Positions 1-64,000 of a stretch of DNA of 64,000 nt are shown here, piece by piece. The stretch is taken from positions 444,460 to 508,459 of the forward strand of contig CAYUQB010000001.1 of assembly GCA_964446735.1 (NCBI GenBank), given 5' to 3'. Made by a program: the position numbers and the translations under genes. The notes under the pieces are model-generated. The model had not been told where the DNA came from and ran no database searches. It was given only the letters and a program-made list of their open reading frames with translations. How positions within the stretch are numbered: position 1 is the stretch's first letter; each line of letters starts with the position of its first letter. Source of the DNA: an uncultured Candidatus Saccharibacteria bacterium (lineage in GTDB: Bacteria; Patescibacteriota; Minisyncoccia; Phycocordibacterales; Phycocordibacteraceae).

Positions 1-677
1 CGAAGCGGGAAAAGACCCAAGAAGAGCTGTTTCATCTCTTTAATGCACTCTACGACAACAATAAACAGATCATCTTTTCATCCGATCGGTCACCTGCCTC
101 GATTCCCGATATCGCTGACCGCGTGCGTGGGCGTCTTTCAAGCGGAATGACGGTCGACATCAGTGAGCCAGACCCCGAAAGCCGTATGGCTATTGTGCGT
201 AAAAAGGCCGCAATTCACGGGGTAAATCTCTCAGATGAGGTCGTAGAACACATCGCAACGTCAGTTGCCGGCTCTATCCGAGAGCTTGAGGGAGTTATCA
301 ACTCCATCGTCTGTCATACCCAGGTGAAAGGAACACCTCCCGACCTTGCTGAAGTGCGTCAGTCACTCCGCTCTTTCTCACGCCCAACAAAAACAGTCTC
401 GGTAAAACACGTAGTTTCTAAAGTTGCGGAGTTCTACGGAATCGATGAGGAGAGTATTTACGAGAAGACTCGTAGAAGGGAAGTGGTTCGACCACGTCAG
501 GTCATTATGTATATCTTGCGTGAGGATTTTAGTGTTTCCTATCCCACCATTGGAAACAAGTTGGGAGGGCGTGATCACACAACCGTTATCCACTCCTGTG
601 AGAAGGTGAAGCGTGAGGTGATTGCTGACGCTGATCTCGCTAAAGAAATTCAGGACATCCGTGGGTTGTTAGTATAA
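1..677 (+). CDS. dnaA: Chromosomal replication initiator DnaA, 5'-truncated by the window edge (C-terminal AAA+ and DNA-binding domains)
   Basis: Frame from nt 3 reads ...QEELFHLFNALYDNNKQIIFSSDRSP..IPDIADRVRGRLSSGMTVDISEPD... then ...VIMYILREDFSVSYPTIGNKLGGRDHTTVIHSCEKV (DnaA domain IV helix-turn-helix). dnaN follows immediately. Confidence 0.9.
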   Translation, partial: KREKTQEELFHLFNALYDNNKQIIFSSDRSPASIPDIADRVRGRLSSGMTVDISEPDPESRMAIVRKKAAIHGVNLSDEVVEHIATSVAGSIRELEGVINSIVCHTQVKGTPPDLAEVRQSLRSFSRPTKTVSVKHVVSKVAEFYGIDEESIYEKTRRREVVRPRQVIMYILREDFSVSYPTIGNKLGGRDHTTVIHSCEKVKREVIADADLAKEIQDIRGLLV

Positions 678-790
678 GTGGGGACAACACCTGAATACTC
701 CATGAACAAGACGTTGGCGACTATGGGGAGAACTGAGGAACAGCACCAGACCTATCCCCAGGTCTTCGGAGCGGGTGCACTTCTCCCCAG

Positions 791-799
791 TGTGGAAAA
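791..799. promoter_or_regulatory. DnaA-box-like 9-mer TGTGGAAAA (8/9 to TGTGGATAA) in the dnaA-dnaN spacer
   Basis: Seen directly in the sequence. A second weaker box, TTTTCCACC, is at 867-875. Confidence 0.3.
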
Positions 800-903
800 G
801 GAGTTTTCAACACATTACGAATTGGAGAGGACACAAAATAGTCTTCATCTAAGCTTCATAAAAGGGTTTTCCACCTATCAACAGGCCTAATAATAGTATT
901 CGT

Positions 904-2004
904 ATGGTTATCACTTTAGAAAAAAGAGAATTCGCTAATGCAGTGATGATTGTATCGAAATTCGCAGAACGACGGAGCGCAACACTCCCAGTTCTTTCCG
1001 GAATAGCCATCATTGCAGGAGACGATGGAATAAAACTGCGAGCAACAAATCTTGAGACCGGTATTGATTTGCGTGTGGAAGGGGTGATCAAAGATCCTGG
1101 AGTGATAGCACTCCCCGCAAACGTGTTACGAGAAATAACCTCGTCCTTCGGGGGATCAGGTTCTGTAGTAATCGACTACGCGGGTGAGACAGCGGTCATA
1201 ACCTCTGATAACGGCACAAGCACGCTCAAAACCCTCCCGTATGAGGATTTCCCCATCCTCCCACTTCCCGAGTCGCCACGGGCAAAATTTACGATCCCGG
1301 GCGATGCACTCCGGACACTCATAACGTCTGTGGTTTCTTGTGCGTCGACATCGACGGTGCGACCAGAACTTGCAAGCGTTCTCGTTTCAGCTGAAGGAGG
1401 GGTGGTTAAAGCTGTTGCGACTGATTCGTTTAGGCTTGCTGAGAAAAAACTCTCCCTTTCAGGAAAGATTCCTCCTTTTTCTATGCTGATTCCGGCAAAG
1501 AATGCACTCGATTTACTTTCAGCACTCCCGGAAGGTGATGTAGAAGTGGTGCTTGATGAGCATCAGTGCGCCTGTATGTGGGGAGAAGGGGTGCTGACGA
1601 CCCGATTGGTGGCGAATGCCTATCCTGACTATGCACAGATCATTCCGAAGCAATTTGTCTCCGAGGCAACCGTACTCCGGAAAGACCTGGAAGCAGGACT
1701 CAAGCGGGTTGCAGTGTTCTCGGATGCCTTCCAAAAGGTTCGTCTTGCCTGCTCACCTTCAGATAAAGAGATTCGGCTTGCGGCCCGCAATGCTGACATT
1801 GGTGAATCAAATGAGCATATTCCCGCATCTGCAACGGGAGACGCAATTGAACTTTCGTTCAACCATCGCTATCTCGCCGCACCGCTTTCGCTTATTGCCT
1901 CAGATAGCATCACATTCTCCGCAAGCGGAATCGGCCGTGCGGCCGTGCTTCGTGGTGCAGGTGATGCTTCGTTTCTATACCTCGTAATGCCGATGAATCA
2001 GTAG
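904..2004 (+). CDS. dnaN: DNA polymerase III beta sliding clamp
   Basis: 366 aa in the canonical position after dnaA, with a three-domain clamp-like sequence (MVITLEKREFANAV...LRATNLETGIDL...). Confidence 0.9.
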   Translation: MVITLEKREFANAVMIVSKFAERRSATLPVLSGIAIIAGDDGIKLRATNLETGIDLRVEGVIKDPGVIALPANVLREITSSFGGSGSVVIDYAGETAVITSDNGTSTLKTLPYEDFPILPLPESPRAKFTIPGDALRTLITSVVSCASTSTVRPELASVLVSAEGGVVKAVATDSFRLAEKKLSLSGKIPPFSMLIPAKNALDLLSALPEGDVEVVLDEHQCACMWGEGVLTTRLVANAYPDYAQIIPKQFVSEATVLRKDLEAGLKRVAVFSDAFQKVRLACSPSDKEIRLAARNADIGESNEHIPASATGDAIELSFNHRYLAAPLSLIASDSITFSASGIGRAAVLRGAGDASFLYLVMPMNQ

Positions 2005-2006
2005 TT

Positions 2007-4172
2007 TTAGAGCGTTGGTACACCAAGATCTGGAAGGATCGGTGTTGACTCCATAGTTTGAGGCGTTACCGCACCACCCCACGACTGCAGTGGGTATTCC
2101 CAATACGAGAGCTGGGGGTCATTCCACGGATTGGCGGGTGGAGGTCCTTGAGGATTATCTTTGTCTACCCAGTACAAAATGTCATGTACGCCCGAACTTC
2201 CTGTATACGAACCGCGAAGCGCAGGAGGTGCGGACTCAGGAATACCCGGTGCTTCTGGGAAATAAGAAACAGGATATTTTTTAAGTGCGACATCCATGAA
2301 GGAGCGCCACATTGGCGCAACCACAAACCCGGCTATTTCCTTTACCATCGGCCGGTTGTCGTTGTTACCAGCCCAGACCCCCACCACAATGTCAGGGGAG
2401 AATCCAACCGTCCATACATCACGGTACTCGTTCGTAGTACCGGTCTTTGCGGCGACGTCATACCCCGGAATACTAAGAGGGTTAATTGCCTGGTATTCAG
2501 GGAACCGTGCCTCGTTGTTCGAGAGCATTGATGCCATGGTGTGAGCAACATCAGGACTTATGACCTGCTGTGGATCCTCTTTAAACTCTTCAAGGAGTTG
2601 TCCGCTCGTGTCAGTCACCGACAGGATGCCGGTGGGCGGATTACGCACGCCACCAGTAGCAAACACCCCGTAAGCACTGGTGAGTTCGAGGAGACGCACT
2701 TCAGCGGCACCAAGTGCGAGCGAGAGACCGTATTCTTTCGCCTCCTTGAGTGTGGTGATGCCCATCGCAGTCGCAAGATTAATTACGTTCTGCATTCCCG
2801 CTAGATACATGGTCTTAACTGCAGGAACGTTGATTGACTGGGCGAGCGCAGTCGTGAATGTCATCGGTCCTCTGAATTTATCGTCGTAGTTAGAGGGCGC
2901 GTAGCACGGGTACGTACCATTGTGATTATCCGATGCGGCGCAGGCGGTAGAAAACTGCGTAGGGAGATCGAACACAATTGTTTGTGGGGTGAATCCTTTT
3001 GCGATTGCGGCTGCGTACACAAATGGCTTGAACGCTGAACCTGGCTGACGGAAGGCGAGCGCCGCATTGTAGCTTCCTTGCACAGCCTCGTCGAAGTAGT
3101 CACGTGAGCCGACCATCGAAAGTATTTGGCCTGTTTTAGGATCGATTGCGACCAGTGCTGCGTTGCTGGCGTTGTATTTCTGTTGGTTTGCAATTGCATA
3201 CTCGTACACCGTTGTCTCAGCTGCGTGCTGGAGATCGGTATCGAGAGTTGTCACGACATGAAGGCCTTGATTCACCATGTCAGGACCATACTTCTCTTCA
3301 AGATATTCCTCGATATAAAAGACGAAGTGCGGAGCAATAATTGAACCGTTCTGCTGCGGATTAAAGGCAACCTTTTCTTTCTTTGCCTTGGCGTACTCAT
3401 CATCACTGATATAGCCAAGCGCATTCATGCGTGCGAGTACGAGATCTTTACGGGCATCAAGAAGATTCCGATTTTGTCCGTAGGGAGAGTACCGCGAGGG
3501 TGCTTGGGGAAGGGCAGCGATGTACGCGGCTTCTGCGAGTGACACGTCACGGGCAGATTTGCCAAAGAATGCACGACTTGCAGCCTCAACACCGTACAGG
3601 GTGCCGCCATAGGGAGTGTCATTGAGATAAAAGCCGAGAATCTGGTCCTTGGTGTAGCGTTGTTCGAGCTTGATCGCCAGTATCCATTCGTGGATTTTCC
3701 GGCTTATGCTTTTTTGGCCGGTGAGCAAACTATTCTTCACCACTTGCTGAGTGATGGTGGAACCACCCTGGACGAGTGCACCATGCTTAATATCGACGAT
3801 CAATGATCGGATGATTGCTGTGAAACTGATACCGCCGTGCTGGTAGAAGCCGGAGTCCTCAATTGCGAGTGTTGATTGCTTAATGTAGGGTGAAATGTCC
3901 TCAAGCGGGACCTGGTTACGACGAATATCGCGGTTGAGGTCGTACAGCACCGTTTTTCCGGTACGGTCATAGATCTTAGTCGACTGGGTGACTTTACGGG
4001 TGTCGAACGAGTCGAGACCAGGGGTGGGGGTAAGCGCAATCCACAAGATAGTTACACTCGCCGCAAACATCACGACTCCAAGTGCCATGAACGCGACCCG
4101 CGTGAGAGGGTGCGGGTCGCGCAGATGCTTGCGTATAGTTGCTACGATATCTCCCTTCTTTTTTCGGGACAT
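2007..4172 (-). CDS. Class A penicillin-binding protein (bifunctional transglycosylase/transpeptidase, PBP1A-type)
   Basis: N-terminal TM segment, GT51 motifs (EDSGFYQHGGISFTAIIRS, TITQQVVKN), and the transpeptidase SxxK motif (GSAFKPFVYAAAI). Confidence 0.85.
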   Translation of the reverse strand: MSRKKKGDIVATIRKHLRDPHPLTRVAFMALGVVMFAASVTILWIALTPTPGLDSFDTRKVTQSTKIYDRTGKTVLYDLNRDIRRNQVPLEDISPYIKQSTLAIEDSGFYQHGGISFTAIIRSLIVDIKHGALVQGGSTITQQVVKNSLLTGQKSISRKIHEWILAIKLEQRYTKDQILGFYLNDTPYGGTLYGVEAASRAFFGKSARDVSLAEAAYIAALPQAPSRYSPYGQNRNLLDARKDLVLARMNALGYISDDEYAKAKKEKVAFNPQQNGSIIAPHFVFYIEEYLEEKYGPDMVNQGLHVVTTLDTDLQHAAETTVYEYAIANQQKYNASNAALVAIDPKTGQILSMVGSRDYFDEAVQGSYNAALAFRQPGSAFKPFVYAAAIAKGFTPQTIVFDLPTQFSTACAASDNHNGTYPCYAPSNYDDKFRGPMTFTTALAQSINVPAVKTMYLAGMQNVINLATAMGITTLKEAKEYGLSLALGAAEVRLLELTSAYGVFATGGVRNPPTGILSVTDTSGQLLEEFKEDPQQVISPDVAHTMASMLSNNEARFPEYQAINPLSIPGYDVAAKTGTTNEYRDVWTVGFSPDIVVGVWAGNNDNRPMVKEIAGFVVAPMWRSFMDVALKKYPVSYFPEAPGIPESAPPALRGSYTGSSGVHDILYWVDKDNPQGPPPANPWNDPQLSYWEYPLQSWGGAVTPQTMESTPILPDLGVPTL

Positions 4173-4182
4173 GCGGGCATGC

Positions 4183-4210
4183 TAGCACGAAAACGGCCCC
4201 GAAGGGCCGT
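4183..4210 (-). terminator. Stem-loop aaacggccc-cgaa-gggccgttt, directly downstream of the small acidic ORF
   Basis: Perfect 9-bp stem seen in the sequence. The flanking T-tract is weak. Confidence 0.4.
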
Positions 4211-4214
4211 TTCG

Positions 4215-4343
4215 TTAGATCGGTTCCTCCTCGTCAGAGGAGAACGAATCGTCTTCTTCGTCGAGCTCATCGTCTTCAAGGTCCTCTGCGGCCTCGTCCT
4301 CGTCAAGCTCTGAACCGAAATTTCGGATCTCGTCATCTTGCAT
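4215..4343 (-). CDS. Small highly acidic ORF (42 aa; MQDDEIRNFGSELDEDEAAEDLEDDELDEEDDSFSSDEEEPI); coding status uncertain
   Basis: ATG-to-TAA ORF between ruvC and the PBP gene, followed at once by a strong hairpin. It falls below the 60 aa cutoff of the ORF track. Confidence 0.25.
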   Translation of the reverse strand: MQDDEIRNFGSELDEDEAAEDLEDDELDEEDDSFSSDEEEPI

Positions 4344-4413
4344 GGTGAAATGCGGATTACGTTACTGGTGCCCCTCTATTTGAACAAAATCGAATCCGTT
4401 TGCAAGTTGTGGA

Positions 4414-4887
4414 TCACGGCCGTGTGGACAAGCCCGCAATAGCAATAGCAATGGCGTCGAGTTCGTCATCGAGGCGCTTTTTTGCTGGAAGTGCAATGAG
4501 GTGGGGAAGCATACGGGCTAGCGCCGCTTTATCTGCACTCCCATGTCCGGTTACGGCAAGTTTTACTTGGGCAGGAGTGATCTCAAGCACCGGGAGTTCA
4601 AAAGCACCGATAGCTGCAAGCGCGACTCCTCGAGCTTCTGCTACCGACAAGGCAGTCTTTTTGTTGGTACTGAAATAGAGAGTCTCGAGTGCAATGATCG
4701 AAGGGTGGTATGTGTCGATGGCGGTGGTAATAGCGGCGTATACAGCCGCAAGCCGCAAGGAAGATGCTCCTTTTGCGGGAGTAATGCAGTCACTCCACAG
4801 GTGGGTGGGATGACTTGGATCACCCTCTATAACCGCAAGCCCAAGACGATCAAAGCCAGGATCGATTCCCAAGACCCGTCTACTCAT
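4414..4887 (-). CDS. ruvC: Holliday junction resolvase RuvC
   Basis: VLGIDPGFDRLGLAV...ALETLYF...LDAIAIAIAG. Start placed at MSRRVLGIDPG; the upstream in-frame Met alternatives overlap yebC. Confidence 0.85.
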   Translation of the reverse strand: MSRRVLGIDPGFDRLGLAVIEGDPSHPTHLWSDCITPAKGASSLRLAAVYAAITTAIDTYHPSIIALETLYFSTNKKTALSVAEARGVALAAIGAFELPVLEITPAQVKLAVTGHGSADKAALARMLPHLIALPAKKRLDDELDAIAIAIAGLSTRP

Positions 4888-5440
4888 CGCTGGTGCTTTC
4901 ATACCCACGAGCATTCGTGGCAACCGCCTGAACATCGTCCTGTTCGTCGAGGAATGTTAAAAGAAGTGTGAGCTTCTCTTCCTCGGCACCGCTGATGTCC
5001 ATGAGCGGTTCGTTAGGTGTGTGACGGCCGTCAGGGGATTTAGTGAACGCCCATGCGGCACTTCCTGGTGTGCCGAGCTCGTATCCATTTTTAGTAAGGA
5101 TGAGTTTAATTTCTTGTGTAGTGCGATTGCGACTATCGGTGAGGGCAGTGACTACGATAGCAATGCCGCCAGGACCATAAAGCTCATACACCACCTGTTC
5201 GAGATCTCCTGCCTCCTTACTGATGCCTTTAGCAACCGCACGATCAATATTATCTTTGGGCATGTTAGCGGCCTTTGCGCGCGCAATGATTGCCGCAAGA
5301 GTGGGGGAAGAAGTATTACCAGCAGTTTTCTTTGATTCCAGGGTTATTTCACGGGCGAATTTAGAGAAAGTGCGTCCCTTAGCAGCATCAGTCACTGCTT
5401 TTTGTCGTTTTATTTGGGCCCATTTGCTGTGGCCAGCCAT
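4880..5440 (-). CDS. yebC: YebC/PmpR family DNA-binding regulatory protein (short form)
   Basis: MAGHSKWAQIKRQKAVTDAAKGRTFSKFAREI... is the YebC N-terminal signature. It sits in the classic ruvC-yebC arrangement. Confidence 0.85.
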   Translation of the reverse strand: MAGHSKWAQIKRQKAVTDAAKGRTFSKFAREITLESKKTAGNTSSPTLAAIIARAKAANMPKDNIDRAVAKGISKEAGDLEQVVYELYGPGGIAIVVTALTDSRNRTTQEIKLILTKNGYELGTPGSAAWAFTKSPDGRHTPNEPLMDISGAEEEKLTLLLTFLDEQDDVQAVATNARGYESTSDE

Positions 5441-5443
5441 ACA

Positions 5444-6427
5444 CTAGGACTGTAGCAAATATCTTTTTCCCGTGTCAGTCAGTACACGCCCACGCGAGGA
5501 ACGCTCAATAAATCCAAGCCGAAGGAGATAGGGTTCGTATACGTTCTCAATAGTGTCAGGATCTTCATGCATCGCACTTGCAAGTGCTCGTACCCCAGCA
5601 GGTCCACCCTTGAATCCCGTTCGAAGGGTTTCTAGGTATCGTTGGTCGTCCTTTGTAAGACCAAGAGCATCAATACCAAAAAGCTGGCACGCTTCGTCGC
5701 ACACCGTGGGGGAAAGGTCTCGCTCGTGGACCTCAGCGTAGTCGCGTACCCGTTTCAAAAGCGCGTTGGCAACACGAGGGGTAGCACGACTGCGGCCAGC
5801 AATCCGTTCCACTACCGCAGCATCAGCTTCAACCCCAAGCTTATTCGCTGACCGAGAAATGATGGAGCGGAGGTCTTCGTCAGTGTAGAAATCTAGCTGG
5901 TATACACCGCCACCGAATCGACTACGCAAGGGACCTGAAAGTTGTGCGACGCGAGTCGTAGCACCGACGAGCATGAACGGAGGAAGTGCGAGCTCCACGG
6001 TGCGCGCAGATGGCCCCTTACCAAGCACGATATCAAGAGAGCCAGACTCAAGCGCGGGGTATAGCAACTCCTCAATCTTTCGTGAAAGTTGATGAATCTC
6101 GTCAATGAAGAGTACGGTGCCAGGTTCGAGGTTAGTGAGAATTGCGGCGAGATCGCCCGCACGTTCAATAGCGACCCCGGATGTGGTCTTAAGTGGGGCA
6201 TCGAGAGTAATTGCAATGAGATGCGCCAGCGTGGTCTTTCCAACTCCGGGTGGGCCATACAAAAGGACATGTTCAGGCATGTCACCGCGTCTCTTTGCGG
6301 CCTCAAGGAGCACTTTAATGTTGGCTTTTACATGCCCCTGACCCATGTATTCATCCCACAGGGTGGGACGAAGGGCAGAATCGAGCATAGGGTCGCGTAC
6401 TTTGACAGGATCGGGGGTACTTGACAT
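5444..6427 (-). CDS. ruvB: Holliday junction branch-migration helicase RuvB
   Basis: LRPTLWDEYMGQ...LLYGPPGVGKTTLAHLIA (Walker A), then the RuvB C-terminal winged helix. Confidence 0.9.
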   Translation of the reverse strand: MSSTPDPVKVRDPMLDSALRPTLWDEYMGQGHVKANIKVLLEAAKRRGDMPEHVLLYGPPGVGKTTLAHLIAITLDAPLKTTSGVAIERAGDLAAILTNLEPGTVLFIDEIHQLSRKIEELLYPALESGSLDIVLGKGPSARTVELALPPFMLVGATTRVAQLSGPLRSRFGGGVYQLDFYTDEDLRSIISRSANKLGVEADAAVVERIAGRSRATPRVANALLKRVRDYAEVHERDLSPTVCDEACQLFGIDALGLTKDDQRYLETLRTGFKGGPAGVRALASAMHEDPDTIENVYEPYLLRLGFIERSSRGRVLTDTGKRYLLQS

Positions 6428-6646
6428 AAAAACGGACTATGCTACCATTCTAGCACACGAGCTCCTTCAGAAGGGCCCGTTTTCTTTTCATCCCGCATAG
6501 TACCCTCTAGGCAAGGCTTGACGGCTTAGGGCGTCTCCCCAAGGACCACATTGGTACCGCGCTTGTACGCGGCTCGCTGATTGTCTCCTCAGGCGTTTCG
6601 TTCACCTTCCTCACGGAAGGAGTGCCTGGAGGGTAATGTGCAGGAT

Positions 6647-6677
6647 ATGAAATGACCCGCTTCAGCGGGTCATTTCA
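6647..6677 (-). terminator. Perfect inverted repeat atgaaatgacccgc-ttca-gcgggtcatttcat, abutting the stop of the PilB-like gene
   Basis: 14-bp perfect stem seen in the sequence. Confidence 0.5.
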
Positions 6678-8339
6678 TTAATTGCGCGGCAAATCGACAA
6701 CGCGCATCACTTCATCGAGAGAGGTTACCCCCGAAAGTGCCTTCAAGACGCCGTCTTGTGCCATCGTTAGATATCCTTGGCGGGTGACGTGCTTAGCGAT
6801 ATCACCTTCGCTCGGATTGTCGCGCAAGAACGTGCCCAACTCATCATCCATGAAAATGGCTTCGTAGAGGCCAATGCGTCCTTCATAGCCACTCTCATCA
6901 ACAGGCACCCACGTCATATCGAGTGATTGAGGGAGTAGCGTTTGATCGGTGAGTGATGAGAGTGCCTTTTCAGCAAAAGCGCGTTGCGCACCTTCAAGTG
7001 GAACCTGCTTTCTTTTATCGGGATGGAGTCTACGTACCAGGCGCTGTGCCATGGCGACTGATATAGCAGAACTAAATGATTTTGGATCAAGTCCTAAGTC
7101 AACGAGGCGGGGGAACGTACCTGCTGCGTTATTGGTGTGGAGCGTGGTGAATACGAAGTGTCCCGTAAGGGCAGCTTGAAGCGCGGTCTCGGCGACTTCC
7201 GCATCACGAATTTCACCGACCATAATCACGTCCGGATCCTGACGGAGTACTGATCGAAGTCCTGATGCAAATGTGTAGTCCTTGCCGTTTATTTGTGTCT
7301 GAACAATACCGGGGAGGTGGTACTCAATAGGGTCTTCGAGTGTGATGATTTTGATGTCAGGTGTGTGGATGCGTTTCAAAAAGGCATACAACGTGGTGGT
7401 CTTACCCGACCCAGTGGGGCCGGTCGTAAGGAGCATGCCGTTCGGGCGTTTGATTTCAGCTTCAAGTCGCGAAAGAAGCTTCGGGTGAATGCCCAAATCT
7501 TCAAAAGAAACTTGAATTGCTTCGGGATTGAGGATGCGCAGCACCACTGACTCGCCGTATCCTCCCGGAATAAGGGAGGTGCGGATTTCAATGTCACTTC
7601 CGGCAATTCCTACCGAGAATCGACCGTCTTGCGATCGATCCGTCACGTTCAGCTTAAGTCCGGAGAGTAATTTAATACGCGAGACCAGGCCATGATAGGT
7701 GTGTTGATCAAGGGTGTATGCGTCAGTAAGGATTCCGTCCAAGCGAAGACGCAAGCGCACATGTTCTTCCTCTGGCTCGATGTGTACATCAGACGCGCGC
7801 ATGGCAAACGCGGACGCAAGAATCTCTTCCAGTAGCTCCGAAGTTTGTGCACGAGTTCGCTTATTGAGAAGCTCATCCATATGCGCTGCGAAGCTCGGTA
7901 TGTCGGTCAGAGATTGCTTGAGATCGTTGAGGGCATCTGGCGAAAGCGTGAACACACCCGCCTCGCTTCCTGCTGCAAACGAAAGTTCCTCGTATTTCGC
8001 AAATGCTCGCGCCAGGCTTTTGTGCGAGACCATGAAGAGCTCAATGAGATACCCATCGCGTTCGAGTGATTGACGCAGCTCAATAAATTTTGGTGCTTCA
8101 GGAGAACGAACAGCGAGCGAGATTTTTTTACCCACCTTTGCAAACACAATCGCTTCTGCCTCGTGGGCGATAGGTTCAGGAATAATTCGAAGCGAATCTC
8201 CGTCAATGGGAGTAGTCGTGAGATCTACATACGTCGCTCCGTGCTTTTCGGAGAGCAGACGAGCGAGATCTTCTTCCTCGCGTTCACGAATAGCAGCAAG
8301 CTTCGCGTCCTCGGCGTCGGTATCAAAGGGGAGAGACAT
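6678..8339 (-). CDS. pilB: Type II/IV secretion system ATPase (GspE/PilB family), likely type IV pilus assembly ATPase
   Basis: Walker A LTTGPTGSGKTTTLYAFL; GEIRDAEVAETALQAALTGHFVFTTLHTNNAAGTFPRLVDLGL. Start placed at MSLPFDTDAED. Confidence 0.8.
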   Translation of the reverse strand: MSLPFDTDAEDAKLAAIREREEEDLARLLSEKHGATYVDLTTTPIDGDSLRIIPEPIAHEAEAIVFAKVGKKISLAVRSPEAPKFIELRQSLERDGYLIELFMVSHKSLARAFAKYEELSFAAGSEAGVFTLSPDALNDLKQSLTDIPSFAAHMDELLNKRTRAQTSELLEEILASAFAMRASDVHIEPEEEHVRLRLRLDGILTDAYTLDQHTYHGLVSRIKLLSGLKLNVTDRSQDGRFSVGIAGSDIEIRTSLIPGGYGESVVLRILNPEAIQVSFEDLGIHPKLLSRLEAEIKRPNGMLLTTGPTGSGKTTTLYAFLKRIHTPDIKIITLEDPIEYHLPGIVQTQINGKDYTFASGLRSVLRQDPDVIMVGEIRDAEVAETALQAALTGHFVFTTLHTNNAAGTFPRLVDLGLDPKSFSSAISVAMAQRLVRRLHPDKRKQVPLEGAQRAFAEKALSSLTDQTLLPQSLDMTWVPVDESGYEGRIGLYEAIFMDDELGTFLRDNPSEGDIAKHVTRQGYLTMAQDGVLKALSGVTSLDEVMRVVDLPRN

Positions 8340-8381
8340 AGGCGCATCATACCACCGCCTACTTACGGCTCCTTGGAATAC

Positions 8382-8434
8382 TTGACAATACTGGTAAAGT
8401 GTGTGTATAATAAAGGTCGGCAACAACTAGGAGG
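8382..8434 (+). promoter_or_regulatory. Near-consensus sigma70-type promoter (TTGACA-18 nt-TGnTATAAT) plus AGGAGG ribosome-binding site ahead of the GC-rich ORF
   Basis: TTGACA at 8382-8387, gtgtgTATAAT at 8401-8411, AGGAGG at 8429-8434, ATG at 8441. Confidence 0.45.
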
Positions 8435-8440
8435 TCCGCT

Positions 8441-9295
8441 ATGCGGCTCTACAACACGTTGGCTGTTCTTCTGAGTTCAGCCCTCTGCGGTGTCGCACAC
8501 GCGGCTACCGCCCCTGCGGCTCAGGCCGAAACCACGATCGCAGTCGACGCGTCCGTTGGGTGCGATCCCACCGGGATCGCGTTCGACACCAAGGACCTGA
8601 CGAAGGTCTACCCCTGCGGGTCCGAGACGGTCAGGCTCTCCAAGAGCACGACCGGCTACCGGATCTCCAAGGTGCAGACCCAGATCGTGGGCACCGCGCT
8701 CGCGCCGCCCAACATGCTCGCCTTCACGCAGCAGCCGTCGGCCCCGCCGGCGATCGCCGGTCAGGTCCTCCTGGCCGCCTGCAAGAAGACGGTGATGAAG
8801 GATTCGAACCGAGCGTCAGCCTGTCCGATGATCGCCAACAACAAGGTGGTCGCCTGGCAGTTCTACAACCGGGCTGGCGTCGCTATTCCCGGCGACGTGA
8901 CTCCGGATCCGCGCGGCACGACGGTGGAGGAGGTCCTCTCCTCAACGTCGCCCGTCGCCCGGCAGCAGGTCGCGAACGTCTCGGTTCCCGGCGGCAAATG
9001 CGCCGACGGGCTCGTCCATCGTCCCACGGCCGAAATGGTCGTGCGGACGTCGGAAGGGACTACCTGCGGCGCGGCCTACGTGAAGCAGCCCTCGATGGTC
9101 GGCCAGGTCCTGGGCGCCTCGGCGCTCATGCTCGTGTCCGGCTACGCCAATCGCATCGCCTACGGCGACGACGGCTACTATCATGGGGGCTACGGCAGCT
9201 ACTACCAGCGGCCATACAACTACAGCTCGGGCTCCTACTTCAACCTGGGCCGGCCCGGCGATCAGCCGTCCTGCGGCGGCTGCCAGCGGTACTAG
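8441..9295 (+). CDS. Hypothetical secreted Cys-rich protein with a Gly/Tyr-rich C-terminus, encoded in a high-GC island
   Basis: Signal peptide MRLYNTLAVLLSSALCGVAHA, about 8 Cys, and a C-terminal GYGSYYQRPYNYSSGSY. Local GC is about 65-70% with very high GC3, against roughly 50% in the neighbouring genes. Confidence 0.6.
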   Translation: MRLYNTLAVLLSSALCGVAHAATAPAAQAETTIAVDASVGCDPTGIAFDTKDLTKVYPCGSETVRLSKSTTGYRISKVQTQIVGTALAPPNMLAFTQQPSAPPAIAGQVLLAACKKTVMKDSNRASACPMIANNKVVAWQFYNRAGVAIPGDVTPDPRGTTVEEVLSSTSPVARQQVANVSVPGGKCADGLVHRPTAEMVVRTSEGTTCGAAYVKQPSMVGQVLGASALMLVSGYANRIAYGDDGYYHGGYGSYYQRPYNYSSGSYFNLGRPGDQPSCGGCQRY

Positions 9296-9317
9296 TAGCT
9301 GCTGGCTGAACTCAGTG

Positions 9318-9354
9318 AAGCGCTCGTCTTTCGGGACGGGCGCTTTCTGTTTTC
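9318..9354 (+). terminator. Rho-independent terminator after the GC-rich ORF (aagcgctcgtc-tttcgg-gacgggcgctt plus ctgttttc)
   Basis: Stem-loop followed by a T-tract, seen in the sequence. Confidence 0.45.
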
Positions 9355-9383
9355 ATGGGTACAATAAAAGCGTGGAAAAACAG

Positions 9384-9806
9384 ATGGTAGATCTTACAGC
9401 GCTCGAAACAGAGGCGAAGACGTTCGTTCGATCACTCACCCCTGCACGGACCGCAACCCTGGTGACGCTTTCTGGAGAACTTGGGGCAGGCAAAACTACA
9501 TTTACCCAGGCGGTGGCGAAAGCCGTCGGCATCGCGGAAGCGGTCACGAGTCCTACCTTTGTACTCGAGAAGATATATGAACTTCCAGCCGGACAAGTAT
9601 TTGAGCGTTTGGTACACATAGACGCGTATCGGCTTTCTGGTGGAGAGGAGCTTTCCGCACTGGGATTCTCTGAACTCATGTATGATCCAGGGAATCTGAT
9701 CGTACTTGAGTGGCCTGAAAAGGTAGCGGACACACTTCCTACTCCCACGATTGCCATAACGCTCACCGTGAATCCTGACGGGTCACGCACCCTTTCCTAT
9801 GCCTAA
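9384..9806 (+). CDS. tsaE: tRNA threonylcarbamoyladenosine biosynthesis ATPase TsaE (YjeE)
   Basis: LSGELGAGKTTFTQAVAKAVG...VTSPTFVLEKIYE...HIDAYRL is the TsaE signature. Confidence 0.75.
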   Translation: MVDLTALETEAKTFVRSLTPARTATLVTLSGELGAGKTTFTQAVAKAVGIAEAVTSPTFVLEKIYELPAGQVFERLVHIDAYRLSGGEELSALGFSELMYDPGNLIVLEWPEKVADTLPTPTIAITLTVNPDGSRTLSYA

Positions 9807-12189
9807 GACAACCAACAAGAAACGTCTCGTTATTCTGGACTCGCACGCGATCATTCATCGTGCGTATCACGCACTTCCTGACTTTACTGGACCGGATGGT
9901 CAACCCACGGGTGCGCTATACGGGCTGGCATCTATGTTGCTGCGCATTTTTGGGGACCTGAAGCCTGACTATATTGCTGCAGCATATGATCTTGCCGGTC
10001 CCACCGTGCGGCATGAAGCGTATGCGGAATACAAGGGAACCAGAAGCAAGACTGATGATGCGCTTATCGCCCAACTCACCACGTCGCGTGATGTCTTTGC
10101 TGCGTTCTCGGTCCCCATTTACGAGCGTGAGGGATTTGAGGCTGACGACATCATCGGCACCGTAACGAAACTGCTTGAGAAGGAGAAAGAACTCGAAATA
10201 GTAATTGCATCTGGTGACATGGATACGATGCAGCTCATCGATGGCAAGCGCGTGCAGGTGTATACCCTAAAGAAAGGACTCAACGACACTATTCTGTACG
10301 ACGAAGCCGCGGTACAGGAACGCTACGGATTCCCTCCAGAACTGATTCCCGACTATAAGGGTCTACGAGGCGACCCTTCGGACAACATTAAGGGTGTTCC
10401 CGGTATCGGCGAAAAGACCGCAACGGAGTTAGTTGCGAATTTTGGAACCATAGAATCGCTGTATGAAACTATTGCAAAGAATGAACAGGCACTCCTTGCG
10501 AAAGGAATCAAGCCACGGATTGTAAATCTTCTGAAGGAGCACGAAGAAGACGCGCGATTTTCAAAAGCGATTGCGACTATTCGCACGGATGCACGCATTG
10601 CATACGCACTTCCCAAAGAATGTTGGCTCGACCAAGTCTCTCTTCCGCGCGTTCTCGCGCTCTTTGATGAGCTCGGATTTCGGTCGCTTCGTGGTAGAGC
10701 GCAAACACTTATGGGTGGAGATGGAACCGAGGACGAGACGTATGAGGAAGCGGCTGCTGAAGCTGACATTGCACCTGCACGTCTTGAAGAAGCGAAAGTC
10801 ATGCTGTGGCTCCTGTGCTCTGACTTCACCAATCCAAATCTCGAGGACGTGCTCGGATATACGCGAACACAAACGTTTGATGAGGCGCACGCCGAACTTA
10901 CGCGACTTGTGGCAGAGACGGGACGACTCCAGAAAGTGTACGAAGACATCGAACATCCACTCATTGCGCTCATCGAAGCGATGAAGCAGCACGGAGTACT
11001 TATAGACCGAAACGTACTCAGCACACTTTCGAAGGAGTACCATGCGGATCTGGAAAAGATAGAAGCCCGGATATATGCGGCGGCAGGGCACGAATTCAAT
11101 ATCGCGTCACCCAAACAACTTGGCGATGTGCTGTTCGATGAACTTGAGCTCAAGGTTCCAGGAGCCAAGACCCAGAAGAAGACCGCGACCGGACAACGCT
11201 CAACTAAAGAGTCCGAGCTTGAGAAACTGCAGGACCTGCATCCTATTATCGGCGACATCCTCGAATACAGAGGTTTGGCAAAACTTCTTTCTACCTACAT
11301 TGATAACTTGCCGACTCTCCTAGACGATAAGGATCGATTGCATCCGCAGTTCCTCCAGTATGGAGCGGTCACGGGTCGTATGGCGAGTACAAATCCGGGA
11401 CTTCAGAACATCCCAATACGCACTGAACGGGGCCGGGCGATCCGAAACGCCTTCATCGCGCCTCCTGGGTACACACTCCTCGATCTCGACTACTCACAGA
11501 TTGAGCTACGCATTGCCGCAATCCTTTCGAAGGATGAAAAGCTCATTGGGATATTCAAATCTGGACGTGATGTACATCGCGAAGTTGCAGCTGCAGTTTT
11601 TGATGTCGCTCCGGAAACGGTGGACGCTGAGATGCGTCGACGAGCCAAAATTATCAACTTCGGCATTCTCTATGGCATGGGTGTGAATGCGCTCAAAACC
11701 CAACTTGGGACCTCTATGGCTGACGCCCACCGATTCTATGATGACTATTTCGCGACGTTCTCAACGCTCGCAAAATATCTAGAGTCGACTCGAGGGTTTG
11801 CCCGAAAAAACGGCTTCACTGAGACACTCTTTGGTCGCCGTCGTCAGTTTCCGGAAATGAAGTCTCCGCTCCCGTACGTTCGCGCGCAGGCCGAGCGCAT
11901 GGCTATTAATGCGCCGATTCAGGGAACCCAGGCAGACATTATTAAACTCGCCATGGTGCGGATCGATGAAATGCTTGTCGCTGAGAATCTTCGAGACGAG
12001 ACCCATCTTCTCCTCCAGGTGCATGACGAACTGGTATATGAAGTAGCGGAAGAGCGGCTTTCCATGCTTGCACCGAAAATTAAGAACATCATGGAAACGG
12101 TTCTTTCTGAAGATCAGACCGAGGGGGTACCGATCATAGCTGAAATGAAGGTAGGAAAGTCGTGGGGAAGTGCACAACCACTTGTCTGA
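9799..12189 (+). CDS. polA: DNA polymerase I (5'-3' exonuclease plus polymerase domains)
   Basis: N-terminal 5'-nuclease (LILDSHAIIHRAYHAL, GVPGIGEKTA). C-terminal pol A motifs (DYSQIELRIAA, RRRAKIINFGILYGM, QVHDELVYE). Confidence 0.9.
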   Translation: MPKTTNKKRLVILDSHAIIHRAYHALPDFTGPDGQPTGALYGLASMLLRIFGDLKPDYIAAAYDLAGPTVRHEAYAEYKGTRSKTDDALIAQLTTSRDVFAAFSVPIYEREGFEADDIIGTVTKLLEKEKELEIVIASGDMDTMQLIDGKRVQVYTLKKGLNDTILYDEAAVQERYGFPPELIPDYKGLRGDPSDNIKGVPGIGEKTATELVANFGTIESLYETIAKNEQALLAKGIKPRIVNLLKEHEEDARFSKAIATIRTDARIAYALPKECWLDQVSLPRVLALFDELGFRSLRGRAQTLMGGDGTEDETYEEAAAEADIAPARLEEAKVMLWLLCSDFTNPNLEDVLGYTRTQTFDEAHAELTRLVAETGRLQKVYEDIEHPLIALIEAMKQHGVLIDRNVLSTLSKEYHADLEKIEARIYAAAGHEFNIASPKQLGDVLFDELELKVPGAKTQKKTATGQRSTKESELEKLQDLHPIIGDILEYRGLAKLLSTYIDNLPTLLDDKDRLHPQFLQYGAVTGRMASTNPGLQNIPIRTERGRAIRNAFIAPPGYTLLDLDYSQIELRIAAILSKDEKLIGIFKSGRDVHREVAAAVFDVAPETVDAEMRRRAKIINFGILYGMGVNALKTQLGTSMADAHRFYDDYFATFSTLAKYLESTRGFARKNGFTETLFGRRRQFPEMKSPLPYVRAQAERMAINAPIQGTQADIIKLAMVRIDEMLVAENLRDETHLLLQVHDELVYEVAEERLSMLAPKIKNIMETVLSEDQTEGVPIIAEMKVGKSWGSAQPLV

Positions 12190-12491
12190 TACGGGGGTGA
12201 AATAGGATACTAGAGCTAGGCTCGTGGTGAGTCGGGGAGTCACAGTCATGAGTGCACAGGGCGCTAATCACCAAGGTCGTTCGTCGAACAGCTACCGTTC
12301 TAGCGGAGCTGCCAGGGTTCTGGTTCCGCTTCTCATATCACTCGCCATGTGGGCGTTCATCCTCCTCGGGCTTTCGGGCCTCTGGATGAAAAGCTTCGGT
12401 GGGTGACGCCATAGATCTTCAGGTAACCAGCTCTCGTTGCGAGCGTCCGTGTCCCGGGCGCTCCGCATCTTTTAGCGATACACTATCTCCT

Positions 12492-13142
12492 ATGATTTAT
12501 CTCTTTCACGGCACCGATGTCGAGAAAGTACGAGCGAAGGCATTTGGGTGGGTGGCAGCTGCACGCGCTAAAGCGCCTGATGCACCCTATATTCGGCTTT
12601 CGGCCGACGTGATCACACCAGAGGCACTCGATGAAGTAGTGCAATCGCAGGGACTCTTTTTCTCAAAGATGCTCGTACTCCTTGATGATCCGTTTTCGCT
12701 TACGGAAACTGGCGAGCTGATACTCCAAAAACTACCGGTCCTACAAGAGTCAGCTAATCCAATTGCCATTCTTTCTCCGAAACTTCTTGCTGCACGGATC
12801 AAGAAGCTTGAGGTTGTGGCGGAGAAGGTTTTTGTGTTTGACGCAAAAGAGAAGAAACCAACACGAGGGTTCAACGCGTCCTTGGTAAATGCGCTCGCAG
12901 CGCGCGATCGCGCGGCACTCTGGAAAGAATTACAGAAAGCAGAGCGTGCAGGAGACGCTCCAGAAATGCTCCATGGACTGCTTCACTGGAAGGCACGTGA
13001 TCTTATGCAAAAGGGAGGGAAGGGATGGGACACGGAAGAGGCCCGAGTGCTTTCCCGTTCTCTCATCGAGCTCCTGTCTGATTCTCGAAGCGGCGATCTT
13101 CCGCTCTCGCTTCAGTTAGAGCGATTTGTGCTCTCCGTATGA
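12492..13142 (+). CDS. holA: DNA polymerase III delta subunit-like (HolA-like), short
   Basis: Starts MIYLFHGTD... (compare the canonical MIYLLYGED). Low-complexity alpha-helical C-terminus. Only 216 aa. Confidence 0.5.
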   Translation: MIYLFHGTDVEKVRAKAFGWVAAARAKAPDAPYIRLSADVITPEALDEVVQSQGLFFSKMLVLLDDPFSLTETGELILQKLPVLQESANPIAILSPKLLAARIKKLEVVAEKVFVFDAKEKKPTRGFNASLVNALAARDRAALWKELQKAERAGDAPEMLHGLLHWKARDLMQKGGKGWDTEEARVLSRSLIELLSDSRSGDLPLSLQLERFVLSV

Positions 13143-13606
13143 TTTTTCGAACAGCACCGGAAGATTTTAATAAGCGATTCGATGTTGTGGGTTGTTACAT
13201 TCTCTGTGACGATTCCTTTCTCCTCCTGCATCGTCATGAGCATAAAACGAGTGGAGACACATGGGGGTTGCCTGCTGGGAAAGTCGACGAAGGCGAGGAA
13301 CTGAAAGAGGCACTACTTCGGGAAGTGAAAGAGGAAACGGGAATTGCTTTTGCACCTGACGAAGTCGAGTATTTCGATTCAGTGTTTCTTCGCGATGGAA
13401 ATTTCGATATGGGCTGGCATATGTTCTCAATCAGAGTCCCCGAACGTCCGGAAGTAGTTATTGATCCGTATGAGCACCTTGAATACCGGTGGGTCTCCCT
13501 AGCTCAAGCGGGGGAGATGAACCTCATCCATGATCTCGCAGAATCAAATGAGATGTTTTTTAATTTGTCCGCCCGCCTGGGCTCGAACCAGGGACCGTCT
13601 CCTTAA
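13139..13606 (+). CDS. NUDIX hydrolase
   Basis: Nudix box GLPAGKVDEGEELKEALLREVKEETGI. Confidence 0.8.
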   Translation: MIFRTAPEDFNKRFDVVGCYILCDDSFLLLHRHEHKTSGDTWGLPAGKVDEGEELKEALLREVKEETGIAFAPDEVEYFDSVFLRDGNFDMGWHMFSIRVPERPEVVIDPYEHLEYRWVSLAQAGEMNLIHDLAESNEMFFNLSARLGSNQGPSP

Positions 13607-13640
13607 AAGGGAGCTGCTCTACCGACTGAGCTACGGGCGG
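13568..13640 (-). tRNA. tRNA-Lys (anticodon TTT)
   Basis: Reverse complement folds as CCGCCCG/TA/GCTCAGTCGGTAGAGC/.../CTTTTAA loop/.../CCTGGTTCGAGCCCAGG/CGGGCGG-A. No encoded CCA. Confidence 0.85.
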
Positions 13641-13689
13641 ATTGTTGCACTCGCAACTTCAACAAACTAGCACTTACTGGACTCCTTTT

Positions 13690-14328
13690 CTAGTACGAGA
13701 ATGAGTCAACGACACGGCCACGTTCGTCGTACAGGGTGATCGTTTCTCGGTCCCGCGCGTACGCGTCAAAGTTTCGGTTTAGGAAGGCACAGTTCGCATC
13801 AGGTTGTTCGCAGAGATTTCGGTAGAAAGAACTATTCTCCGAACCTCTACCACTCACCACATGGAGCTTCTGTCCTCCTGGGAGGGTATACCGCTGGAGC
13901 GGAATCGATGCACCCGTTCGATCGCTTTCGACATACCACCCTTCAATTCGCGCGTCAGCGGTACCACGATTAACTACGGTCACGTATTCTTGGTTCGGAT
14001 TATCAGATGCGGGTCCGAGTGTTGAGTGTTCAAGTGCAACACTTCCTTCAGAACTCGAGATCGCTCCGTCTGTATTTCTGGTGTACGCATTTGGATTGCC
14101 CTGCGAGATGACCGAAGGTGCACCACCGATCTGTTTCGGATAAGACGTGGTGTTGATGGGGTTGGTTGGAACAATGTAGCGGTATCCCTGCGATTCTTCA
14201 CCGGGTCGTGTCACCGGTGTGATGAACGGGCCTGTGGTTGAGATCGGACGCGATGGGCCGCCTGTTGCCACCCAAGCTGCAAAGATGAACACGATAGCCA
14301 TGATGACAAAGAGGGCGTCGGCTTTCAT
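13690..14328 (-). CDS. Membrane-anchored protein with a lamin-tail-like (LTD) domain
   Basis: N-terminal TM segment. The C-terminal EYVTVVNRGTADARIEGWYVESD...GGQKLHVVSGRG...ITLYDERGRVVDSFSY resembles an LTD fold. Confidence 0.5.
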   Translation of the reverse strand: MKADALFVIMAIVFIFAAWVATGGPSRPISTTGPFITPVTRPGEESQGYRYIVPTNPINTTSYPKQIGGAPSVISQGNPNAYTRNTDGAISSSEGSVALEHSTLGPASDNPNQEYVTVVNRGTADARIEGWYVESDRTGASIPLQRYTLPGGQKLHVVSGRGSENSSFYRNLCEQPDANCAFLNRNFDAYARDRETITLYDERGRVVDSFSY

Positions 14329-14344
14329 GGCTCAATGATAGCAA

Positions 14345-15619
14345 TTATTGTCCCAAGAGCTCCAATTCCTCTTTTACTACCTGCGCATCGCTCCACGGCT
14401 CCTTCTTACCGCCCGCCTGCATGATGTAGGGGTCCGTGCCTTTTCCGGTAATGAGTACTGCGTCGCCTGAGTGCGCACGAGCAAGTGCTTCTCGAATGGC
14501 TTCACGCCGATTCATGATGATTGTGGGGGTACGCTTCATGCCGCCCGCCATTGCTGCGAGAATAGCGGACGGGTCCTCATCGTACGGATCCTCGTCGGTG
14601 AGTATCACTTCGTCGCAATAGTCATCGGCAATACGCCCCATCTCCGGACGCTTCCAGGTATCGCGCCCGCCTCCTGTATTTCCGAGCACGCAGATTTTAC
14701 GACGAGATTCATATGCTTCATAGAGCGCAATGAGGGAGTCAGGTGTATGCGCATAGTCCACAATCGCGAGGAAGTCTTGTCCGACCTCAATGCGCTCGGC
14801 ACGCCCCGGAATGCGCGAAAGGGAGGCAAGTGAGCGTTGTATCGTTTGTGGCTTTACCCCCAGAAATTCTCCAGTGCGAATTGCAGCCAGTGCATTCCTG
14901 ATACTGAAGTCTCCGGGTTGCGGTAGGGTGTAGCGCGTCTGATTGTAGGTAAATGACACACCATCAGGAGAAGCAGTGTGGTCGTGCGCGTTGTTGAGTG
15001 AAAAAGGGAGCGACTGTTCGACAGGAAGCGCAAGAAAACGTTTTCCGTATCCGCTATCGGTGTTCGCAATTATAGCTCGCGGTCGTTTGGGAGAGTTGAG
15101 GAGTGCCTGTCCAATGCGGAACTTCGCTGCGAAGTACTTTTCCATGCCACCGTGACTTTCAAGGTGCTCTTTCTCGAGGTTAGTGAAGATGAGCGCGTCC
15201 AGATCAAGGAACAGGTGTCGATATTGCAGGGCCGCTTCGCTCGTGATTTCTATGACCGCGTGCGTCGCTCCCTTCGTTACCGCTTCTCGCAAGAACTTTT
15301 GAATAAAACCGCGTCCCGGCAGTGTCATTTTGAATAGGTTAGGACGCGACTCATTGCCGATTGAGAATCGAATGGTGCTTGATACCGCGACTGTGTGTCC
15401 TTGTGCCGCAAGGATAGCTGCGACCATTTCAGCTACGGACGATTTCCCCTTGGTACCGGTTACACCAACTACTACAAGACTTCGTGCAGGGAAGTGGTAG
15501 TAGAGTGCACTTCCAATAGTCCAGAGTAGGTGGTAGGGCAACAAGAGCGTGCGGTACACGCTGCGCGGGAAGAGTGATTGGAGAAATGACTTGAATGCAC
15601 CCATGCTACCGAGTGGCAC
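14345..15619 (-). CDS. murE: Mur ligase, most likely UDP-N-acetylmuramoyl-L-alanyl-D-glutamate--2,6-diaminopimelate ligase
   Basis: VGVTGTKGKSS P-loop; IVDYAHTPDSL; C-terminal TDEDPYDEDP (compare DNPRSEDP) and GKGTDPY. Confidence 0.6.
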   Translation of the reverse strand: MPLGSMGAFKSFLQSLFPRSVYRTLLLPYHLLWTIGSALYYHFPARSLVVVGVTGTKGKSSVAEMVAAILAAQGHTVAVSSTIRFSIGNESRPNLFKMTLPGRGFIQKFLREAVTKGATHAVIEITSEAALQYRHLFLDLDALIFTNLEKEHLESHGGMEKYFAAKFRIGQALLNSPKRPRAIIANTDSGYGKRFLALPVEQSLPFSLNNAHDHTASPDGVSFTYNQTRYTLPQPGDFSIRNALAAIRTGEFLGVKPQTIQRSLASLSRIPGRAERIEVGQDFLAIVDYAHTPDSLIALYEAYESRRKICVLGNTGGGRDTWKRPEMGRIADDYCDEVILTDEDPYDEDPSAILAAMAGGMKRTPTIIMNRREAIREALARAHSGDAVLITGKGTDPYIMQAGGKKEPWSDAQVVKEELELLGQ

Positions 15620-16157
15620 CAGAAAGGGCTGCTTTCAGTCGCGCATCCTTGCCAGTAATGTCTTTTGGAATTCCGGCGACCGAAGCACGCGCTTCGCGTT
15701 CAGTGTATCCAAGTGCGACCAACGTATCGAATACGTCTGCATCGCCATCATCATGCGAACCGGTCGAGCCAATCTTCTCAGCAAGTTCAACCAGGATTTT
15801 TTCCGCCGCCTTCTTACCCAAACCGGCCACGCGAGTGAGGTATTCGAGATCGCGACTCGCTATAGCGCCAATGAGTGATTCTCTTGGTGCCTTCCGCATG
15901 ATTGAAAGGGCGGTCTTAGGTCCTACGCCAGGCACATGGAGGAGTCGTTCGAAAAAGCGTAGGTCCTCTGACTCTGGGAAGCCATACAACTCAAGTCCGT
16001 CTTGTTTGACGGCCAAATACGTAAAGAGAGTTGCTTCGGATCCTTGCGTAAGGGATTCGGGTGCGGCCATGGCGACAAAGACACCAAAGCCAGCTACCTC
16101 AATCGTTGCTCCGGACGGGTCCACTTCAAGTACGGTCCCTCGTATCTGACGAATCAT
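15606..16157 (-). CDS. ruvA: Holliday junction DNA helicase RuvA
   Basis: MIRQIRGTVLEV...LYGFPESEDLRFFERLLHVPGVGPKTALSIM. Start placed at MIRQIRG. Confidence 0.85.
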   Translation of the reverse strand: MIRQIRGTVLEVDPSGATIEVAGFGVFVAMAAPESLTQGSEATLFTYLAVKQDGLELYGFPESEDLRFFERLLHVPGVGPKTALSIMRKAPRESLIGAIASRDLEYLTRVAGLGKKAAEKILVELAEKIGSTGSHDDGDADVFDTLVALGYTEREARASVAGIPKDITGKDARLKAALSGATR

Positions 16158-16219
16158 ATATAAAGGTATCCTAGCATTCCTTGCGCAGAGGCGGCTCGTA
16201 GCGTAGTATGCGGAACACC

Positions 16220-16486
16220 ATGGCAATTACGAAATCGGCCAAGAAAGCCCATCGCGCGAGCCTCAAGAAGCGCGTTTTTAATGTACGCCGCAAGCGTGTT
16301 CTCACCGATACGACCAAGTCGGTAAAGAAACTCATTGCGACCGACCCTAAGGAGGCAGGAAAGTCTCTTTCCGCTGCCTACCAGGCGATTGATAAGGCGG
16401 CAAAGCGCGGCATCATCAAGAAGAATGCTGCCTCTCGAAAGAAATCGCGTCTCGCACTCGCCATTAAGCGAGCTGAAGGTAAATAG
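16220..16486 (+). CDS. rpsT: 30S ribosomal protein S20
   Basis: MAITKSAKKAHRASLKKRVFNVRRK... Confidence 0.85.
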   Translation: MAITKSAKKAHRASLKKRVFNVRRKRVLTDTTKSVKKLIATDPKEAGKSLSAAYQAIDKAAKRGIIKKNAASRKKSRLALAIKRAEGK

Positions 16487-16516
16487 AAAGAACCGCCCCT
16501 AAGGGCGGTTCTTTCT
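16487..16516 (+). terminator. Terminator hairpin gaaagaaccgccc-ctaa-gggcggttctttc after rpsT
   Basis: Perfect 13-bp stem followed by a T-rich stretch. Confidence 0.5.
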
Positions 16517-16579
16517 ATATGGTGCACTGTATTAGGGTCTACCTCGAACCTTTATGCCCGAGCATCATACAATGGAGGT

Positions 16580-16969
16580 ATGAACAGCAGGTTCTCGCTA
16601 GCTATCAAGCTTCTCGCAATATACTTCTGGTCGTTCACGCCGACTTTTGTTCTGTCCCTTCTCCCCCAAAGGAATACCGCCCTGGGCGAGTTATTCGTTC
16701 GGGATGCTCAGGTTGTAGGCTACCAGTTTGAACTTCTTTTTGCACTCATCTTTTTAGTGTGGGGAGTGTATCTCTGGAAGGCTTCAAGAAATCCAGGAGC
16801 GCATCTGTTTTTCATTGATTTCACTGTCTGGGCCTCCGCTGCTCACTTGCTATGGATGCTACTCATAGCAGCCAGCCAGTCAGCCGATGCAATGCATCTT
16901 CTCAGGGACGCAGTAACCCTTGCGATTCCACTCGGCCTGGTTATTTATTTTAGAGAACAGAAGCGATAA
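16580..16969 (+). CDS. Hypothetical integral membrane protein
   Basis: 129 aa with about four hydrophobic helices. No recognisable motif. Confidence 0.4.
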   Translation: MNSRFSLAIKLLAIYFWSFTPTFVLSLLPQRNTALGELFVRDAQVVGYQFELLFALIFLVWGVYLWKASRNPGAHLFFIDFTVWASAAHLLWMLLIAASQSADAMHLLRDAVTLAIPLGLVIYFREQKR

Positions 16970-17005
16970 ACCTGACCTGGACGCATCCAGGAGTCTTCTT
17001 GTGAC

Positions 17006-17080
17006 TGGTGCTCCCAGCAGGAATCGAACCTGCATTTTCTCCTTCGGAGGGAGATGTCCTGTCCATTGAACGACGGGAGC
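17006..17080 (-). tRNA. tRNA-Arg (anticodon CCG), CCA encoded
   Basis: Reverse complement GCTCCCG-TC-GTTCAATGGACAGGAC-A-TCTCC-CTCCGAA-GGAGA-AAAT-GCAGGTTCGATTCCTGC-TGGGAGC-ACCA. Confidence 0.8.
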
Positions 17081-17102
17081 GTCGTCCCACTCTAGCAATT
17101 TG

Positions 17103-17174
17103 TGCTCTCGGTAGGAATCGAACCTACATTACCAGCTCCGCAAGCTAGCGTCCTATCCATTGAACGACGAGAGC
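17103..17174 (-). tRNA. tRNA, predicted Arg with an apparent GCG anticodon (loop TTGCGGA); isotype less certain
   Basis: Reverse complement GCTCTCG-TC-GTTCAATGGATAGGAC-G-CTAGC-TTGCGGA-GCTGG-TAAT-GTAGGTTCGATTCCTAC-CGAGAGC-A. D and T arms are near-identical to the adjacent tRNA-Arg(CCG). Confidence 0.6.
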
Positions 17175-17216
17175 GAACGTTTCTGACAATACCGTTCTCC
17201 CACCTCCTTCGCAAGC

Positions 17217-17696
17217 TTAGAGTCGCAGAAGACCGATTAGATGATCAAATACTGATTCGTCATGCTTTCCTTCCGGGATGTGCGCGGAGAAGAATTCGTA
17301 GATCTCCACCGGGTCGTGTCCAACGATTGGTATAAGAAGATGCGATGCGAGGAAGTGTTTGGTTTTGATAGAAAGGGAGGGGGGCATCGACTCATCTGCA
17401 TATTCAAGTACCGTAAACGAAAGCATGCTTTCGTACGGATAGAGATTGCGGTCGATGACGACTCCTCGTTCAGTAACGGCAAAATAGTGTTCGCGTGGCC
17501 GCTTCGCTGCTTCGAGCGCGAGCGCTCCCGCTCCCGCCGCGACGACCAACGCGAGAATCACGTTACTGAAAAGAATAGATGCAATAACTCCCGCGACTGC
17601 AATGATACCGAGTGCCCAATACCAATCTGAACCCTTCTCTTCGAAGGAGTATTCATGTCCATTCCATTCCCAAATGACGCCGCGCGGCATATTCAT
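17217..17696 (-). CDS. Hypothetical membrane protein (two TM helices plus a C-terminal bacterial PH-like domain)
   Basis: Hydrophobic segment ALGIIAVAGVIASILFSNVILALVVAAGAGALAL followed by about 90 aa of soluble domain. Confidence 0.35.
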   Translation of the reverse strand: MNMPRGVIWEWNGHEYSFEEKGSDWYWALGIIAVAGVIASILFSNVILALVVAAGAGALALEAAKRPREHYFAVTERGVVIDRNLYPYESMLSFTVLEYADESMPPSLSIKTKHFLASHLLIPIVGHDPVEIYEFFSAHIPEGKHDESVFDHLIGLLRL

Positions 17697-17762
17697 ACAT
17701 CATGATAGCACCGTGAATGGAACACGAGGGACGCTATAAACCAGCGGAGGTATACTCTGCCT

Positions 17763-18872
17763 ATGCGTAAGATTCTGTTTTTGCTTGTCAGCGTCATACT
17801 CCTGCTTCCGTCTGGCGTTTCTGCACAGGAACTTTCAATAGCGCAAGAATACATTGCAAAAGCCAAGGTAGTGGAGGCGTCACCATCACGTACTGAGTAC
17901 ATCCTAGGTACCGAAGTCGAGACCAAAGTTCAGGACATCACCGTTGAGGTTCTCGAAGGGCGTGATATAGGGCTCCGTGCCTCGTTCCGAAATGATTTCA
18001 CGCAGGTGCAGACAGGAGACACTATCTATGTTCGCCATACGGTGAGCCAGTTTGATCCTGAAATGTGGTCAGTTGCCGATCCCTATCGACTCGATGTGTT
18101 GATCGTCATTGCAGTTGTCTTCGTGCTCCTTCTTTTTCTATTCGGTGGTTGGCAGGGAATACGGGGACTTGCGAGTCTTATTGGAAGCTTCGTACTCATT
18201 TTCTATCTCCTTATCCCAAACTTGTATGCTGGCCACTCACCCATATTGGTCTCGCTTGGAGTAGCATCACTCATTATTGTTGTCGGCTCCTACATCACCC
18301 ACGGATTCAATCGCACTACCACTCTTGCGATGTTCGGTATGGTGCTTACGATCATCGTAACGGGAATAGCAACCTATTTCGCCATTGATGCAGCAGAGCT
18401 TTCAGGTTTCACCTCGGAAGAAAATGTATATCTAAACTTCAATACCGGAGGACGTATCGACATGGTTGGACTTCTTTTCGGCGCCATCATGATCGGTCTT
18501 CTGGGCGTTCTTTACGACATCGCCATCGGCCAGGCCGTGACGGTTGAAGAGCTCGTTGCTGCAGGCGCACATTACACTCGCGAACAAGTGTTCGCTCGTG
18601 CTATGCGCGTTGGCCGTGAACACATCGGGGCTCTCGTGAACACACTCGCTATCGCCTATGTTGGTGCAGCGCTACCACTCCTTCTCCTATTCCAGTCATC
18701 CGAAACAAACATTCCACACCTTCTGAACAGTGAGCTATTTGCAACCGAATTGATCCGCATCCTCATGGGAAGTATTGGGTTGGTACTTGCGGTACCGATT
18801 ACCACACTTCTCACCACGTATGCACTATATGGAAAGGAAGTTCAGGGTAGAACGACACATACTCATACGTAA
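17763..18872 (+). CDS. Multi-pass membrane protein with an N-terminal signal peptide and extracytoplasmic domain (YibE/F-like architecture)
   Basis: Signal peptide MRKILFLLVSVILLLPSGVSA, a soluble domain of about 100 aa, then six or more TM helices. Confidence 0.4.
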   Translation: MRKILFLLVSVILLLPSGVSAQELSIAQEYIAKAKVVEASPSRTEYILGTEVETKVQDITVEVLEGRDIGLRASFRNDFTQVQTGDTIYVRHTVSQFDPEMWSVADPYRLDVLIVIAVVFVLLLFLFGGWQGIRGLASLIGSFVLIFYLLIPNLYAGHSPILVSLGVASLIIVVGSYITHGFNRTTTLAMFGMVLTIIVTGIATYFAIDAAELSGFTSEENVYLNFNTGGRIDMVGLLFGAIMIGLLGVLYDIAIGQAVTVEELVAAGAHYTREQVFARAMRVGREHIGALVNTLAIAYVGAALPLLLLFQSSETNIPHLLNSELFATELIRILMGSIGLVLAVPITTLLTTYALYGKEVQGRTTHTHT

Positions 18873-18879
18873 CCAATGT

Positions 18880-18910
18880 TATACTATTGCAAATAATTTG
18901 CGTTAGCAAT
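18880..18910 (+). promoter_or_regulatory. Putative -10 element (TATACT) overlapping palindromic Fur/Zur-type operators upstream of zur
   Basis: TATACT at 18880-18885; GCAAAT-A-ATTTGC at 18889-18901; ATTGC-GTTA-GCAAT at 18897-18910. Confidence 0.4.
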
Positions 18911-18921
18911 ATGATGCCTTC

Positions 18922-19332
18922 ATGGCACCACTCGATTTCGCGGACACACTTCGTACCCACGGCATGCGTGCTACGGAAGGGCGTATTTCTCTTCTAAAAA
19001 CCCTCGCACGCCAGAAGAAGCCCATCAGTATAGAGGACCTTCAGCATAAACTGTCGGAACGACTTGATACTGCAACGCTCTATCGTGCCCTTGAGGCGCT
19101 TGCTGATGCACGGCTGGTGGAACGAGTGGATCTTCAACATGGCCATGCCCATTACGAACTTATTCCCGGACGCCCGCATCACCATCATGCGGTGTGTCGC
19201 TCATGCGGAACGATCGAAGACATTGAACTATCGCACGCTCCAGAACAGGAGGCCGCTCGTCGGACGAAACAGTTTTCGATCATCGACACACACCGCCTTG
19301 AATTCTTTGGTCTGTGTAGCAATTGCACCTAA
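18922..19332 (+). CDS. zur: Fur-family transcriptional regulator, likely zinc uptake regulator Zur
   Basis: Fur fold (LYRALEALADARLVERV...HHH..CRSCG...CSNC). Immediately upstream of a ZIP zinc transporter gene. Confidence 0.75.
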   Translation: MAPLDFADTLRTHGMRATEGRISLLKTLARQKKPISIEDLQHKLSERLDTATLYRALEALADARLVERVDLQHGHAHYELIPGRPHHHHAVCRSCGTIEDIELSHAPEQEAARRTKQFSIIDTHRLEFFGLCSNCT

Positions 19333-19344
19333 ATCCCTCACCAT

Positions 19345-20088
19345 ATGATCAGTATCTATACACTTATAAGTGTTATCGCCATCAGTCTCATTTCCTTTGT
19401 GGGTGCTGTAGCCCTCACCCTGAAGGGTGATCTGCTGAAGCGAAGTGTATTCATATTGGTAAGTCTTGCGGTCGGTGCGCTTTTGGGCGATGTATTCGTA
19501 CACATTATTCCGGAAGCGTATGGAGAGCTTGATGATCCGCTTCTGATCTCACTCGCGTTCATCGCAGGCATATTACTATTCTTTGTTCTCGAGAAGGTCT
19601 TACACTGGCATCACCACACCTCTGAACATGTAGAGGAACATCCCCATCCAGTAGGGAAGATGGTGCTCATAGGCGATGGTGTCCATAATTTTATCGATGG
19701 TCTCATCGTTGCGGGAAGTTATCTTGTATCCGTTGAAGTAGGTATCGCGACCACCGTTGCGGTGATTCTTCACGAGATTCCTCAAGAGATCGGCAACTTC
19801 GGTGTCCTCATCCATGCCGGGTATACCAAAGCCAAAGCACTTTGGTATAACTTTCTTTCCGCACTTTCAGCAGTAGTGGGAGCGATTGTTGCTCTTGCCA
19901 TCGGCAGCATGACGGAGACCTTTGCCTTTTGGCTTCTTCCTCTTACCGCGGGAGGATTCATGTACGTTGCCCTCTCCGACCTTATTCCAGAACTGCATAA
20001 GGACCGTCGCCTCAGTCAGGGGGTCATTCAGGTACTCGCCATTATGGTCGGGGTACTCGCGATGACCGCGCTTCTTGTGCTTGAGTAA
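19345..20088 (+). CDS. zupT: ZIP-family zinc transporter (ZupT-like)
   Basis: HNFIDGLIVAGSY...HEIPQEIGNFGVLI motifs, a His-rich loop (HWHHHTSEHVEEHPHP), and 7-8 TM helices. Confidence 0.85.
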   Translation: MISIYTLISVIAISLISFVGAVALTLKGDLLKRSVFILVSLAVGALLGDVFVHIIPEAYGELDDPLLISLAFIAGILLFFVLEKVLHWHHHTSEHVEEHPHPVGKMVLIGDGVHNFIDGLIVAGSYLVSVEVGIATTVAVILHEIPQEIGNFGVLIHAGYTKAKALWYNFLSALSAVVGAIVALAIGSMTETFAFWLLPLTAGGFMYVALSDLIPELHKDRRLSQGVIQVLAIMVGVLAMTALLVLE

Positions 20089-20268
20089 TGTTAGTTGCGA
20101 ACGGGTCGACTGAGAACATTGGGAAATCAAGCCCAGCGGAATCGTCACCAGGAATTTTAGGTTATAAAACTTCTTTGTACGCACCCCGCTGCTAGAGAGG
20201 TGAAGACGTTTACGTCGTCTTTGCGGAGACAGATGGATTATGGCAAGCGTGAATGGTATAGTGCCGCC

Positions 20269-20931
20269 ATGGTTACCGCCGTCATCCCGGTTCGCGGTGG
20301 TTCTCGTCGCCTCAAGGATAAGAATATTCAACCGTTTGGCGACAGCAATTTGTTAGTACACAAGATTCGCCAACTCAAGCAAGTTCCGGCCATTGATTCG
20401 ATTGTAGTATCTTCGGATTCTGAGGTAATGCTTGATATGGCGACACACGAGGGTGTCGTTGCGCATAAGCGTGCTCCAGAATTTTGCGATGAGCAGTCAA
20501 AAACCTTTGGCGAAGTTGTTCGTCATATCTGTGAACAAGTAGAAGGCGACACCATTGTATGGGCGCTCTGCACACTGCCATTTATCGTACCGAAACATTA
20601 TCAAGATATGGTTGATATCCACGAGAGCCGTCTCGGCGAGCATGATTCGGTACTGGCTGCGGAACACTTTAAAAAATATCTCTTTAATGCACAGGGTCCC
20701 GTGAATTTTAAACTCGGCACTGAAGCAGTTGCATCCCAAAATCTACCCGAATTGTTTTGTGTTTACGGAGCGTCAGTTGCACCCCGGAACAAGATGATCG
20801 AGTGGCACCACCACATTGGACAGCATCCGTATCTCTATCCAATCCCCAAAATAAGCGGCATTGATATAGATGACGAGCTTGATATGAAAGTTGCTCGAGC
20901 ATGGTATCCGGACGCGGAACGGTATCTCTAA
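20269..20931 (+). CDS. CMP-nonulosonic acid synthetase-like cytidylyltransferase (NeuA/CMP-KDO synthetase family)
   Basis: N-terminal AVIPVRGGSRRLKDKN (compare AIIPARGGSKGIPRKN). Start placed at MVTAVIPV; the longer ORF from 20200 is possible. Confidence 0.65.
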   Translation: MVTAVIPVRGGSRRLKDKNIQPFGDSNLLVHKIRQLKQVPAIDSIVVSSDSEVMLDMATHEGVVAHKRAPEFCDEQSKTFGEVVRHICEQVEGDTIVWALCTLPFIVPKHYQDMVDIHESRLGEHDSVLAAEHFKKYLFNAQGPVNFKLGTEAVASQNLPELFCVYGASVAPRNKMIEWHHHIGQHPYLYPIPKISGIDIDDELDMKVARAWYPDAERYL

Positions 20932-21081
20932 GAGAAGGTAACGACACAGAAAACCTCCGTTTTGCCGAGATCTTCTCCTGTGGCATCATAAACCCGCACT
21001 GAGGAATGTAACGAAGCAGTATGGTCGCCAGTTATTAGTAGCGTATACTCTCCTGCGACAAGGCACCAATCTATTCTATCT

Positions 21082-21831
21082 ATGAAGGGAATAATCACGG
21101 CAGGAGGAAGCGGCACACGGTTGTATCCACTCACGGCCGCGACGAATAAGCATTTACTGTCGCTCTATGACAAGCCAGTCATTTATTATGCCGTTGATAA
21201 ACTGGTCAATGCGGGAATTGACCAGATAATGATCGTAACCAACCCGCAGCACATCGAGGATTTTGTGAAGCTGTTTGGTTCGGGTAAAGATTTCATTTCG
21301 AAGAAAACAGGCAAACAGATTCAAATTGTCTACACCGTCCAAAACGAACCGAACGGTATCGGACACACACTTTCAGTCGCGCGTGACTATATAGGAAATG
21401 ACTCGTGCCTTCTCTATCTAGGCGACAATGTCTTTGAGGACGATATCGAACCGCATATACGGAATTTCAAGAGCGGAGCTAAAATATTTCTGAAACAGGT
21501 TCCCGATCCAGAGCGATTCGGTATAGCCGAATTAGATAAACGAGGGAGAGTCATCAGCATTGTTGAGAAGCCCAAAAAACCGAAATCGTCGTACGCGGTT
21601 ACTGGTCTCTATATGTACGACAACTCTATTGTTGAGAAATCCCGCCATCAAAAACGCTCTGCACGCGGTGAATTTGAAATCACGGCGCTCAATAATCTCT
21701 ACATCAAAGAGGGGAGAATGCGAGCCGCTATCCTGGAGAAGGAATGGTTTGATATCGGGACCTTTGACAGTTTGCTTGATGCTTCTTTATATATGCGCAA
21801 CAAAAGGAACGGTAAATTGAACCCTCTATGA
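21082..21831 (+). CDS. Sugar-phosphate nucleotidyltransferase (glucose-1-phosphate thymidylyltransferase RmlA-like)
   Basis: MKGIITAGGSGTRLYPLTAATNKHLLSLYDKPVIYY is the RmlA N-terminal signature. Confidence 0.8.
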   Translation: MKGIITAGGSGTRLYPLTAATNKHLLSLYDKPVIYYAVDKLVNAGIDQIMIVTNPQHIEDFVKLFGSGKDFISKKTGKQIQIVYTVQNEPNGIGHTLSVARDYIGNDSCLLYLGDNVFEDDIEPHIRNFKSGAKIFLKQVPDPERFGIAELDKRGRVISIVEKPKKPKSSYAVTGLYMYDNSIVEKSRHQKRSARGEFEITALNNLYIKEGRMRAAILEKEWFDIGTFDSLLDASLYMRNKRNGKLNPL

Positions 21832-22796
21832 GGAACGGCTTCTCTGACGTTGTCTTCGTGACAGGCGGCGCTGGATTCATCGGAAGTAATTATCTCAATA
21901 CCTATGTTCCAAGGTGCCCAGAGCGTCTATTCGTAAATATCGATTGTCTTACCTACGCAGGGAATGTTGAAAATGTAACGGTAGATAAGGAAAAGAACTA
22001 TATTCTTGAAACGGTTGATATACGAGATGTTGAAAAGCTTACGTCGCTTTTTGAGACCTATGCTCCAACCGGCGTTATTCACTTTGCTGCTGAAAGTCAT
22101 GTGGACGTCAGTATTGAGAATCCTGACGTATTTATTGGCACGAACATTGTTGGTACACATAACCTTCTCAAACTTGCACGGGAATATCGCGTGAAGCGGT
22201 TCCATCAGATATCAACAGATGAAGTATATGGAGCGTTATCAGCAGAGGATTCAGCGTTCACAGAAGATGCTCCACTTACTCCCCGAAACCCGTACAGCGC
22301 CTCTAAAGCTGCAGCCGACCTATTAGTGGGGGCATATCATGAGACATTTGGACTTAACACGGTCATTACGCGGTCTAGCAACAACTATGGCCCGAACCAG
22401 GATCTTTCAAAAGTAATTCCCAGTTTTATAACCAAACTGCTCCGTGGTGAGAAGGTTCCGCTCTACGGAGAAGGCGCACAGATGCGCGAATGGGTATACG
22501 TGGGAGATTCTGTTGACGCTATACACCTTGTGTTTGAACAGGGTGTAAACGGTGGGATGTATAACATCGGTAGCCAGCACGAGATGAGCAATTTACAGCT
22601 CACCAAGGCACTTCTTTCGCTCACCGGCCGCGATATGTCCTCTATTTCCTATGTTACTGACCGGTTAGGGCACGATTTCCGTTATTCACTTGATAGTAGT
22701 AAACTCCGAAATGAACTTGGCTGGGTGCCTAAAGTGTCGTTTGACGTTGGATTACGCAACACATTCGAACACTATAAGCGGATACATTCGGCATAA
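21828..22796 (+). CDS. rmlB: dTDP-glucose 4,6-dehydratase (RmlB family SDR)
   Basis: VTGGAGFIGSNY; NIDCLTYAGNVENV; YSASKAAAD (YxxxK); PNQDLSKVIP. Confidence 0.85.
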   Translation: MRNGFSDVVFVTGGAGFIGSNYLNTYVPRCPERLFVNIDCLTYAGNVENVTVDKEKNYILETVDIRDVEKLTSLFETYAPTGVIHFAAESHVDVSIENPDVFIGTNIVGTHNLLKLAREYRVKRFHQISTDEVYGALSAEDSAFTEDAPLTPRNPYSASKAAADLLVGAYHETFGLNTVITRSSNNYGPNQDLSKVIPSFITKLLRGEKVPLYGEGAQMREWVYVGDSVDAIHLVFEQGVNGGMYNIGSQHEMSNLQLTKALLSLTGRDMSSISYVTDRLGHDFRYSLDSSKLRNELGWVPKVSFDVGLRNTFEHYKRIHSA

Positions 22797-22802
22797 GAGA
22801 TT

Positions 22803-25205
22803 ATGGCGACAAAAAAACAAAAACGAGCATATGTAATCGGCGCTGGCATGAGCGGGCTTTCAACTGCGCTCCGTCTTGCAGAGCTTGGAGTACAAACGAC
22901 CGTTATAGAAAAAGAAAAATATGTGGGCGGTATGGCCGGCAGTTTTTCGTGGGGCGAGTTTAAACATCTTGATTATGGACCCCACATCTATCATTCACCC
23001 GATGAGCAACAAGTTGCTCGATGGGAAAAGGAATTCGGCGATCTCTTTTTTAAGAGTGAGCCGTGGGGAAAAAATGTAAAAGGAGAGAACTTTGATCAAT
23101 ATTTTGATTATCCGCTTTCGTATGCCTCACTCAAGAACTTTCCTAAGGAATTGCGTGAGCAGATTCTCGATGAACTTGCTCGGGTAGATATCACCCGGCG
23201 AGCGAAAGCAACAAATTATTCAGAATATGTACGCGAGCTCGTCGGGCCTACTCTTACGAAGATATTCTTTACTGATTACCCACAAAAACTGTGGGGCGTT
23301 TCGGTTGAAGAAATGACCGCGAATTGGGCTCCGAAGCGCGTGACACTTCGCACAAAACAGGAACATGCTCATGCCGGCCAGTGGTGTGCAGTGGGTAAGG
23401 AGGGGTCGGGGGCGATTCTCGAGCGAATGGCAGAGCGCTTTAAAAAAGCCGGCGGCACTTTGCTACTAGGGAGTGCAGTCGCTCGTATTGTGCACTCTCG
23501 TGGTGTGGTAAAGAAACTCATATTACAGAACGGCAAGTCTATTTCCCTTGCTCCCGAAGACGTGGTTGTCTCAACCATGCCCATACATATCCTTGCTGAA
23601 TATCTCGGTATTAAAAATAATCTCAAATATCGGGGAGCGAAACTCGTGTTTGCGGCTCTCAATACTCCAGTTGCGATACCTGATAAGTTTAAGTATTTGT
23701 ACTACGACGCTCCAGACATCATCTTCCATCGCGTTAGCGAACAAAAGAAATTCTGTGCAAACGGGTTTCCGAAGAACAAGACAACTTTGTCGTGTGAGAT
23801 TTCGTATATGCAGGGAGACGCGCGAGACAAAATGGATGAGAAAAAAATCATGGAGAAAGCGGCAGAAGACCTCATAAAAGTTGGACTTGCGAAGGAAGGA
23901 CAAATCTACGATCTCAAAATGGTGTCCCTGCCTTTCATGTACCCCCTCATGGTAAAGGGAAGTGAGAAGGAGCTTGCAGAGGTGCGTAGTGCGCTTTCGG
24001 CATATACTCAGCTTTATTTCATCGGTACAGGGGGCAATTTCCACTACGCTGACCTGCAGATCTTGAACGTGCAGGGAATTGATCTTGCAGAACGGCTTGC
24101 AAGCGCAGAGGCAGGGGAGAGCGAGAAAGAACTCGTGAAGCAGGATTACACACACGAATTCAATAAGAAAGTTAAGTTCGGCTCTTTCGAAGTATCAGAT
24201 GACGCGCCTGCTTTTATTATTGCAGAGATAGGTCACAACCATAATGGCAGTTTGAAGCTCGCATATGAGCTTATTGATAAAGCAAAAGAAGTTGGCTGCG
24301 CTGCGGCGAAATTCCAGACATACAGCGCAGATCGTGTTTCAAAAGCAGTGAAAGGCAACCGGTATGCGGAGGAACTGGTAGATCAAGAGGAATCTATTTA
24401 TGATACGTACACTCGTCTACGGCTTGATAAAGAAGCGCATAAGAAAATATTTGCTTATGCGAAAAAAAAGGGAATAGACGTTTTCTCCACGCCGTCTGAT
24501 ATCGAGAGTGTCGAACTGCTCGAATCTCTCGGCTGTCCCTATTACAAAATTGCCTCAATGGATCTCGTGAACCTTCCGCTTATTCGTAGGGTGGCTAGTA
24601 CCGGAAAGCCACTCATCATGTCGACTGGCATGTCCACGCTCGGTCAGATTGAAGACGCGGTAAACGCCGTACGAGAGACGGGTAATCGGAACTTGGTGCT
24701 GCTCCATTGCGTATCGGCATACCCTGCTTCTTCTCAGGAGGTACACATGAGAGTCATGGATACGCTTCGACAGGCATTTGGCGTGCCTGTCGGCTTCTCA
24801 GATCACACTATAGGACTCACCGCGTCTACGGTTGCGCTTGCGCAAGGCGCATGCTCAATAGAGCGGCACTTCTCTCTCGATCGTTTTATGGAAGGACCTG
24901 ACCATATTTTTTCTTCTGACGTCGAAGAAATGAGAGAGCTGGTACGTTTGAGCCATCTTATTCCACTTATCAGAGGACGGGGCGAGAAGGTCATTCTTCC
25001 GAGCGAGACAGAAACGGCTAACCGTTTTAAAAAGTGCTTATATGCAAGAAAGGATATCCGTCGCGGACAAAAGATAACCGCTGCCCACCTCATACTCAAA
25101 GGCCCTGGTGGCGGCATATTACCTAAATACGAAGATATAGTGATTGGGAAAATCGCACGTCGAGCCATTAAACGTGATCACCCTATTCGTTGGGAAGATA
25201 TATAA
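22803..25205 (+). CDS. Fusion protein: N-terminal FAD-dependent UDP-galactopyranose-mutase-like domain (about aa 1-440) plus C-terminal NeuB-type N-acylneuraminate/nonulosonate synthase with SAF domain (about aa 455-800)
   Basis: N-terminus: YVIGAGMSGLSTALRLAELGVQTTVIEKEKYVGGMAGSF and FTDYPQKLWGVSVEEM (compare Glf YTEKQWG). C-terminus: IIAEIGHNHNGSLKLAYELIDKAKEVGCAAAKFQTY, a TIM-barrel NeuB fold, and the SAF tail KGPGGGILPKYEDIVIGKIARRAI. Confidence 0.75.
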   Translation: MATKKQKRAYVIGAGMSGLSTALRLAELGVQTTVIEKEKYVGGMAGSFSWGEFKHLDYGPHIYHSPDEQQVARWEKEFGDLFFKSEPWGKNVKGENFDQYFDYPLSYASLKNFPKELREQILDELARVDITRRAKATNYSEYVRELVGPTLTKIFFTDYPQKLWGVSVEEMTANWAPKRVTLRTKQEHAHAGQWCAVGKEGSGAILERMAERFKKAGGTLLLGSAVARIVHSRGVVKKLILQNGKSISLAPEDVVVSTMPIHILAEYLGIKNNLKYRGAKLVFAALNTPVAIPDKFKYLYYDAPDIIFHRVSEQKKFCANGFPKNKTTLSCEISYMQGDARDKMDEKKIMEKAAEDLIKVGLAKEGQIYDLKMVSLPFMYPLMVKGSEKELAEVRSALSAYTQLYFIGTGGNFHYADLQILNVQGIDLAERLASAEAGESEKELVKQDYTHEFNKKVKFGSFEVSDDAPAFIIAEIGHNHNGSLKLAYELIDKAKEVGCAAAKFQTYSADRVSKAVKGNRYAEELVDQEESIYDTYTRLRLDKEAHKKIFAYAKKKGIDVFSTPSDIESVELLESLGCPYYKIASMDLVNLPLIRRVASTGKPLIMSTGMSTLGQIEDAVNAVRETGNRNLVLLHCVSAYPASSQEVHMRVMDTLRQAFGVPVGFSDHTIGLTASTVALAQGACSIERHFSLDRFMEGPDHIFSSDVEEMRELVRLSHLIPLIRGRGEKVILPSETETANRFKKCLYARKDIRRGQKITAAHLILKGPGGGILPKYEDIVIGKIARRAIKRDHPIRWEDI

Positions 25206-25220
25206 CTTTTACTGCACATC

Positions 25221-26081
25221 ATGAGCAGTAACCCTCAAAAAATAATAGTAACGGGAGGTTCAGGCTTCATTGGTTCAAATCTTGTTGAGGAACTTCGTAC
25301 GCAGGGGTACGACGTAGAAAGTATTACATCAGCTGAGAATGACATCCGCGATACCGAGTTACTCAAAGAAAGGTTTGCTGGCGCACACATAGTATTCCAC
25401 TTGGCAGGTCTCTCACGAGTAAAGGACGCACTTGACCGTCCACTGGAGTCGCATGAAGTAAATGTAACCGGCACGCTCTCTGTACTTGAGGCGGCAAGGC
25501 ACGCGGGAGTAAAACGGGTTGTGTTCGCGTCCTCAAGCGCCGTTTACGGTCCACAAAACGACCTGCCTTTTCGAGAAAATATGAGTGTACGGCCCGAACA
25601 TCCGTACGCGCTCCAAAAATATATCGGTGAGATGTATTGCAAACTCTATAGTGAATTGTTTGGGCTAGAGACAGTATGTCTGCGTTATTGCAATGTTTAT
25701 GGCAGCGAGGATGCATTTAAGAATCGTGGGACCACGGTTATTTCGCATTTTCTCACCTTACAAAAGGAGGGGAACCCGCTCACTATAGCTGGAAACGGAG
25801 AACAAAAGCTTGATTTTGTACACGTGCGCGACGTCACTCGCGCAAATGTGCTTGCCGCGAAAAGTGAGCTTGTTGGGAAGGGAGAAATTATCAATATAGG
25901 TTCTGGAGAAAACACCTCAATACTTGAGCTCGCGGAGCTCATCGGTGGGCATGTTGAATTTATGGAAGTGCAGACAGACCAGCAGAGCACCTTAGCAGAT
26001 ATAACCCTTGCGAAGAAGCTGCTTGACTGGGAGCCGCAAATTTCCCTCGAAGAGGGAATAGCTGAACTCAAAATTGTTTGA
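25221..26081 (+). CDS. NAD-dependent epimerase/dehydratase (UDP-sugar 4-epimerase-like SDR)
   Basis: IIVTGGSGFIGSNLVEEL; YALQKYIGE (YxxxK). Confidence 0.8.
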   Translation: MSSNPQKIIVTGGSGFIGSNLVEELRTQGYDVESITSAENDIRDTELLKERFAGAHIVFHLAGLSRVKDALDRPLESHEVNVTGTLSVLEAARHAGVKRVVFASSSAVYGPQNDLPFRENMSVRPEHPYALQKYIGEMYCKLYSELFGLETVCLRYCNVYGSEDAFKNRGTTVISHFLTLQKEGNPLTIAGNGEQKLDFVHVRDVTRANVLAAKSELVGKGEIINIGSGENTSILELAELIGGHVEFMEVQTDQQSTLADITLAKKLLDWEPQISLEEGIAELKIV

Positions 26082-26133
26082 AACATATAACGCGCGCCAT
26101 CACGGCTACGATTTCTAGTATTCGATCTTCAGG

Positions 26134-26219
26134 CGGAGGAGGTGGGATTCGAACCCACGAGGCCTTGCGACCTGGCGGTTTTCAAGACCGCTCGTTTCGA
26201 CCACTCACGCACTCCTCCG
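26134..26219 (-). tRNA. tRNA-Ser (anticodon TGA), class II with long variable arm
   Basis: Reverse complement GGAGGAG-TG-CGTGAGTGGTCGAAACGAG-CGGTCTTGAAAACCG-CCAGGTCGCAAGGCCTCG-TGGGTTCGAATCCCA-CTCCTCC-G. Confidence 0.85.
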
Positions 26220-26225
26220 AGTTAC

Positions 26226-26513
26226 CTATACGCCCGGTGTTGATGACACTACCGGAGTAGCTCGCTTCTTGGCAAAGCCAAGCAGATAAATAAGCTCAAG
26301 AATACCGATAGTGTTCACCAGAAGAAGTACCACGAACCACGCGGTGTGGCCATTGCGAGCTGACTTCCAGAGGGCGACGCCCTTAATTGCGACCGTCCAT
26401 ACAACAAGAACTACGATAAGAATCAAGCCAAGCGCACCCATACTTCCAACGAAGGTAAGCAGTTCTGCGTCAGTGTTCATGGCTGCGAGTATAGCATGCA
26501 GGCCATTGGCCAT
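26226..26513 (-). CDS. Small hypothetical membrane protein (2 TM)
   Basis: 95 aa, two hydrophobic helices. Confidence 0.35.
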   Translation of the reverse strand: MANGLHAILAAMNTDAELLTFVGSMGALGLILIVVLVVWTVAIKGVALWKSARNGHTAWFVVLLLVNTIGILELIYLLGFAKKRATPVVSSTPGV

Positions 26514-26526
26514 GTAGCATGCAGGT

Positions 26527-26931
26527 ATGCGTTATCTCGGCATCGACTACGGTACCAAGAAGGTCGGTCTTGCACTCTCTGATGAAGCGGGGGTTATGGG
26601 ATTCCCATACGAAGTAATTCCAAACGATGCACACCTTCCTGATGCGCTGGTGCTTCTCGTGCAGGCAGAACATGTCGGGGGAATTGTTATCGGTGAGTCT
26701 CGGGACTTTTCAGGAGCGCTTAACCCGGTAGCAAACCCTGCATGTGCCCTTGGTGAGGAACTCGCCGAGCGAACGGGAGTACCTGTCTTTTACGAACCGG
26801 AACATCTCACGACTCAAGAAGCACGTCGTGATTTCGAAGGGCAGCGTACCAATAAGGGGAACGTAGACGCATCTGCTGCTGCTCTGATCCTTACCAGCTA
26901 TCTTTCTCACCATGGAAAAACCCCGAATTAA
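26527..26931 (+). CDS. ruvX: Putative pre-16S rRNA nuclease / Holliday junction resolvase-like YqgF (RuvX)
   Basis: MRYLGIDYGTKKVGLALSDEAG... is RNase H-like. Confidence 0.8.
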   Translation: MRYLGIDYGTKKVGLALSDEAGVMGFPYEVIPNDAHLPDALVLLVQAEHVGGIVIGESRDFSGALNPVANPACALGEELAERTGVPVFYEPEHLTTQEARRDFEGQRTNKGNVDASAAALILTSYLSHHGKTPN

Positions 26932-27253
26932 TATCGACGAATTCAGCAAGATAGAGGTGAAGGTGGGAACGGTATGTTCTGCCGAACGGGTGCCTGATAC
27001 CGATAAGCTGCTGCGTCTTACGGTCGACTTTGGGGAAGATACTGGTCCGCGCCAGATCGTGTCAGGCATTGCTGCGTACGTGCCCGACCCAGAGACGCTC
27101 ATCGGGCGTCAATTGGCATTCGCAACGAATCTTATGCCCCGTACACTTCGAGGACTGGAGAGCGATGGCATGCTGTTTGCGGTTGGGGAAGGGGACTCTT
27201 TTGCGTTTCTGACCCCTGATCGTCCGATTCCACCAGGAACAAGTGCGCACTAA
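26912..27253 (+). CDS. Stand-alone tRNA-binding protein (CsaA/EMAP-type OB fold, related to the MetRS C-terminal domain)
   Basis: KIEVKVGTVCSAERVPDTDKLLRLTVDFGEDTGPRQIVSGIAAYV... matches Myf/CsaA domains. Confidence 0.7.
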   Translation: MEKPRINIDEFSKIEVKVGTVCSAERVPDTDKLLRLTVDFGEDTGPRQIVSGIAAYVPDPETLIGRQLAFATNLMPRTLRGLESDGMLFAVGEGDSFAFLTPDRPIPPGTSAH

Positions 27254-27290
27254 CTCGTTTGCGGGTGAGTGCACGGTATACTAGCTACAA

Positions 27291-28379
27291 ATGAACGGAG
27301 CGTTCACCCGATTCTTGCGCGCTGAATTTGCGCCTCCTTCGTATCTTTCGCAGCCGACTGCTGGCATCGATATTTCCGCAAGCGGTATTAAGCTCGCGGT
27401 ACTCAAGGAACGCAGTCATGGCCTTGAGCTCGCTGCATTTGAGGACGTCGGTCTTCCTGAGGGTGCCATTGTAGGCGGAGAGATCACGGATAGTAAGGCG
27501 GTGATCGAGGCGCTTAAAACACTCACAAAGCCCTATCGGGTCGCAACTGCCAACATTACTCTTCCGGAGGCGCGCACCTATCTCTTTGAAGCTGAAGTGC
27601 CTGGTCGCTCGATGCGGGAATTGCGCACCGCAGTGGAACAGCACCTGGATGAGTATGTGCCGCTCCCGCCTGCCGAAGTCGTGTTCGATATCGTACCGGT
27701 TGTTCGAACCGGGGATACCACACACGTGGTTGGGGTAGGGGTGGCACATCGTGTGGTCGATCTTGCACTCTCGGTATTCGATGAGGCAGGGATACGAGTT
27801 CGCTCAATAGAAGGCGAAACATTCGGTGTTCCTCGCGCATTGCTCCCAACTGGTAATAGCGAAACCGTGCTCATTATCGACATCGGTCGGACAACGACCA
27901 AACTCGACATCGTATCCCATCGCATTCCAGTCTTTGCGACTACGCTCGACATTGGTGGCCAGGCACTCACGTCGGCAGTGCAGAAATACTTCGGGGTAAC
28001 CGAAGAGGAGGCGAAACGGGTGAAGGCAGAACGCGGCCTGGTTCCGAGCGAGGAAAATGCCGAATACCTTGCTTCCATGCTCTCGACCGTATCGGTGATT
28101 CGTGAAGAGGTAACGAAACGTCTTGAATACTGGCAAGGACGTGCGGCAGTGGGTTCTGCCCATGAACCAGTTACCCGTGCCATCCTCGCAGGCGGTAATG
28201 CGACGTTACGTGGGCTCCCTGAATATCTTGAGTCGACGTTAAAGGTTCCGGTTGAACTTGGCGATGTATTCACGAATCTCGCCTCACGAGATCACTGGCT
28301 ACCACCCATCGACTACATGGAATCGCTTGCGTATGCGACCGCAATTGGCCTCGCGCTTCGTGAGCACTCTCCGCACTAA
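27291..28379 (+). CDS. pilM: Type IV pilus assembly protein PilM (actin-like ATPase)
   Basis: IDISASGIKLAVL...; two actin-like subdomains; followed by pilN/pilO-like genes. Confidence 0.8.
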   Translation: MNGAFTRFLRAEFAPPSYLSQPTAGIDISASGIKLAVLKERSHGLELAAFEDVGLPEGAIVGGEITDSKAVIEALKTLTKPYRVATANITLPEARTYLFEAEVPGRSMRELRTAVEQHLDEYVPLPPAEVVFDIVPVVRTGDTTHVVGVGVAHRVVDLALSVFDEAGIRVRSIEGETFGVPRALLPTGNSETVLIIDIGRTTTKLDIVSHRIPVFATTLDIGGQALTSAVQKYFGVTEEEAKRVKAERGLVPSEENAEYLASMLSTVSVIREEVTKRLEYWQGRAAVGSAHEPVTRAILAGGNATLRGLPEYLESTLKVPVELGDVFTNLASRDHWLPPIDYMESLAYATAIGLALREHSPH

Positions 28380-28383
28380 TTGT

Positions 28384-28944
28384 ATGGCCTCCGAACTACT
28401 CAACCTCCTGCCTCCCGAACGCCTTCGCGCATGGAAACGTGACTATTTCGTGCGACTCGCGACTGTGTGCGTACTGGCACTGACCGTTGTCGTTGTCGGT
28501 AGTGGTGCACTTTTGGTGCCTGCGTACCTGTATCTCGGGGAGCAAACCGAAGCACGACAAGCGTACGTTAAAACTCTTGATAAAGAGCTGGCAGACGCTA
28601 AGGAGAAGGGGACCAGCCAGCGACTGACCGCACTTACCGAGGGTGCAACGTATCTTGCACGACTGGCTACCACGACCACAGCGACCGGAGCGTTCCGTGG
28701 CGTACTTGCGGCCCCGCGCACCGGGGTCACTTTGACTGGTTTCACCTACACGTCCCCCACACAAGGAACGAATGGGCGAATGGATCTGAAGGGGCAGGCA
28801 ACAACACGCGAAGCACTTCGAGCATATACAGAAGCGCTCTCTGCACTGCCGTTCGTATCCAATGTTGAACTTCCGATAAGTGCCTATGCAAAGGAGCGTG
28901 ATATTCCATTTACGATCACGCTCACCGGTACCTTACGGCCATGA
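28384..28944 (+). CDS. pilN: Type IV pilus assembly protein PilN-like (bitopic membrane protein)
   Basis: Single N-terminal TM helix then a periplasmic domain. Position downstream of pilM. Confidence 0.55.
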   Translation: MASELLNLLPPERLRAWKRDYFVRLATVCVLALTVVVVGSGALLVPAYLYLGEQTEARQAYVKTLDKELADAKEKGTSQRLTALTEGATYLARLATTTTATGAFRGVLAAPRTGVTLTGFTYTSPTQGTNGRMDLKGQATTREALRAYTEALSALPFVSNVELPISAYAKERDIPFTITLTGTLRP

Positions 28945-29477
28945 ACTTGAAACCCTTCATTCCGCTCGTTATTGCGACCGCTATTCTTGCGGTTGCTGCA
29001 GGTATCTATGGGTTTGGGTACTACCGGCTCAGTAAGGGGGAAGCCAAAGTAATAGAGCTTGCAAAACAAATTGATACCAAGAGCCTCGAAATGGAACGTA
29101 TTGCTAAAGCGCAGGCAACCCTCACAACCCTGACGGCAGACGAAGAAGCACTTCGTGCCTATACCGTCGACACAAATGACATCGTGGCATTTCTCGAACG
29201 CCTCCAGTCTGCTGGTGCTCCGTTCGGTGCCACTGTAGAAGTCGTTTCTGTAACCCAGGATCGTGCTGCTCTACATAACCGCGTTACGACGGCACTCTCC
29301 ATTAGCGGCTCGTTCGATGCGGTGCTGCGAACCTTGGGTACCATTGAATATGCCCCATATGATGGCGTGCTTACATCGGTAAACTTCGATACCCCCGCGG
29401 ATGCGAAGGGGCGCACCTGGACTGCTAACGTTATTTATTCGGTCGGGCTTGCAGCGCCCACGTCCAAAAAACCATGA
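28941..29477 (+). CDS. pilO: Type IV pilus assembly protein PilO-like
   Basis: Single TM helix, a coiled-coil region (EMERIAKAQATLTTLTADEEALRAY), then a C-terminal domain. Position after pilN. Confidence 0.5.
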   Translation: MNLKPFIPLVIATAILAVAAGIYGFGYYRLSKGEAKVIELAKQIDTKSLEMERIAKAQATLTTLTADEEALRAYTVDTNDIVAFLERLQSAGAPFGATVEVVSVTQDRAALHNRVTTALSISGSFDAVLRTLGTIEYAPYDGVLTSVNFDTPADAKGRTWTANVIYSVGLAAPTSKKP

Positions 29478-29779
29478 ATCGCATTCTTTCCCATCTTATA
29501 AAGCTCATACGCGTCTTCCGCTATGGCGACAGCATTCGTCCACAGCGTGATTGGCTTGTCGTCATGCTCATCGCAGGTGTTCTGCTCATAGGAAGTGCGA
29601 GTTGGAGTTATTACCTCTTCGGTCGCATCAGCGGGGGAGATCTCCTCGGAGGACATTCACAAACCGTTGCGCCAGTGGATACAGCGTCACTTGAAACGGT
29701 CCGAGCGGTATTCGAAGCACGGGCGGCAGAGCGCGAACGATATCGTTCTGAGTATCGGTTCGTTGACCCGTCGAAGTAG
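29474..29779 (+). CDS. Hypothetical small membrane protein (last gene of the pilMNO unit)
   Basis: One TM helix; start overlaps the pilO stop. Confidence 0.3.
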   Translation: MNRILSHLIKLIRVFRYGDSIRPQRDWLVVMLIAGVLLIGSASWSYYLFGRISGGDLLGGHSQTVAPVDTASLETVRAVFEARAAERERYRSEYRFVDPSK

Positions 29780-29797
29780 CGGCGCTAGGGTAAAGGA

Positions 29798-29869
29798 GCC
29801 CCCATAGCTTAATGGATAAAGCTGCGGACTTCTAAGCCGTCGATGTTGGTTCGATTCCAGCTGGGGGCA
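29798..29869 (+). tRNA. tRNA-Arg (anticodon TCT)
   Basis: GCCCCCA-TA-GCTTAATGGATAAAGC-T-GCGGA-CTTCTAA-GCCGT-...-GTTGGTTCGATTCCAGC-TGGGGGC-A. Confidence 0.8.
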
Positions 29870-29893
29870 CAAGATGATACGCTCCAACAGAAT

Positions 29894-29975
29894 GGGCATG
29901 TGGCGGAATTGGTATACGCGTACGCCTCAGAAGCGTATGGAGCAATCCTTGGAGGTTCGAGTCCTCTCATGCCCA
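29894..29975 (+). tRNA. tRNA-Leu (anticodon CAG), class II
   Basis: GGGCATG-TG-GCGGAATTGGTATACGC-G-TACGC-CTCAGAA-GCGTA-TGGAGCAATCCTT-GGAGGTTCGAGTCCTCT-CATGCCC-A. Confidence 0.8.
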
Positions 29976-29979
29976 CTAG

Positions 29980-30564
29980 TTACGACAAGCGTGACTTGAT
30001 CGTCGCGTTGATCTCACGCAAGCTTTTTTCGTCCTTGAAATCAATGGAACTGCGATCAATATTCAGCACATGAGGATGTGAGGAGAGAAGTGAGCAGTAG
30101 CTTTCCTGGACTGCAAGTGAACGCACCAGCGCCTCCTCATGCTGTTCAGTACTTCGCCCTCGTGTACGGATTGCGTCGCGCAACCATTCGCGTGAGGCAA
30201 CCAGCAAGACTATGAGATCGGAGTCGAGTCCTTGGAGTTTTTGTATTACTTCGCGAAGCAGTACGTGATGCTGTTCTGCCTCAGTCTGCATAATTGCTTC
30301 CGGGCTGAGTGCAGCGCCGTCAACGTATACATCAAGTCCGCTTTCAGAAATGACACGAGCTCGGGAAAGCTGGTTGGAATATCGGTCTACAAAATATTCG
30401 TAGCGTTGCACCGGATCATTGGAGAATACATTCGTGAATATTTCTTCTGGAATGACACCTTCCTCACCTTCAAGAAAGGCAGGCATGCCATTGAGCGCTG
30501 CCAACTGAGCAACAAGAAACGATTTGCCTACTCCCGACGTACCAACGATGGAGATAACGGCCAT
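29980..30564 (-). CDS. Deoxynucleoside kinase family P-loop kinase
   Basis: ISIVGTSGVGKSF P-loop; ...DRYS...; LIVLLVASREWLRDAIRTRGRSTEQ (compare dNK D-I-Y-L...RIxxRGRxxE). The longer ORF's N-terminus is a tRNA read-through artefact. Confidence 0.55.
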   Translation of the reverse strand: MAVISIVGTSGVGKSFLVAQLAALNGMPAFLEGEEGVIPEEIFTNVFSNDPVQRYEYFVDRYSNQLSRARVISESGLDVYVDGAALSPEAIMQTEAEQHHVLLREVIQKLQGLDSDLIVLLVASREWLRDAIRTRGRSTEQHEEALVRSLAVQESYCSLLSSHPHVLNIDRSSIDFKDEKSLREINATIKSRLS

Positions 30565-30566
30565 GT

Positions 30567-30638
30567 GCGCGCTGTAGGACTCGAACCTACGACCATCCCG
30601 GTGTAAACGGGGCGCTCTACCAACTGAGCTAAGCGCGC
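30567..30638 (-). tRNA. tRNA-Val (anticodon TAC)
   Basis: Reverse complement GCGCGCT-TA-GCTCAGTTGGTAGAGC-G-CCCCG-TTTACAC-CGGGA-TGGTC-GTAGGTTCGAGTCCTAC-AGCGCGC-A. Confidence 0.8.
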
Positions 30639-30677
30639 GTGTTTGAACCATAGCGCACCTGGGGTATTTTTTGAAGG

Positions 30678-30953
30678 ATGGAGCGACTCTATGTCATTGT
30701 CGGAGGACGGGTGCAAATGGTGATGTATCGGGACTTTACGCAGCGCAAGGCAAGCGCTCTGGGACTCACCGGCTTCGTTCGCAATCTTCGAGACGGTACG
30801 GTGGAGGTGCTCGCTGAAGGGTCGCGCGAAAGACTTGAGCGCTTACTTTCGAAACTTGAACGAGGACCCCTCCTGGCCCACGTAGAACAACTAAACGTGT
30901 CGTGGCTTCCAGCGACCGGTGAATTCACGAAGTTCCGTATCGCATACGAGTAG
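30678..30953 (+). CDS. acyP: Acylphosphatase
   Basis: VIVGGRVQMVMYRDFTQRKASALGLTGFVRNLRDGTVEV is the acylphosphatase signature. Confidence 0.8.
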   Translation: MERLYVIVGGRVQMVMYRDFTQRKASALGLTGFVRNLRDGTVEVLAEGSRERLERLLSKLERGPLLAHVEQLNVSWLPATGEFTKFRIAYE

Positions 30954-30968
30954 TGCTAGGGTAAGGGC

Positions 30969-31709
30969 ATGAACCTACCCATTCTCTATGAGGATGCCGA
31001 CGTTGTTGCGGTCGATAAGCCCGCGGGCGTGATGACACACCCGGATGGACGATCACCCGAAGAAACCGCAAGCGACTGGTTTCGTAATCGCTACCCGCAG
31101 AGTGCATCGGTAGGGGAAGTACAGCGACTACAAGACGGAACCGAACTGCCTCGTCCTGGCGTCGTACATCGACTCGATCGCGAAACATCGGGAGTACTCA
31201 TCTTTGCAAAGACTCAAGAAGCACACGCTGCACTCAAGCATGCGTTCCAGTCGCACGATGCCAAGAAAACCTATCTGGCGTTCGTGTATGGTGTACCGAA
31301 AGAACGTCGCGGAGTGATTGATTTTCCCATTGGACGCTCGAATAAGGATTTCCGACTCCGAAGCGCTCAACCGAAAGCGCGCGGTACGTTGCGTGAAGCC
31401 GTCACCCGCTGGGAAACCATTTCTGACATTGGCACACACGCACTCTTGAGGGTCATGCCGGAAACTGGTCGTACCCACCAGATCCGCGTGCATCTGAAAG
31501 CCATTCATCACCCAGTGGTCTGCGACCCGCTCTATGCTCCAAACAAGAGCTGCGATCTTGGATTTGATCGCGTGGGACTCCATGCATATGAGCTCGCTAT
31601 CTTGCTTCCATCAGGAGACAGGAAAACTATTCGGGCATATCCACCGCCTAATCTTGCCGCTGCTATGGAGCGATTCCCGGAAACCAAGGAATTTCTTGCC
31701 CCGATGTAG
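30969..31709 (+). CDS. RluA-family RNA pseudouridine synthase
   Basis: ADVVAVDKPAGVMTHP...HRLDRETSGVLIFAKT (catalytic Asp motif). Confidence 0.8.
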   Translation: MNLPILYEDADVVAVDKPAGVMTHPDGRSPEETASDWFRNRYPQSASVGEVQRLQDGTELPRPGVVHRLDRETSGVLIFAKTQEAHAALKHAFQSHDAKKTYLAFVYGVPKERRGVIDFPIGRSNKDFRLRSAQPKARGTLREAVTRWETISDIGTHALLRVMPETGRTHQIRVHLKAIHHPVVCDPLYAPNKSCDLGFDRVGLHAYELAILLPSGDRKTIRAYPPPNLAAAMERFPETKEFLAPM

Positions 31710-31733
31710 GGCTCGTGCTACAGTCCCTGCACT

Positions 31734-32246
31734 ATGCAGGCAGTTATTACTCCCGTTAAGACCGAGGAGCGCGCGAAGCTCGGCATTCGTCCGGGTGACA
31801 CCGTCCGTGTGCACCAGAAGGTCATCGAGAAAGGAAAGACTCGTATTCAGGTATACGAGGGTCTGGTGATCGCGGTAAAGCACGGCACAGAGGCGGGCGG
31901 TACCTTTACGGTACGCGCTACCATGTCCGGCATTGGCGTTGAGAAGATTTTCCCGCTCTACTCTCCGGTCATCGACAAGATCGAGATCGTTCGCCGCTCC
32001 AAGGTACGTCGCGCAAAACTGTACTTCATCCGCGAGAAGGTTGCCCGCGAAGTGCGTCGCCAGCTCCGTAATATGCGCATGATGAATATCTCCACTGACG
32101 ACTTTAAGGAAGAAGAGAAAGTCGAAGAGCCGTCCCAAGGTGTAGACGAGGCTCCGATTGAGGTGGGGGAGCCAGAGACTCCGGAAGAGGTAGTCGCGGC
32201 AGAAGAAGCCGAGACCATCGAGGAAAAGAAAGAGGAGGCGGCATAG
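31734..32246 (+). CDS. rplS: 50S ribosomal protein L19 with an acidic C-terminal extension
   Basis: [34 protein letters not shown]...[11 protein letters not shown], then a Glu-rich tail of about 50 aa. Confidence 0.85.
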
Positions 32247-32299
32247 GCCGCCGTTCTCTTTATTTGTTTGGACGCGTGCGCTATAGTGCCGGAACACCT

Positions 32300-32381
32300 G
32301 CCCAGGTGGCGGAATTGGTATACGCGTATGCTTGAGGTGCATATGCCGCAAGGCTTGGAGGTTCGAGTCCTCTCCTGGGCA
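32300..32381 (+). tRNA. tRNA-Leu (anticodon GAG), class II
   Basis: GCCCAGG-TG-GCGGAATTGGTATACGC-G-TATGC-TTGAGGT-GCATA-TGCCGCAAGGCTT-GGAGGTTCGAGTCCTCT-CCTGGGC-A. Confidence 0.8.
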
Positions 32382-32414
32382 CACTGATTGCGAATCCATC
32401 GCGATTCAGTTCAT

Positions 32415-32488
32415 GGCGGCGTTAGCTCAGTTGGTAGAGCTCTTGGTTGTGGTCCAAGTGGTCGTGGGTTCGAGCCCCACACGTCGCC
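32415..32488 (+). tRNA. tRNA-His (anticodon GTG) with genome-encoded G-1 opposite C73
   Basis: G-GCGGCGT-TA-GCTCAGTTGGTAGAGC-T-CTTGG-TTGTGGT-CCAAG-TGGTC-GTGGGTTCGAGCCCCAC-ACGTCGC-C. Confidence 0.85.
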
Positions 32489-32504
32489 CCGGTATACTGC
32501 ATAC

Positions 32505-32909
32505 ATGAAAGAATTCTTCTCGGAATTTAAGAAGTTTGCATTGCGAGGGAACGCAATTGACCTGGCGGTTGGTGTTGTCATCGGTGCCGCATTTAATACC
32601 GTGACGAATTCATTGGTCAGTAACGTGCTTACCCCGCCACTCTCACTGCTTACGAAAGGCATCAACTTCGAAGATCTCGCATTCGCTATTCCCAATACCG
32701 GTGCACATATTCAGTACGGCCTCTTTATCCAAGCGGTCATTAGTTTCCTCATCACCGCGTTCGCACTTTTCCTTCTCGTGAAGGCGATGAACCAGATGGC
32801 CGCCGCCGCTCGTAAGGAACAGGTAGAGGGGAAGGCTCCCCAGGAACAGAAATCGGCCGAGCTCATAGTTTTGGAAGACATCCGAGACCAGCTAAAGAAC
32901 CGATCCTAA
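32505..32909 (+). CDS. mscL: Large-conductance mechanosensitive channel MscL
   Basis: MKEFFSEFKKFALRGNAIDLAVGVVIGAAF... The longer ORF's N-terminus is a read-through of tRNA-His. Confidence 0.85.
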   Translation: MKEFFSEFKKFALRGNAIDLAVGVVIGAAFNTVTNSLVSNVLTPPLSLLTKGINFEDLAFAIPNTGAHIQYGLFIQAVISFLITAFALFLLVKAMNQMAAAARKEQVEGKAPQEQKSAELIVLEDIRDQLKNRS

Positions 32910-32973
32910 GACTCATTTCCCGACAGAAGTGCGTCACTCATCCGTCAGGAGGGGTGTGCTACCATCCCGTCAT

Positions 32974-33630
32974 ATGAAGCAACTCATCGCAGGCGTTGTC
33001 ATACTGCTCGTCATTGGTATTGGCGGGTTCCTGTATAGGAATGCACTCGAGCGTCCACCGGTAGCTACAAACCCCGAGCCAGTTGCCTGTACGGCTGATG
33101 CACGTGTGTGTCCTGACGGAGCCTCCGTTGGCAGGACCGGACCGAACTGCACGTTCGCAGCATGCCCACCACCAAACGTTGAACTTGGAAGCATTCAGGT
33201 CTCGTTTGCCGTACCGCCAGGCTATACCGAAAATCGTGATGCGCTTGGGGCAGGTCAGGCACTGGTGGCGTATCAAAAACCAGGCATGGGGGGGAGTCGT
33301 CACATAATCGCTATTCGTGCATTCCCCATATCGGGAAGTGCCACGAGTACGATTCTCGCGAACACCATGCTTTCGCCATCCGGACTTCAGCCGAAGTCCA
33401 TGAGCGAGTTCAAGCCCAAGATCATTCAAGGAAGAACCTTTTCCTGCATCACGCTCGAGCGTTTTGAGGGACAGGTGCATACCGCGTGCTATCTCGTGCG
33501 TGCATCCGATGTGCTGCGATTTGAGGTGCTTGAAATGGACGTGGATTGGATGAACCCTGCACTCGTCATTGACCAGCTGCCAGAACATCGAGTGTTCTAT
33601 GGCATGCTTGCGACAATGCAAACACCGTAG
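32974..33630 (+). CDS. Hypothetical membrane-anchored extracytoplasmic protein
   Basis: TM helix (MKQLIAGVVILLVIGIGGFLY) then a soluble domain of about 190 aa with Cys pairs. No known motif recognised. Confidence 0.35.
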   Translation: MKQLIAGVVILLVIGIGGFLYRNALERPPVATNPEPVACTADARVCPDGASVGRTGPNCTFAACPPPNVELGSIQVSFAVPPGYTENRDALGAGQALVAYQKPGMGGSRHIIAIRAFPISGSATSTILANTMLSPSGLQPKSMSEFKPKIIQGRTFSCITLERFEGQVHTACYLVRASDVLRFEVLEMDVDWMNPALVIDQLPEHRVFYGMLATMQTP

Positions 33631-33669
33631 CAGGTATACTTATTACATATTCTAACCGACAGTATTTAT

Positions 33670-34470
33670 ATGGACCTTAATCCTTCGCCGACGCTTCTCT
33701 CTGCAAGCCGCCCTGTGCGCTACGCTGCGGTCGCTGCGCTGGCTTTATTGGCTCTGTTTCTCTTCGCTAAAACCATCGCGGTATTTGAGGACCTTGGACG
33801 CACTCAGATTGGGAGCGTCGCAAGCATTACCGTGAGTGGTACCGGCAAAGCCTCTGCCGTTCCGAACATTGCGCACATTAGCTTCACGGTGCAGGAGAAT
33901 GCATCTACCGTTGCCGCTGCACAAGATTCGGCTACGAAGCGGACTGAGAACGCGCTTGCGGCCCTAAAAAAGCTGGGTGTTGAAGATAAAGACATCAAGA
34001 CTTCCGGCTACCAGGTAATGCCGCAGTATGAAAATGCGGCATGTCGTGGCGGGTACTGCCCACCGGACACCTCCAAGATCACTGGCTATCAAGTCATGCA
34101 GTCTATCGAAGTAAAGGTGCGTGACACTGCTAAGGCAGGTGACGTACTCGCTGCACTTGGCGGAGCTGGCGTCCAGAATGTTTCCGGCCCGAACTTCATG
34201 GTTGACGATGACGCGGTGGTGCAGGCTGAGGCGCGCGGAGAAGCAATCGAAGATGCACGTAAAAAGGCTGAGGTACTTGCCAAGCAGTTGGGTGTCCGTC
34301 TTGGGAAGGTCGTGAGCTTCTCTGAAAGCGGTGGCCCGATGCCGTACTTCGCATACGGGAAGGGAGGAGTAGCGATGGACTCTGCCGTGACGGCACCCGC
34401 CGCTCCACCGCTCCCTACGGGGCAAAACGAGACGACGGTAACCGTCATGATCCAGTACGAAATAAAGTAG
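33670..34470 (+). CDS. SIMPL-domain (DUF541, YggE-like) protein with N-terminal TM anchor
   Basis: ...ITVSGTGKASAVPNIAHISFTV...GYQVMQSIEVKVRD... is the SIMPL pattern. Confidence 0.6.
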   Translation: MDLNPSPTLLSASRPVRYAAVAALALLALFLFAKTIAVFEDLGRTQIGSVASITVSGTGKASAVPNIAHISFTVQENASTVAAAQDSATKRTENALAALKKLGVEDKDIKTSGYQVMPQYENAACRGGYCPPDTSKITGYQVMQSIEVKVRDTAKAGDVLAALGGAGVQNVSGPNFMVDDDAVVQAEARGEAIEDARKKAEVLAKQLGVRLGKVVSFSESGGPMPYFAYGKGGVAMDSAVTAPAAPPLPTGQNETTVTVMIQYEIK

Positions 34471-34545
34471 GGATCATATCCGAAACCACCACACGCTCCA
34501 TACGGGGCGTGTTTTGGTTTGACAGAGAAATAAGGGCGTACTATC

Positions 34546-34782
34546 ATGCGTTTATCCAAGGCCTGCGGGCCTTTTTTATTAGCGCTTACCTTGGCACTCA
34601 TGAAGGCATTTGCGACCTATCTTAAGAACGTCCGCGCCGAAATGGCACACGTGGTATGGCCCGACCGCAAACAGGCGGTTCTCCACACGGTGCTCATCAT
34701 TCTTATTTCCGCGTTGCTTGCGATAGTGATTGCCGTGCTCGACTACGCATTCACGGGAGTTGTTTCTCGCATCATCGGCTAA
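34546..34782 (+). CDS. secE: Preprotein translocase subunit SecE
   Basis: Sequence similarity (KNVRAEMAHVVWPDRKQAVLHTVLIILISALLAIVIAVLDY, single TM) and canonical position before nusG. Confidence 0.75.
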   Translation: MRLSKACGPFLLALTLALMKAFATYLKNVRAEMAHVVWPDRKQAVLHTVLIILISALLAIVIAVLDYAFTGVVSRIIG

Positions 34783-34792
34783 TCCTTTGCAT

Positions 34793-35362
34793 ATGGAAAT
34801 AAAATCCGTACCCCAATTCAACGAAGAGGCTGCCAATGCGGAACCACGTTGGTACAGCATCCATACCTACGCTGGATACGAGAACGCGGTCGAACGCAAT
34901 CTCAAGCAGCGTATTGAGTCACTCGGTATGGAGCACAAGATTTTTGAGGTAGTCGTTCCAACCGAAAAGAAGATTCGGGTGAAAGCCGGTAAGCGTATTG
35001 TCGAGGAAGAGAAGATCTATCCGGGGTATATTCTCGTGCGCATGATTGTGGACGAGGACTCCTGGTTTGTCGTACGCAATACACCGCGTGTCACTGGGTT
35101 TGTCGGAAGCGGCACCACCCCGGTTCCTATGGAAGAGAGCGAAGTCACTACGTTGATGAAACGTATGGGCGCCGAGGCCCCCAAACACCGTATTGACCTT
35201 ATGAAAGATGATCCGGTCGTTATTGCCGACGGACCCTTCAAGGACCTTGAAGGAAAGGTGGGCGAGATTGATGAGGAACGCGGCAAGGTGAAGGTGCTCG
35301 TCTCCATGTTTGGCCGCGAGACGCCGGTCGAGCTCGATTTCTTGCAGGTTCGCAAGCTCTAA
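34793..35362 (+). CDS. nusG: Transcription termination/antitermination factor NusG
   Basis: WYSIHTYAGYENAVERNL (NGN domain) plus C-terminal KOW (GPFKDLEGKVGEIDEERGKVKVLVSMFGRETPVELDF). Confidence 0.85.
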   Translation: MEIKSVPQFNEEAANAEPRWYSIHTYAGYENAVERNLKQRIESLGMEHKIFEVVVPTEKKIRVKAGKRIVEEEKIYPGYILVRMIVDEDSWFVVRNTPRVTGFVGSGTTPVPMEESEVTTLMKRMGAEAPKHRIDLMKDDPVVIADGPFKDLEGKVGEIDEERGKVKVLVSMFGRETPVELDFLQVRKL

Positions 35363-35384
35363 GGTAGGTTAAAGCAACCACGAT

Positions 35385-35807
35385 ATGGCAAAAGCAGTAA
35401 AGAAAATTAAGCTCCAGATTCCGGCGGGTAAAGCGACGCCGGCTCCTCCGGTGGGTACCGTCCTCGGTCCTGCGGGTGTGAACATTGGTGATTTCGTCAA
35501 TAAGTTCAATGAAGCAACCCGTGAACGCATGGGAGAGATCGTGCCGGTTGAGATGACGGTCTATGACGACCGCACCTTCTCGCTCGTCTACAAAGTGTCG
35601 CCCATGTCCCAGCTCATCTTGAAGGCTATTGGAGCAGATAAGGGTTCGGGCAAGACACCGTTTTCTAAAGTAGGAACACTCACGCGTGCGAAGGTTCGTG
35701 AAGTAGCCGAAAAGAAGATGCCTGATCTCTCAGCATCGTCAATCGAGGCTGCAGAGCGTACGGTTGAAGGTACGGCACGTTCCATGGGCGTTACCATCGA
35801 GAAATAA
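35385..35807 (+). CDS. rplK: 50S ribosomal protein L11
   Basis: [45 protein letters not shown]... Confidence 0.9.
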
Positions 35808-35816
35808 CCCATTACG

Positions 35817-35855
35817 AAAGAGGCCCTGGCTTCCCGCCAGGGCCTCTTTCGTTTA
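35817..35855 (+). terminator. Strong rho-independent terminator directly after rplK (aaagaggccctggc-ttcc-cgccagggcctcttt plus cgttt)
   Basis: 12-13 bp GC-rich perfect stem plus T-tract, seen in the sequence. Confidence 0.6.
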
Positions 35856-35865
35856 CTGTGAGCGC

Positions 35866-36609
35866 ATGGAGATAGAGAGCTTCAAAGTAGAAACCTTGCT
35901 TCCACCCAAGGATGATCTGCTCGCAAAAATACGAGCCTCTGCCCTCACTCTCAACGAGCATGATGTCGTTGCGATTTCCTCAAAGGTGGTGGCGATTGGA
36001 GAAGGAAGTGTTATTCCCATGGAAGGGGTGGTGCAGGACGAGTTGATTGCACAAGAATCAGATCAGTATTTAGAGCGTCGTGAGACACCGGGAGGGTTTG
36101 TCATGCACACGCTCAAGAATGGCACACTCATTCCAAATGCCGGTATTGATCCCTTCGCGGGGCATTATGTTCTGTGGCCAAGAGATCCGCAGAATAGTGC
36201 GGATGAACTGCTTGCTTGGTTCAAGACGGAGTATGGGATTGAACACTTATATCTGGTCATCACTGACTCACGGAGTGTGGTACTGCGTCGTGGCGTAGTT
36301 GGTATCGCAATCGCATGGGCAGGATTCGAACCAATCTACGACAACCGAATGCGTACCGATCTTCTCGGTAATCCAAGTAATGGGAGTCAGACCAATATTC
36401 CAGACGCCCTTGCCGCTGCGGCCGTGTACGTCATGGGCGAGGCCAATGAAGGCACGCCGCTCGTACGCATTCGTAATGCGCCGTACGTACAAAAGACACA
36501 GACCGGGCGCAAGAAAGAATTTAATACCTACACGTTCAGTATTGAGGAAGATATCTTTGCACCATTCCTTTCACGTGCACCGTGGAAGCAGGGTGCTACG
36601 GGCGGGTAA
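35866..36609 (+). CDS. CofE-family gamma-glutamyl ligase-like protein (F420-0:gamma-glutamyl ligase / FolC2-like), copy 1
   Basis: ...TLKNGTLIPNAGIDPF... (the NAGID motif of CofE-like proteins) and the overall CofE fold pattern. Converges on folA. Confidence 0.55.
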   Translation: MEIESFKVETLLPPKDDLLAKIRASALTLNEHDVVAISSKVVAIGEGSVIPMEGVVQDELIAQESDQYLERRETPGGFVMHTLKNGTLIPNAGIDPFAGHYVLWPRDPQNSADELLAWFKTEYGIEHLYLVITDSRSVVLRRGVVGIAIAWAGFEPIYDNRMRTDLLGNPSNGSQTNIPDALAAAAVYVMGEANEGTPLVRIRNAPYVQKTQTGRKKEFNTYTFSIEEDIFAPFLSRAPWKQGATGG

Positions 36610-37099
36610 GGGTAATCCAGCGATACGAAAGTTCCTCAAACGAACGGGTCTCGTCTGAAAGTACTTTGGTAAATTCCTGCTCGTATTCCGGGAAGAAAGC
36701 ATCCCCTTCTTTTTGGTCAGCAATGAGTGTCAGATAGAGCCGGTCAGTATAGGGAAGGGCAGCTTCGTATATTTGCGCGCCACCACCGATGAATATTTCG
36801 TCCGATCCCAGTGCCTGGGCCTGCTCGAGTGCCGCTTCAATCGACGTGGTCGCGATCATGCCTTCATAGGACCAGGTAGGATCGCGCGTCACCACGATAT
36901 TTGTGCGGTTTGGAAGTGGTGCGCCACGAATGGAAAGTATAGAGTCGAAGGTTTTCCTTCCAAAAATGAGTGGATGGTGCTCAGTGAGTTCTCGGAACCG
37001 TCTGAGGTCGTCTGGAATACGCCACAGAAGGTCATTTTCTTTTCCGAGCGCACGGTTCGTACCGATTGCAGCGATTGCAGATACCGGAACATGCTTCAT
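36596..37099 (-). CDS. folA: Dihydrofolate reductase
   Basis: VSAIAAIGTNRALGKENDLLWRIPDDLRRFRELT...IFGRKTF..IPGRTNIVVTR is the DHFR signature. Confidence 0.85.
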   Translation of the reverse strand: MKHVPVSAIAAIGTNRALGKENDLLWRIPDDLRRFRELTEHHPLIFGRKTFDSILSIRGAPLPNRTNIVVTRDPTWSYEGMIATTSIEAALEQAQALGSDEIFIGGGAQIYEAALPYTDRLYLTLIADQKEGDAFFPEYEQEFTKVLSDETRSFEELSYRWITLTRP

Positions 37100-37113
37100 G
37101 CCGTAAGCCTACC

Positions 37114-37815
37114 TTAGAACCCAGCATTTTTGAAAAGCGGGTAATACATATCCTCTTTTGCGGGCATGATGAGTTCACGATTCGGATGTCGGCTCGTGAA
37201 CGTGACTGGTGCGCCAGTGATAAGGACAAGCGGTTGCCGTTCGTTCCCCTCTCCCATAAGGATGCCAGCAGTAGCAGCAAGGCCGTCAGCAAGATTCGTA
37301 CGCGTCATACGAAGGGATCGACCGAATAAGTCTTTTTTCCCGGCGTATTCACGAAGTCCGGTGAAGCCGGCATATCCGAGCGCAGATCCTGTGACGCCAG
37401 CACGAAGAGGGAGTGGGCAGCTGTCCGTAATGAGGATCCCAAGTTTTTTTCGGCCGTACGCCTTCTTGAGTTTTTTGTGTAGCTCGGCTGCAGACGCGTA
37501 GCTGTCTTTTGGAAGGAGCACTAGTTTTTTATTTGCATTCGATTCATCTATGCCAGCGTTGGCCATGAGCATCCCATCTTTACGGGTGAGCCACACGTAT
37601 TTCGTTTTGAGTGCCGCATCGCTTTCTGATTGTATTCGCTCGTCCTTGGCGCGTTGGGTAGTAAGCGGAACGGTGCGGCCCTCCGCAAGAGCTACTACCT
37701 TTGATGCTATAGCGATGATGCTGTGCTCTGGGACTTCGGGAAGTGCCTGTGTAATGAAAGAAACGAGGTCGTCACCCTCGTGAAAAATGCCGGTATGTAT
37801 CGGGCGAGACTGCAT
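37114..37815 (-). CDS. CofE-family gamma-glutamyl ligase-like protein, copy 2
   Basis: ...WLTRKDGMLMANAGIDESNANKKLVLLP.. is the CofE-like motif. Start placed at MQSRPIHTGIFHEGDDLVSFI. Confidence 0.55.
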   Translation of the reverse strand: MQSRPIHTGIFHEGDDLVSFITQALPEVPEHSIIAIASKVVALAEGRTVPLTTQRAKDERIQSESDAALKTKYVWLTRKDGMLMANAGIDESNANKKLVLLPKDSYASAAELHKKLKKAYGRKKLGILITDSCPLPLRAGVTGSALGYAGFTGLREYAGKKDLFGRSLRMTRTNLADGLAATAGILMGEGNERQPLVLITGAPVTFTSRHPNRELIMPAKEDMYYPLFKNAGF

Positions 37816-37823
37816 GGTAGGGA

Positions 37824-38273
37824 CTATATCACCGGGTCTCCGCATGCATAGAGTGAGAGCGTCTGGTCCGGCAGCACCACTATGACGTAGTCCATGGGCT
37901 GATCCCATGGCTCTTTTGTAAGCGGGGTGGGTGAGAATTGGTGTTCATGACACACACCAATTCGAAGCCAGGCGCCAGGCACGTACGTAAGAAAGCGGTC
38001 ATACCATCCACCCCCTTGGCCATGGCGGGTGCCGAGAGCATCAAAGCGACGTCCAGGAATAAGAAGTGCGGTCGGGTCTCCCTGAGCAACCGCCAGAGTT
38101 GTTTGCGCTTCTTGTACTGGATCGAGTCCAGCTCGGGCCGGTATTTCGTAGGTAGGTATGCCCGTAGGAAGGGTAATCAGGTCAAGAATAGGGACCTCAG
38201 TGCGTAAGGGATGGTAGGTAATGACACAACGCCTGTCCAAAAGGAGCTTGTCAATGTCGGCGCGGGCGCCCAT
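37824..38273 (-). CDS. 5-formyltetrahydrofolate cyclo-ligase (MTHFS family)
   Basis: GTRHGQGGGWYDRFL (GxGGGYYDR motif). Start placed at MGARADIDKLL; the TTG at 38294 is an alternative. Confidence 0.7.
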   Translation of the reverse strand: MGARADIDKLLLDRRCVITYHPLRTEVPILDLITLPTGIPTYEIPARAGLDPVQEAQTTLAVAQGDPTALLIPGRRFDALGTRHGQGGGWYDRFLTYVPGAWLRIGVCHEHQFSPTPLTKEPWDQPMDYVIVVLPDQTLSLYACGDPVI

Positions 38274-38293
38274 GTGCCGTATACTACCAGGCA

Positions 38294-38971
38294 ATGTCCG
38301 GCACTTACGAGATCGAAATTAAGAGCCTCTTGGGGGAGGCGAGCGAGGCGGAACGAGTCCGTGAAGGCATGCGTGCACTCGATCCGAACGCAACCTGCCG
38401 TGCCTCCTACACCCAGATCAATCACTACTTTGAGAATGGCGACATCACTAAATTAGTCGAAGCACTTACGCCGCTCGTATCGTCTGCAACAGCAGACAAA
38501 ATGGGAACCATAGCTACGGAAGGACGTAGTCTTTCAATTCGTACTCGCTCTATGAATGGAGAAAGTCGTATCGTCATGAAGGCATCTATTGGAGACGACT
38601 CAAGTGCCAATGGAGTGGCGCGGCTTGAGATCGAGGAACCAGTTACGCTTGCATTAGACGCGCTCGACCAGCTGGTGCTTTCTTGTGGGTATACGTATCA
38701 GGCTAAGTGGTCACGAAGTCGGGAGGAGTATCAGGTTGGTGACGTCACGGTATGTCTTGATAAGAATGCGGGATACGGCTATCTGGCCGAATTTGAAAAA
38801 GTCGTTGAGAAACCCGACCAGGCACCGGAAGCTCGCGCCGCACTCGATGATTTGATGCGGCAACTCGGTGTCGTCGAGCTGCCGCAGGAGCGGCTCGAAC
38901 GCATGTTTGCGTATTACAACCAGCACTGGCCCGAGTACTATGGGACGGAAAAAGTATTCACCGTAGAATAG
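38294..38971 (+). CDS. CYTH-domain protein (class IV adenylyl cyclase / triphosphatase fold)
   Basis: N-terminal YEIEIKSLL (ExExK motif of CYTH) and acidic patches, about 225 aa. Confidence 0.45.
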   Translation: MSGTYEIEIKSLLGEASEAERVREGMRALDPNATCRASYTQINHYFENGDITKLVEALTPLVSSATADKMGTIATEGRSLSIRTRSMNGESRIVMKASIGDDSSANGVARLEIEEPVTLALDALDQLVLSCGYTYQAKWSRSREEYQVGDVTVCLDKNAGYGYLAEFEKVVEKPDQAPEARAALDDLMRQLGVVELPQERLERMFAYYNQHWPEYYGTEKVFTVE

Positions 38972-38975
38972 ACGT

Positions 38976-39545
38976 ATGTTTCTCTCTGACCTCGATATTA
39001 CGAAAGGGATCAAGTCGGGTGCGATTGTCATCCGCCCGTTCAACCCAAAGAACCTGCAGATGGCGAGCTACGACGTTACACTCGGCAATGAGTTCCAGGT
39101 GACCGATCGCCACAGCACCAGCGTTATCGATCCATATCATAAGGTGTACCCCAAGACCCGAACCATTAAAGTGAAGGATGGGGAGCCGTTTATTCTTCAT
39201 CCAGGAGAAAGCGTGCTCGGGAAGCAAAAGGAATTTATTGGGGTAGATCATGAGCACCTCATTCTCCTTTCGGGAAAGTCATCCCTCGCTCGTGCCGGTC
39301 TCGTGGTCCACAACACTGCCATGCTGTTTAATCCCGGGCATCATTTCTATCCCACGTTCGAGCTCGTGAATACGAATAACGTTCCTATCATTCTTCGTCC
39401 CGGCATGGAGATCGCACAGCTTCTGTTTGCGCGCCTTACCAGCAAGACTTCCAAGGGATACGACGGGAATGGACGGTTTGATAAGAAGAATTCAAATCAT
39501 TTCCCCGGCACAAAGCGTCCTGCCACAAAGAAGCGGCGCACCTAA
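38976..39545 (+). CDS. dcd: dCTP deaminase (dUTPase superfamily)
   Basis: IRPFNPKNLQMASYDVTLGNEFQV... plus the dUTPase-like beta fold. Confidence 0.8.
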   Translation: MFLSDLDITKGIKSGAIVIRPFNPKNLQMASYDVTLGNEFQVTDRHSTSVIDPYHKVYPKTRTIKVKDGEPFILHPGESVLGKQKEFIGVDHEHLILLSGKSSLARAGLVVHNTAMLFNPGHHFYPTFELVNTNNVPIILRPGMEIAQLLFARLTSKTSKGYDGNGRFDKKNSNHFPGTKRPATKKRRT

Positions 39546-39550
39546 ACACT

Positions 39551-40528
39551 ATGAACAATCGTCACCCCGAGTACCAATACCTGGACCTGATGCAAGAGAT
39601 CCTTGATACAGGGGAGAAGCAGGAGGATTCCATTGGGGTGAATACGTACAGCCTCTTTGGTCGACAGATTCGGTTCGACCTTTCGGACGGTCTTCCACTC
39701 CTTACGACCAAGAAGGTGTATTGGAACGGGGTTCTCCACGAGTTGTACTGGTTCATCTCAGGACAGACAAATATCAAGTACCTCGTCGATAACAACGTTC
39801 ATATTTGGGACGACTATCCGTACAAGATCTACTGCGAGAAAGTTGCTAAAGGTCTCTTGCCTGCGATGGAGAAGGCTGAATTCATTGCGGCAATTGCTCG
39901 GGACGATGAGTTCGCACGTCTCCATGGCGATCTTACTCATTGCTACGGCGAGGCATGGAGACGGTGGCCCGCACGGGACGGTCGTACGGTTGACCAGCTT
40001 GCGTGGGCAATAGCGGAGCTTGCTCGAGATCCGGATGCTCATAACACAGTTGTGAATTCGTGGAATCCCGAGTACCTATACGGCATGGCACAGCCGGAGG
40101 AGGCACTTCGGTTCCCGATCTGCCACAACATGTTCCAGTTCAATATTAAGAATGGGAAGGTGTGTCTCCAGCTCTACCAGCGCTCTGCGGACATCTTTCT
40201 TGGTGTTCCGTTCAACATTGCGAGCTATGCACTCCTGACCGCAATCGTTGCACGCGTGCTGGGCAGGGAACCGGGAGAATTCGTCCATACGTTCGGTGAT
40301 GTACATCTGTATGAGAACCACATCGAGCCTGCGCGAGAACAGCTCTCTCGTGAGCCGATGCCCTTTCCAACGGTTACGCTTTCCGGATTCGATTCTATTG
40401 ATGACTTCCGTCCCGAGCATGTTGAGCTCACGCACTATGAAGCGCACCCGCCTATTAAAGCCGAGCTTTCCGTCACCGGTGGAGTGAACGTCGCAGGGTA
40501 CGATTCGCGTACGAAGAAAGCGGTATAA
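39551..40528 (+). CDS. thyA: Thymidylate synthase (ThyA)
   Basis: PICHNMFQFNIKNGKVCLQLYQRSADIFLGVPFNIASYALLT, including the catalytic Cys. Confidence 0.9.
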   Translation: MNNRHPEYQYLDLMQEILDTGEKQEDSIGVNTYSLFGRQIRFDLSDGLPLLTTKKVYWNGVLHELYWFISGQTNIKYLVDNNVHIWDDYPYKIYCEKVAKGLLPAMEKAEFIAAIARDDEFARLHGDLTHCYGEAWRRWPARDGRTVDQLAWAIAELARDPDAHNTVVNSWNPEYLYGMAQPEEALRFPICHNMFQFNIKNGKVCLQLYQRSADIFLGVPFNIASYALLTAIVARVLGREPGEFVHTFGDVHLYENHIEPAREQLSREPMPFPTVTLSGFDSIDDFRPEHVELTHYEAHPPIKAELSVTGGVNVAGYDSRTKKAV

Positions 40529-40590
40529 CTATTTGTATGATCTAACGCGCTTCATGGTCTCGATCCATTACTCAGATTTATTCTCGACCC

Positions 40591-41889
40591 ATGAACACGT
40601 ACCCACACATTCACGCAGAAGATCCTGAACTTAACGCCTTTATTGACGGAGAAGAGCGCCGTCAGCACGAGGGGCTCGAACTTATACCGAGCGAGAACTA
40701 TGTCTCGCAGGCAGTGCGTGAAGCGATGTCCTCGTGCCTTACCAATAAGTATTCCGAAGGGTATCCCGGTAAACGCTACTACGGCGGTCAGGAATTTACT
40801 GATCAAATAGAAACGCTTGCGATTGAGCGTGCCAAGACGCTTTTCCGGGCTGACCACGCAAACGTACAGCCCCTGGGGGGCGCAAATGCAAACATTGCAG
40901 CGTACTTTGCGTGGGTTGAGCCGGGTGACACTATCCTCGGAATGGATCTCGCGCATGGGGGACACCTCACGCATGGGTCTCCGGTCACGTATATGGCGCG
41001 GCTCTTTAACTTCGTCCGCTACGGTATGAAGGATCCTGATACCGGCGAGATCGACTATGACGAAATGCGAGAAACGGCAAAGCGGGTCCGTCCGAAGATT
41101 GTACTCGCTGGCTTTTCGGGGTATCCGCGTGAGCTCGACTGGGACCGCATTGCAGATATCGCTCACGAAGTTGATGCGGTCGCGATGGCCGACGTCGCAC
41201 ATATCGCAGGACTCATCGCGGGCGGTGTTGCGGAGAATCCCCTCGACCATGGCTTCCAGGTCATGTCGACCACGACACATAAGACGCTGCGTGGCCCACG
41301 TGGTGGGATGATTCTTTCTCGTGGAAAAGTATCAAGTCCCCTCAAGAAACCCGAGAAGACCATCGAGAATCTGCCGACGTTAATTGATCGAAGCGTCTTC
41401 CCAGGATTTCAGGGTGGCCCCCACATGCACCAGATCGCGGCGAAGGCCGTCATGCTTAACGAAGCAGCACGTCCGTCGTTTAAGGAGTACGCGACGCAGA
41501 TTGTGAAAAACGCGAAGGCGATGGCCGAAGTGTTCCGCGATGGCGGCATCCGCCTCATCACCGGCGGTACGGACAACCACCTCATTCTTGCCGACGTGTA
41601 TGGATCGCTCGGCATTACCGGTGGGGAAGCAGAGACCCTGCTTGATCGTGCTGGTATCACGCTCAATAAGAATTCCATTGCAAACGATACTCGGACACCG
41701 TTCGATCCTTCGGGCATACGGTTTGGAACACCGGCAATGACCACTCGTGGGTTTGTTGAGGAGGAATCGAGAGAAGTTGCCATGCTTATGCTCGAAGTGC
41801 TCCAGAAACGCGATGATGCGACCGTGGAGGCAGTGGGGAGACGTATTACTGAGCTCGCTGAGTCACATCCGATTCCCGACTCCTTCTAA
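40591..41889 (+). CDS. glyA: Serine hydroxymethyltransferase
   Basis: LELIPSENYVS; TTTHKTLRGPRGG (PLP-lysine motif). Confidence 0.9.
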   Translation: MNTYPHIHAEDPELNAFIDGEERRQHEGLELIPSENYVSQAVREAMSSCLTNKYSEGYPGKRYYGGQEFTDQIETLAIERAKTLFRADHANVQPLGGANANIAAYFAWVEPGDTILGMDLAHGGHLTHGSPVTYMARLFNFVRYGMKDPDTGEIDYDEMRETAKRVRPKIVLAGFSGYPRELDWDRIADIAHEVDAVAMADVAHIAGLIAGGVAENPLDHGFQVMSTTTHKTLRGPRGGMILSRGKVSSPLKKPEKTIENLPTLIDRSVFPGFQGGPHMHQIAAKAVMLNEAARPSFKEYATQIVKNAKAMAEVFRDGGIRLITGGTDNHLILADVYGSLGITGGEAETLLDRAGITLNKNSIANDTRTPFDPSGIRFGTPAMTTRGFVEEESREVAMLMLEVLQKRDDATVEAVGRRITELAESHPIPDSF

Positions 41890-41923
41890 TTTTCAAACCG
41901 CATGATATTGTGCGGCTAGCACG

Positions 41924-42307
41924 GTGTACCCTTCAGGTACACGAGTTCTTGGCGAGGGGACCATGACGCCATGCGAACAAGAAATCATCGGTATTCTTAC
42001 GGTTGCGCTTACGCGAAACCTGGAAGTTGAGGTCAAAATCCTCGCTCGGCTTGCACGGGAAGCGGGGTGTTCGGATCAGAAGCGGGTTCGCTTCTGGACC
42101 CAAGAACGGATCACCATGGCGTTTCTCGCCATCGGAGATCTCAGAAAGGGGCATCGCTACCAACTCTTGATCGATAATTGGTTCCTCCCGGCGCTACGAC
42201 ACCTGGTCGCATGGAAGTCTGACTACCGCGGACCCTGCCACGAGACCTGTCCCGTGCGAGCGTTTGTAGCGTTCGCGAGACAGCACGGCATATCGGTCGA
42301 CCTTTGA
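41924..42307 (+). CDS. Hypothetical protein
   Basis: 127 aa ORF with no recognised motif, followed by a terminator. Confidence 0.3.
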   Translation: MYPSGTRVLGEGTMTPCEQEIIGILTVALTRNLEVEVKILARLAREAGCSDQKRVRFWTQERITMAFLAIGDLRKGHRYQLLIDNWFLPALRHLVAWKSDYRGPCHETCPVRAFVAFARQHGISVDL

Positions 42308-42309
42308 AC

Positions 42310-42344
42310 GAACGCGCACTCCCCGGCGCGTTCGGTTTTTTCTG
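42310..42344 (+). terminator. Rho-independent terminator (gaacgcgc-actcccc-ggcgcgttc plus ggttttttctg)
   Basis: Stem-loop plus T-tract, seen in the sequence. Confidence 0.5.
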
Positions 42345-42358
42345 TTATAGTCGCGGTA

Positions 42359-44044
42359 ATGGAAGAGATCCTGAGGGCCGCAGTCAACGAAGCGCTTTCT
42401 GCGATGGGGGCACCCGAAGTCTCATTTGCCATCGAATGGCCAGCTGACACCGCCCATGGCGACTATGCGACGAATGCTGCACTCGCCGCAGGAAAGGAAC
42501 TTCAGAAGAATCCTCGCGAACTAGCTGAAGAGCTCGCGGTCATTCTTCGCACGTCACTTTCGGAGGAGGTCGAACGGATTGAGGTGGCGGGACCAGGATT
42601 CATCAACTTTACGCTCGCACGCACCGTCATCGCTGGGGTGGTGGGAGAAGCAGCGGTGCGTGGAAGTGAGTGGGGAAAGGGAAATGGAAACGAAGGAAAG
42701 CGAGTCATGCTCGAGTACTCAAATCCAAATCCTTTCAAAGAAATACACATTGGGCATCTGATGAGTAATGTTGTTGGTGAGGCGTTTTCACGCATTCTGG
42801 AGAACGCAGGCACGGTTGTCCTGCGCGATACGTTTGGTGGCGACGTAGGTCCCCATGTCGCGAAGGCGTTGTGGGCGCTCCGAAGAAACGGAGTGACCGA
42901 CATTGCACATGCTGCTGAAATTGGGAAAGCGTACGCGCAGGGATCGACTGCCTATGAGGAAAGCGAGGAAGCAAAGCGCGAAATTGATGATCTCAACACT
43001 CGTATCTACGAGGTTGTTGCGAAGCACGAAAGCCCTGACGCGCTCACTGAAGAAAATCGGGAACTTCTCACGCTCTGGCGAAAGGGGCGAGAGGTGTCTA
43101 TGGAGGAGTTCTTCCGGATCTTTAAACTCCTCGGCACGTCCTTTGATTATGTCTTTTTTGATAGTGATACAACGGCGCCTGGCATGGAAGCGGTTCGCCA
43201 GGGTCTTACTCAAGGAATCTTCGAGGAAAGCGATGGAGCTATCATCTATCGTGGCGAGAAGAAGGGTCTCCATACCTTGGTGTTCATTACCTCTCGAGGC
43301 ACTCCCACCTACGAAACTAAGGACATCGGACTTGCGCTCATCAAAGAAGAGCGAGCAGCAACTGATGAGAACATTATCGTCACCGCAGTGGAGCAGGTCG
43401 GCCATTTCCAGGTAGTGCTCGCGGCACTTGAGGAATTGATTCCATCCCTCGCTGCAAAGACACGCCACCTTCCGCATGGGCTTCTCCGCCTTCCAGAAGG
43501 AAAGATGTCATCGCGTAAGGGAAACGTTATTACTGGTGCTGACCTCATCGAAGAAATGACCGGTCGTGCAGGTGAGAAGAACGACGATCCGGTAATTGCC
43601 CAGCAGGTCGCGATTGGAGCCATCAAGTATATGATCCTTCGGCAAGCTCCCGGCGGAGACATTGTCTTTGATCCCGAACGGTCGCTCTCACTTGATGGAG
43701 ATTCTGGGCCGTACCTCCAATATGCACTTGTACGCGCACGTTCCGTATTGGCACAGGCACCCAAAGCGCCGGACGCACCGACGCCGTCTGGAGAACCATT
43801 CCTCATCGAACGACTTTTAGTTCGGTTCCCTGCAGTCACTGCACTCGCGGCGCGCGAAAATGCTCCACACAAAGTCACCCAGTATCTGACGCTTCTGGCA
43901 GGAGAATGGAATTCCTTTTATGCCAAGGAGCGCATCATCGGAGGAGAGCATGAGGGATACAAACTGGTGATTGCGAAGGCATTCGCAACAACCATGGAGA
44001 ACGGACTCCGTCTCCTTGCTATCCCCGCTCCGGAGAAGATGTAA
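42359..44044 (+). CDS. argS: Arginyl-tRNA synthetase
   Basis: ArgRS N-terminal domain (..HGDYATNAALAAGK..), HIGH motif (EIHIGHLMSNVVGEAF), KMSSRKG (KMSKS-like), and a C-terminal anticodon-binding domain. Confidence 0.85.
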   Translation: MEEILRAAVNEALSAMGAPEVSFAIEWPADTAHGDYATNAALAAGKELQKNPRELAEELAVILRTSLSEEVERIEVAGPGFINFTLARTVIAGVVGEAAVRGSEWGKGNGNEGKRVMLEYSNPNPFKEIHIGHLMSNVVGEAFSRILENAGTVVLRDTFGGDVGPHVAKALWALRRNGVTDIAHAAEIGKAYAQGSTAYEESEEAKREIDDLNTRIYEVVAKHESPDALTEENRELLTLWRKGREVSMEEFFRIFKLLGTSFDYVFFDSDTTAPGMEAVRQGLTQGIFEESDGAIIYRGEKKGLHTLVFITSRGTPTYETKDIGLALIKEERAATDENIIVTAVEQVGHFQVVLAALEELIPSLAAKTRHLPHGLLRLPEGKMSSRKGNVITGADLIEEMTGRAGEKNDDPVIAQQVAIGAIKYMILRQAPGGDIVFDPERSLSLDGDSGPYLQYALVRARSVLAQAPKAPDAPTPSGEPFLIERLLVRFPAVTALAARENAPHKVTQYLTLLAGEWNSFYAKERIIGGEHEGYKLVIAKAFATTMENGLRLLAIPAPEKM

Positions 44045-44125
44045 TATTGCATCATTCAGTTCTAGGCGCTAAGGTAGCGAGCATGCCGCATTCGTGTTGA
44101 AGCGGCTGTATGGGGAGGCTCTTTA

Positions 44126-44326
44126 ATGAGCGAACGTGTGATCTTCGAAACCGGCGCCGACGTCGCCAGGGCTCGCCGTGAACAGCAGGGCAAGGATCCC
44201 ATCCCGGGCCATGCGTACGAACAGCGGGATCTGGCCAACCAGCGGAGCATGCGGGGCCAAGCCAGGCTCGGCATCGACCGCTTCGGCGACCGGTACGGCT
44301 CCCTGTTCTCGGGCCGCATCACCTAG
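44126..44326 (+). CDS. Small hypothetical protein in a high-GC islet (66 aa)
   Basis: About 66% GC ORF (MSERVIFETGADVARARREQQGKDPIPGH...) with its own terminator, inserted between argS and ileS. Confidence 0.35.
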   Translation: MSERVIFETGADVARARREQQGKDPIPGHAYEQRDLANQRSMRGQARLGIDRFGDRYGSLFSGRIT

Positions 44327-44354
44327 CTCATCATCAACAACTCAATCAGGACGT

Positions 44355-44388
44355 CCCGGCGCGTGCGCGCGCCGGGCGTTTCCTTTTT
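44355..44388 (+). terminator. GC-rich terminator hairpin cccggcgcg-tgcg-cgcgccggg plus cgtttccttttt
   Basis: Stem-loop plus T-tract, seen in the sequence. Confidence 0.5.
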
Positions 44389-44416
44389 AGGGCCTGAACG
44401 CTAGGATGAGGAAGAC

Positions 44417-47400
44417 ATGGCCGATATTGATACCGACGCGGTGGAGAAAAGCGAGGCAGTGCTTCGCGAAGAGGAAGTACTCCGATTCTGGAAGGAGAAT
44501 CGTATTTTTGAGAAGTCACTCGAACGAGGGAGTGATAAGCATCCGTTCATTTTTTATGAAGGCCCTCCGACCGCAAACGGTCGACCCGGAGTTCACCATA
44601 TGGAGTCTCGGTCGTTTAAAGATGCTATTCCTCGATACAAAACGATGCGGGGGTTCAATGTCCCTCGTCGAGGTGGCTGGGATACTCACGGACTTCCCGT
44701 TGAGCTCGAAGTCGAGAAGCAACTTGGCTTTAGCGGAAAACAGGACATAGAAACGTACGGCATCGCCGAGTTTAATAAAAAGTGTCGAGAGAGTGTATTT
44801 TCATACATCGACGAATGGAAAAAGTTTTCCGATCGCATGGGCTATTGGGTCGATCAGGACGAAGCGTACTTTACCTTCGATGCTTCGTACATGGAGTCGC
44901 TCTGGAGCATTTTCAAGAAAGTGAGCGACGATGGGCGTCTCTATAAAGACTATCGAGTGGTGCCGTGGTGCGTATCGTGTGGAACCGCACTGTCTTCTCA
45001 CGAACTCGCGCAGGGATACGAAGAAGTGAAAGACCTCTCGCTTACGGTGAAGTTCGAACTCGTAAACGAGCCTGGTACGTTCGTACTTGCATGGACCACG
45101 ACTCCGTGGACGCTTCCGGGAAATGTTGCACTTGCCGTGGGTGAGAAGATTGCGTACGGCCTCTATCAGAAGGATGATCAGAAGGTCATCGTTGCGGATG
45201 CACTTGCTCCAAAGGTGCTTGGAGAGGGATGGGTGCGAACTGAAGATCGGCCGACAGCGGGACTCATCGGTCAGGAGTATCGACCGCTCTACCCATTTGC
45301 CCGAGAGGTAGCTCCTGAAAGTGAGCAACCCAAATTCGATGCTGCGTATCGAATATATACCGCAGACTTTGTGAATACTGAAGACGGTACCGGCATTGTG
45401 CATACGGCTGTTATGTACGGTCAGGACGACTTCGAGCTTGGTTCCAAGGTCGGCCTACCCAAAGTTCATCTCGTCGCCCCTGATGGGAGGTTTGTGAGCG
45501 GCACCGGCTTTTTGGAAGGTGCATCGGTCATCGATTCCGAGACGAACGTTGCGGTACTGAAAGACCTACAGGAGAAGGGACTTTTCTTTGCGAAAGAGAA
45601 TTACGCGCACGAGTATCCACACTGCTGGCGAAGTAAGAATCGACTGGTCTACTATGCGCGTGATTCCTGGTATATCCGCATGACGGAGCTCCGTGACTAC
45701 CTTATTGACGAGAACAAGACGGTGAACTGGGAGCCAAGCTATATTCGCGATGGCCGCATGGGTGAGTGGCTCGCGAATGTGCGTGATTGGGCAATCTCAC
45801 GAGAACGATACTGGGGCACGCCGCTCCCGGTATGGCAGAGTGCAGACGGGAGCGAACAGGTGGTTGTCGGTTCTATCGAAGAATTACGGTCTCGTAGGAA
45901 AAGAAGCGGGAATACCTATTTCCTCATGCGTCATGCCGAAGCTGAGCAGAATGTAAAAAGAATCGTTAACAGTGGTGATTTGAATGCGTATGGAATCACC
46001 GACCTCGGCAAGCAGCAGGCGCTTGAGTCGGCACAGCAATTCAAACAAGAAAACGTCTCGATTATCTATGCATCGCCGTTTCGTCGTACACGTGAGACAG
46101 CCGAAATAATTGCCGATGAGCTGGGCATTCCACGTTCTGAAATAGTTTACGATGTTCGGCTTCGAGAGCTCGACTTCGGCGATCTCAATGAATGTCCGTA
46201 CGATGATTTCACCGCATACCGGAAGGAGCACCTGCATGCCTACTCAGATTCATTACCAAGTGGCGAGAGCTGGCTTGATGCACGTCGACGCTTCGGTCAC
46301 TTCATTTACGAAATGGAGCAGATGCATCAAGGGAAGAATATTCTAATGGTTACGCACGGTGTTGCGTTCGAATCCCTGCTTATGATTACAGAAGGAAAGA
46401 ATCATAGGGAGTCCCAGGAGTTTCTCCAATCATATGCGCCGCCCCAGAAGGGTTCATGGATGAAACTTGATTTCGTTCCGCTTCCACACAACGATGACTA
46501 CGAACTCGACCTCCATCGTCCCTATATAGATGACGTGGTACTTCTCTCCGATTCGGGAACTGAACTACGACGGACACCGGAAGTTATGGATGTCTGGTTC
46601 GATTCAGGTGCGATGCCATTCGCACAGGATCACTATCCTTTCGAGAATAAGGAGTGGATTGATACGAAAGGCTACCCAGCTGATTTCATATCGGAAGCAA
46701 TCGACCAGACTCGAGGATGGTTCTACACGCTTCTTGCGGTAGGAGTACTGATGGGGAAGGGTGCGGCGTATAAAAATGTTATCTGTCTTGGGCATCTCTT
46801 GGACGAGGCTGGTCAAAAGATGAGTAAGTCAAAGGGGAACATCATTGAGCCCATGAAGGCCATAGACCGGTACGGGGCCGACACCCTTCGGTTCTGGATG
46901 TACTACGTCAATCAGCCAGGCGATAGCAAGAATTTTGATGAGAAAACGGTCAAGGAAGCAGCACGTGTGCTGTCCTGGTTCGAACATAGTGTGAAGTTCT
47001 ATCAACTCTTCGGTGGCGCAGAAGGAAAGGCCGAAGAGCAGATCATCGATACGTGGATGCGTACTCGAGTTTCCGAGACCATCGGTGAGGTCACCACTAC
47101 GCTCGACGCCTATGATCTTTACACTGCAACACGGCGAATCAGCACACTCATTGAAGATCTCTCGCAGTGGTATGTCAGACGCGTACGTGATCGTGTGCGT
47201 GATGGTGACGTTGCCGCCAGTACAGCGTTACGTGACACCCTCCAAGCCATTGCTGTTCTTCTTGCTCCGTTTGCCCCTTTTATTGCTGAATGGGGCTACC
47301 AAGCAGTGCGTGATGCCGAAGATCCCGAAAGCGTACATCTTGCCGATTGGTATGAGGCGGGCACCGTTGACACTACGCTTATCGAACACATGGCGACGAC

Positions 47401-47830
47401 ACGGATGCTCGCGTCAGAAGCACTCCGCGCTCGTCAGGGTGCTGGCGTGAAGGTCCGCCAGCCGCTTTCAACACTTTCTATACCAGGAAAGCTTCCTCAG
47501 GAATTTGCGCTCCTTCTGGCAGAAGAAGTGAATGTAAAAGAAGTCATCATGGAGCAAGAGGCACTTTCGCTTGCAACCGAACTCACTCCTGACCTTATCC
47601 GCGAAGGTGATGCGCGTGAGTTTCTGCGTGCACTTGCAGATGCACGAAAAGAAACCGGACTATCTCCACACGACCGCATTGCACTGACGGTCTCTCCAGA
47701 AGGTGAGGGCGTACTTGCTGGCTTAAGTATTCCGGCGGTGACGTCCATTGCGTACGGCTATGCGGATGATCATGCGGTAGAGCTTTCGTTTGGAAAGCTT
47801 GGGTTCTCCTTCCTGCTCAATGCGTCATAA
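44417..47830 (+). CDS. ileS: Isoleucyl-tRNA synthetase (type 2-like) carrying an inserted histidine-phosphatase (phosphoglycerate-mutase-like) domain of about 180 aa
   Basis: PPTANGRPGVHH (HIGH-type), CP1 editing domain (WTTTPWTLPGN), KMSKSKGN, and the C-terminal anticodon-binding region. Between ...VVVGSIEELRSRRK and YAPPQKGSWMKLDF...DLHRPYIDD there is a complete RHG-type phosphatase: FLMRHAEAEQN...SPFRRTRETAEI...LMVTHGVAFESL. Confidence 0.85.
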   Translation: MADIDTDAVEKSEAVLREEEVLRFWKENRIFEKSLERGSDKHPFIFYEGPPTANGRPGVHHMESRSFKDAIPRYKTMRGFNVPRRGGWDTHGLPVELEVEKQLGFSGKQDIETYGIAEFNKKCRESVFSYIDEWKKFSDRMGYWVDQDEAYFTFDASYMESLWSIFKKVSDDGRLYKDYRVVPWCVSCGTALSSHELAQGYEEVKDLSLTVKFELVNEPGTFVLAWTTTPWTLPGNVALAVGEKIAYGLYQKDDQKVIVADALAPKVLGEGWVRTEDRPTAGLIGQEYRPLYPFAREVAPESEQPKFDAAYRIYTADFVNTEDGTGIVHTAVMYGQDDFELGSKVGLPKVHLVAPDGRFVSGTGFLEGASVIDSETNVAVLKDLQEKGLFFAKENYAHEYPHCWRSKNRLVYYARDSWYIRMTELRDYLIDENKTVNWEPSYIRDGRMGEWLANVRDWAISRERYWGTPLPVWQSADGSEQVVVGSIEELRSRRKRSGNTYFLMRHAEAEQNVKRIVNSGDLNAYGITDLGKQQALESAQQFKQENVSIIYASPFRRTRETAEIIADELGIPRSEIVYDVRLRELDFGDLNECPYDDFTAYRKEHLHAYSDSLPSGESWLDARRRFGHFIYEMEQMHQGKNILMVTHGVAFESLLMITEGKNHRESQEFLQSYAPPQKGSWMKLDFVPLPHNDDYELDLHRPYIDDVVLLSDSGTELRRTPEVMDVWFDSGAMPFAQDHYPFENKEWIDTKGYPADFISEAIDQTRGWFYTLLAVGVLMGKGAAYKNVICLGHLLDEAGQKMSKSKGNIIEPMKAIDRYGADTLRFWMYYVNQPGDSKNFDEKTVKEAARVLSWFEHSVKFYQLFGGAEGKAEEQIIDTWMRTRVSETIGEVTTTLDAYDLYTATRRISTLIEDLSQWYVRRVRDRVRDGDVAASTALRDTLQAIAVLLAPFAPFIAEWGYQAVRDAEDPESVHLADWYEAGTVDTTLIEHMATTRMLASEALRARQGAGVKVRQPLSTLSIPGKLPQEFALLLAEEVNVKEVIMEQEALSLATELTPDLIREGDAREFLRALADARKETGLSPHDRIALTVSPEGEGVLAGLSIPAVTSIAYGYADDHAVELSFGKLGFSFLLNAS

Positions 47831-48380
47831 GTACACGACCGGAGGGGTAGTTCTTGCACGCACTCCGCTTCGGGAAGCAGGCATGCTCATAACACTCCTT
47901 ACCCCCGATCTGGGGCTTGTGCGGGCACGTGCTGAAGGGGTGCGACGTTCGGGTGCGAAGCTTGCCCACGCGCTTCAGACGTTGTGTCAATCGCGGTTGA
48001 TGCTGGTACGCGGCAGAGAAGGGTGGCGCATTACGGGAGCGGCACTCGATACTAACCGCTTTCTGGAGCTCCCTCCTTCCGAACGTGCTCGGGTCGCACG
48101 CGTCGCGCAGCTTCTCATTCGTCTCGTGCATGATGAGTCGAATGATCCAGCACTCCACGACACGTTCACCCAATTCGTTACGATGCTCCCCACGCTCTCA
48201 AAAGGGGAAGGGGAGATAGCCGAACTCCTCGTGGTCCTACGGCTTCTGGCAACGCTTGGGCTGGTCCGTGAGGCACTCCCGCCTCCTGGGTACGATGCAT
48301 CGGCTCTTCGCTATGGGGAGGAACATCGCAGTGAGCTTATTTCTCGCATCAATCGCGGGATCACGGCCTCAGGACTCTAA
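47820..48380 (+). CDS. recO: DNA repair protein RecO
   Basis: N-terminal OB fold (TTGGVVLARTPLREAGMLITLLTPDLGLVRARAEGVRRSGAKL) and a helical C-terminal domain. Confidence 0.7.
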   Translation: MRHKYTTGGVVLARTPLREAGMLITLLTPDLGLVRARAEGVRRSGAKLAHALQTLCQSRLMLVRGREGWRITGAALDTNRFLELPPSERARVARVAQLLIRLVHDESNDPALHDTFTQFVTMLPTLSKGEGEIAELLVVLRLLATLGLVREALPPPGYDASALRYGEEHRSELISRINRGITASGL

Positions 48381-48383
48381 CGA

Positions 48384-50282
48384 GTGCGCTATACTTGCGC
48401 CATGGCGGACGAGGAATTGAATTCCCTCGAGAAAGTACAGCGCCGCTTGTACGGCTCAGAATCACCACCGGTCTTCGATACCCCGGTGCTTAAGGAGCGT
48501 GCTGCTGAGCGTACCGGTGGCTGGGATAAGCTGAAGGCGGGTTCCGAAGGACTGCGCAAAGAGGCGGAGCACATCTCCGGACCGGCTCGGTTTTTTATTG
48601 TTGCCTTTGCATTCTTCTTGGTAACTGGAGGTGGAGCCGTGATCTACCTCATCTATGGTGGGCGGATCGTGTCGACCAATAACGTGAACATTGCGGTGCA
48701 GGGTCCGACGTCGATAGCGAGTGGCGACACCGTTTCGCTCCTCGTTACTATCGAGAACCGGAATCCCGTGGCCATGAAAAAGCCTCGGATCACCCTTGAT
48801 TTCCCCGAGGGGACAAAATCAGCAGATGATACTTCGCTGCCGCTTTCCCTCTATGCAAGTGAGCTTGAAGATATCCCTTCGGGTGGGAAGGCTGAGGTAA
48901 GTGTGCGTGCGGCCGTGTATGGGAGTGAAGGTCAGAACGTCACGGTGCCGCTTAAGGTCGAGTACCGTACCGATAGTAGTAATTCGGTGTTTGTGAAGCA
49001 GAAGCAATACTCGTTCATCATCACCTCGTCACCCATCAGCCTCAATATCTCCTCGCTTACGCAGGCGTCTGCTGGGCAAACGGTCACGATTGACGTGGCA
49101 GTGAAGAGTAATGCGAACGGTCCGGTCAATGATGTTGCGGTAGTCGCCCAGTATCCTTTTGGGTTCACACTCACCCGCAGCGATCCACAGCCAACCACCG
49201 GTTCGGTATTCACTTTTGGTACGCTCGGGCCGGGTGAAGAACGTCGTATCAGTATTACGGGGACTGTCTCGGGAGAAAACAACGACGAGCGCATCTTCAA
49301 ATTCACCGCGGGTACGCTTGCCTCTAGTGGAGGGACTTCGCTCGCGACCTCGTTTACGAGCAAGGAGACTCTCATACGTCTCACCAAGCCATTCCTTGCA
49401 ACTACACTCTCAGTTAATCGCGATACCTCTACAAGCCCGGTGATTGAGGCGGGCGTACCAGTTGCGGTGACTGTTTCGTGGGTTAACACACTTCCAAAGC
49501 CCGTGACGAACGCGCGGGTATCAGTTCAGATCGTTGGCGACGCACTTGATCCTGCAAGCGTTACGGGCGCCGGCTTCTATCGTTCGAGTGATAACACCGT
49601 GTTATTTGATGCTAGTACGAATCCCGGCCTCGCTGCACTACAGCCAGGCGATACAGGGCAGGGGACGTTCACCTTTGCTACGAAGCGCTCGGCACTCTCA
49701 ATGAGTAATCCAAGCGTTGTACTCAAGGTGTCAGTCGCGGGGCAACGGCTTTCGGAAAGCAACGTTCCTGAAACTATAACGGCGACACTTACGCGGACGG
49801 TAAAAGTCGGAACAAATCTTGCTCTCACTTCACGTGCGGTGCGCACCACAGGGCCGTTCACAAACGTGGGTCCGTGGCCTCCCGAAGCAAATAAGGAGAG
49901 TACGTACACGGTAATGTATACGCTCAACAATTCTGGCAACACAGTCGCAGGAACACAGATAACTGCCGCGCTGCCTTCCTATGTACGCTTCACTGGTGCC
50001 ACGAACCCGAACGATGGATCCGTAAAATATGATGACGCTTCTCGTACGGTGACTTGGAGTGCAGGTGATGTCACCGCTGGGGCGAGTAAAACGGCAGCGT
50101 TCCAGATTGCGATCACACCGAGTGTTTCCCAGCAGAATACGGCACCGGTACTCCTGTATGCTCAGCAGGTGACCGGCGTCGATCGGTTCACCCAGCGTAC
50201 GATTACTGGAAGCGTACCGGAGCTCACCACAGAAGTGAGTAAGGACCCGGCCTACACCGCTGGAGTTGGTAAGGTGAAATAA
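48384..50282 (+). CDS. Membrane-anchored cell-surface protein with about four DUF11/CARDB-like beta-sandwich repeats
   Basis: TM helix (FFIVAFAFFLVTGGGAVIYLIYG). Repeated segments GDTVSLLVTIENRNPVAM / GQTVTIDVAVKSNANGPVNDV / GVPVAVTVSWVNTLPKPVTNA / STYTVMYTLNNSGNTVAGT. Confidence 0.5.
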   Translation: MRYTCAMADEELNSLEKVQRRLYGSESPPVFDTPVLKERAAERTGGWDKLKAGSEGLRKEAEHISGPARFFIVAFAFFLVTGGGAVIYLIYGGRIVSTNNVNIAVQGPTSIASGDTVSLLVTIENRNPVAMKKPRITLDFPEGTKSADDTSLPLSLYASELEDIPSGGKAEVSVRAAVYGSEGQNVTVPLKVEYRTDSSNSVFVKQKQYSFIITSSPISLNISSLTQASAGQTVTIDVAVKSNANGPVNDVAVVAQYPFGFTLTRSDPQPTTGSVFTFGTLGPGEERRISITGTVSGENNDERIFKFTAGTLASSGGTSLATSFTSKETLIRLTKPFLATTLSVNRDTSTSPVIEAGVPVAVTVSWVNTLPKPVTNARVSVQIVGDALDPASVTGAGFYRSSDNTVLFDASTNPGLAALQPGDTGQGTFTFATKRSALSMSNPSVVLKVSVAGQRLSESNVPETITATLTRTVKVGTNLALTSRAVRTTGPFTNVGPWPPEANKESTYTVMYTLNNSGNTVAGTQITAALPSYVRFTGATNPNDGSVKYDDASRTVTWSAGDVTAGASKTAAFQIAITPSVSQQNTAPVLLYAQQVTGVDRFTQRTITGSVPELTTEVSKDPAYTAGVGKVK

Positions 50283-50301
50283 TTCGCGTAGTATCGACCC
50301 T

Positions 50302-51690
50302 ATGGAAACACCCAGTCTCGATACCATAGTCTCTTTGGCTAAGCGCCGAGGGTTCGTATTCCCTGGCTCCGAGATATACGGCGGTTTTGCTGGTACCTAC
50401 GACTGGGGACCGCTTGGTGTTCCGCTTCGCGAGAACGTCATGAATCTCTGGAACAGGGCTATGAGAAGTCACGACGATATAGCACCACTTGATTCAAGTA
50501 TCGTTACCGCAGGTGCAGTGTGGGAGGCTAGTGGCCACGTACATAATTTCTCAGATCCGCTCGTTGCCTGTCTGGCCTGCGGGACTAAGCATCGGGCAGA
50601 TCATCTACTTGAGGCAATTGGCGTGCAAGCAGATGAAAAAATGACTGAGAAGGAGTTGAATGCGCTTTTTGATGCTAATCGCGACAAGCTTGTATGTACG
50701 AATTGTGGAAAAAAGGACTTTGATGTCGTGACGAATCGGTACCTCTTGGCGACAACCAATCTCGGAATGATTTCTGACGACGATCCGCAGGTCTACCTGC
50801 GAGGGGAGACAGCACAGGGAATTTATATCAACTATAAGAATGTGCTCGACTCAGGATTCTACAAAGTCCCATTCGGTATCGCACAAGTTGGTAAAGCGTT
50901 TCGCAACGAGATTAATCCACGCCAATTTCTTTTCCGTAAACGGGAGTTCGAGCAGATGGAGATGCAGTACTTTGTGCATCCCAACCAAGCGGTGCACGTA
51001 TTCGAGGAGTGGCGTAACGAGCGCATGGCATATTATGCCCAACTCGGCATTCGGAAAGAAAAACTTCGTTGGAAGCAGCATGAGAATCTCGTTTTCTACG
51101 CCAAGGATGCTTGGGATATTGAATACGAGTTTCCCTTCGGATGGGGTGAGCTCGAAGGTCTCCACTATCGAGGAGAATATGATCTCTCGCAACACCAGAA
51201 GTTCTCTGGAGTGGACCTCACATTTTTCGACGAAGAGACGAAGGAACGCTTCATACCACATGTGGTGGAAGCATCTGTTGGTCTCGACCGCTCGATATTG
51301 ATGGTACTCGCCGATGCATATCGCGAGGACGAAATGAATGGTGAAACTCGGGCATACCTGGCCTTTGATCCGAAAGTCGCACCGATAAAAGCAATGGTTT
51401 CTCCGCTTCTGAAGAACAAGCCTGAGCTCGTCGAGAAAGCGAAAGAAGTCCGTAACGAACTTCGAAAGGCACATCCTGCTATCGCATGGGACGACAATGG
51501 AAATATTGGTAAGCGGTACCGTAGACAGGACGAAATAGGAACCCCGTTCTGCATCACCATTGATTTCGACACACTCGGCGAGACGGCGGATTTAAAAGAT
51601 ACGGTCACGTTGCGTCATCGCGACACCGGGGAGCAGGAACGGCTTACGGTTGCTGAAGTAGCAGAGCGTATCCGGGCCGCCGTAGGCTAA
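50302..51690 (+). CDS. glyQS: Glycyl-tRNA synthetase (dimeric class II, GlyQS type)
   Basis: RRGFVFPGSEIYGGFAGTYDWGPLG; class II motifs; C-terminal anticodon-binding domain. Confidence 0.9.
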   Translation: METPSLDTIVSLAKRRGFVFPGSEIYGGFAGTYDWGPLGVPLRENVMNLWNRAMRSHDDIAPLDSSIVTAGAVWEASGHVHNFSDPLVACLACGTKHRADHLLEAIGVQADEKMTEKELNALFDANRDKLVCTNCGKKDFDVVTNRYLLATTNLGMISDDDPQVYLRGETAQGIYINYKNVLDSGFYKVPFGIAQVGKAFRNEINPRQFLFRKREFEQMEMQYFVHPNQAVHVFEEWRNERMAYYAQLGIRKEKLRWKQHENLVFYAKDAWDIEYEFPFGWGELEGLHYRGEYDLSQHQKFSGVDLTFFDEETKERFIPHVVEASVGLDRSILMVLADAYREDEMNGETRAYLAFDPKVAPIKAMVSPLLKNKPELVEKAKEVRNELRKAHPAIAWDDNGNIGKRYRRQDEIGTPFCITIDFDTLGETADLKDTVTLRHRDTGEQERLTVAEVAERIRAAVG

Positions 51691-51739
51691 GGGATTCAGC
51701 CAATCCTGCCACGCACACGTTTCGTGCTAGGATGCGCGT

Positions 51740-52792
51740 ATGGACAAGCAAATACAGGTCTCGATCACTCCGGGGACCATCATCACCGCCCTTATTATCG
51801 GGGCAGTGGCGTTTGCGGTGTGGACTCTGCGTGACCTCGCGCTTTTGGTACTGACGGCCATCGTAATTGCATCCGCCATTGAGCCGGGCGTCGTCTTCTT
51901 CACCCGTCGCAAATTCCACCGGGTGTTTGCGGTGCTGCTCATGTATCTTCTTGTATTCGGATCGCTTTTCGCTTCCGTCTATTTCTTTATTCCGCCCATG
52001 CTTGATGATGCGAGCAACTTTCTCTCGGTCATGTCGCAGTATTTGGGAACACTTCCGATACCGGGTGCGCCGGATCCTAATGCTGCCGTACAAGCCGCGT
52101 CGAGCTCACAGCTTTCAGGAATGCTCGACACACTGTTTACAATTGAGCGAGCGTTTGTCGATCCATCAGCTGGAGCATTTAAGATCGTCTCGACGTTCTT
52201 CGGGGGACTCTTTTCGCTTCTTCTTGTCGTTATTCTTTCGTTCTACTTCGCTGTTCAAGATACCGGCATTGAGGAATTCTTAAAACTCATTACGCCCCAT
52301 AAGCACGAGCAGTATGTGGTCGGACTGTGGCGCCGCGCGCAGCGCAAGATCGGTCTCTGGATGCAGGGTCAGCTACTCTCCTCGCTTATGAGCGGCGTCA
52401 TTGTGTATCTGGGCTTACTCATTCTGGGTATCCCCTATGCGCTACTCCTTGCGGTATTCACCGCAATTGCGGGGTTAGTACCGATCTTCGGTTCCTTCGT
52501 TGCTGCGGTTCCAGCAATCATCATTGCGTTTACGACAGGCGGCGTCACGCTCGCGCTCATCGTGGCGGGCCTCTTCCTTATCGTGAATCAGTTTGAAGCA
52601 CATCTTATACATCCGTTGGTGGTGAATAAGGTGGTAGGTATTCCGCCGCTTCTGGTTATTCTCGCCCTCATTGTCGGCGGCCAACTAGCAGGCTTCTTGG
52701 GAGTCGTGCTGGCAATCCCCGTTGCAGCAGCATTGCGCGAATTCCTCGCTGACCTTGATCGTGGCAAGCGTGCTCGTGCACAATCGGCGTAA
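51740..52792 (+). CDS. AI-2E family transporter (UPF0118 / PerM-like)
   Basis: 8-TM topology with the conserved GLWMQGQLLSSLMSGV..GIPYALLLAVFTAIAGLVPIFGS pattern. Confidence 0.75.
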   Translation: MDKQIQVSITPGTIITALIIGAVAFAVWTLRDLALLVLTAIVIASAIEPGVVFFTRRKFHRVFAVLLMYLLVFGSLFASVYFFIPPMLDDASNFLSVMSQYLGTLPIPGAPDPNAAVQAASSSQLSGMLDTLFTIERAFVDPSAGAFKIVSTFFGGLFSLLLVVILSFYFAVQDTGIEEFLKLITPHKHEQYVVGLWRRAQRKIGLWMQGQLLSSLMSGVIVYLGLLILGIPYALLLAVFTAIAGLVPIFGSFVAAVPAIIIAFTTGGVTLALIVAGLFLIVNQFEAHLIHPLVVNKVVGIPPLLVILALIVGGQLAGFLGVVLAIPVAAALREFLADLDRGKRARAQSA

Positions 52793-54231
52793 TGGCTCGG
52801 TACATAACCCCCACGATTGCGTATGTGAACGCCGATCCCCATATCGGCTATGCTCTCGAACTTATTCAGAGCGATACGCTTGCTCGCCTGTGGCGACTTG
52901 AAGGTGAAGACGTGTTCTTCAATACGGGAGCAGATGAGCACGGACAGAAGATATTTGAAGCTGCTCAGAAGAACGGTCAGGATGTGCAGGCATATGTCGA
53001 TCACTACGCCGACGAGCTCCGCAAGCTTAAGGATGCGCTTGATTTATCTCCAGACAATTTCATCCGAACAACCAGTCCCGAGCATAAAGCGGCAGCGCAG
53101 GAGATGTGGCGTATCTGTGACGCGGCAGGCGACATTTATAAGAAGTCGTACACCGGACTGTATTGCGTCGGGTGTGAACTCTACAAGAACGAGAAGGACC
53201 TGAACGAAGACGGTTTTTGTCTCATCCACCCGAGCCTAAAGCCTCAGACGCTCTCGGAAGAGAATTACTTCTTCCGGTTCTCAAAGTATCAAGACGCATT
53301 GCTTAGCTACCTCGACCGTCCCGATGTACTTATTCCTGACTGGAGAAGGGAAGAAGCACGAAATTTTATCGAAGGTGGTCTTGAGGACTTCAGCATTTCG
53401 CGGGAGAAAGCACGTCTGTCGTGGGGGGTTCCAGTTCCCGGCGACGACTCTCAAGTCATGTACGTATGGTTCGACGCGCTCACTGATTATCTTTCGACAC
53501 TTGGCTGGCCAGAGGATGCGGAAGGCAAGTTCGAGAAGTTCTGGCAGAACGGTCGTACAGTACAGGTGGCTGGTAAAGACCAGGTCCGGTTCCAGTCCCT
53601 AATGTGGCAGGCAATGCTCATGTCGGCAGGTATACAAAACACCGACCAGATTTTCTATCACGGCTTCATTACGTCAGGAGGTCAGCGTATGAGCAAGTCG
53701 CTTGGTAACGTCATCAGTCCCTACGAGCTGGTTGAGAAATACGGCACCGATGCGACTCGGTATCTACTTTTGCGCCATGTGCATGCGACTGATGATTCGG
53801 ATGTCACCTGGGAGAAGCTCGATGAGTGGTATACCGCAAATCTCGTGAATGGGTTGGGGAATCTGGTGGCCCGGGTAATGAAGCTGGCAGAAGAACATCT
53901 ATCGCAGCCGGTTGAACTCGCCAAAGAAGATACCGCTCTGGAACAAGGATTCGTCGGTTTGCTTGACCGGTTTGCATTCAACGAAGCCATGGACCTGGTG
54001 TGGGAGCACGTTGGGAAGGGCGATGAATTCATGACGAGTCGAGAGCCTTATAAGAAAATCAAGAATCCTGAAACCGTAGAAGAGGCCCGGTCGGATATCG
54101 AAAAGCTCGTAACACATCTTGCAAAAATTGCTGTGCATTTAACGCCGATTATGCCGAGAACCAGCGAAGCGATTATCGAATCAATACGCACGAACACGAA
54201 ACCGGATAATCTTTTTCCTCGCCTTCCATAA
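52792..54231 (+). CDS. metG: Methionyl-tRNA synthetase (core enzyme without the C-terminal tRNA-binding domain)
   Basis: YITPTIAYVNADPHIGYALE (HIGH); KMSKSLGNVI; 479 aa. Confidence 0.9.
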   Translation: MARYITPTIAYVNADPHIGYALELIQSDTLARLWRLEGEDVFFNTGADEHGQKIFEAAQKNGQDVQAYVDHYADELRKLKDALDLSPDNFIRTTSPEHKAAAQEMWRICDAAGDIYKKSYTGLYCVGCELYKNEKDLNEDGFCLIHPSLKPQTLSEENYFFRFSKYQDALLSYLDRPDVLIPDWRREEARNFIEGGLEDFSISREKARLSWGVPVPGDDSQVMYVWFDALTDYLSTLGWPEDAEGKFEKFWQNGRTVQVAGKDQVRFQSLMWQAMLMSAGIQNTDQIFYHGFITSGGQRMSKSLGNVISPYELVEKYGTDATRYLLLRHVHATDDSDVTWEKLDEWYTANLVNGLGNLVARVMKLAEEHLSQPVELAKEDTALEQGFVGLLDRFAFNEAMDLVWEHVGKGDEFMTSREPYKKIKNPETVEEARSDIEKLVTHLAKIAVHLTPIMPRTSEAIIESIRTNTKPDNLFPRLP

Positions 54232-54233
54232 CC

Positions 54234-55022
54234 ATGCGCTACTTTGACGCGCATTGTCACATTCAGTTCGATCCGTACGATGAGGACCGTGATGCGCTTA
54301 TCGGACGCATGCGAACGGAGGCGATTGGTGGACTCGTGGTGGGTACGAACCTCGAATCATCGCAGAAGGCAGTGGCGCTGGGGCAGATGCATGAGCATCT
54401 CTATGCCAGCGTAGGGCTCCACCCGAACGCTGTCGACGTCGAGGAATTTGATATCTCTACGTTTGAAGATCTTGCAAAGAATGACAAGGTGGTTGCGATA
54501 GGGGAGTGCGGACTTGATTACTATCGTCCCGAGGACCCCGATGCAGCAAAAGAGAAACAGAAGGAACTATTTCAAGCACATGTCGACCTGGCAGTGCGAG
54601 TTGGAAAACCGCTCATAATCCATGCGCGCCCGACGAGGGGGACTATGAACGCATACGAAGATGCACTCGACATACTCGAGGCGGTAAAGCGAGAGCATCC
54701 CGATCTCCGAGGCGATTTCCATTTCTTTGTAGGTGATGTGGCGACCGCGGAACGGATTGTTGCGCTCGACTTTACAGTGTCATTCACGGCGGTGCTTACG
54801 TTTGCTCGCGACTATGACAATGTGGTGCGATCGGTGCCACGCACCCATATCCTTTCTGAAACAGATGCTCCATACGTGGCACCCTTGAGCCGTCGTGGCG
54901 AGCGCAATGATCCATTCGCAATTCCCGAGATTGTTAGGTTAATTGCACAGATACGAGGTGAGAGTGAGGAAGTCGTACAACAGGCAGTCCTAAAAAACGC
55001 ACAACACCTTTTTCGGATATAA
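54234..55022 (+). CDS. tatD: TatD-family metal-dependent deoxyribonuclease
   Basis: MRYFDAHCHIQFD... and other TatD His/Asp motifs. Confidence 0.85.
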   Translation: MRYFDAHCHIQFDPYDEDRDALIGRMRTEAIGGLVVGTNLESSQKAVALGQMHEHLYASVGLHPNAVDVEEFDISTFEDLAKNDKVVAIGECGLDYYRPEDPDAAKEKQKELFQAHVDLAVRVGKPLIIHARPTRGTMNAYEDALDILEAVKREHPDLRGDFHFFVGDVATAERIVALDFTVSFTAVLTFARDYDNVVRSVPRTHILSETDAPYVAPLSRRGERNDPFAIPEIVRLIAQIRGESEEVVQQAVLKNAQHLFRI

Positions 55023-55028
55023 AACGAA

Positions 55029-55051
55029 CACCGCCCGGGCGAGGGGCGGTG
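55029..55051. terminator. Bidirectional GC-rich hairpin caccgccc-gggcgag-gggcggtg between convergent tatD and the GC-rich ORF
   Basis: 8-bp perfect stem, seen in the sequence. Confidence 0.4.
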
Positions 55052-55058
55052 CGGCCGT

Positions 55059-55622
55059 TTAGGCAGGGTAGAGCTGGGCGAGTCGCCAGCGATTCTTGAT
55101 CCGGGAGAAGAACTCGTAGACCTCACGGAATAGACGAATCGCGAGCGGTTCCTCCGGATCGAAGGTCTCGATCCACCAGCACGGGACGACTTGATCGTGG
55201 GCGCGTACGACCGTGTTCGCAATGAACGCGAGCCGGCTGAAACGCCACGTCTCGACGACGAAAATAACTCGGTCGTAGATGATCCCAGCGCGTGCCTGCT
55301 CATGCAGGAAACGCAGAACCTCCTCGACCTCGCCGTGCGTGGTGAACTCCTCCGCCTCGCCACACTTGATGGTGGGATGGTGGAGGGCGGCATGATGCAG
55401 ATACTGGTGCATGATCCAGCCCATCGGCGCGCCCTTGAACTTCGGGCCAGCCCTCCCGGCCGGCGTGAAGATCGTGACGTTTGCCGAGCGAGTTTCCACC
55501 CACTTGTGTCCGTGCTTCAGCGCCGTTTCGCAGGCAAGAGCGGTCCGCGGTCCGCAGACCACATCGCCCTCCGGAGTCCACTCAAGGTCCCCGGCGATCG
55601 GTACGATAAGAACAGTGGCCAC
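55059..55622 (-). CDS. Hypothetical protein in a high-GC island (possibly DUF218/YdcF-like)
   Basis: 187 aa ORF at about 62% GC, clearly above its neighbours. The pattern VLIVPIAGD...GEAEEFTTHGEVEEV is reminiscent of DUF218 proteins, but assignment is weak. Confidence 0.45.
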   Translation of the reverse strand: MATVLIVPIAGDLEWTPEGDVVCGPRTALACETALKHGHKWVETRSANVTIFTPAGRAGPKFKGAPMGWIMHQYLHHAALHHPTIKCGEAEEFTTHGEVEEVLRFLHEQARAGIIYDRVIFVVETWRFSRLAFIANTVVRAHDQVVPCWWIETFDPEEPLAIRLFREVYEFFSRIKNRWRLAQLYPA

Positions 55623-55742
55623 CGGGAGCCTCCTTTCAGTTGCCGGTTGTGAGGAAAACTATACTATGCAAAGTTGAAAAGGCAAGTGTCGCCAGCTCCA
55701 TTCGTTGCTGGCCGAAAAGGAGCGTGCTACAGTGCGCCTGTT

Positions 55743-56246
55743 ATGAAAAAAGAATTCGACCACGGTGCAGAGGGCACCGAGTCTGAGCTTGAGGCGGGAT
55801 ATAACGAGTCCCGAATCTACGAGCTCGGCTTCCACCTCGATTCTGAACTTCCGAGCGAAGAAGTGAAGAAGACTTATCAGAACCTTCGCGATGTTATCGC
55901 AGGCGTGGGAACTCTCGTTGCCGAGGGTGAACCTACCAAGGTCGCTCTTGCGTATACCATTTCTCGCAGTGAGCAAGCTGGCCGACGTGACTTCACGAGT
56001 GCTTTCTTTTGCTGGATCGCATACGAGACCGCTGGAGAAGGGCATGACGCAGTACTTGAGGCAGTGAAAGCTGAACCACGAGTCATTCGCTACCTCGATA
56101 TCCGCACCACCAAAGAAGCTGCCAAGCATGCTGAAGAGATGGCGGAAATCTACGCTCGCACTCCGGAACCTGAAGACGGTGCTCCTGAAGAGGAGGTCTC
56201 CGATACCGAGCTCGATGCAGCACTGAAGGAAGCGGGTGCCGCATAA
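55743..56246 (+). CDS. rpsF: 30S ribosomal protein S6 with an acidic C-terminal tail
   Basis: ESRIYELGFHLDSE...VLEAVKAEPRVIRYLDIRT (compare S6 HYEIVFMVHPD...). Start uncertain; the longer ORF from 55674 is possible. Confidence 0.75.
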   Translation: MKKEFDHGAEGTESELEAGYNESRIYELGFHLDSELPSEEVKKTYQNLRDVIAGVGTLVAEGEPTKVALAYTISRSEQAGRRDFTSAFFCWIAYETAGEGHDAVLEAVKAEPRVIRYLDIRTTKEAAKHAEEMAEIYARTPEPEDGAPEEEVSDTELDAALKEAGAA

Positions 56247-56264
56247 GGCGGTATACTGGAACGC

Positions 56265-56711
56265 ATGTATATCAACAAAGTCCAGCTCTACGGGAACCTG
56301 ACCCGAGACCCAGAAGTGAAAGCACTTCCTTCTGGTCAACAGGTCGCTAATTTTAGCGTCGCTACCAACCGTACGTTCAAGGATAAGAATGGTGCACGAC
56401 AGGAACAGACCGAGTTCCATAACGTAGTCGCATTCGGCCGCACCGCAGAGGTCATAGGTCAGTATATGAAGAAGGGTCGTCCTATATTCGTGGAAGGCCG
56501 TATGCAAACCCGCTCATGGGACAAGGATGGTCAGAAGCAGTATCGTACCGAAGTCATCGTCGAGAGCTTCCAGTTTGGACCAGGCGGCGGTATGGGAGAG
56601 GGAGGTCCTCGAAGCTCAGAGTCGGTGGCCGCAAACGATTCTGTCGACATGGGAAGCGACTCCATTCAGTATCCTGACGAAGAGATTAATCCGGAAGATA
56701 TTCCGTTCTAA
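56265..56711 (+). CDS. ssb: Single-stranded DNA-binding protein
   Basis: OB fold (VQLYGNLTRDPEVKALPSGQQVANFSVATNR...FHNVVAFGRTAEV), a Gly-rich linker, and the C-terminal DIPF. Confidence 0.9.
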   Translation: MYINKVQLYGNLTRDPEVKALPSGQQVANFSVATNRTFKDKNGARQEQTEFHNVVAFGRTAEVIGQYMKKGRPIFVEGRMQTRSWDKDGQKQYRTEVIVESFQFGPGGGMGEGGPRSSESVAANDSVDMGSDSIQYPDEEINPEDIPF

Positions 56712-56722
56712 CGAAAGCAATC

Positions 56723-56929
56723 ATGGCATATCAAGCAGAGCGCGAGGAAATCGAGCACAAGAAGTTTGTCGATTACAAGGACATCGCCTATCTACGGCAG
56801 TTCACGAATCCGCACGCAAAGATCCTTGGCAAGAAGCGTACAGGCATCAGTGCAGATAAGCAGCGTGAAATCGCACTTGCGATCAAGCGTGCCCGCTATA
56901 TGGCACTCATGCCGTATTTGACTGCGTAA
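56723..56929 (+). CDS. rpsR: 30S ribosomal protein S18
   Basis: FVDYKDIAYLRQFTNPHAKILGKKRTGISADKQREIALAIKRARYMALMPY. Confidence 0.9.
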   Translation: MAYQAEREEIEHKKFVDYKDIAYLRQFTNPHAKILGKKRTGISADKQREIALAIKRARYMALMPYLTA

Positions 56930-56944
56930 TATTCGCACAAAAGA

Positions 56945-56973
56945 AAAGACCCCAGGTGTTCCTGGGGTCTTTT
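56945..56973. terminator. Bidirectional terminator gaccccagg-tgtt-cctggggtc with A-tract upstream and T-tract downstream, between rpsR(+) and efp(-)
   Basis: Perfect 9-bp stem flanked by aaaa / ttttcttt, seen in the sequence. Confidence 0.6.
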
Positions 56974-56984
56974 CTTTGTACGCA

Positions 56985-57560
56985 CTATGCTTTGCTCACT
57001 CGCTCAACGTATTCACCAAGCTCGGTATTAATGCGTAGTACATCCCCAGGATTGATGAAGAGGGGAGTGAGTACCGTTGCGCCGCTCTCGAGGGTCACCA
57101 GCTTATTGCCGCCTGTTGCGGTGTCACCCTTCACGGCAGGCGGAGCATCAGTCACTTTAAGGTCCACCTTGATGGGGATCTCCACCGTAACCGGCTTGTC
57201 GTTATAGAGCATCATCTCGACAGGTGCGTTTTGTGTAAGCCACTGAATCTTGTCGTGAACCGCTTCTTCAGGGAAGGAGAAACGATTCTTTGGATTGCCC
57301 GCTTCACTGAACCAACTCTCACCACGATTCGTGTACAGATATACTGCATCCATGCGAGAGATGTCGGCCTCAGCCGCAGTCTCACTTTGATGGAAGCTGA
57401 TCTCAAGCACCTTGCCGGTAACCAGGTGGCGGAGCTTTGTCTGGTTCACGGGCTTGCGCTGCTGCATGCGGAACACGTGAGAAGAGAGGACCTCATACGG
57501 TTCGCTGTTGTAGACGATCACTTTCTTCTGGGTGATCTCGTTATACGAGAGAATTGCCAT
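56985..57560 (-). CDS. efp: Elongation factor P
   Basis: MAILSYNEITQKKVIVYNSEPYEVL...KLRHLVTGK... is the EF-P signature (191 aa). Confidence 0.9.
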   Translation of the reverse strand: MAILSYNEITQKKVIVYNSEPYEVLSSHVFRMQQRKPVNQTKLRHLVTGKVLEISFHQSETAAEADISRMDAVYLYTNRGESWFSEAGNPKNRFSFPEEAVHDKIQWLTQNAPVEMMLYNDKPVTVEIPIKVDLKVTDAPPAVKGDTATGGNKLVTLESGATVLTPLFINPGDVLRINTELGEYVERVSKA

Positions 57561-57605
57561 AATTCGGGTACTGCGACGTTTCCGCCAGCTCGTTAGTTAT
57601 AAAAA

Positions 57606-58214
57606 ATGCCGGAGGTCCGGATTGAGGGTATGATACAAGACATCATGCGCTTTTCAAGCGACGAACTTACTGCCCTCTCAGACGAAGAGGTATTACGCCT
57701 TTCTCGCAAGGAACCGGCGGCTTTTGAGGTCCTGGTTTCGCGCTACGAAGATGCGTTTCTCCGGAAAGCCCGTTCCATCCTGTACTCAAAGGAGGATGCA
57801 GAGGAGATCGTACAGGATGCCTTTACCCGCATCTATGTATATGCCGACCGCTATCAGCCCCAGGAGGGCGCTCAGTTCTCCTCATGGGCGTACGCCATCC
57901 TGACTCGCCTGGCCTTTACTCGATACCAAAAGCTCGCCAAACACCGGAAGATAACCGCACCGCTTGAGGCCGAGACGTATGAGCGTCTTCCTGACACGAG
58001 CGACTTTCGGGACGAACTGACGGTTAAAGATGAAGTGCTGGTCGCTCTGGCCAAGATTCCGGAATCGGCTGCACGAGTACTACGTCTCCAATTCCTTGAA
58101 GGTAAGACGCAGGAAGAAATTGCAGTGCTCGAGCAATCAAGTGTCTCAGCTGTGAAGACTCGAGTACACCGTGCTAAGAAATTATTCAAACAAGCCCTCG
58201 ACGAAACCTCGTAA
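57606..58214 (+). CDS. RNA polymerase ECF-type sigma-70 family factor
   Basis: Region 2 (EEIVQDAFTRIYVYADRY...FSSWAYAIL) and region 4 (VLRLQFLEGKTQEEIAVLEQSSVSAVKTRVHRAKK). Confidence 0.8.
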   Translation: MPEVRIEGMIQDIMRFSSDELTALSDEEVLRLSRKEPAAFEVLVSRYEDAFLRKARSILYSKEDAEEIVQDAFTRIYVYADRYQPQEGAQFSSWAYAILTRLAFTRYQKLAKHRKITAPLEAETYERLPDTSDFRDELTVKDEVLVALAKIPESAARVLRLQFLEGKTQEEIAVLEQSSVSAVKTRVHRAKKLFKQALDETS

Positions 58215-58221
58215 CTCTACT

Positions 58222-58548
58222 ATGGAATCTACTTCGACCATTTCTCGCACCGTGATGCGTCGCGTGCATACCATTCATGCCATCCAGCCGCTATTTTCGG
58301 GTACGGCGTTTGCAAGCCTGCTCCTTCTCGTTGCCCTCTGGGGTATTGGAAGGGAAGTATGGGTTGCGCATGTTATCCAAAACATGTCTTCGCTCACCGA
58401 TGTTATCGCTCTCGAGCGATTTATCGTCGCCGCATTCCTCAATACCGGGCTTCTCGTGCAGGCGCTCTCGATTCTCACGCTCGCCGCAGCCGTTTGGCTT
58501 GTGCGGGATGGAGTCCGCTCTCTTGAGTACGCACGTCGTATTGCCTAA
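58222..58548 (+). CDS. Putative anti-sigma factor / small membrane protein cotranscribed with the ECF sigma
   Basis: Overlaps the sigma gene's 3' end. Has 2-3 TM helices. Confidence 0.35.
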   Translation: MESTSTISRTVMRRVHTIHAIQPLFSGTAFASLLLLVALWGIGREVWVAHVIQNMSSLTDVIALERFIVAAFLNTGLLVQALSILTLAAAVWLVRDGVRSLEYARRIA

Positions 58549-58551
58549 CCG

Positions 58552-59607
58552 TTATTCAGCAGCGAGTCGATCCTTGACCTGCTTCAGGATGTCGCTCGCA
58601 ACCTTCGGGTTCTCTCGAAGGAATGTGCGGGTTGCGTCATACCCACGTCCAAGTGGAAGATCTCCGTATTTATAGCTCGAGCCGGATTTCGAGAGGATCT
58701 CGTATTTCTCACCGAGTGCGATGAGCTCACCCTCACGACTAATACCTTCATTGTAGAGAAGGTCGAACTCGGTGGTCTTAAACGGTGCAGCCACTTTATT
58801 CTTCACGACTTTCACGCGTACGCGTCCACCGACAATCTCCTCACCCTTCTTGATCTGCGCAATCCGGCGAATATCAAGGCGTACTGAAGTGTAGAACTTA
58901 AGCGCCTTACCTCCCGGGGTAGTCTCCGGGTTACCGAACATAACTCCGATCTGCATGCGGATCTGATTAATGAAGATGACGATGGTCTTTGACTTGGCGG
59001 TGATGGCAGTGAGCTTACGGAGTGCTTGGCTCATGAGGCGTGCCTGCTTACCGACATGATGCGCTCCCATGTCACCCTCGATCTCGTCCTTCGGGGTCAG
59101 GGCAGCTACCGAGTCCACTACAATGATGTCGACTGATCCCGCGCGTACCAGGGACTCGACGATCTCGAGAGCCTGCTCACCGGTGTCAGGTTGGCTAATG
59201 AGGAGTTCGGAAAGCTTCACCCCAATATTGCGAGCGTAGCCAGGGTCTAGTGCATGCTCAGCGTCGACAAATGCACAGATGCCACCCTTTTTCTGGGCCT
59301 CTGCGATTGCATGCAATGCCAGCGTCGTCTTACCGGAAGACTCAGGACCAAAGATTTCAATAATGCGTCCGCAAGGAAGACCACCAACTCCAAGAGCAGC
59401 ATCAAGCCCGATGGAGCCGGTCGAAATAGCTGGGATGGCCGCAGGTTTGCCGGCGCCGAAGGTCATGATTGCCTCGTCGCCGAACTTTGTCTTGATCTCT
59501 TTGATGGCAAGCTCTATTGACCGAGTTTTGCTGTCAGCACCCCCCTCGTTCGGTTCGTGGGCGGAAGTGGCTTTGGCGGTCTTCTTCGTAGCTTTTTTTG
59601 CAGGCAT
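58552..59607 (-). CDS. recA: Recombinase RecA
   Basis: [52 protein letters not shown]. Confidence 0.9.
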
Positions 59608-59621
59608 AACGAGGGCGTTGG

Positions 59622-59945
59622 TTAGGGTACGAATATCATGCGACGTGCGCTTGCGGTCTTCCCGAAGCGATCAGTTGCCGTTAGGGACAGTATAGCGCCC
59701 CCTCGTGGGAGCACGAGAATGGTCTCAAAGCGTCCTGCGGCGTCAATAAGGAGGGGAGCTCCGTTCAGACTGAGTTCCTCAGAGTGGCGGGCTGTGCCTG
59801 AAAGAGTCACAAACCCATCGGTAAAGGCTTGTCCCTCCTGGGGGGAGGTGAGAACGATCTCTGGCCCCGCTATCAGAGGAAACGCCTTATAAATACCGTA
59901 GCTACCGAGCAGCACGAGGATAATGGCGGTTCCAATGCGTAGCAT
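59622..59945 (-). CDS. Hypothetical small secreted or membrane-anchored protein
   Basis: 107 aa, N-terminal hydrophobic segment. Lies downstream of ftsK. Confidence 0.3.
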
Positions 59946-59947
59946 GA

Positions 59948-62101
59948 CTAGAACTCATCAGTACCGGCCTCAGTAGGAGACTTGATTCGGGCGCTGATGA
60001 CTTCGCGCGGTCGTGAGCCGTCAGCAGGGCCGATCACACCTTTTTGTTCGAGAATATCCATGAGGCGCGCAGCCCGTGAGTAGCCAATCCGCAGTTTACG
60101 CTGTAGATAAGAGGTCGAAGCGCGTCCCGCCTCTTCAACTGCAGCTTTCGCATCGTCGTACATGTCATCATCCGCATCATCGTTGCTATCGAAGCCTCCC
60201 ATGGACATGACGTCGTTTGGTTCATGGCCAGTGCCAGATGCTCCGGCACCCAGATCAAGTGCATCGAGCGAGCCAGCGTTGTGCTTTTTGATGTAATCAA
60301 CCACTTTCTTTACCTCTGTCTCAGCGATGAAGGCGGTTTGGAGGCGGACCGGCTTTTGCATATCAGCCGAGAGGTACAGCATGTCGCCGGCACCAAGGAG
60401 TGATTCGGCACCGGGGCCATCAAGAATGGTCCGGGAATCGATCTGGCTCGCTACTTGAAGTGCCATACGGGTCGGGACGTTTGCCTTAATGAGACCCGTG
60501 ATGACGTTTACCGATGGCCGTTGGGTAGAAAGAACGAGGTGAATACCCACAGCACGTGACATCTGTGCCAGACGGACAATGCTTGCCTCAAGCTCGCGAG
60601 GATACGTTTGCATAATATCGGCGAGCTCATCGATCACGATGACAATGTAGGGCATTGCCTCAGGGATATCGGTTTTCGATTTCTTTTTCGCTGGCTCGAC
60701 CACGGTTTGGTGGTATGACTCAACGTCACGAACACGCTCCTGCTCAAGGATGTTGTAGCGACGGTCCATTTCCTTGGCCGCCCACTTGAGCGCCATGATG
60801 CACTTCTTTGGATCGGTAATGACGGGAGTAAGAAGGTGAGGGATGCCGTTATAAAGCGTAAGCTCGACACGCTTCGGGTCCACCATAATGAAGCGCATCT
60901 GGTTCGGACCGTTTCGGTAGAGGAGGGAAGTGATGAGTGCGTGGATGGCAACCGATTTACCGGACCCAGTCGCACCAGCAACAAGTCCATGGGGCATTTT
61001 CGCTATGTTCACGTAGTGAGGTACACCGGTGATATCTCGACCGATTGCTGCCAGAAGTGGCTTTTTAGAGGCACCCCAATCGGGGGAGGAGAGAACTCCG
61101 CCTAGACCGACTGTCGCTTTCGATGCGTTTGGCACCTCGATTCCAACGAGGGACTTACCAGGAATCGGCGCTTCGATGCGTACGGGATGGGCAGCGAGCG
61201 CGAGTTCCAGGTTATTTTGGAGGCTTACGATCTTATTGAGACGCACTCCCTCAGCTGGCTTTATGGCGTAGCGGGTGACGGTCGGACCAACCGAAACTTC
61301 GTCCATTTCGACCGAAATACCAAAGTTCTGGAATGTGCGCTTAATGATGTTGGCATTTGCTTTGATGTCGCCTACGCCAGGCTTCCCACGATCCTCACCC
61401 AGAAGTGATAGTGGAGGCGGGTGATATTCGGCATCAAAGTTTGCGATTGCGGGAGCTCCTCCGGGTGCCTCGCGGGGCCGGTCAAACATAGTCACTACGG
61501 GCTCACGATCGGTCTGGACCTGCTCAACTTCAGGCTCCTCCACCGGTTCATAAGGAGGCTCCTCTTCTCCTGTCGAGTCCTTTTTCGGCAGGGAAGGGAG
61601 TTTTACATTACCAAGAGTGGATGCGGCTCCGTTAGCGAGTGATGAGAGTGCTCTGGCTATGACAACAATATCGGCTGCCACGATGAGTCCAACCGCAGCA
61701 AGGGCCAAAAGGAGAATGACTGCACCCCACACTCCAAAGAGTTGCGTGGCTGTCTGGCCGGCAAATGCCCCGGCAGCACCACCTAGTGCCGCTGAAGCGA
61801 TCCCAAGCAGGGTCAGGAACGCCACAACAATAAGAGCCAGTCCGATCATGGTGAGCGGTGATAGGAAAGAGCGCTGCAGGGCGAGTCCCGTTCCGGTTCC
61901 AATTAGGATGATCGGTAGAAGAAAAGCGGCCACACCAACCTCCGCGAAGGTCCAAGAGAATATGGCGCTCCCGGCATATCCAGCCAGGCCGAATACCGCA
62001 AGTGCAAGGACAAGGCCAAACGCAATACAAAGGATAGCGGCGGTCCATCGAATGGCCGCCTTGGTATTTTCAGCGTCTCGCTGCTTACGTTTTTTTGCCA
62101 T
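59948..62101 (-). CDS. ftsK: DNA translocase FtsK/SpoIIIE
   Basis: N-terminal multi-TM region; motor domain PHGLVAGATGSGKSVAIHALITSLL...; C-terminal gamma domain (YLQRKLRIGYSRAARLMDILEQKGVIGP). Confidence 0.9.
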   Translation of the reverse strand: MAKKRKQRDAENTKAAIRWTAAILCIAFGLVLALAVFGLAGYAGSAIFSWTFAEVGVAAFLLPIILIGTGTGLALQRSFLSPLTMIGLALIVVAFLTLLGIASAALGGAAGAFAGQTATQLFGVWGAVILLLALAAVGLIVAADIVVIARALSSLANGAASTLGNVKLPSLPKKDSTGEEEPPYEPVEEPEVEQVQTDREPVVTMFDRPREAPGGAPAIANFDAEYHPPPLSLLGEDRGKPGVGDIKANANIIKRTFQNFGISVEMDEVSVGPTVTRYAIKPAEGVRLNKIVSLQNNLELALAAHPVRIEAPIPGKSLVGIEVPNASKATVGLGGVLSSPDWGASKKPLLAAIGRDITGVPHYVNIAKMPHGLVAGATGSGKSVAIHALITSLLYRNGPNQMRFIMVDPKRVELTLYNGIPHLLTPVITDPKKCIMALKWAAKEMDRRYNILEQERVRDVESYHQTVVEPAKKKSKTDIPEAMPYIVIVIDELADIMQTYPRELEASIVRLAQMSRAVGIHLVLSTQRPSVNVITGLIKANVPTRMALQVASQIDSRTILDGPGAESLLGAGDMLYLSADMQKPVRLQTAFIAETEVKKVVDYIKKHNAGSLDALDLGAGASGTGHEPNDVMSMGGFDSNDDADDDMYDDAKAAVEEAGRASTSYLQRKLRIGYSRAARLMDILEQKGVIGPADGSRPREVISARIKSPTEAGTDEF

Positions 62102-62219
62102 CGTTCATTCATTTTATCACCCGTATGTGGACAAACACTCCTCATCTAATCGGTAGCCGAGAAAGGTTGCAGGGCACCTCTTACGGACATATACTTGCGG
62201 CACAAAGGACAAAGATTTC

Positions 62220-62990
62220 ATGGACAATAATGGACACAAAAAGGACATTAGACCGATGCAGCAAACCCGTGAAAATAACGGAATTGATACATTTGTCCTA
62301 GAGAAAGATATATTTTCAAACGTATTTGATAAAGACATAAAACGAGTTTACATATACAAGAAGGCTGAACGTCTGGCGAAAGCCATTCACCTTATTGGGC
62401 CGGCATTTCGTTCCTCACCCTCACTTTTCGCTCGTGTGGACTCTATAGCCATTGGTCTGGTGGACGCGGCGACCCTCCCACCCACAACCTGCCGCGAGGC
62501 ACTCTCACGTGAACTACTTGCACTCTCGAGTGTGCTCGCGATTGCTCGAAGCAGTGGTCTACTTTCTCCAATGAACACCGATCTGATTTCACGAGAGGCT
62601 CATGCACTTTTGTCAGAAGTTGCTGGTTACGAGGAACCGCAACTGCGCATTGAGGATGTCCCGACCCTCGCGTCACTTTTCAAAGTAGCGGCAAGTACTC
62701 CCGCAACGCTTGCCGACCCAGCAAGACACGCACAGAAATCTAAAGGACATATAAAGGACACAAAAGGACAGCAGCTCGGAGAAGATAGGTCCGGAAGGCG
62801 TGATGCCATACTTTCAGTTCTAAGAGCAAAGGGTGCTTCCTATATAAAGGATATTTCGACGGTTGTTCGAGACATCGGCGAAAAGACTATCCAGCGCGAG
62901 CTCTCACAGCTAGTTGCTGATGGTCTGGTTGAACGGTCTGGTGAACGTCGTTGGACACGCTACAGCCTGGTCAGCGGAGGGAGCCTCTAA
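62220..62990 (+). CDS. Hypothetical protein with a C-terminal winged-helix DNA-binding domain; the alternative start at 62256 is plausible
   Basis: The C-terminus ...ILSVLRAKGASYIKDISTVVRDIGEKTIQRELSQLVADGLVERSGERRWTRYSL is wHTH-like. GGACA direct repeats overlap the 5' end and one internal site. Confidence 0.45.
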   Translation: MDNNGHKKDIRPMQQTRENNGIDTFVLEKDIFSNVFDKDIKRVYIYKKAERLAKAIHLIGPAFRSSPSLFARVDSIAIGLVDAATLPPTTCREALSRELLALSSVLAIARSSGLLSPMNTDLISREAHALLSEVAGYEEPQLRIEDVPTLASLFKVAASTPATLADPARHAQKSKGHIKDTKGQQLGEDRSGRRDAILSVLRAKGASYIKDISTVVRDIGEKTIQRELSQLVADGLVERSGERRWTRYSLVSGGSL

Positions 62991-63071
62991 AGAGTGAAGG
63001 GTTCATTGACGAACGGTCGCGTTTAGGCTACTGTTTGCTTGTGATGACTCGGGGAGTCGGGAACACATAAG

Positions 63072-63099
63072 AAGGCCACCGCGGTTTCGCGGCGGCCTT
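63072..63099 (+). terminator. Terminator-like hairpin aaggccaccgcgg-tttcg-cggcggcctt after the wHTH gene
   Basis: 12-bp stem with one mismatch. T-tract is weak. Confidence 0.4.
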
Positions 63100-63119
63100 C
63101 TTCGTGTCCGGATTTTCGG

Positions 63120-63128
63120 TTATCCACA
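63120..63128. promoter_or_regulatory. Perfect consensus DnaA box TTATCCACA
   Basis: Exact 9-mer seen in the sequence. A single isolated copy, so significance is doubtful. Confidence 0.2.
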
Positions 63129-63556
63129 TTGGTTTTAGCGGGTTTTTTGCTAATCGTTCGCTATACTGCCTACCATAGGCTGATACGAACTGGGGCGATT
63201 ACCCGAACGACCGATCGTTGACAAGCGAATAGGGCTTGTAAAAATCTGCCGCGCTGTAAGAAGGCGCAGGCAGTGCCGTCACCGGCTACGGTGGCGGTTC
63301 GGAAACGGTTGACATGATACTGATGACGGATGATTTCGGAATGAAATAAATCTTTGCCAACTAGCCGATGGGACGCGCGTCGATATTGCGCCCTGTCGGG
63401 TAGTGTGAAAGGGAAGTGCGAACTATGAACGCGATGCATTAGATCTACGGATCCGTGTCGCGCGATTACCAAAATATGAATGGGAGCGTGTGGGGAAGCA
63501 CCATTACTAGACGCGGCCCCCCGCGCCTCAGAAAATTAATTAGAAAACAATCTTAT

Positions 63557-64000
63557 ATGTCTATTGCACAGACCAATACGATCGCCAAGGTCGCGGCAGT
63601 TGTCGCCGGCCTCGGACTCGTTGCGATGTCGTTTGTTGCCGCCGCTCCGGCGAAGGCAGCTACCACGTTCATGACTGACCTTACGGTTGGTTCGACGGGT
63701 GCCGATGTTACGGCACTTCAGACGTGGCTCATCGCTAAGGGCTACAGCATCCCAGCAGGTGCCACTGGATACTTCGGTATGCAGACTAAGGCAGCTGTTG
63801 CTGCATACCAGACCGCGAAGGGCATTGCCCCGACCGCTGGTTACTTCGGTCCTAAGACCCGTGCTTCGGTTAACGCTGACGGCGGCACCACTGGTGGTAC
63901 TACCGGCGGCACGACCGGCGGCACTCTCTCTGGCGCAGGACGTCTTACCGACGTCGGCGATGCAGGCGATGTCGAGAGCGATCTCGATGAGGGTGATGAG
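63557..64000 (+). CDS. Secreted protein with a peptidoglycan-binding (PG_binding_1-like) domain, 3'-truncated by the window edge
   Basis: Signal peptide (MSIAQTNTIAKVAAVVAGLGLVAMSFVAAAPAKA); LQTWLIAKGYSIPAGATGYFGMQTKAAVAAYQ (PG-binding repeat); then a GGTTGGTTGGT linker. No stop codon before nt 64000. Confidence 0.6.
   Translation, partial: MSIAQTNTIAKVAAVVAGLGLVAMSFVAAAPAKAATTFMTDLTVGSTGADVTALQTWLIAKGYSIPAGATGYFGMQTKAAVAAYQTAKGIAPTAGYFGPKTRASVNADGGTTGGTTGGTTGGTLSGAGRLTDVGDAGDVESDLDEGDE

What the first reader, a model, noticed from the sequence alone, without database searches (positions are those of the whole stretch)
8382..9354. High-GC island encoding a Cys-rich secreted protein under a textbook promoter
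GC over 8441-9295 is about 65-70% with extreme GC3, far above the roughly 50% of flanking housekeeping genes; the alternative frame reads as an Arg-rich artefact. The ORF has a signal peptide, about 8 cysteines and a Tyr/Gly-rich tail. It is preceded by TTGACA-18-TGnTATAAT plus AGGAGG and followed by its own terminator. This looks like a horizontally acquired, actively expressed module, possibly an exported effector or adhesive protein.
Basis: seen in the sequence. Interest (0 to 1): 0.6.

Follow-up and report, generated by a model that had tools for sequence, protein, structure and literature searches.

The report
GC-rich, hyper-structured mRNA for exported protein
The GC-rich "island" is real, but it is probably not foreign DNA: it is a fast-evolving exported-protein gene that sits in the same place in related ultra-small (CPR) bacteria, and its extra G and C at silent codon positions go with an unusually tightly folded messenger RNA.

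Summary
ORF 8441-9295 has 66.8% GC and 87% GC3, against a 52.4% window mean. It has the only 12/12 TTGACA-N18-TATAAT promoter in 64 kb, an AGGAGG site, its own terminator, a signal peptide, 9 Cys and a Gly/Tyr tail. Only the "TGn" extension is wrong.

The "horizontally acquired" reading is not supported. All detectable homologues lie in the same slot, pilB-like ATPase (-) | ORF (+) | tsaE-polA, in related Patescibacteria (Paceibacteria/Parcubacteria) contigs. Promoter and terminator are conserved, and no mobility genes lie nearby.

Across 55 distinct loci, the secreted-protein gene in this slot beats the local median GC3 in 49 and is the top-GC3 gene in 41. Background GC3 in those loci runs from 0.18 to 0.85.

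The excess is synonymous: 0.54 expected, 0.87 observed, z = 11. It comes with excess predicted mRNA folding. Against synonymous-codon shuffles, z is -4.1 here, -3.7 to -6.7 in three orthologues, and averages -2.4 in 16 other slot genes. Controls sit near 0.

A covarying 12-bp helix pairs codons 11-14 with the 3'UTR and closes the transcript.

Best reading: selection for a GC-rich, heavily paired, probably long-lived mRNA encoding a hypervariable surface protein. The protein's function is unknown.

The parts
6678..8339 (-). Left flank: pilB-like type II/IV secretion ATPase, transcribed divergently. It is the conserved left border of the slot.
   Evidence: Pfam T2SSE E = 1e-103. The same neighbour is present in L001 and L166, in the locus of P0002 (for which no DNA was available), and in most of L006-L085.
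8382..8411 (+). Sigma-70-type promoter: TTGACA, 18-nt spacer, TATAAT. It is not an extended -10.
   Evidence: 12/12 match, the only one in the 64 kb. TTGACA-N18-TATA(A/C)T is conserved upstream of orthologues in L001, L002, L003, L004 and L006.
8429..8434 (+). Shine-Dalgarno site AGGAGG, 6 nt upstream of the ATG.
   Evidence: Read directly from the sequence. GGAG-type sites sit at the same place in orthologues.
8441..9295 (+). CDS of 284 aa: exported, Cys-containing, Gly/Tyr-tailed protein of a small lineage-specific family. GC 66.8%, GC3 87%.
   Evidence: Coding status is supported by the conserved signal peptide and by 22 synonymous versus 16 non-synonymous codon differences between two close alleles, L003 and L167.
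8441..8503 (+). Sec-type signal peptide (residues 1-21, cleavage after AHA). Residues 1-29 with cleavage after AQA is also possible.
   Evidence: Sequence and hydropathy. The MR..LAALSSLA..A.A pattern is conserved in the family alignment.
8471..8482 (+). 5' arm CTGAGTTCAGCC (codons 11-14) of the long-range closing helix.
   Evidence: Perfectly complementary to 9304-9315 (pair I6). It is in the MFE and centroid folds, with base-pair probability 0.91. It covaries in orthologues.
8531..8680 (+). N-terminal beta-rich domain (residues 31-80, includes Cys41 and Cys59). This is the only confidently modelled part.
   Evidence: AlphaFold2 pLDDT 72-86 here against 47 overall. About 35% identity to HYR/Ig-like repeats of a T9SS adhesin, P0003. 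The evidence is weak.
9092..9148 (+). Hydrophobic helix (residues 218-236, SMVGQVLGASALMLVSGYA), followed by the conserved NRIAYG motif. It may be a membrane anchor or an amphipathic helix.
   Evidence: Kyte-Doolittle mean 1.31, which is borderline for a membrane span. AlphaFold2 predicts a helix at 219-244. The segment is conserved in the family.
9149..9292 (+). Gly/Tyr-rich, low-complexity tail ending in the conserved PSCGGCxR(Y) motif.
   Evidence: Slot proteins across the clade have tails enriched in G, Y and R.
9304..9315 (+). 3' arm GGCTGAACTCAG of the closing helix, starting 9 nt after the stop codon and lying just 5' of the terminator.
9317..9353 (+). Intrinsic terminator: 13-bp stem plus a T-rich tail.
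   Evidence: GAAGCGCTCGTC...GGGCGCTTTT is conserved in L001, L002 and L018.
9375..9806 (+). Right flank: tsaE, overlapping the start of polA (9799-12189). It is the conserved right border of the slot. The start is probably GTG at 9375; the first ATG is at 9387.
   Evidence: Pfam TsaE E = 8.5e-32 and DNA_pol_A E = 1e-137. GGTACAAT-N6/7-GTGGAAAA is conserved in relatives.

Best explanation
WHAT IT IS. Nothing here suggests a recently imported island. This is a resident, lineage-specific gene occupying a conserved slot between a pilB-like ATPase and tsaE-polA in a clade of Patescibacteria (Paceibacteria/Parcubacteria-like CPR bacteria). It is a monocistronic unit: consensus sigma-70 promoter, 5'UTR of roughly 22-29 nt (the transcription start is inferred) with AGGAGG, a 284-aa ORF, and an intrinsic terminator.

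THE PRODUCT. It is a Sec-exported, probably disulfide-bonded protein. It has a small N-terminal beta domain, a disordered middle, a hydrophobic helix and a Gly/Tyr tail ending in CGGC. It evolves far faster than its neighbours and is mosaic among relatives, as expected for a surface-exposed protein.

SHOWN.
- The GC excess lies mainly at synonymous sites.
- It is a conserved property of the gene in this slot, independent of each genome's GC.
- It coincides with predicted mRNA secondary structure well beyond what protein sequence, codon usage and GC3 alone give.
- That structure includes a covarying helix between codons 11-14 and the 3'UTR that closes the whole coding region into one domain.

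INFERRED.
- Synonymous sites are under selection for a GC-rich, densely paired sense transcript.
- The most likely benefit is protection from ribonucleases, giving a long functional mRNA half-life and sustained output of an abundant envelope protein.
- Tuning of translation or export rate is the alternative benefit.

The biochemical role of the protein (adhesion or envelope structure) is a guess.
For: SYNTENY AND HOMOLOGY.
- An exhaustive HMMER search found only 6 hits besides the query itself. Five are full-length or C-terminal relatives and one is a repeat adhesin.
- Every family relative is encoded between the T2SSE ATPase and TsaE-PolA.
- Weaker family members sit in the same slot in L006-L010.
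- The promoter and terminator are conserved.
- No mobility genes, tRNA or flanking direct repeats are present.

CLADE-WIDE GC3 EXCESS.
- In 55 distinct loci with a signal-peptide ORF upstream of tsaE, slot GC3 exceeds the locus median in 49. The mean excess is +0.175 (Wilcoxon p = 1e-9).
- The slot gene is the top-GC3 gene in 41 of 55. The fit is slotGC3 = 0.36 + 0.61 x background.

SYNONYMOUS ORIGIN.
- Expected GC3 is 0.54 against 0.87 observed (z = 11.4).
- Both C- and G-ending codons are enriched.
- The L11, S20 and EF-P genes are not shifted.

RNA STRUCTURE.
- z = -5.9 against dinucleotide shuffles.
- Against synonymous-codon shuffles: -4.1 in the window, and -4.5, -6.7 and -3.7 in L003, L010 and L001.
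- Five control genes from the window give -0.67 to +0.29.
- Sixteen further slot genes average -2.4, against -0.09 for matched polA segments.
- The energy excess is larger on the sense strand than on the antisense strand in 8 of 10 genes.

CLOSING HELIX.
- It is the top or joint-top helix of the whole mRNA in 7-9 of 12 family loci.
- 9 of 14 pairs show changes on both sides, and 0 of 500 shuffles reach this.
- It is in the MFE in 6 of 7 transcripts, with base-pair probability 0.89-0.99 in five.

PROTEIN.
- Family identity is 23-60% although PolA is 78-83% identical to the window's, and similarity is mosaic.
- The Cys count is even in 82% of slot proteins.
- Synonymous versus non-synonymous codon differences are 22:16.
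Against: - All RNA structure is predicted. Nothing was probed, and no expression or half-life data exist for this uncultivated organism.
- In E. coli, translation rate correlates strongly with ORF-wide mRNA structure (PMC5318159, abstract). From my own knowledge of that work, more structure goes with less translation, so structure here could damp rather than boost output.
- The helix alignment was registered by hand, which favours pairing.
- The helix is not detectable in L007, L008 or the wider clade.
- Loci are phylogenetically related, so the 55 loci are not independent observations.
- Some slot genes show little excess structure (L065 +0.85, L043 -0.9, L018 -1.0).
- The slot is empty in 35 loci, so the gene is dispensable or mobile on long time scales.
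- This window's allele has the highest slot GC3 (0.87) and one of the largest excesses over background. Its best homologue is only 38% identical, so allelic replacement from a GC-rich relative is not excluded for this genome.
Confidence: 0.6

Rival explanations
1. Recent allelic (xenologous) replacement. The resident slot gene was overwritten by homologous recombination, through the conserved promoter/signal-peptide and terminator flanks, with an allele from a GC-richer member of the same clade. It has not yet ameliorated.
For: - GC-rich relatives with GC3 0.85-0.89 exist at 74-80% PolA identity (L009, L012; L004 has slot GC3 0.86).
- The family is mosaic: L002 and L166 share 60% identity over the N-terminal 180 residues but have different C-termini, and L007 and L009 share 84% over the last 25 residues.
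- GC3 is lower in the first 30 codons (0.60-0.67) than in the body, where it reaches 1.0 over 60 consecutive codons.
- The window allele has the highest slot GC3 seen.
Against: - The bias is directional. Slot GC3 exceeds background in 49 of 55 loci and the regression only crosses equality near GC3 0.9. Random exchange would instead regress toward the clade mean.
- Exchange does not explain excess folding relative to synonymous shuffles or the covarying helix.
- No donor-like sequence was found. The best homologue is 38% identical.
Confidence: 0.15
2. GC-biased gene conversion at a recombination hot spot. Frequent recombination in a diversifying surface-protein gene drives AT-to-GC fixation at silent sites without any selection on RNA.
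For: - The gene is hypervariable and mosaic.
- G- and C-ending codons are enriched rather than a specific 'optimal' set, and ribosomal-protein genes are not shifted.
- Recombining bacterial genes are reported to have higher GC3, mainly through non-optimal GC-ending codons (PMC4450053).
Against: - gBGC raises GC3 but should not arrange synonymous codons into more pairing than GC3-preserving shuffles give (z of -3 to -7).
- It should not maintain compensatory changes in a 5'-3' helix.
- It should not favour the sense strand.
- An excess of +0.35 in GC3 is much larger than I would expect from gBGC in bacteria. This is my own judgement; I did not extract effect sizes from the paper.
Confidence: 0.12
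3. Invertible DNA switch (a partial intragenic inverton). The 12-bp inverted repeats at 8471-8482 and 9304-9315 are recombination sites. Inversion of the 821 bp between them would disconnect the gene body from its promoter and signal peptide, leaving MRLYNTLAVLLSSASSY-stop, so expression of the surface protein would be phase-variable.
For: - A perfect 12-bp inverted repeat flanks almost the whole ORF.
- Repeats at the same positions recur with covariation in orthologues.
- Surface-protein genes are typical inverton targets, and intragenic invertons are described (bioRxiv 10.1101/2023.03.11.532203).
Against: - No invertase or recombinase lies within about 8 kb or in the conserved neighbourhood of relatives.
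- All 12 or more assembled orthologues are in the ON orientation.
- G.U pairs extend the helices in L001, L002, L006 and L010. These would be mismatches in DNA repeats.
- The repeat sequence differs between lineages rather than keeping a fixed recombinase site.
- This rival does not explain gene-wide GC3 or the excess structure.
Confidence: 0.07
4. The transcript is mainly, or additionally, a structured non-coding RNA. A GC-rich structured RNA in a lower-GC genome, with its own promoter and terminator and an rRNA-like 5'/3' closing stalk, would make the ORF secondary or spurious.
For: - Folding z-scores are in the range of structured RNAs.
- A closing helix flanks the body.
- A GC-rich island in a lower-GC genome is, from my own knowledge, a classic ncRNA signature.
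Against: - Codon periodicity is strong: GC1/2/3 = 0.60/0.53/0.87.
- A Shine-Dalgarno site, ATG and Sec signal peptide are conserved in all orthologues.
- Protein motifs are conserved (GLxHEPT, NRIAYG, SCGGC) while the DNA diverges.
- Close alleles show a synonymous excess.
- The Cys count is even in 82% of slot proteins.
- There is no Rfam hit.
- The structure is not positionally conserved. Only general structuredness and the closing helix are.
Confidence: 0.05
5. Assembly chimera or contaminating fragment inserted into the contig.
For: Only the sharp compositional change itself.
Against: - The same gene order, with homologous proteins and conserved promoter and terminator, appears in independent assemblies from many samples (JGI, ENA, Logan, GenBank MAGs).
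- The high-GC stretch corresponds to the ORF. The promoter and Shine-Dalgarno site upstream lie in lower-GC sequence, and a terminator follows.
Confidence: 0.01

Closest known systems
Compositionally atypical genomic islands (horizontally acquired genes)
   Same: A sharp local GC and GC3 deviation, an orphan-like protein, patchy presence (the slot is empty in 35 related loci), and a self-contained promoter and terminator.
   Different: - Homologues are found only in the same syntenic slot of the same clade.
- No integrase, tRNA or direct repeats are present.
- The deviation is directional and conserved across genomes with background GC3 of 0.18-0.85.
- It is GC-richer than the host, whereas acquired genes are typically AT-richer (PMC4450053).
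ORF-wide mRNA structure units, and CDS structure that controls functional mRNA half-life (Burkhardt et al. 2017, PMC5318159; Mauger et al. 2019, PMC6883848)
   Same: The secondary structure is organised around one ORF. Synonymous sites carry structural information. A highly structured CDS is linked to expression output.
   Different: - Here the effect is extreme for one gene, conserved across a clade, and strong enough to create a +15-point GC island.
- A covarying 5'CDS-3'UTR helix closes the ORF.
- The direction of the effect on expression is unknown. From my own knowledge of the E. coli work, more ORF structure goes with lower translation efficiency.
5'-3' end pairing in bacterial mRNAs (for example S. 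aureus icaR, where the 3'UTR pairs with the Shine-Dalgarno region), and rRNA precursor processing stalks. Both are cited from my own knowledge; no paper was read.
   Same: A long-range helix between the two ends of a transcript, placed immediately upstream of the terminator.
   Different: - The 5' arm lies in codons 11-14 of the signal peptide, not on the Shine-Dalgarno site.
- No RNase III dependence or regulatory outcome is known.
- The arms covary with the signal-peptide codons.
Intragenic or partial invertons (bioRxiv 10.1101/2023.03.11.532203)
   Same: Short inverted repeats, one inside a CDS and one outside it, flank most of a surface-protein gene.
   Different: No invertase is nearby, only one orientation is seen in assemblies, and G.U-type 'mismatches' are tolerated.
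Antigenic-variation expression sites with atypically high GC (Borrelia vlsE, Neisseria pilE). Cited from my own knowledge.
   Same: A hypervariable surface-protein gene with a constant promoter and N-terminus, mosaic alleles, and locally elevated GC relative to the genome.
   Different: No silent cassettes or paralogous fragments occur in the other 63 kb of the window. The rest of the genome could not be searched.
HYR/Ig-like adhesin repeats (Pfam PF02494)
   Same: Residues 29-83 align at about 35% identity to eight tandem repeats of a T9SS adhesin that carries HYR, PKD and CHU_C domains. AlphaFold2 models this region as confident beta structure.
   Different: The ORF itself gives no Pfam hit at E <= 1. 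Only about half a domain length aligns, and the domain is absent from several family members.

Membership tests
Horizontally acquired genomic island | Base composition and codon usage atypical for the host genome | tested here: met
   GC 66.8% against 52.4%, GC3 0.87 against about 0.5, z = 11.4 against expectation.
Horizontally acquired genomic island | Absent from the orthologous position in close relatives (an insertion relative to an ancestral empty site) | tested here: not met
   Every locus that spans the slot and has PolA at least 73% identical (L001, L006-L012, L086-L089) carries an ORF there. The L001-L010 proteins are detectable family homologues of the window protein. Empty slots appear only at 72% identity or below.
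Horizontally acquired genomic island | Mobility signatures: integrase or transposase, tRNA target, flanking direct repeats | tested here: not met
   The neighbours are DnaN, PBP1, RuvC, YebC, RuvB, PilB, TsaE, PolA, NUDIX, LTD, Mur ligase and RuvA. The nearest tRNA is 4.3 kb away. No flanking direct repeat exceeds chance.
Horizontally acquired genomic island | Closest homologues in a phylogenetically distant donor lineage | tested here: not met
   The only homologues in 1.84 billion representatives are in the same slot of related Patescibacteria contigs. A word-index search of 5.8 billion clusters returned only the query itself.
Sec-exported (extracytoplasmic) protein | N-terminal signal peptide with a basic n-region, a hydrophobic h-region and an AxA cleavage site | tested here: met
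   MR-LYNTLAVLLSSALCGV-AHA|A. Hydropathy over residues 6-24 is 1.59. The pattern is conserved in all family members. No dedicated signal-peptide predictor was available.
Sec-exported (extracytoplasmic) protein | Paired cysteines consistent with disulfide bonds | tested here: inconclusive
   There are 8 Cys after the signal peptide here. 82% of 55 slot proteins have an even Cys count, and Cys makes up 2.5% against 0.7% in the window proteome. Bonding itself was not tested.
mRNA under selection for secondary structure | Folding energy lower than synonymous-codon-shuffled versions that keep protein, codon usage and GC3 | tested here: met
   z = -4.1 in the window. z = -3.7 to -6.7 in three orthologues. 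The mean is -2.4 in 16 other slot genes. Controls range from -1.7 to +1.7 with a mean near 0.
mRNA under selection for secondary structure | Compensatory (covarying) base changes in a specific helix | tested here: met
   9 of 14 pairs change on both sides and 0 of 500 shuffles reach this. Pairing is 66.7% against 22-43% when the partner is slid. Caveats: only 9 sequences, and the register was set by hand.
mRNA under selection for secondary structure | Structure demonstrated experimentally and shown to affect half-life or yield | not testable with these tools
   This needs DMS or SHAPE probing and decay or expression assays of wild-type against recoded alleles.
Inverton (invertible DNA switch) | Inverted repeats flanking the invertible segment | tested here: met
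   A 12-nt perfect inverted repeat at 8471-8482 / 9304-9315. Equivalent repeats occur in orthologues.
Inverton (invertible DNA switch) | Site-specific recombinase (invertase) encoded nearby | tested here: not met
   None within about 8 kb on either side, and none in the neighbourhood of L001. The rest of the genome was not available.
Inverton (invertible DNA switch) | Both orientations present in a population | not testable with these tools
   Reads are unavailable. All assembled orthologues are in the ON orientation.
HYR / Ig-like adhesion domain (PF02494) | Significant match to the family profile | tested here: not met
   No Pfam family at E <= 1. There is only pairwise similarity to repeats of P0003 (E = 6e-5 for a single comparison). 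Foldseek against the PDB found nothing at E < 0.4.
Known RNA families (Rfam 15) | Match at gathering threshold | tested here: not met
   Only 9 tRNAs were found in the window, and nothing at 8.4-9.4 kb.

The most novel reading that the evidence does not exclude
The slot transcript may represent an undescribed bacterial mRNA architecture. In this reading it is a 'closed', GC-enriched, ultra-structured messenger whose silent sites have been remodelled across a whole CPR clade, strongly enough to mimic a foreign genomic island. The purpose would be to make one surface-protein mRNA exceptionally long-lived, or to give the RNA a second, non-coding role. If so, compositional islands in small genomes cannot be read as horizontal transfer by default. 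CPR bacteria would then use RNA structure, rather than codon optimisation, as their main lever for high expression.
Probability: 0.3. Interest if true: 0.8.

Novelty: new variant of a known kind. Interest (0 to 1): 0.6.

Why it matters
1. It is a clean counter-example to the routine inference that an atypical-GC gene is horizontally acquired. Here the anomaly is inherited, directional and tied to RNA folding.
2. It points to gene-specific selection on synonymous sites for mRNA structure, strong enough to shift a gene's GC by 10-20 points and to persist across genomes whose background GC3 runs from 0.18 to 0.85. Such a case would make the role of CDS structure in bacterial mRNA stability directly testable with recoded alleles.
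3. The product is a hypervariable, exported, Cys- and Gly/Tyr-rich protein encoded beside a type IV pilus ATPase in ultra-small, probably host-dependent bacteria. That makes it a plausible surface or attachment factor and a candidate marker for strain-level diversification.

Tried and rejected
- Pfam, NCBIfam and PDB sequence searches of the protein gave no hits.
- The word-index homology search returned only the query itself. Repeating it with the family alignment added one protein, P0009.
- Exact look-up of the window's own slot protein and PolA found nothing on record. The source genome is therefore known only as a 516,752-bp NCBI contig.
- AlphaFold2 with the 6-sequence alignment gave pLDDT 47, usable only for residues 31-80. 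Foldseek of that model against the PDB found nothing meaningful, with best E = 0.47.
- I tested for a general 5'CDS-3'UTR complementarity across all 57 slot genes of the wider clade. It was not significant (Mann-Whitney p = 0.17). The helix is a feature of the window's subfamily only.
- I suspected an inverted (OFF) copy in L018, because the longest ORF there was on the minus strand. The real gene is 4899-5486 (+) in the ON orientation.
- I searched for silent cassettes or paralogous fragments in the rest of the window and found none.
- Generic translational selection was rejected, because L11, S20 and EF-P are not GC3-shifted and both G- and C-ending codons rise.
- An extended -10 (TGn) promoter was rejected.
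- The metagenome scan with PolA yielded no relative closer than 74%, so it added no new subfamily members.
- The contig carrying P0002, the closest homologue, could not be read as DNA.
Full report
**1. The observation**

The ORF at 8441-9295 (+) has 66.8% GC, with codon-position GC of 0.60, 0.53 and 0.87. The window averages 52.4% (sd 3.0% for windows of this size). This is the highest-GC stretch in the 64 kb. The flanking genes have GC3 of 0.49-0.52.

- A 12/12 TTGACA-N18-TATAAT promoter lies at 8382-8411. It is the only one on either strand of the window.
- AGGAGG sits 6 nt before the ATG.
- A 13-bp terminator stem with a T-rich tail follows at 9317-9353.
- The claimed TGn extension is not there.
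- The protein has a Sec-type signal peptide, 9 Cys (8 after the signal peptide) and a Gly/Tyr-rich tail.
- Given its amino acids and the window's codon usage, expected GC3 is 0.54 +/- 0.03 and expected GC is 55.8%. About a quarter of the GC excess is therefore compositional and the rest is synonymous (z = 11.4).

**2. Where it comes from**

Pfam, NCBIfam and PDB sequence searches gave nothing. A word-index search of 5.8 billion protein clusters returned only the protein itself, from a 516,752-bp NCBI contig.

An exhaustive HMMER search of 1.84 billion representatives found five real relatives (P0002, P0004-P0007) and one repeat adhesin. Family members are 23-60% identical to one another. They share these features:

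- the signal peptide
- a GLxHEPTxE motif and an SYEKPPS-like motif
- a hydrophobic segment followed by NRIAYG
- a Gly/Tyr tail
- usually a terminal SCGGCxR

Every one of these relatives is encoded in the same place: YebC-RuvB-[T2SSE ATPase, minus strand] | ORF | TsaE-PolA. The promoter (TTGACA-N18-TATA(A/C)T) and the terminator sequence are conserved at the DNA level.

A scan of species-representative genomes with the window's PolA returned 80 loci. Nearly all are titled as Patescibacteria-group MAGs (Parcubacteria, Paceibacteria/Paceibacterota, Kaiserbacteria, Taylorbacteria, or 'Saccharibacteria' in some TPA records). A few carry generic or other names. The closest has 81% PolA identity. A metagenome scan added 80 more loci, none closer than 74%.

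The family profile detects the slot ORFs of L006-L010. The slot is occupied in every locus that spans it and has PolA at least 73% identical (L001, L006-L012, L086-L089). It is empty, with a gap of 60-260 nt, in 35 more distant loci.

Within 8 kb on either side there are only housekeeping genes: DnaN, PBP1, RuvC, YebC, RuvB, PilB-like, TsaE, PolA, NUDIX, LTD, Mur ligase and RuvA. There is no integrase, transposase or invertase. No tRNA is adjacent, and there are no meaningful flanking direct repeats.

The data therefore favour a resident, syntenic, lineage-specific gene over a freshly imported island or an assembly chimera.

**3. The GC anomaly belongs to the slot, not to this genome**

Fifty-five distinct loci carry a signal-peptide ORF immediately upstream of tsaE.

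- The ORF's GC3 exceeds the median of the other genes of its locus in 49.
- The mean excess is +0.175 (Wilcoxon p = 1e-9).
- The ORF is the single most GC3-rich gene in 41. Each locus has about 9 other genes on average.
- Examples (background to slot): 0.28 to 0.63 (L065), 0.33 to 0.70 (L079), 0.41 to 0.78 (L028), 0.38 to 0.78 (L153), 0.49 to 0.87 (window).
- The regression is slot = 0.36 + 0.61 x background. It meets equality only near 0.9.

The bias is directional. Random allele exchange among lineages of different GC would instead pull values toward the clade mean.

In the window, both C- and G-ending codons rise: 87% G or C at four-fold sites, against 53% in the background. The L11, S20 and EF-P genes are not shifted, so ordinary expression-linked codon bias is not the cause. 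No other secreted protein in the window shows the effect.

**4. The excess GC goes with excess RNA structure**

The inferred transcript (8418-9353) folds to -457 kcal/mol, z = -5.9 against dinucleotide shuffles.

Codon periodicity could inflate that score. I therefore shuffled synonymous codons among positions of the same amino acid, which keeps the protein, codon usage and GC3.

| Sequence set | z against synonymous shuffles |
|---|---|
| Window slot gene | -4.1 (0 of 60 shuffles as stable) |
| L003, L010, L001 orthologues | -4.5, -6.7, -3.7 |
| Five other window genes (controls) | -0.67 to +0.29 |
| Sixteen further slot genes, across the clade | mean -2.4 (ten with no shuffle as stable) |
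| Length-matched polA segments from the same loci | mean -0.09 |
| polA segment with GC3 0.85 (L009) | +0.94 |

The last row shows that the null model is not biased by high GC.

The energy excess is larger for the sense strand than for its reverse complement in 8 of 10 genes. The means are 29 and 20 kcal/mol. This points to the mRNA rather than to DNA palindromes.

**5. A closing helix**

Codons 11-14 (CTGAGTTCAGCC, 8471-8482) are perfectly complementary to GGCTGAACTCAG (9304-9315). That 3' arm starts 9 nt after the stop codon and lies just before the terminator.

- I scanned each whole mRNA for the longest helix with the first ~30 nt of its 3'UTR. The signal-peptide site was the top or joint-top hit in 7-9 of 12 family loci.
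- The arm sequences differ between lineages: AGCCTGACAGC in L003, GAGTCTGGCCA in L010, and AGTTTGGCC with a G.U pair in L001.
- On a hand-registered alignment of nine sequences, 9 of 14 pairs show changes on both sides. None of 500 shuffles reaches this. Pairing is 67%, against 22-43% when the partner is slid by 1-3 columns.
- The helix is in the MFE of 6 of 7 transcripts, with base-pair probability 0.89-0.99 in five.
- It is not detectable in L007 or L008, nor as a general property of the wider clade.

**6. The protein**

AlphaFold2 with six sequences is confident only for residues 31-80, a small beta unit containing Cys41 and Cys59. That region aligns at about 35% identity to eight HYR/Ig-like repeats of a T9SS adhesin. 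It does not reach any Pfam threshold. Foldseek found nothing.

Residues 218-236 form a borderline hydrophobic helix. The tail is predicted to be disordered.

Two close alleles (L003 and L167) differ at 22 synonymous and 16 non-synonymous codons, which indicates purifying selection on a real protein.

Family members are 23-60% identical, while PolA from the same loci is 78-83% identical to the window's. Similarity is also mosaic: L002 and L166 share N-termini but not C-termini, and L007 and L009 share 84% of the last 25 residues.

Across the clade the slot proteins are small, carry a Sec or lipoprotein signal, are Cys-rich (2.5% against 0.7%), have an even Cys count in 82%, and have Gly/Tyr/Arg-rich tails. 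This profile fits a surface-exposed, rapidly diversifying envelope protein. Its actual function is unknown.

**7. Explanation and rivals**

Best supported: synonymous sites of this gene are selected for a GC-rich, densely paired sense transcript closed by a 5'-3' helix.

The most economical benefit is ribonuclease protection and a long functional half-life for an abundantly made envelope protein. This is comparable to the link between CDS structure and half-life reported by Mauger et al. (PMC6883848). However, translation efficiency in E. coli tracks ORF-wide structure (PMC5318159), so the sign of the effect needs an experiment.

Rivals:

- Allelic replacement from a GC-rich relative remains possible for this particular genome, but it cannot explain the directional clade-wide bias or the excess structure.
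- GC-biased gene conversion (PMC4450053) fits the hypervariability, but not the structure or the covariation.
- An inverton using the 12-bp repeats lacks an invertase, no inverted copy is seen, and G.U pairs are tolerated.
- A non-coding RNA is contradicted by the strong coding signatures.
- An assembly chimera is excluded by the recurrence in independent assemblies.

**8. Verdict**

What is there is a new variant of a known kind: selection on mRNA structure, strong and persistent enough to imitate a genomic island, in a novel exported-protein family of CPR bacteria.

Noticed in passing
window 9354-9390 (and the equivalent place in L001-L010): A conserved GGTACAAT box lies 6-7 nt upstream of a GTG (GTGGAAAA...) that extends the tsaE reading frame. 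This suggests that tsaE-polA is transcribed as a leaderless mRNA starting at about 9375, right after the slot gene's terminator. The first ATG, at 9387, is probably not the start.
   Followed up: partly
window 8340-8368, minus strand: Upstream of the pilB-like ATPase start (ATG at 8339 on the minus strand) the sequence reads ...GGCGGTGGTATGATGCGCCT-ATG. This is an extended -10-like TGGTATGAT only 6 nt from the start codon, with no Shine-Dalgarno site. The stretch (CATCATACCACCGC on the plus strand) is conserved in relatives. pilB may therefore also be leaderless, whereas the slot gene has a 5'UTR with a strong Shine-Dalgarno site.
   Followed up: no
window 55059-55622 (-): This is a second, milder GC-rich gene: 187 aa, GC 0.62, GC3 0.77, local GC up to 65%. 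It has no signal peptide and no Pfam hit. I did not test whether it shares the excess-structure property.
   Followed up: partly
window 34519-34547 (+): The only other near-consensus promoter in the window (TTGACA-N17-TATCAT, 11/12). It lies upstream of the ORFs that precede the L11/L1 ribosomal protein genes at 35385-36609.
   Followed up: no
window 123-2004: The window begins with the C-terminal part of a DnaA-like ORF, identified by eye from the sequence. DnaN follows and was confirmed with Pfam. The slot gene therefore lies about 8 kb from the probable replication origin. RuvC, RuvB and RuvA are all within 8 kb of it.
   Followed up: partly
window 9195-9204 / 9293-9302 and CDS positions 753-764: A second long complementarity (12 bp counting one G.U pair; exact inverted repeat GCAGCTACTA / TAGTAGCTGC) joins the Tyr-rich tail codons to the double stop codon region (TAGTAG). 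It competes with nothing in the MFE and may be chance.
   Followed up: no
L016, L024, L089; L030, L094; L067, L069: In more distant relatives the slot holds other small secreted-protein families, some with C-terminal hydrophobic anchors or lipoboxes. The window family profile does not detect them (E >= 0.1), yet most share the GC3 excess. Either the gene diverges beyond recognition, or the slot is repeatedly refilled.
   Followed up: partly
record titles of L009, L015, L016 and others: Many TPA_asm MAGs that are clearly close to Parcubacteria/Paceibacteria loci (PolA 72-80% identical to the window's) are titled 'uncultured Candidatus Saccharibacteria bacterium'. L007 is titled 'Bacillota bacterium' and L073 'Nitrospira sp.'. 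These are probably mislabelled bins or contaminating contigs.
   Followed up: no

What the first reader, a model, noticed from the sequence alone, without database searches (positions are those of the whole stretch)
22803..25205. Fusion of a UDP-galactopyranose-mutase-like FAD domain to a NeuB-type nonulosonic acid synthase
This single 800 aa ORF has an N-terminal Rossmann/FAD domain with the Glf-type motif (FTDYPQKLWG, compare YTEKQWG). Its C-terminal half is a complete NeuB/PseI/LegI-type synthase with the SAF domain. NeuB-family enzymes are normally stand-alone at about 340 aa. The fusion hints at a coupled furanose/flavin-dependent step feeding nonulosonate synthesis, or an unrecognised variant of the pathway.
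Basis: partly seen in the sequence, partly recalled or inferred. Interest (0 to 1): 0.7.

Follow-up and report, generated by a model that had tools for sequence, protein, structure and literature searches.

The report
Flavin mutase-like domain fused to NeuB
This is a real, anciently fused two-domain enzyme, a UDP-galactopyranose-mutase-like flavoprotein joined to a sialic-acid-type (NeuB) synthase, found in over a hundred very different microbes and never characterised, and it probably marks an undescribed route to nine-carbon acidic surface sugars.

Summary
ORF 22803..25205 (+) encodes 800 aa with no internal stop. Residues 1-433 form an FAD-binding domain of the UDP-galactopyranose mutase (UGM) family. 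Residues 434-469 are a linker. Residues 470-800 are a complete NeuB + SAF synthase. It is not a frameshift artefact: full-length homologues (31-68% identity) occur in at least 103 species-level genomes, including Patescibacteria, Nitrospirota, Elusimicrobia, SAR11, SAR86, Prochlorococcus, two archaeal MAGs and cultured Arcobacter and Rheinheimera. The two halves co-evolve (Mantel r 0.89). Both essential UGM arginines are present in 71/71 fusions, the other mapped UGM contacts in at least 68/71, and every checked NeuB metal/PEP ligand in 71/71. In the window the gene lies in a lower-GC five-gene islet (cytidylyltransferase, RmlA, RmlB, fusion, SDR) next to a tRNA-Ser. The nucleotide-releasing enzyme that normally precedes NeuB (NeuC/LegG type) is absent here and in 82 of 84 loci. 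My best hypothesis, inferred and not shown, is that the flavin domain displaces dTDP, opens the sugar ring and hands the free 6-deoxyhexose to the NeuB domain. Rivals are a true furanose mutase or a redox flavoenzyme. No paper in the searchable library describes this architecture.

The parts
20200..20931 (+). Cytidylyltransferase (CTP_transf_3; weak PseF / CMP-Kdo synthetase resemblance). Predicted to activate the ulosonic acid with CMP.
   Evidence: Pfam CTP_transf_3 E 5.9e-16. NCBIfam PseF 58.8 bits, far below its cut-off. A CTP_transf_3 gene accompanies the fusion in most related loci.
21082..21831 (+). Glucose-1-phosphate thymidylyltransferase-like protein (RmlA-like, short form of 249 aa).
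   Evidence: Pfam NTP_transferase E 4e-56. TIGR01207 rmlA 251.7 bits, below the cut-off of 360.65. Overlaps the next gene by 4 nt.
21828..22796 (+). dTDP-glucose 4,6-dehydratase (RmlB).
   Evidence: TIGR01181 387.8 bits, above the cut-off of 365.1. It ends 6 nt before the fusion's start codon.
22803..25205 (+). The 800-aa fusion ORF (stop codon included).
22803..24101 (+). N-domain (residues 1-433): FAD-binding flavoprotein of the UGM family. Features: GxGxxG at 13-18, E36, His loop G59-P60-H61...H64, FFxxYxxKxWG at 155-165, R179, Y300, R310, E332, Y380, Y415, D417.
   Evidence: Pfam GLF above its gathering score. The 26 best PDB profile hits are all UGMs, E down to 9.5e-26. Foldseek TM 0.70-0.77 to AfUGM/TcUGM over ~490 columns. 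Residues were mapped to UGM Table 2 of PMC3322874. The two arginines are in 71/71 fusions and the other mapped contacts in at least 68/71.
24102..24209 (+). Inter-domain linker (residues 434-469).
   Evidence: pLDDT is below 50 at residues 438-448. Across 71 fusions the linker is 33-52 aa (median 34) with only 24% mean identity, against 43% and 52% for the two domains.
24210..24986 (+). NeuB-type TIM-barrel synthase domain (residues 470-728). Residues E475, K503, Q505, K582, S585, D587, S607, S638, Y640, H668, H689, D700.
   Evidence: Pfam NeuB E 8e-85. 178-182 bits to N. meningitidis NeuB and ~178 bits to C. jejuni PseI. Foldseek TM 0.83-0.87. Catalytic residues are invariant in 71/71 fusions.
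25035..25202 (+). SAF (antifreeze-like) domain (residues 745-800). It carries Gly767 where NeuB (R314) and PseI have Arg.
   Evidence: Pfam SAF E 1.4e-10. Alignments to 1xuu and 8h2c. Position 767 is G in 61, S in 6 and A in 4 of 71 fusions, never R.
25221..26081 (+). Extended SDR (286 aa; epimerase/reductase family). Predicted 4-ketoreductase or epimerase of the pathway.
   Evidence: Pfam Epimerase E 5.8e-59. Best NCBIfam hits are GalE, TviC and LegB, all below their cut-offs. Starts 15 nt after the fusion's stop codon.
26132..26218 (-). tRNA-Ser(tga) at the downstream edge of the lower-GC islet. Possible integration site.
   Evidence: ARAGORN. GC is 0.466-0.474 over 20001-26000 and 0.49-0.54 in the adjacent bins.

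Best explanation
The gene encodes a genuine, anciently fused bifunctional enzyme of a non-canonical CMP-ulosonic (nonulosonic-type) acid pathway. In this genome it is the fourth gene of a compact, probably horizontally acquired islet: cytidylyltransferase, RmlA-like, RmlB, fusion, SDR.

Proposed pathway:
1. RmlA and RmlB make dTDP-4-keto-6-deoxyglucose. RmlB reaches equivalog level and RmlA family level.
2. The SDR reduces or epimerises it, either at this stage or after condensation (inferred).
3. The N-terminal UGM-like domain binds the dTDP-sugar through the same Arg/Tyr/Trp set that UGM uses. Binding residues are shown by conservation. The chemistry is inferred by analogy with UGM: reduced FAD N5 attacks C1, dTDP leaves, and the flavin-iminium opens the ring.
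4. Instead of re-closing to a furanose, the adduct is hydrolysed and the free, open-chain 6-deoxyhexose passes to the fused NeuB domain (inferred).
5. The NeuB domain condenses it with phosphoenolpyruvate at its metal site (H668/H689) to give a 3,9-dideoxy-non-2-ulosonic acid. The catalytic residues are shown to be conserved. The product identity is inferred.
6. The cytidylyltransferase makes the CMP-sugar.

On this reading the flavin domain replaces the NeuC/LegG/PseG-type nucleotide-releasing step that every characterised NulO pathway has and that these clusters lack.
For: A real, conserved fusion:
- More than 100 full-length homologues and 103 relatives in species-representative genomes across many phyla.
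- The halves co-evolve: Mantel r 0.886, with 0 of 999 permutations reaching it.
- Linker length is conserved while linker sequence is not.
- The AF2 model has mean pLDDT 87 with a flexible linker.

The N-domain is a UGM-family NDP-sugar binder:
- Pfam GLF is above its gathering score.
- UGMs are the top 26 PDB profile hits, while other flavoproteins match only residues 3-60.
- Foldseek places UGMs ahead of PPO-type oxidases.
- About 14 of the 20 UGM active-site positions in Table 2 of PMC3322874 are kept. These include both essential arginines (KpR174 = R179, KpR280 = R310), the His loop, the uridine-stacking F/F/Y/W, Y300, Y380, Y415, E332 and D417. The two arginines are in 71/71 fusions and the rest in at least 68/71.
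- The closest stand-alone relatives sit in NTP-transferase, 4,6-dehydratase, reductase, [UGM-like], GT operons, so the lineage works on NDP-(6-deoxy)hexoses.

The NeuB half is competent: all checked metal and PEP ligands are invariant.

The pathway-hole argument:
- The islet's four co-directional, almost abutting genes plus the cytidylyltransferase cover every step except nucleotide release.
- NeuC/LegG-like genes occur in only 2 of 84 loci, and the two hits at E 1e-55 served as the positive control.
- No such enzyme is among the 30 commonest neighbour families.

Precedent and mechanism:
- Adapter enzymes for steps adjacent to the synthase are repeatedly fused in NulO pathways (PMC3438082).
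- UGM chemistry does generate a ring-opened C1 iminium after UDP displacement (PMC7662398).

Clade-specific changes fit a changed reaction outcome and a changed sugar: KpR343/AfR447 is T/S/A/G and never R, and NeuB R314 is G/S/A and never R.
Against: - There is no biochemical evidence at all. Hydrolytic release from a UGM-type flavin adduct has no characterised precedent that I could find.
- The stand-alone relatives look like ordinary mutases, so the simplest assumption is that the fused domain is one too.
- RmlA/RmlB-like genes lie within six genes of the fusion in only about a third of loci, so the NDP-sugar substrate is not universal or is supplied from elsewhere.
- The tightest partner of the fusion, a ~355-aa NAD(P)-Rossmann protein present in 65 of 75 loci, is absent from this window and has no role in my scheme.
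- Twelve loci carry a second NeuB domain fused to the cytidylyltransferase, which the scheme does not explain.
- PseG-type hydrolases were not searched for explicitly.
- No glycosyltransferase lies in the 64-kb window.
- UGM needs reduced flavin, and no reductase is assigned.
Confidence: 0.45

Rival explanations
1. The N-domain is a bona fide NDP-sugar pyranose-to-furanose mutase, comparable to Glf or to the dTDP-fucopyranose mutase Fcf2. It makes, for example, dTDP-6-deoxyhexofuranose from the RmlA/RmlB/SDR product. The NeuB domain independently makes a nonulosonic acid from another precursor. The two are fused only because both sugars go into the same surface glycan, so the fusion serves co-expression and stoichiometry.
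For: Nearly the full UGM active site is conserved. The closest stand-alone relatives sit in NTP-transferase, dehydratase, reductase, [UGM-like], GT2 operons typical of furanose pathways. The window order RmlA, RmlB, [UGM-like], SDR resembles the known dTDP-D-fucofuranose gene set RmlA/RmlB/Fcf1/Fcf2 (that comparison is from my own knowledge).
Against: The fusion is ancient and strictly co-inherited (Mantel r 0.89), and the closest relatives of the N-domain are almost all fused. That is more than co-expression usually explains. No glycosyltransferase accompanies the islet in the window. The NeuB domain would then have no source of free aldose, because NeuC/LegG is absent. The strictly conserved UGM arginine KpR343 is lost in every fusion yet retained in the stand-alone relatives.
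Confidence: 0.22
2. The N-domain is a redox flavoenzyme, an oxidase or dehydrogenase of the amine-oxidase/PPO superfamily. It oxidises a hydroxyl of the sugar or of the finished ulosonic acid to a keto group. That group is then transaminated (by the class-III aminotransferase seen in many loci) or re-reduced (by the Rossmann partner or an SDR).
For: Pfam Amino_oxidase, DAO and FAD_binding_2 also match. An Aminotran_3 gene (26 loci), a ~355-aa NAD(P)-binding protein (65 of 75 loci) and a classical SDR (48 loci) are frequent neighbours. From my own knowledge, pairs of an FAD dehydrogenase and a class-III aminotransferase are known in aminoglycoside biosynthesis.
Against: Outside the first ~60 residues the domain matches only UGMs, which are non-redox enzymes, and not oxidases. 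The residues that are invariant are exactly those that bind the nucleotide diphosphate and uridine in UGM. The window's islet has no aminotransferase and no Rossmann partner, yet keeps the fusion intact.
Confidence: 0.15
3. The NeuB half does not make a nine-carbon acid from a 6-deoxyhexose. It condenses PEP with a different aldehyde, such as a heptose-derived or other NDP-sugar-derived aldose, so the product has another chain length and the class of compound has not been described.
For: The domain is below the equivalog cut-offs for both NeuB and PseI. Its sugar pocket is altered at E134 (D587) and R314 (G767). GHMP-kinase and heptose-type genes, C-methyltransferases and radical-SAM enzymes accompany the fusion in subsets of loci.
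Against: In the window the only sugar-nucleotide genes present are RmlA/RmlB-type, which points to a 6-deoxyhexose. All characterised NeuB-family enzymes known to me use hexose-level acceptors.
Confidence: 0.1
4. Artefact: two adjacent genes merged by a sequencing or assembly error that removed a stop codon or shifted the frame.
For: None beyond the prior that long fusion ORFs in MAGs are sometimes artefacts. A few database entries are split or truncated (P0068, P0091, P0105, P0127).
Against: The same architecture and length appear in 71 distinct full-length sequences from independent assemblies, single-cell genomes and two cultured isolates. The identical ORF was recovered from an independent read-set assembly, SRR8426593. 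The linker aligns without gaps to 61-69% homologues. P0127 is itself a contig-end truncation of a fusion.
Confidence: 0.01

Closest known systems
NeuB / PseI / LegI nonulosonic acid synthases (Pfam PF03102 + SAF; PDB 1xuu, 8h2c)
   Same: Same fold (TM 0.83-0.87). Same TIM barrel plus SAF layout. Same metal ligands (H215/H236 = H668/H689) and the same PEP-binding Lys/Ser/Gln set. 31-34% identity.
   Different: It carries a 470-residue N-terminal extension. It is below the equivalog cut-offs of both TIGR03569 and TIGR03586. It is equally distant from NeuB and PseI. It has an invariant D in place of E134, and G/S/A in place of the SAF-loop Arg (R314) that both NeuB and PseI have.
UDP-galactopyranose mutase (Glf/UGM; PF03275; PDB 3gf4, 4dsg, 3ute) and relatives such as dTDP-fucopyranose mutase Fcf2
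   Same: Three-domain UGM fold. FAD-binding motif. His loop above the flavin. Uridine-stacking F/F/Y/W. Both essential arginines. Phosphate-binding tyrosines.
   Different: Only 16-20% identity. TIGR00031 scores 50 bits against a cut-off of 304. The strictly conserved KpR343/AfR447 is replaced by T/S/A/G. It is fused to NeuB. In the window it is not next to a glycosyltransferase. Mutase activity is untested.
'PRK07208'-type uncharacterised FAD-dependent oxidoreductases (NCBIfam NF005547/NF005548, named 'hypothetical protein')
   Same: These are the closest stand-alone relatives of the N-domain (25-32% identity, full-length alignment). They share Y159, K162, W164, R310, E332, Y380 and Y415.
   Different: They are stand-alone proteins of 420-480 aa. 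They keep the UGM-type 'GRxGxFxYxNMD' arginine. They sit next to glycosyltransferases and not next to NeuB. The window protein scores 166 bits against a cut-off of 380.
NeuC / LegG (hydrolysing NDP-sugar 2-epimerases) and PseG (UDP-sugar hydrolase): the nucleotide-releasing step of known NulO pathways
   Same: The proposed functional role is the same: to convert an NDP-sugar into the free aldose that the synthase needs.
   Different: There is no sequence or fold relationship, and the chemistry would be entirely different (flavin N5 covalent catalysis instead of hydrolysis or elimination). The analogy is an inference from the pathway gap, not a demonstrated activity.
Adapter-enzyme fusions in sialic acid pathways (mammalian GNE epimerase/kinase; Leptospira NeuB-phosphatase)
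   Same: An enzyme of the step immediately before or after the synthase is fused into one polypeptide (PMC3438082).
   Different: The partner domain is different (a flavoprotein), and so is the predicted precursor (a dTDP-6-deoxyhexose).

Membership tests
NeuB-family nonulosonic acid synthase | NeuB TIM-barrel domain followed by a SAF/antifreeze-like domain | tested here: met
   PF03102 E 8e-85 and PF08666 E 1.4e-10. Foldseek TM 0.83-0.87 to 1xuu, 4ipj and 8h2c.
NeuB-family nonulosonic acid synthase | Metal-binding histidines and PEP-binding residues (NmNeuB E25, K53, Q55, K129, S132, S154, S213-D214-H215, H236, D247) | tested here: met
   These correspond to E475, K503, Q505, K582, S585, S607, S666-D667-H668, H689 and D700. 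The checked positions are present in 71/71 fusions. E134 is conservatively replaced by an invariant D587.
NeuB-family nonulosonic acid synthase | Equivalog-level match to N-acetylneuraminate synthase (TIGR03569) or pseudaminic acid synthase (TIGR03586) | tested here: not met
   341.8 bits against a cut-off of 399.65, and 309.7 bits against a cut-off of 340.25. It is a family member but not an orthologue of either characterised enzyme.
NeuB-family nonulosonic acid synthase | SAF-loop arginine (NmNeuB R314) that reaches the sugar-binding pocket | tested here: not met
   NeuB has 'vkRPGnG', PseI has 'svRPSfG' and the window has 'lkGPGgG'. Position 767 is G in 61, S in 6 and A in 4 of 71 fusions.
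NeuB-family nonulosonic acid synthase | PEP + aldose condensation activity | not testable with these tools
   Needs an enzyme assay.
UDP-galactopyranose mutase (UGM/Glf) family | GLF domain match and three-domain UGM fold with an N-terminal FAD Rossmann motif | tested here: met
   PF03275 34.8 bits, above the gathering score of 26.3. The top 26 PDB profile hits are UGMs, and the match to 4dsg is nearly full length. Foldseek TM 0.70-0.77. GxGxxG and E36 are conserved.
UDP-galactopyranose mutase (UGM/Glf) family | Two essential diphosphate-binding arginines (KpR174/AfR182 and KpR280/AfR327) | tested here: met
   R179 and R310, mapped by alignment to KpUGM, TcUGM and AfUGM. Their essentiality is taken from PMC3322874. 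Both are present in 71/71 fusions.
UDP-galactopyranose mutase (UGM/Glf) family | Remaining conserved active-site set (His loop, F151/F152/Y155/W160, Y314, Y349, E301, D351, R343) | tested here: inconclusive
   All are conserved (H61/H64, F155/F156/Y159/W164, Y380, Y415, E332, D417) except R343/R447, which is T409 here and T/S/A/G across the family.
UDP-galactopyranose mutase (UGM/Glf) family | Equivalog-level match to UGM (TIGR00031) | tested here: not met
   50.3 bits against a cut-off of 303.75.
UDP-galactopyranose mutase (UGM/Glf) family | Pyranose/furanose mutase activity with reduced flavin | not testable with these tools
   Needs an enzyme assay.
Canonical NulO pathways (Neu5Ac, Pse, Leg) | A dedicated nucleotide-releasing enzyme (NeuC/LegG 2-epimerase fold, or PseG) encoded with the synthase | tested here: not met
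   A NeuC-like gene is found in only 2 of 84 loci (L029, L074; E 1e-55, which also served as the positive control) and none in the 64-kb window. None is among the annotated neighbour clusters. PseG was not searched for explicitly.
Canonical NulO pathways (Neu5Ac, Pse, Leg) | UDP- or GDP-GlcNAc-derived precursor with DegT-type aminotransferase and N-acetyltransferase | tested here: not met
   The window islet has only RmlA-like, RmlB and an SDR. No aminotransferase or acetyltransferase lies in the window.
Canonical NulO pathways (Neu5Ac, Pse, Leg) | CMP-activating cytidylyltransferase (CTP_transf_3) | tested here: met
   Gene 20200-20931 has PF02348 at E 5.9e-16. A CTP_transf_3 gene sits next to the fusion in most loci.

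The most novel reading that the evidence does not exclude
The UGM-like domain is a new kind of nucleotide-sugar 'unmasking' enzyme. It uses covalent flavin-N5 chemistry not to contract the ring but to expel dTDP and deliver a ring-opened aldose directly to a fused PEP-aldol synthase. This would define a fourth route to nonulosonic acids, one independent of NeuC, PseG and LegG. Its product would be a non-aminated 3,9-dideoxy-nonulosonic acid, with further tailored versions in loci that carry the Rossmann partner, aminotransferase and methyltransferases. That sugar would decorate the surfaces of CPR bacteria, SAR11, SAR86, Prochlorococcus and others.
Probability: 0.35. Interest if true: 0.8.

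Novelty: new variant of a known kind. Interest (0 to 1): 0.66.

Why it matters
Nonulosonic acids (sialic, pseudaminic and legionaminic acids) sit at the outer tip of microbial surface glycans. They govern phage, predator and host recognition. All characterised routes share the same logic: NDP-sugar tailoring, then nucleotide release by a hydrolase or epimerase, then NeuB-type condensation, then CMP activation.

This gene family shows a widespread alternative that has been annotated only automatically. It occurs in at least 103 species-level genomes, including some of the most abundant marine bacteria and the minimal-genome Patescibacteria. In it the release enzyme is missing and a mutase-like flavoprotein is welded to the synthase.

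If the proposed coupling is right, three things follow. It adds a new reaction outcome to N5-covalent flavin catalysis. It predicts a new family of 9-deoxy acidic sugars starting from dTDP-glucose. It also gives a single-gene marker for finding those sugars in metagenomes.

Even if the flavin domain proves to be an ordinary mutase, the conserved fusion and its conserved ~355-aa Rossmann partner define an uncharacterised glycan pathway. Two cultured hosts, Arcobacter iocasae and Rheinheimera sp., make it experimentally tractable.

Tried and rejected
1. Frameshift or lost stop codon. Rejected on comparative evidence.
2. The N-domain as a generic amine oxidase, protoporphyrinogen oxidase or phytoene desaturase, as some automatic annotations say ('SpsE/protoporphyrinogen oxidase'). 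Those families match only the first ~60 residues in profile search and rank below UGMs by fold.
3. A split version of the fusion, with a stand-alone UGM-like gene next to a stand-alone NeuB. The closest stand-alone relatives (P0158, P0159) sit next to glycosyltransferases and not NeuB, and the apparent stand-alone P0127 is a truncated fusion.
4. Searching the window for the family's usual partners (~355-aa Rossmann protein, adh_short SDR, Aminotran_3, DegT, ABC exporter, KpsC/S-like). None is present.
5. Identifying the Rossmann partner through PDB sequence search. Only NAD-binding-domain-level hits came back (TrkA, alanine dehydrogenase), so its function remains open.
6. Promoter and terminator scans of the islet. 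Counts were no better than shuffled sequence, so they are uninformative.
7. Naming the source organism from the protein cluster record. No name is on record. Assignment to Patescibacteria rests only on the nearest homologues and the gene content.
8. Nine literature searches and four papers read. None describes a UGM/FAD-NeuB fusion, including the large NulO-synthase phylogeny PMC8208679.
9. The N-domain acting on the CMP-ulosonic acid. Rejected on chemical grounds, because the anomeric C2 is a quaternary centre bearing a carboxylate. This was not tested.


Full report
1. THE OBSERVATION

Pfam finds a full-length NeuB domain (residues 490-728, E 8e-85) and a SAF domain (745-800). In the N-half it finds NAD_binding_8, Amino_oxidase, DAO and, above its curated threshold, the GLF (UDP-galactopyranose mutase) domain at residues 155-338 (34.8 bits against 26.3). 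NCBIfam places the C-half between N-acetylneuraminate synthase (341.8 bits, cut-off 399.65) and pseudaminic acid synthase (309.7 bits, cut-off 340.25). It places the N-half closest to the uncharacterised 'PRK07208' flavoproteins (165.6 bits), with only 50 bits to canonical UGM (cut-off 303.75).

2. NOT AN ARTEFACT

A search of 5.8 billion proteins returned more than 100 proteins of ~780-820 aa that carry both halves, at 38-68% identity to the window protein. They are annotated only as 'N-acetylneuraminate synthase', 'FAD-dependent oxidoreductase' or 'SpsE/protoporphyrinogen oxidase'. The identical ORF was also found in an independent read-set assembly.

A scan of one genome per species (185,579 species) found 103 relatives at 31-68% identity. 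They include Patescibacteria, Nitrospiraceae, Elusimicrobia, Planctomycetes, Omnitrophota, Magnetococcales, Zetaproteobacteria, Terriglobia, SAR11, SAR116, SAR86, Prochlorococcus and Synechococcus. Two are archaeal MAGs and two are cultured strains, Arcobacter iocasae KX21116 and Rheinheimera sp. YQF-1.

In 71 distinct full-length sequences the pairwise identities of the two halves are tightly correlated (Mantel r = 0.886, with 0 of 999 permutations reaching it). The linker is 33-52 residues (median 34) but only 24% identical on average, against 43% for the N-half and 52% for the C-half. This pattern points to one ancient fusion inherited or transferred as a unit, with both halves under constraint.

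When the N-half alone is compared with 1.84 billion cluster representatives, the best ~45 are almost all fused proteins or fragments of them. Stand-alone relatives appear only below E of about 1e-40, at 25-32% identity.

3. THE N-DOMAIN

A family profile of the N-half hits UGMs as the 26 best PDB entries (E down to 9.5e-26), and the match to T. cruzi UGM runs almost full length. Carotenoid desaturases, PPO, LSD1 and amino-acid oxidases match only residues 3-60, which is the dinucleotide-binding motif.

An AlphaFold2 model built on the family alignment has mean pLDDT 87.2 and pTM 0.57, with residues 438-448 below 50. It shows two well-folded domains. Its N-half superposes on A. fumigatus and T. 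cruzi UGM over ~490 columns (TM 0.70-0.77). That is ahead of the first non-UGM flavoprotein, which appears at rank 44.

I mapped the family to the active-site table (Table 2) of PMC3322874, using the alignments.
- The His loop corresponds to G59-P60-H61 and H64.
- The uridine-contacting KpF151/F152/Y155/W160 correspond to F155/F156/Y159/W164.
- AfY104 corresponds to Y103.
- The mobile-loop arginine KpR174/AfR182 corresponds to R179.
- AfY317, which binds the alpha-phosphate, corresponds to Y300.
- KpR280/AfR327 corresponds to R310.
- KpE301 corresponds to E332, KpY314 to Y380, KpY349 to Y415 and KpD351 to D417.

R174 and R280 are the two residues whose alanine variants inactivate KpUGM (PMC3322874). 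R179 and R310 are present in 71 of 71 fusions, and the other mapped contacts are present in at least 68 of 71.

The clear exception is the strictly conserved KpR343/AfR447. It is T409 here and T/S/A/G, never R, across the family. The stand-alone PRK07208-type relatives keep the UGM-like 'GRxGxFxYxNMD'.

I conclude that the domain binds a pyrimidine nucleotide-diphospho-sugar over a flavin in the same way as UGM. That much rests on conservation and fold. What it does with the sugar is not established.

4. THE C-DOMAIN

The C-half is 31-34% identical to N. meningitidis NeuB and C. jejuni PseI and scores about 178 bits against each. It superposes on them at TM 0.83-0.87. The metal ligands (H668, H689) are present in 71 of 71 fusions. 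So are the residues that align with NmNeuB E25, K53, Q55, K129, S132, S154 and D247.

Two family-specific changes lie in the sugar pocket. NmNeuB E134 is an invariant Asp (D587). The SAF-loop Arg (R314 in NeuB; PseI also has Arg there) is G/S/A (G767 in the window). The domain therefore looks like an active PEP-aldol synthase with a different acceptor sugar, possibly one that lacks the 2-acetamido group. That last point is an inference.

5. CONTEXT IN THE WINDOW

The gene sits in a five-gene, co-directional islet.
- 20200-20931: cytidylyltransferase (CTP_transf_3).
- 21082-21831: RmlA-like.
- 21828-22796: RmlB (TIGR01181, 387.8 bits, above its cut-off).
- 22803-25205: the fusion.
- 25221-26081: extended SDR.

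RmlA and RmlB overlap by 4 nt. The gaps on either side of the fusion are 6 nt and 15 nt. GC is 0.466-0.474 across 20-26 kb and 0.49-0.54 in the adjacent bins. A tRNA-Ser lies 50 nt beyond the last gene. Together these suggest horizontal acquisition.

Everything else examined in the 64 kb is housekeeping: DnaN, PBP1, RuvB, PilB, PolA, the pilM/N genes, ThyA, SHMT, several aminoacyl-tRNA synthetases, RecA and FtsK. I found no glycosyltransferase, aminotransferase or acetyltransferase.

6. CONTEXT ACROSS THE FAMILY

I called ORFs in 83 loci, clustered them by BLASTP and annotated the cluster representatives. Five contexts also carried precomputed Pfam labels.

Of 75 loci with a complete fusion, 65 have a ~355-aa protein within four genes. 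It lies directly downstream in 49, directly upstream in 8, at +2 in 6 and at +4 in 2. Its only recognisable feature is an NAD(P) Rossmann domain.

Other frequent neighbours are:
- a classical adh_short SDR (directly upstream in 23 loci);
- CTP_transf_3 cytidylyltransferases;
- a second NeuB domain fused to CTP_transf_3 (12 loci);
- a class-III aminotransferase (26 loci);
- a fused ABC exporter (33 loci);
- RmlA-like genes (26 loci);
- extended SDRs and dehydratases;
- DegT aminotransferases;
- methyltransferases, radical-SAM enzymes, RmlC and RmlD.

The window carries a minimal version. It lacks the Rossmann partner, the adh_short SDR, Aminotran_3, DegT and the exporter anywhere in its 64 kb.

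A NeuC/LegG-type hydrolysing 2-epimerase normally accompanies NeuB-type synthases. It was found in only 2 of 84 loci. The query was an E. coli NeuC sequence recalled from memory, and it was validated by those two hits at E 1e-55.

The closest stand-alone relatives of the N-domain sit in operons with the order NTP-transferase, 4,6-dehydratase-like, RmlD-like reductase, [UGM-like], GT2, GT1, and there is no NeuB. That is what one expects of NDP-(6-deoxy)hexose pyranose/furanose mutases that feed glycosyltransferases.

7. MECHANISM

Established knowledge covers both halves. In UGM, reduced FAD N5 attacks C1, UDP leaves, and the flavin-iminium opens the ring before re-closure (PMC7662398). NeuB-type enzymes need a free aldose in its open-chain form, and known pathways obtain it with NeuC, LegG or PseG (general knowledge of the Neu5Ac, Pse and Leg pathways).

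In the window's islet every step from Glc-1-P to a CMP-ulosonic acid has a candidate enzyme except nucleotide release. The one unassigned domain is a UGM-like NDP-sugar-cleaving flavoprotein fused directly to the synthase. My best explanation (confidence about 0.45) is therefore that the N-domain expels dTDP, opens the ring and delivers the free 6-deoxyhexose to the NeuB domain, with hydrolysis of the adduct replacing ring contraction. The product would be a 3,9-dideoxy-nonulosonic acid, which is then activated with CMP.

The clade-specific loss of KpR343 and of NeuB R314 is compatible with a changed reaction outcome and a changed sugar. The precedent of adapter-enzyme fusions in NulO pathways (PMC3438082) fits as well.

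What is shown: the domain identities, the conservation of the binding and catalytic residues, the co-evolution of the halves, the operon context and the absence of NeuC-type genes. What is inferred: the substrate, the hydrolytic outcome, channelling between the domains and the product.

Rival explanations:
- A true furanose mutase fused for co-expression (0.22). The stand-alone relatives favour this.
- A redox flavoenzyme that creates a keto group for the aminotransferase or the reductases (0.15). The neighbours favour this, but the UGM-specific residue set argues against it.
- A synthase with a different acceptor and chain length (0.10).
- An artefact (0.01).

Three things remain unexplained: the role of the Rossmann partner and why this genome lacks it, the second NeuB domain in 12 loci, and the source of reduced flavin.

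8. COMPARISON WITH WHAT IS KNOWN, AND NOVELTY

The C-half is a member of the NeuB family but is not an orthologue of NeuB or PseI. The N-half is a member of the UGM superfamily but is not an orthologue of Glf. The pathway context fails two defining features of the canonical NulO routes: the nucleotide-release enzyme, and GlcNAc-derived precursors with DegT-type aminotransferases and acetyltransferases.

Nine full-text searches and four papers, including a large-scale phylogeny of NulO synthases (PMC8208679), gave no description of this architecture. The library does not cover most subscription journals, so a report elsewhere cannot be excluded.

I rate it a new variant of a known kind. It is a nonulosonic-type pathway with an undescribed, widely distributed fused flavoprotein step. 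Interest is 0.66.

Noticed in passing
window 20001-26218: The five-gene sugar islet has lower GC (0.466-0.474) than the adjacent bins (0.49-0.54). It ends 50 nt before a tRNA-Ser(tga) gene on the opposite strand (26132-26218). This looks like a small horizontally acquired islet at a tRNA site. No integrase or flanking repeats were looked for.
   Followed up: partly
related loci L001-L083, e.g. L036 ORF 2 and L001 10400-11440; absent from the window: A ~355-aa protein with only a mid-chain NAD(P) Rossmann signature (weak F420_oxidored, Shikimate_DH and AlaDh_PNT_C matches) and an unrecognisable N-terminal ~140 residues lies within four genes of the fusion in 65 of 75 loci, directly downstream in 49. 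It is the tightest partner of the fusion, it is uncharacterised, and it is missing from this genome's 64-kb window.
   Followed up: partly
L014, L020, L021, L030, L031, L033, L036, L045, L049, L060, L070 (e.g. L021 ORF 13, 586 aa): In 12 loci the cytidylyltransferase that follows the fusion is itself fused to a second, apparently intact NeuB domain (NeuB + CTP_transf_3). These clusters therefore encode two NeuB-type domains. I have no explanation for this.
   Followed up: partly
window 44417-47830 (+): A 1137-aa class-I aminoacyl-tRNA synthetase (tRNA-synt_1 with Anticodon_1, Ile/Val/Leu type) has a histidine phosphatase domain (His_Phos_1, residues 502-671, E 1.4e-32) inserted in the middle of its catalytic domain. 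This is an unusual architecture.
   Followed up: no
window 35764-36609 (+) and 37114-37908 (-): Two paralogous F420-0:gamma-glutamyl ligase-like (CofE/F420_ligase) genes lie about 500 nt apart on opposite strands, in a genome that otherwise looks like a reduced Patescibacteria genome.
   Followed up: no
window residue 189 of the fusion (nt 23367-23369): The window protein is the only one of 71 fusions with Ala at a position where the other 70 have Phe. That position aligns with KpUGM Y185 on the loop following the mobile-loop arginine.
   Followed up: no
L029 7232-8326 and L074 1855-2958: These are the only two fusion loci that also encode a NeuC/LegG-like hydrolysing 2-epimerase (33% identity to E. 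coli NeuC, E 1e-55). They may be hybrid clusters or may carry a second, canonical NulO pathway.
   Followed up: no
L001/L006 (Parcubacteria Gr01-1014_8): Besides the fusion cluster, the same locus has a stand-alone NeuB with PseB- and PseC-like genes and an acetyltransferase. It also has a KpsC/KpsS-type (Capsule_synth) gene, which is a candidate ulosonic-acid transferase. So a CPR genome appears to encode two separate NulO-type pathways.
   Followed up: no
protein P0142 (1141 aa) and P0187 (837 aa): These are longer relatives of the N-domain with additional, unexamined C-terminal regions. They may represent further fusion architectures of this flavoprotein clade.
   Followed up: no
window 29798-32490: Five tRNA genes (Arg-tct, Leu-cag, Val-tac, Leu-gag, His-gtg) are interspersed with short ORFs just downstream of the pilM/N genes.
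   Followed up: no
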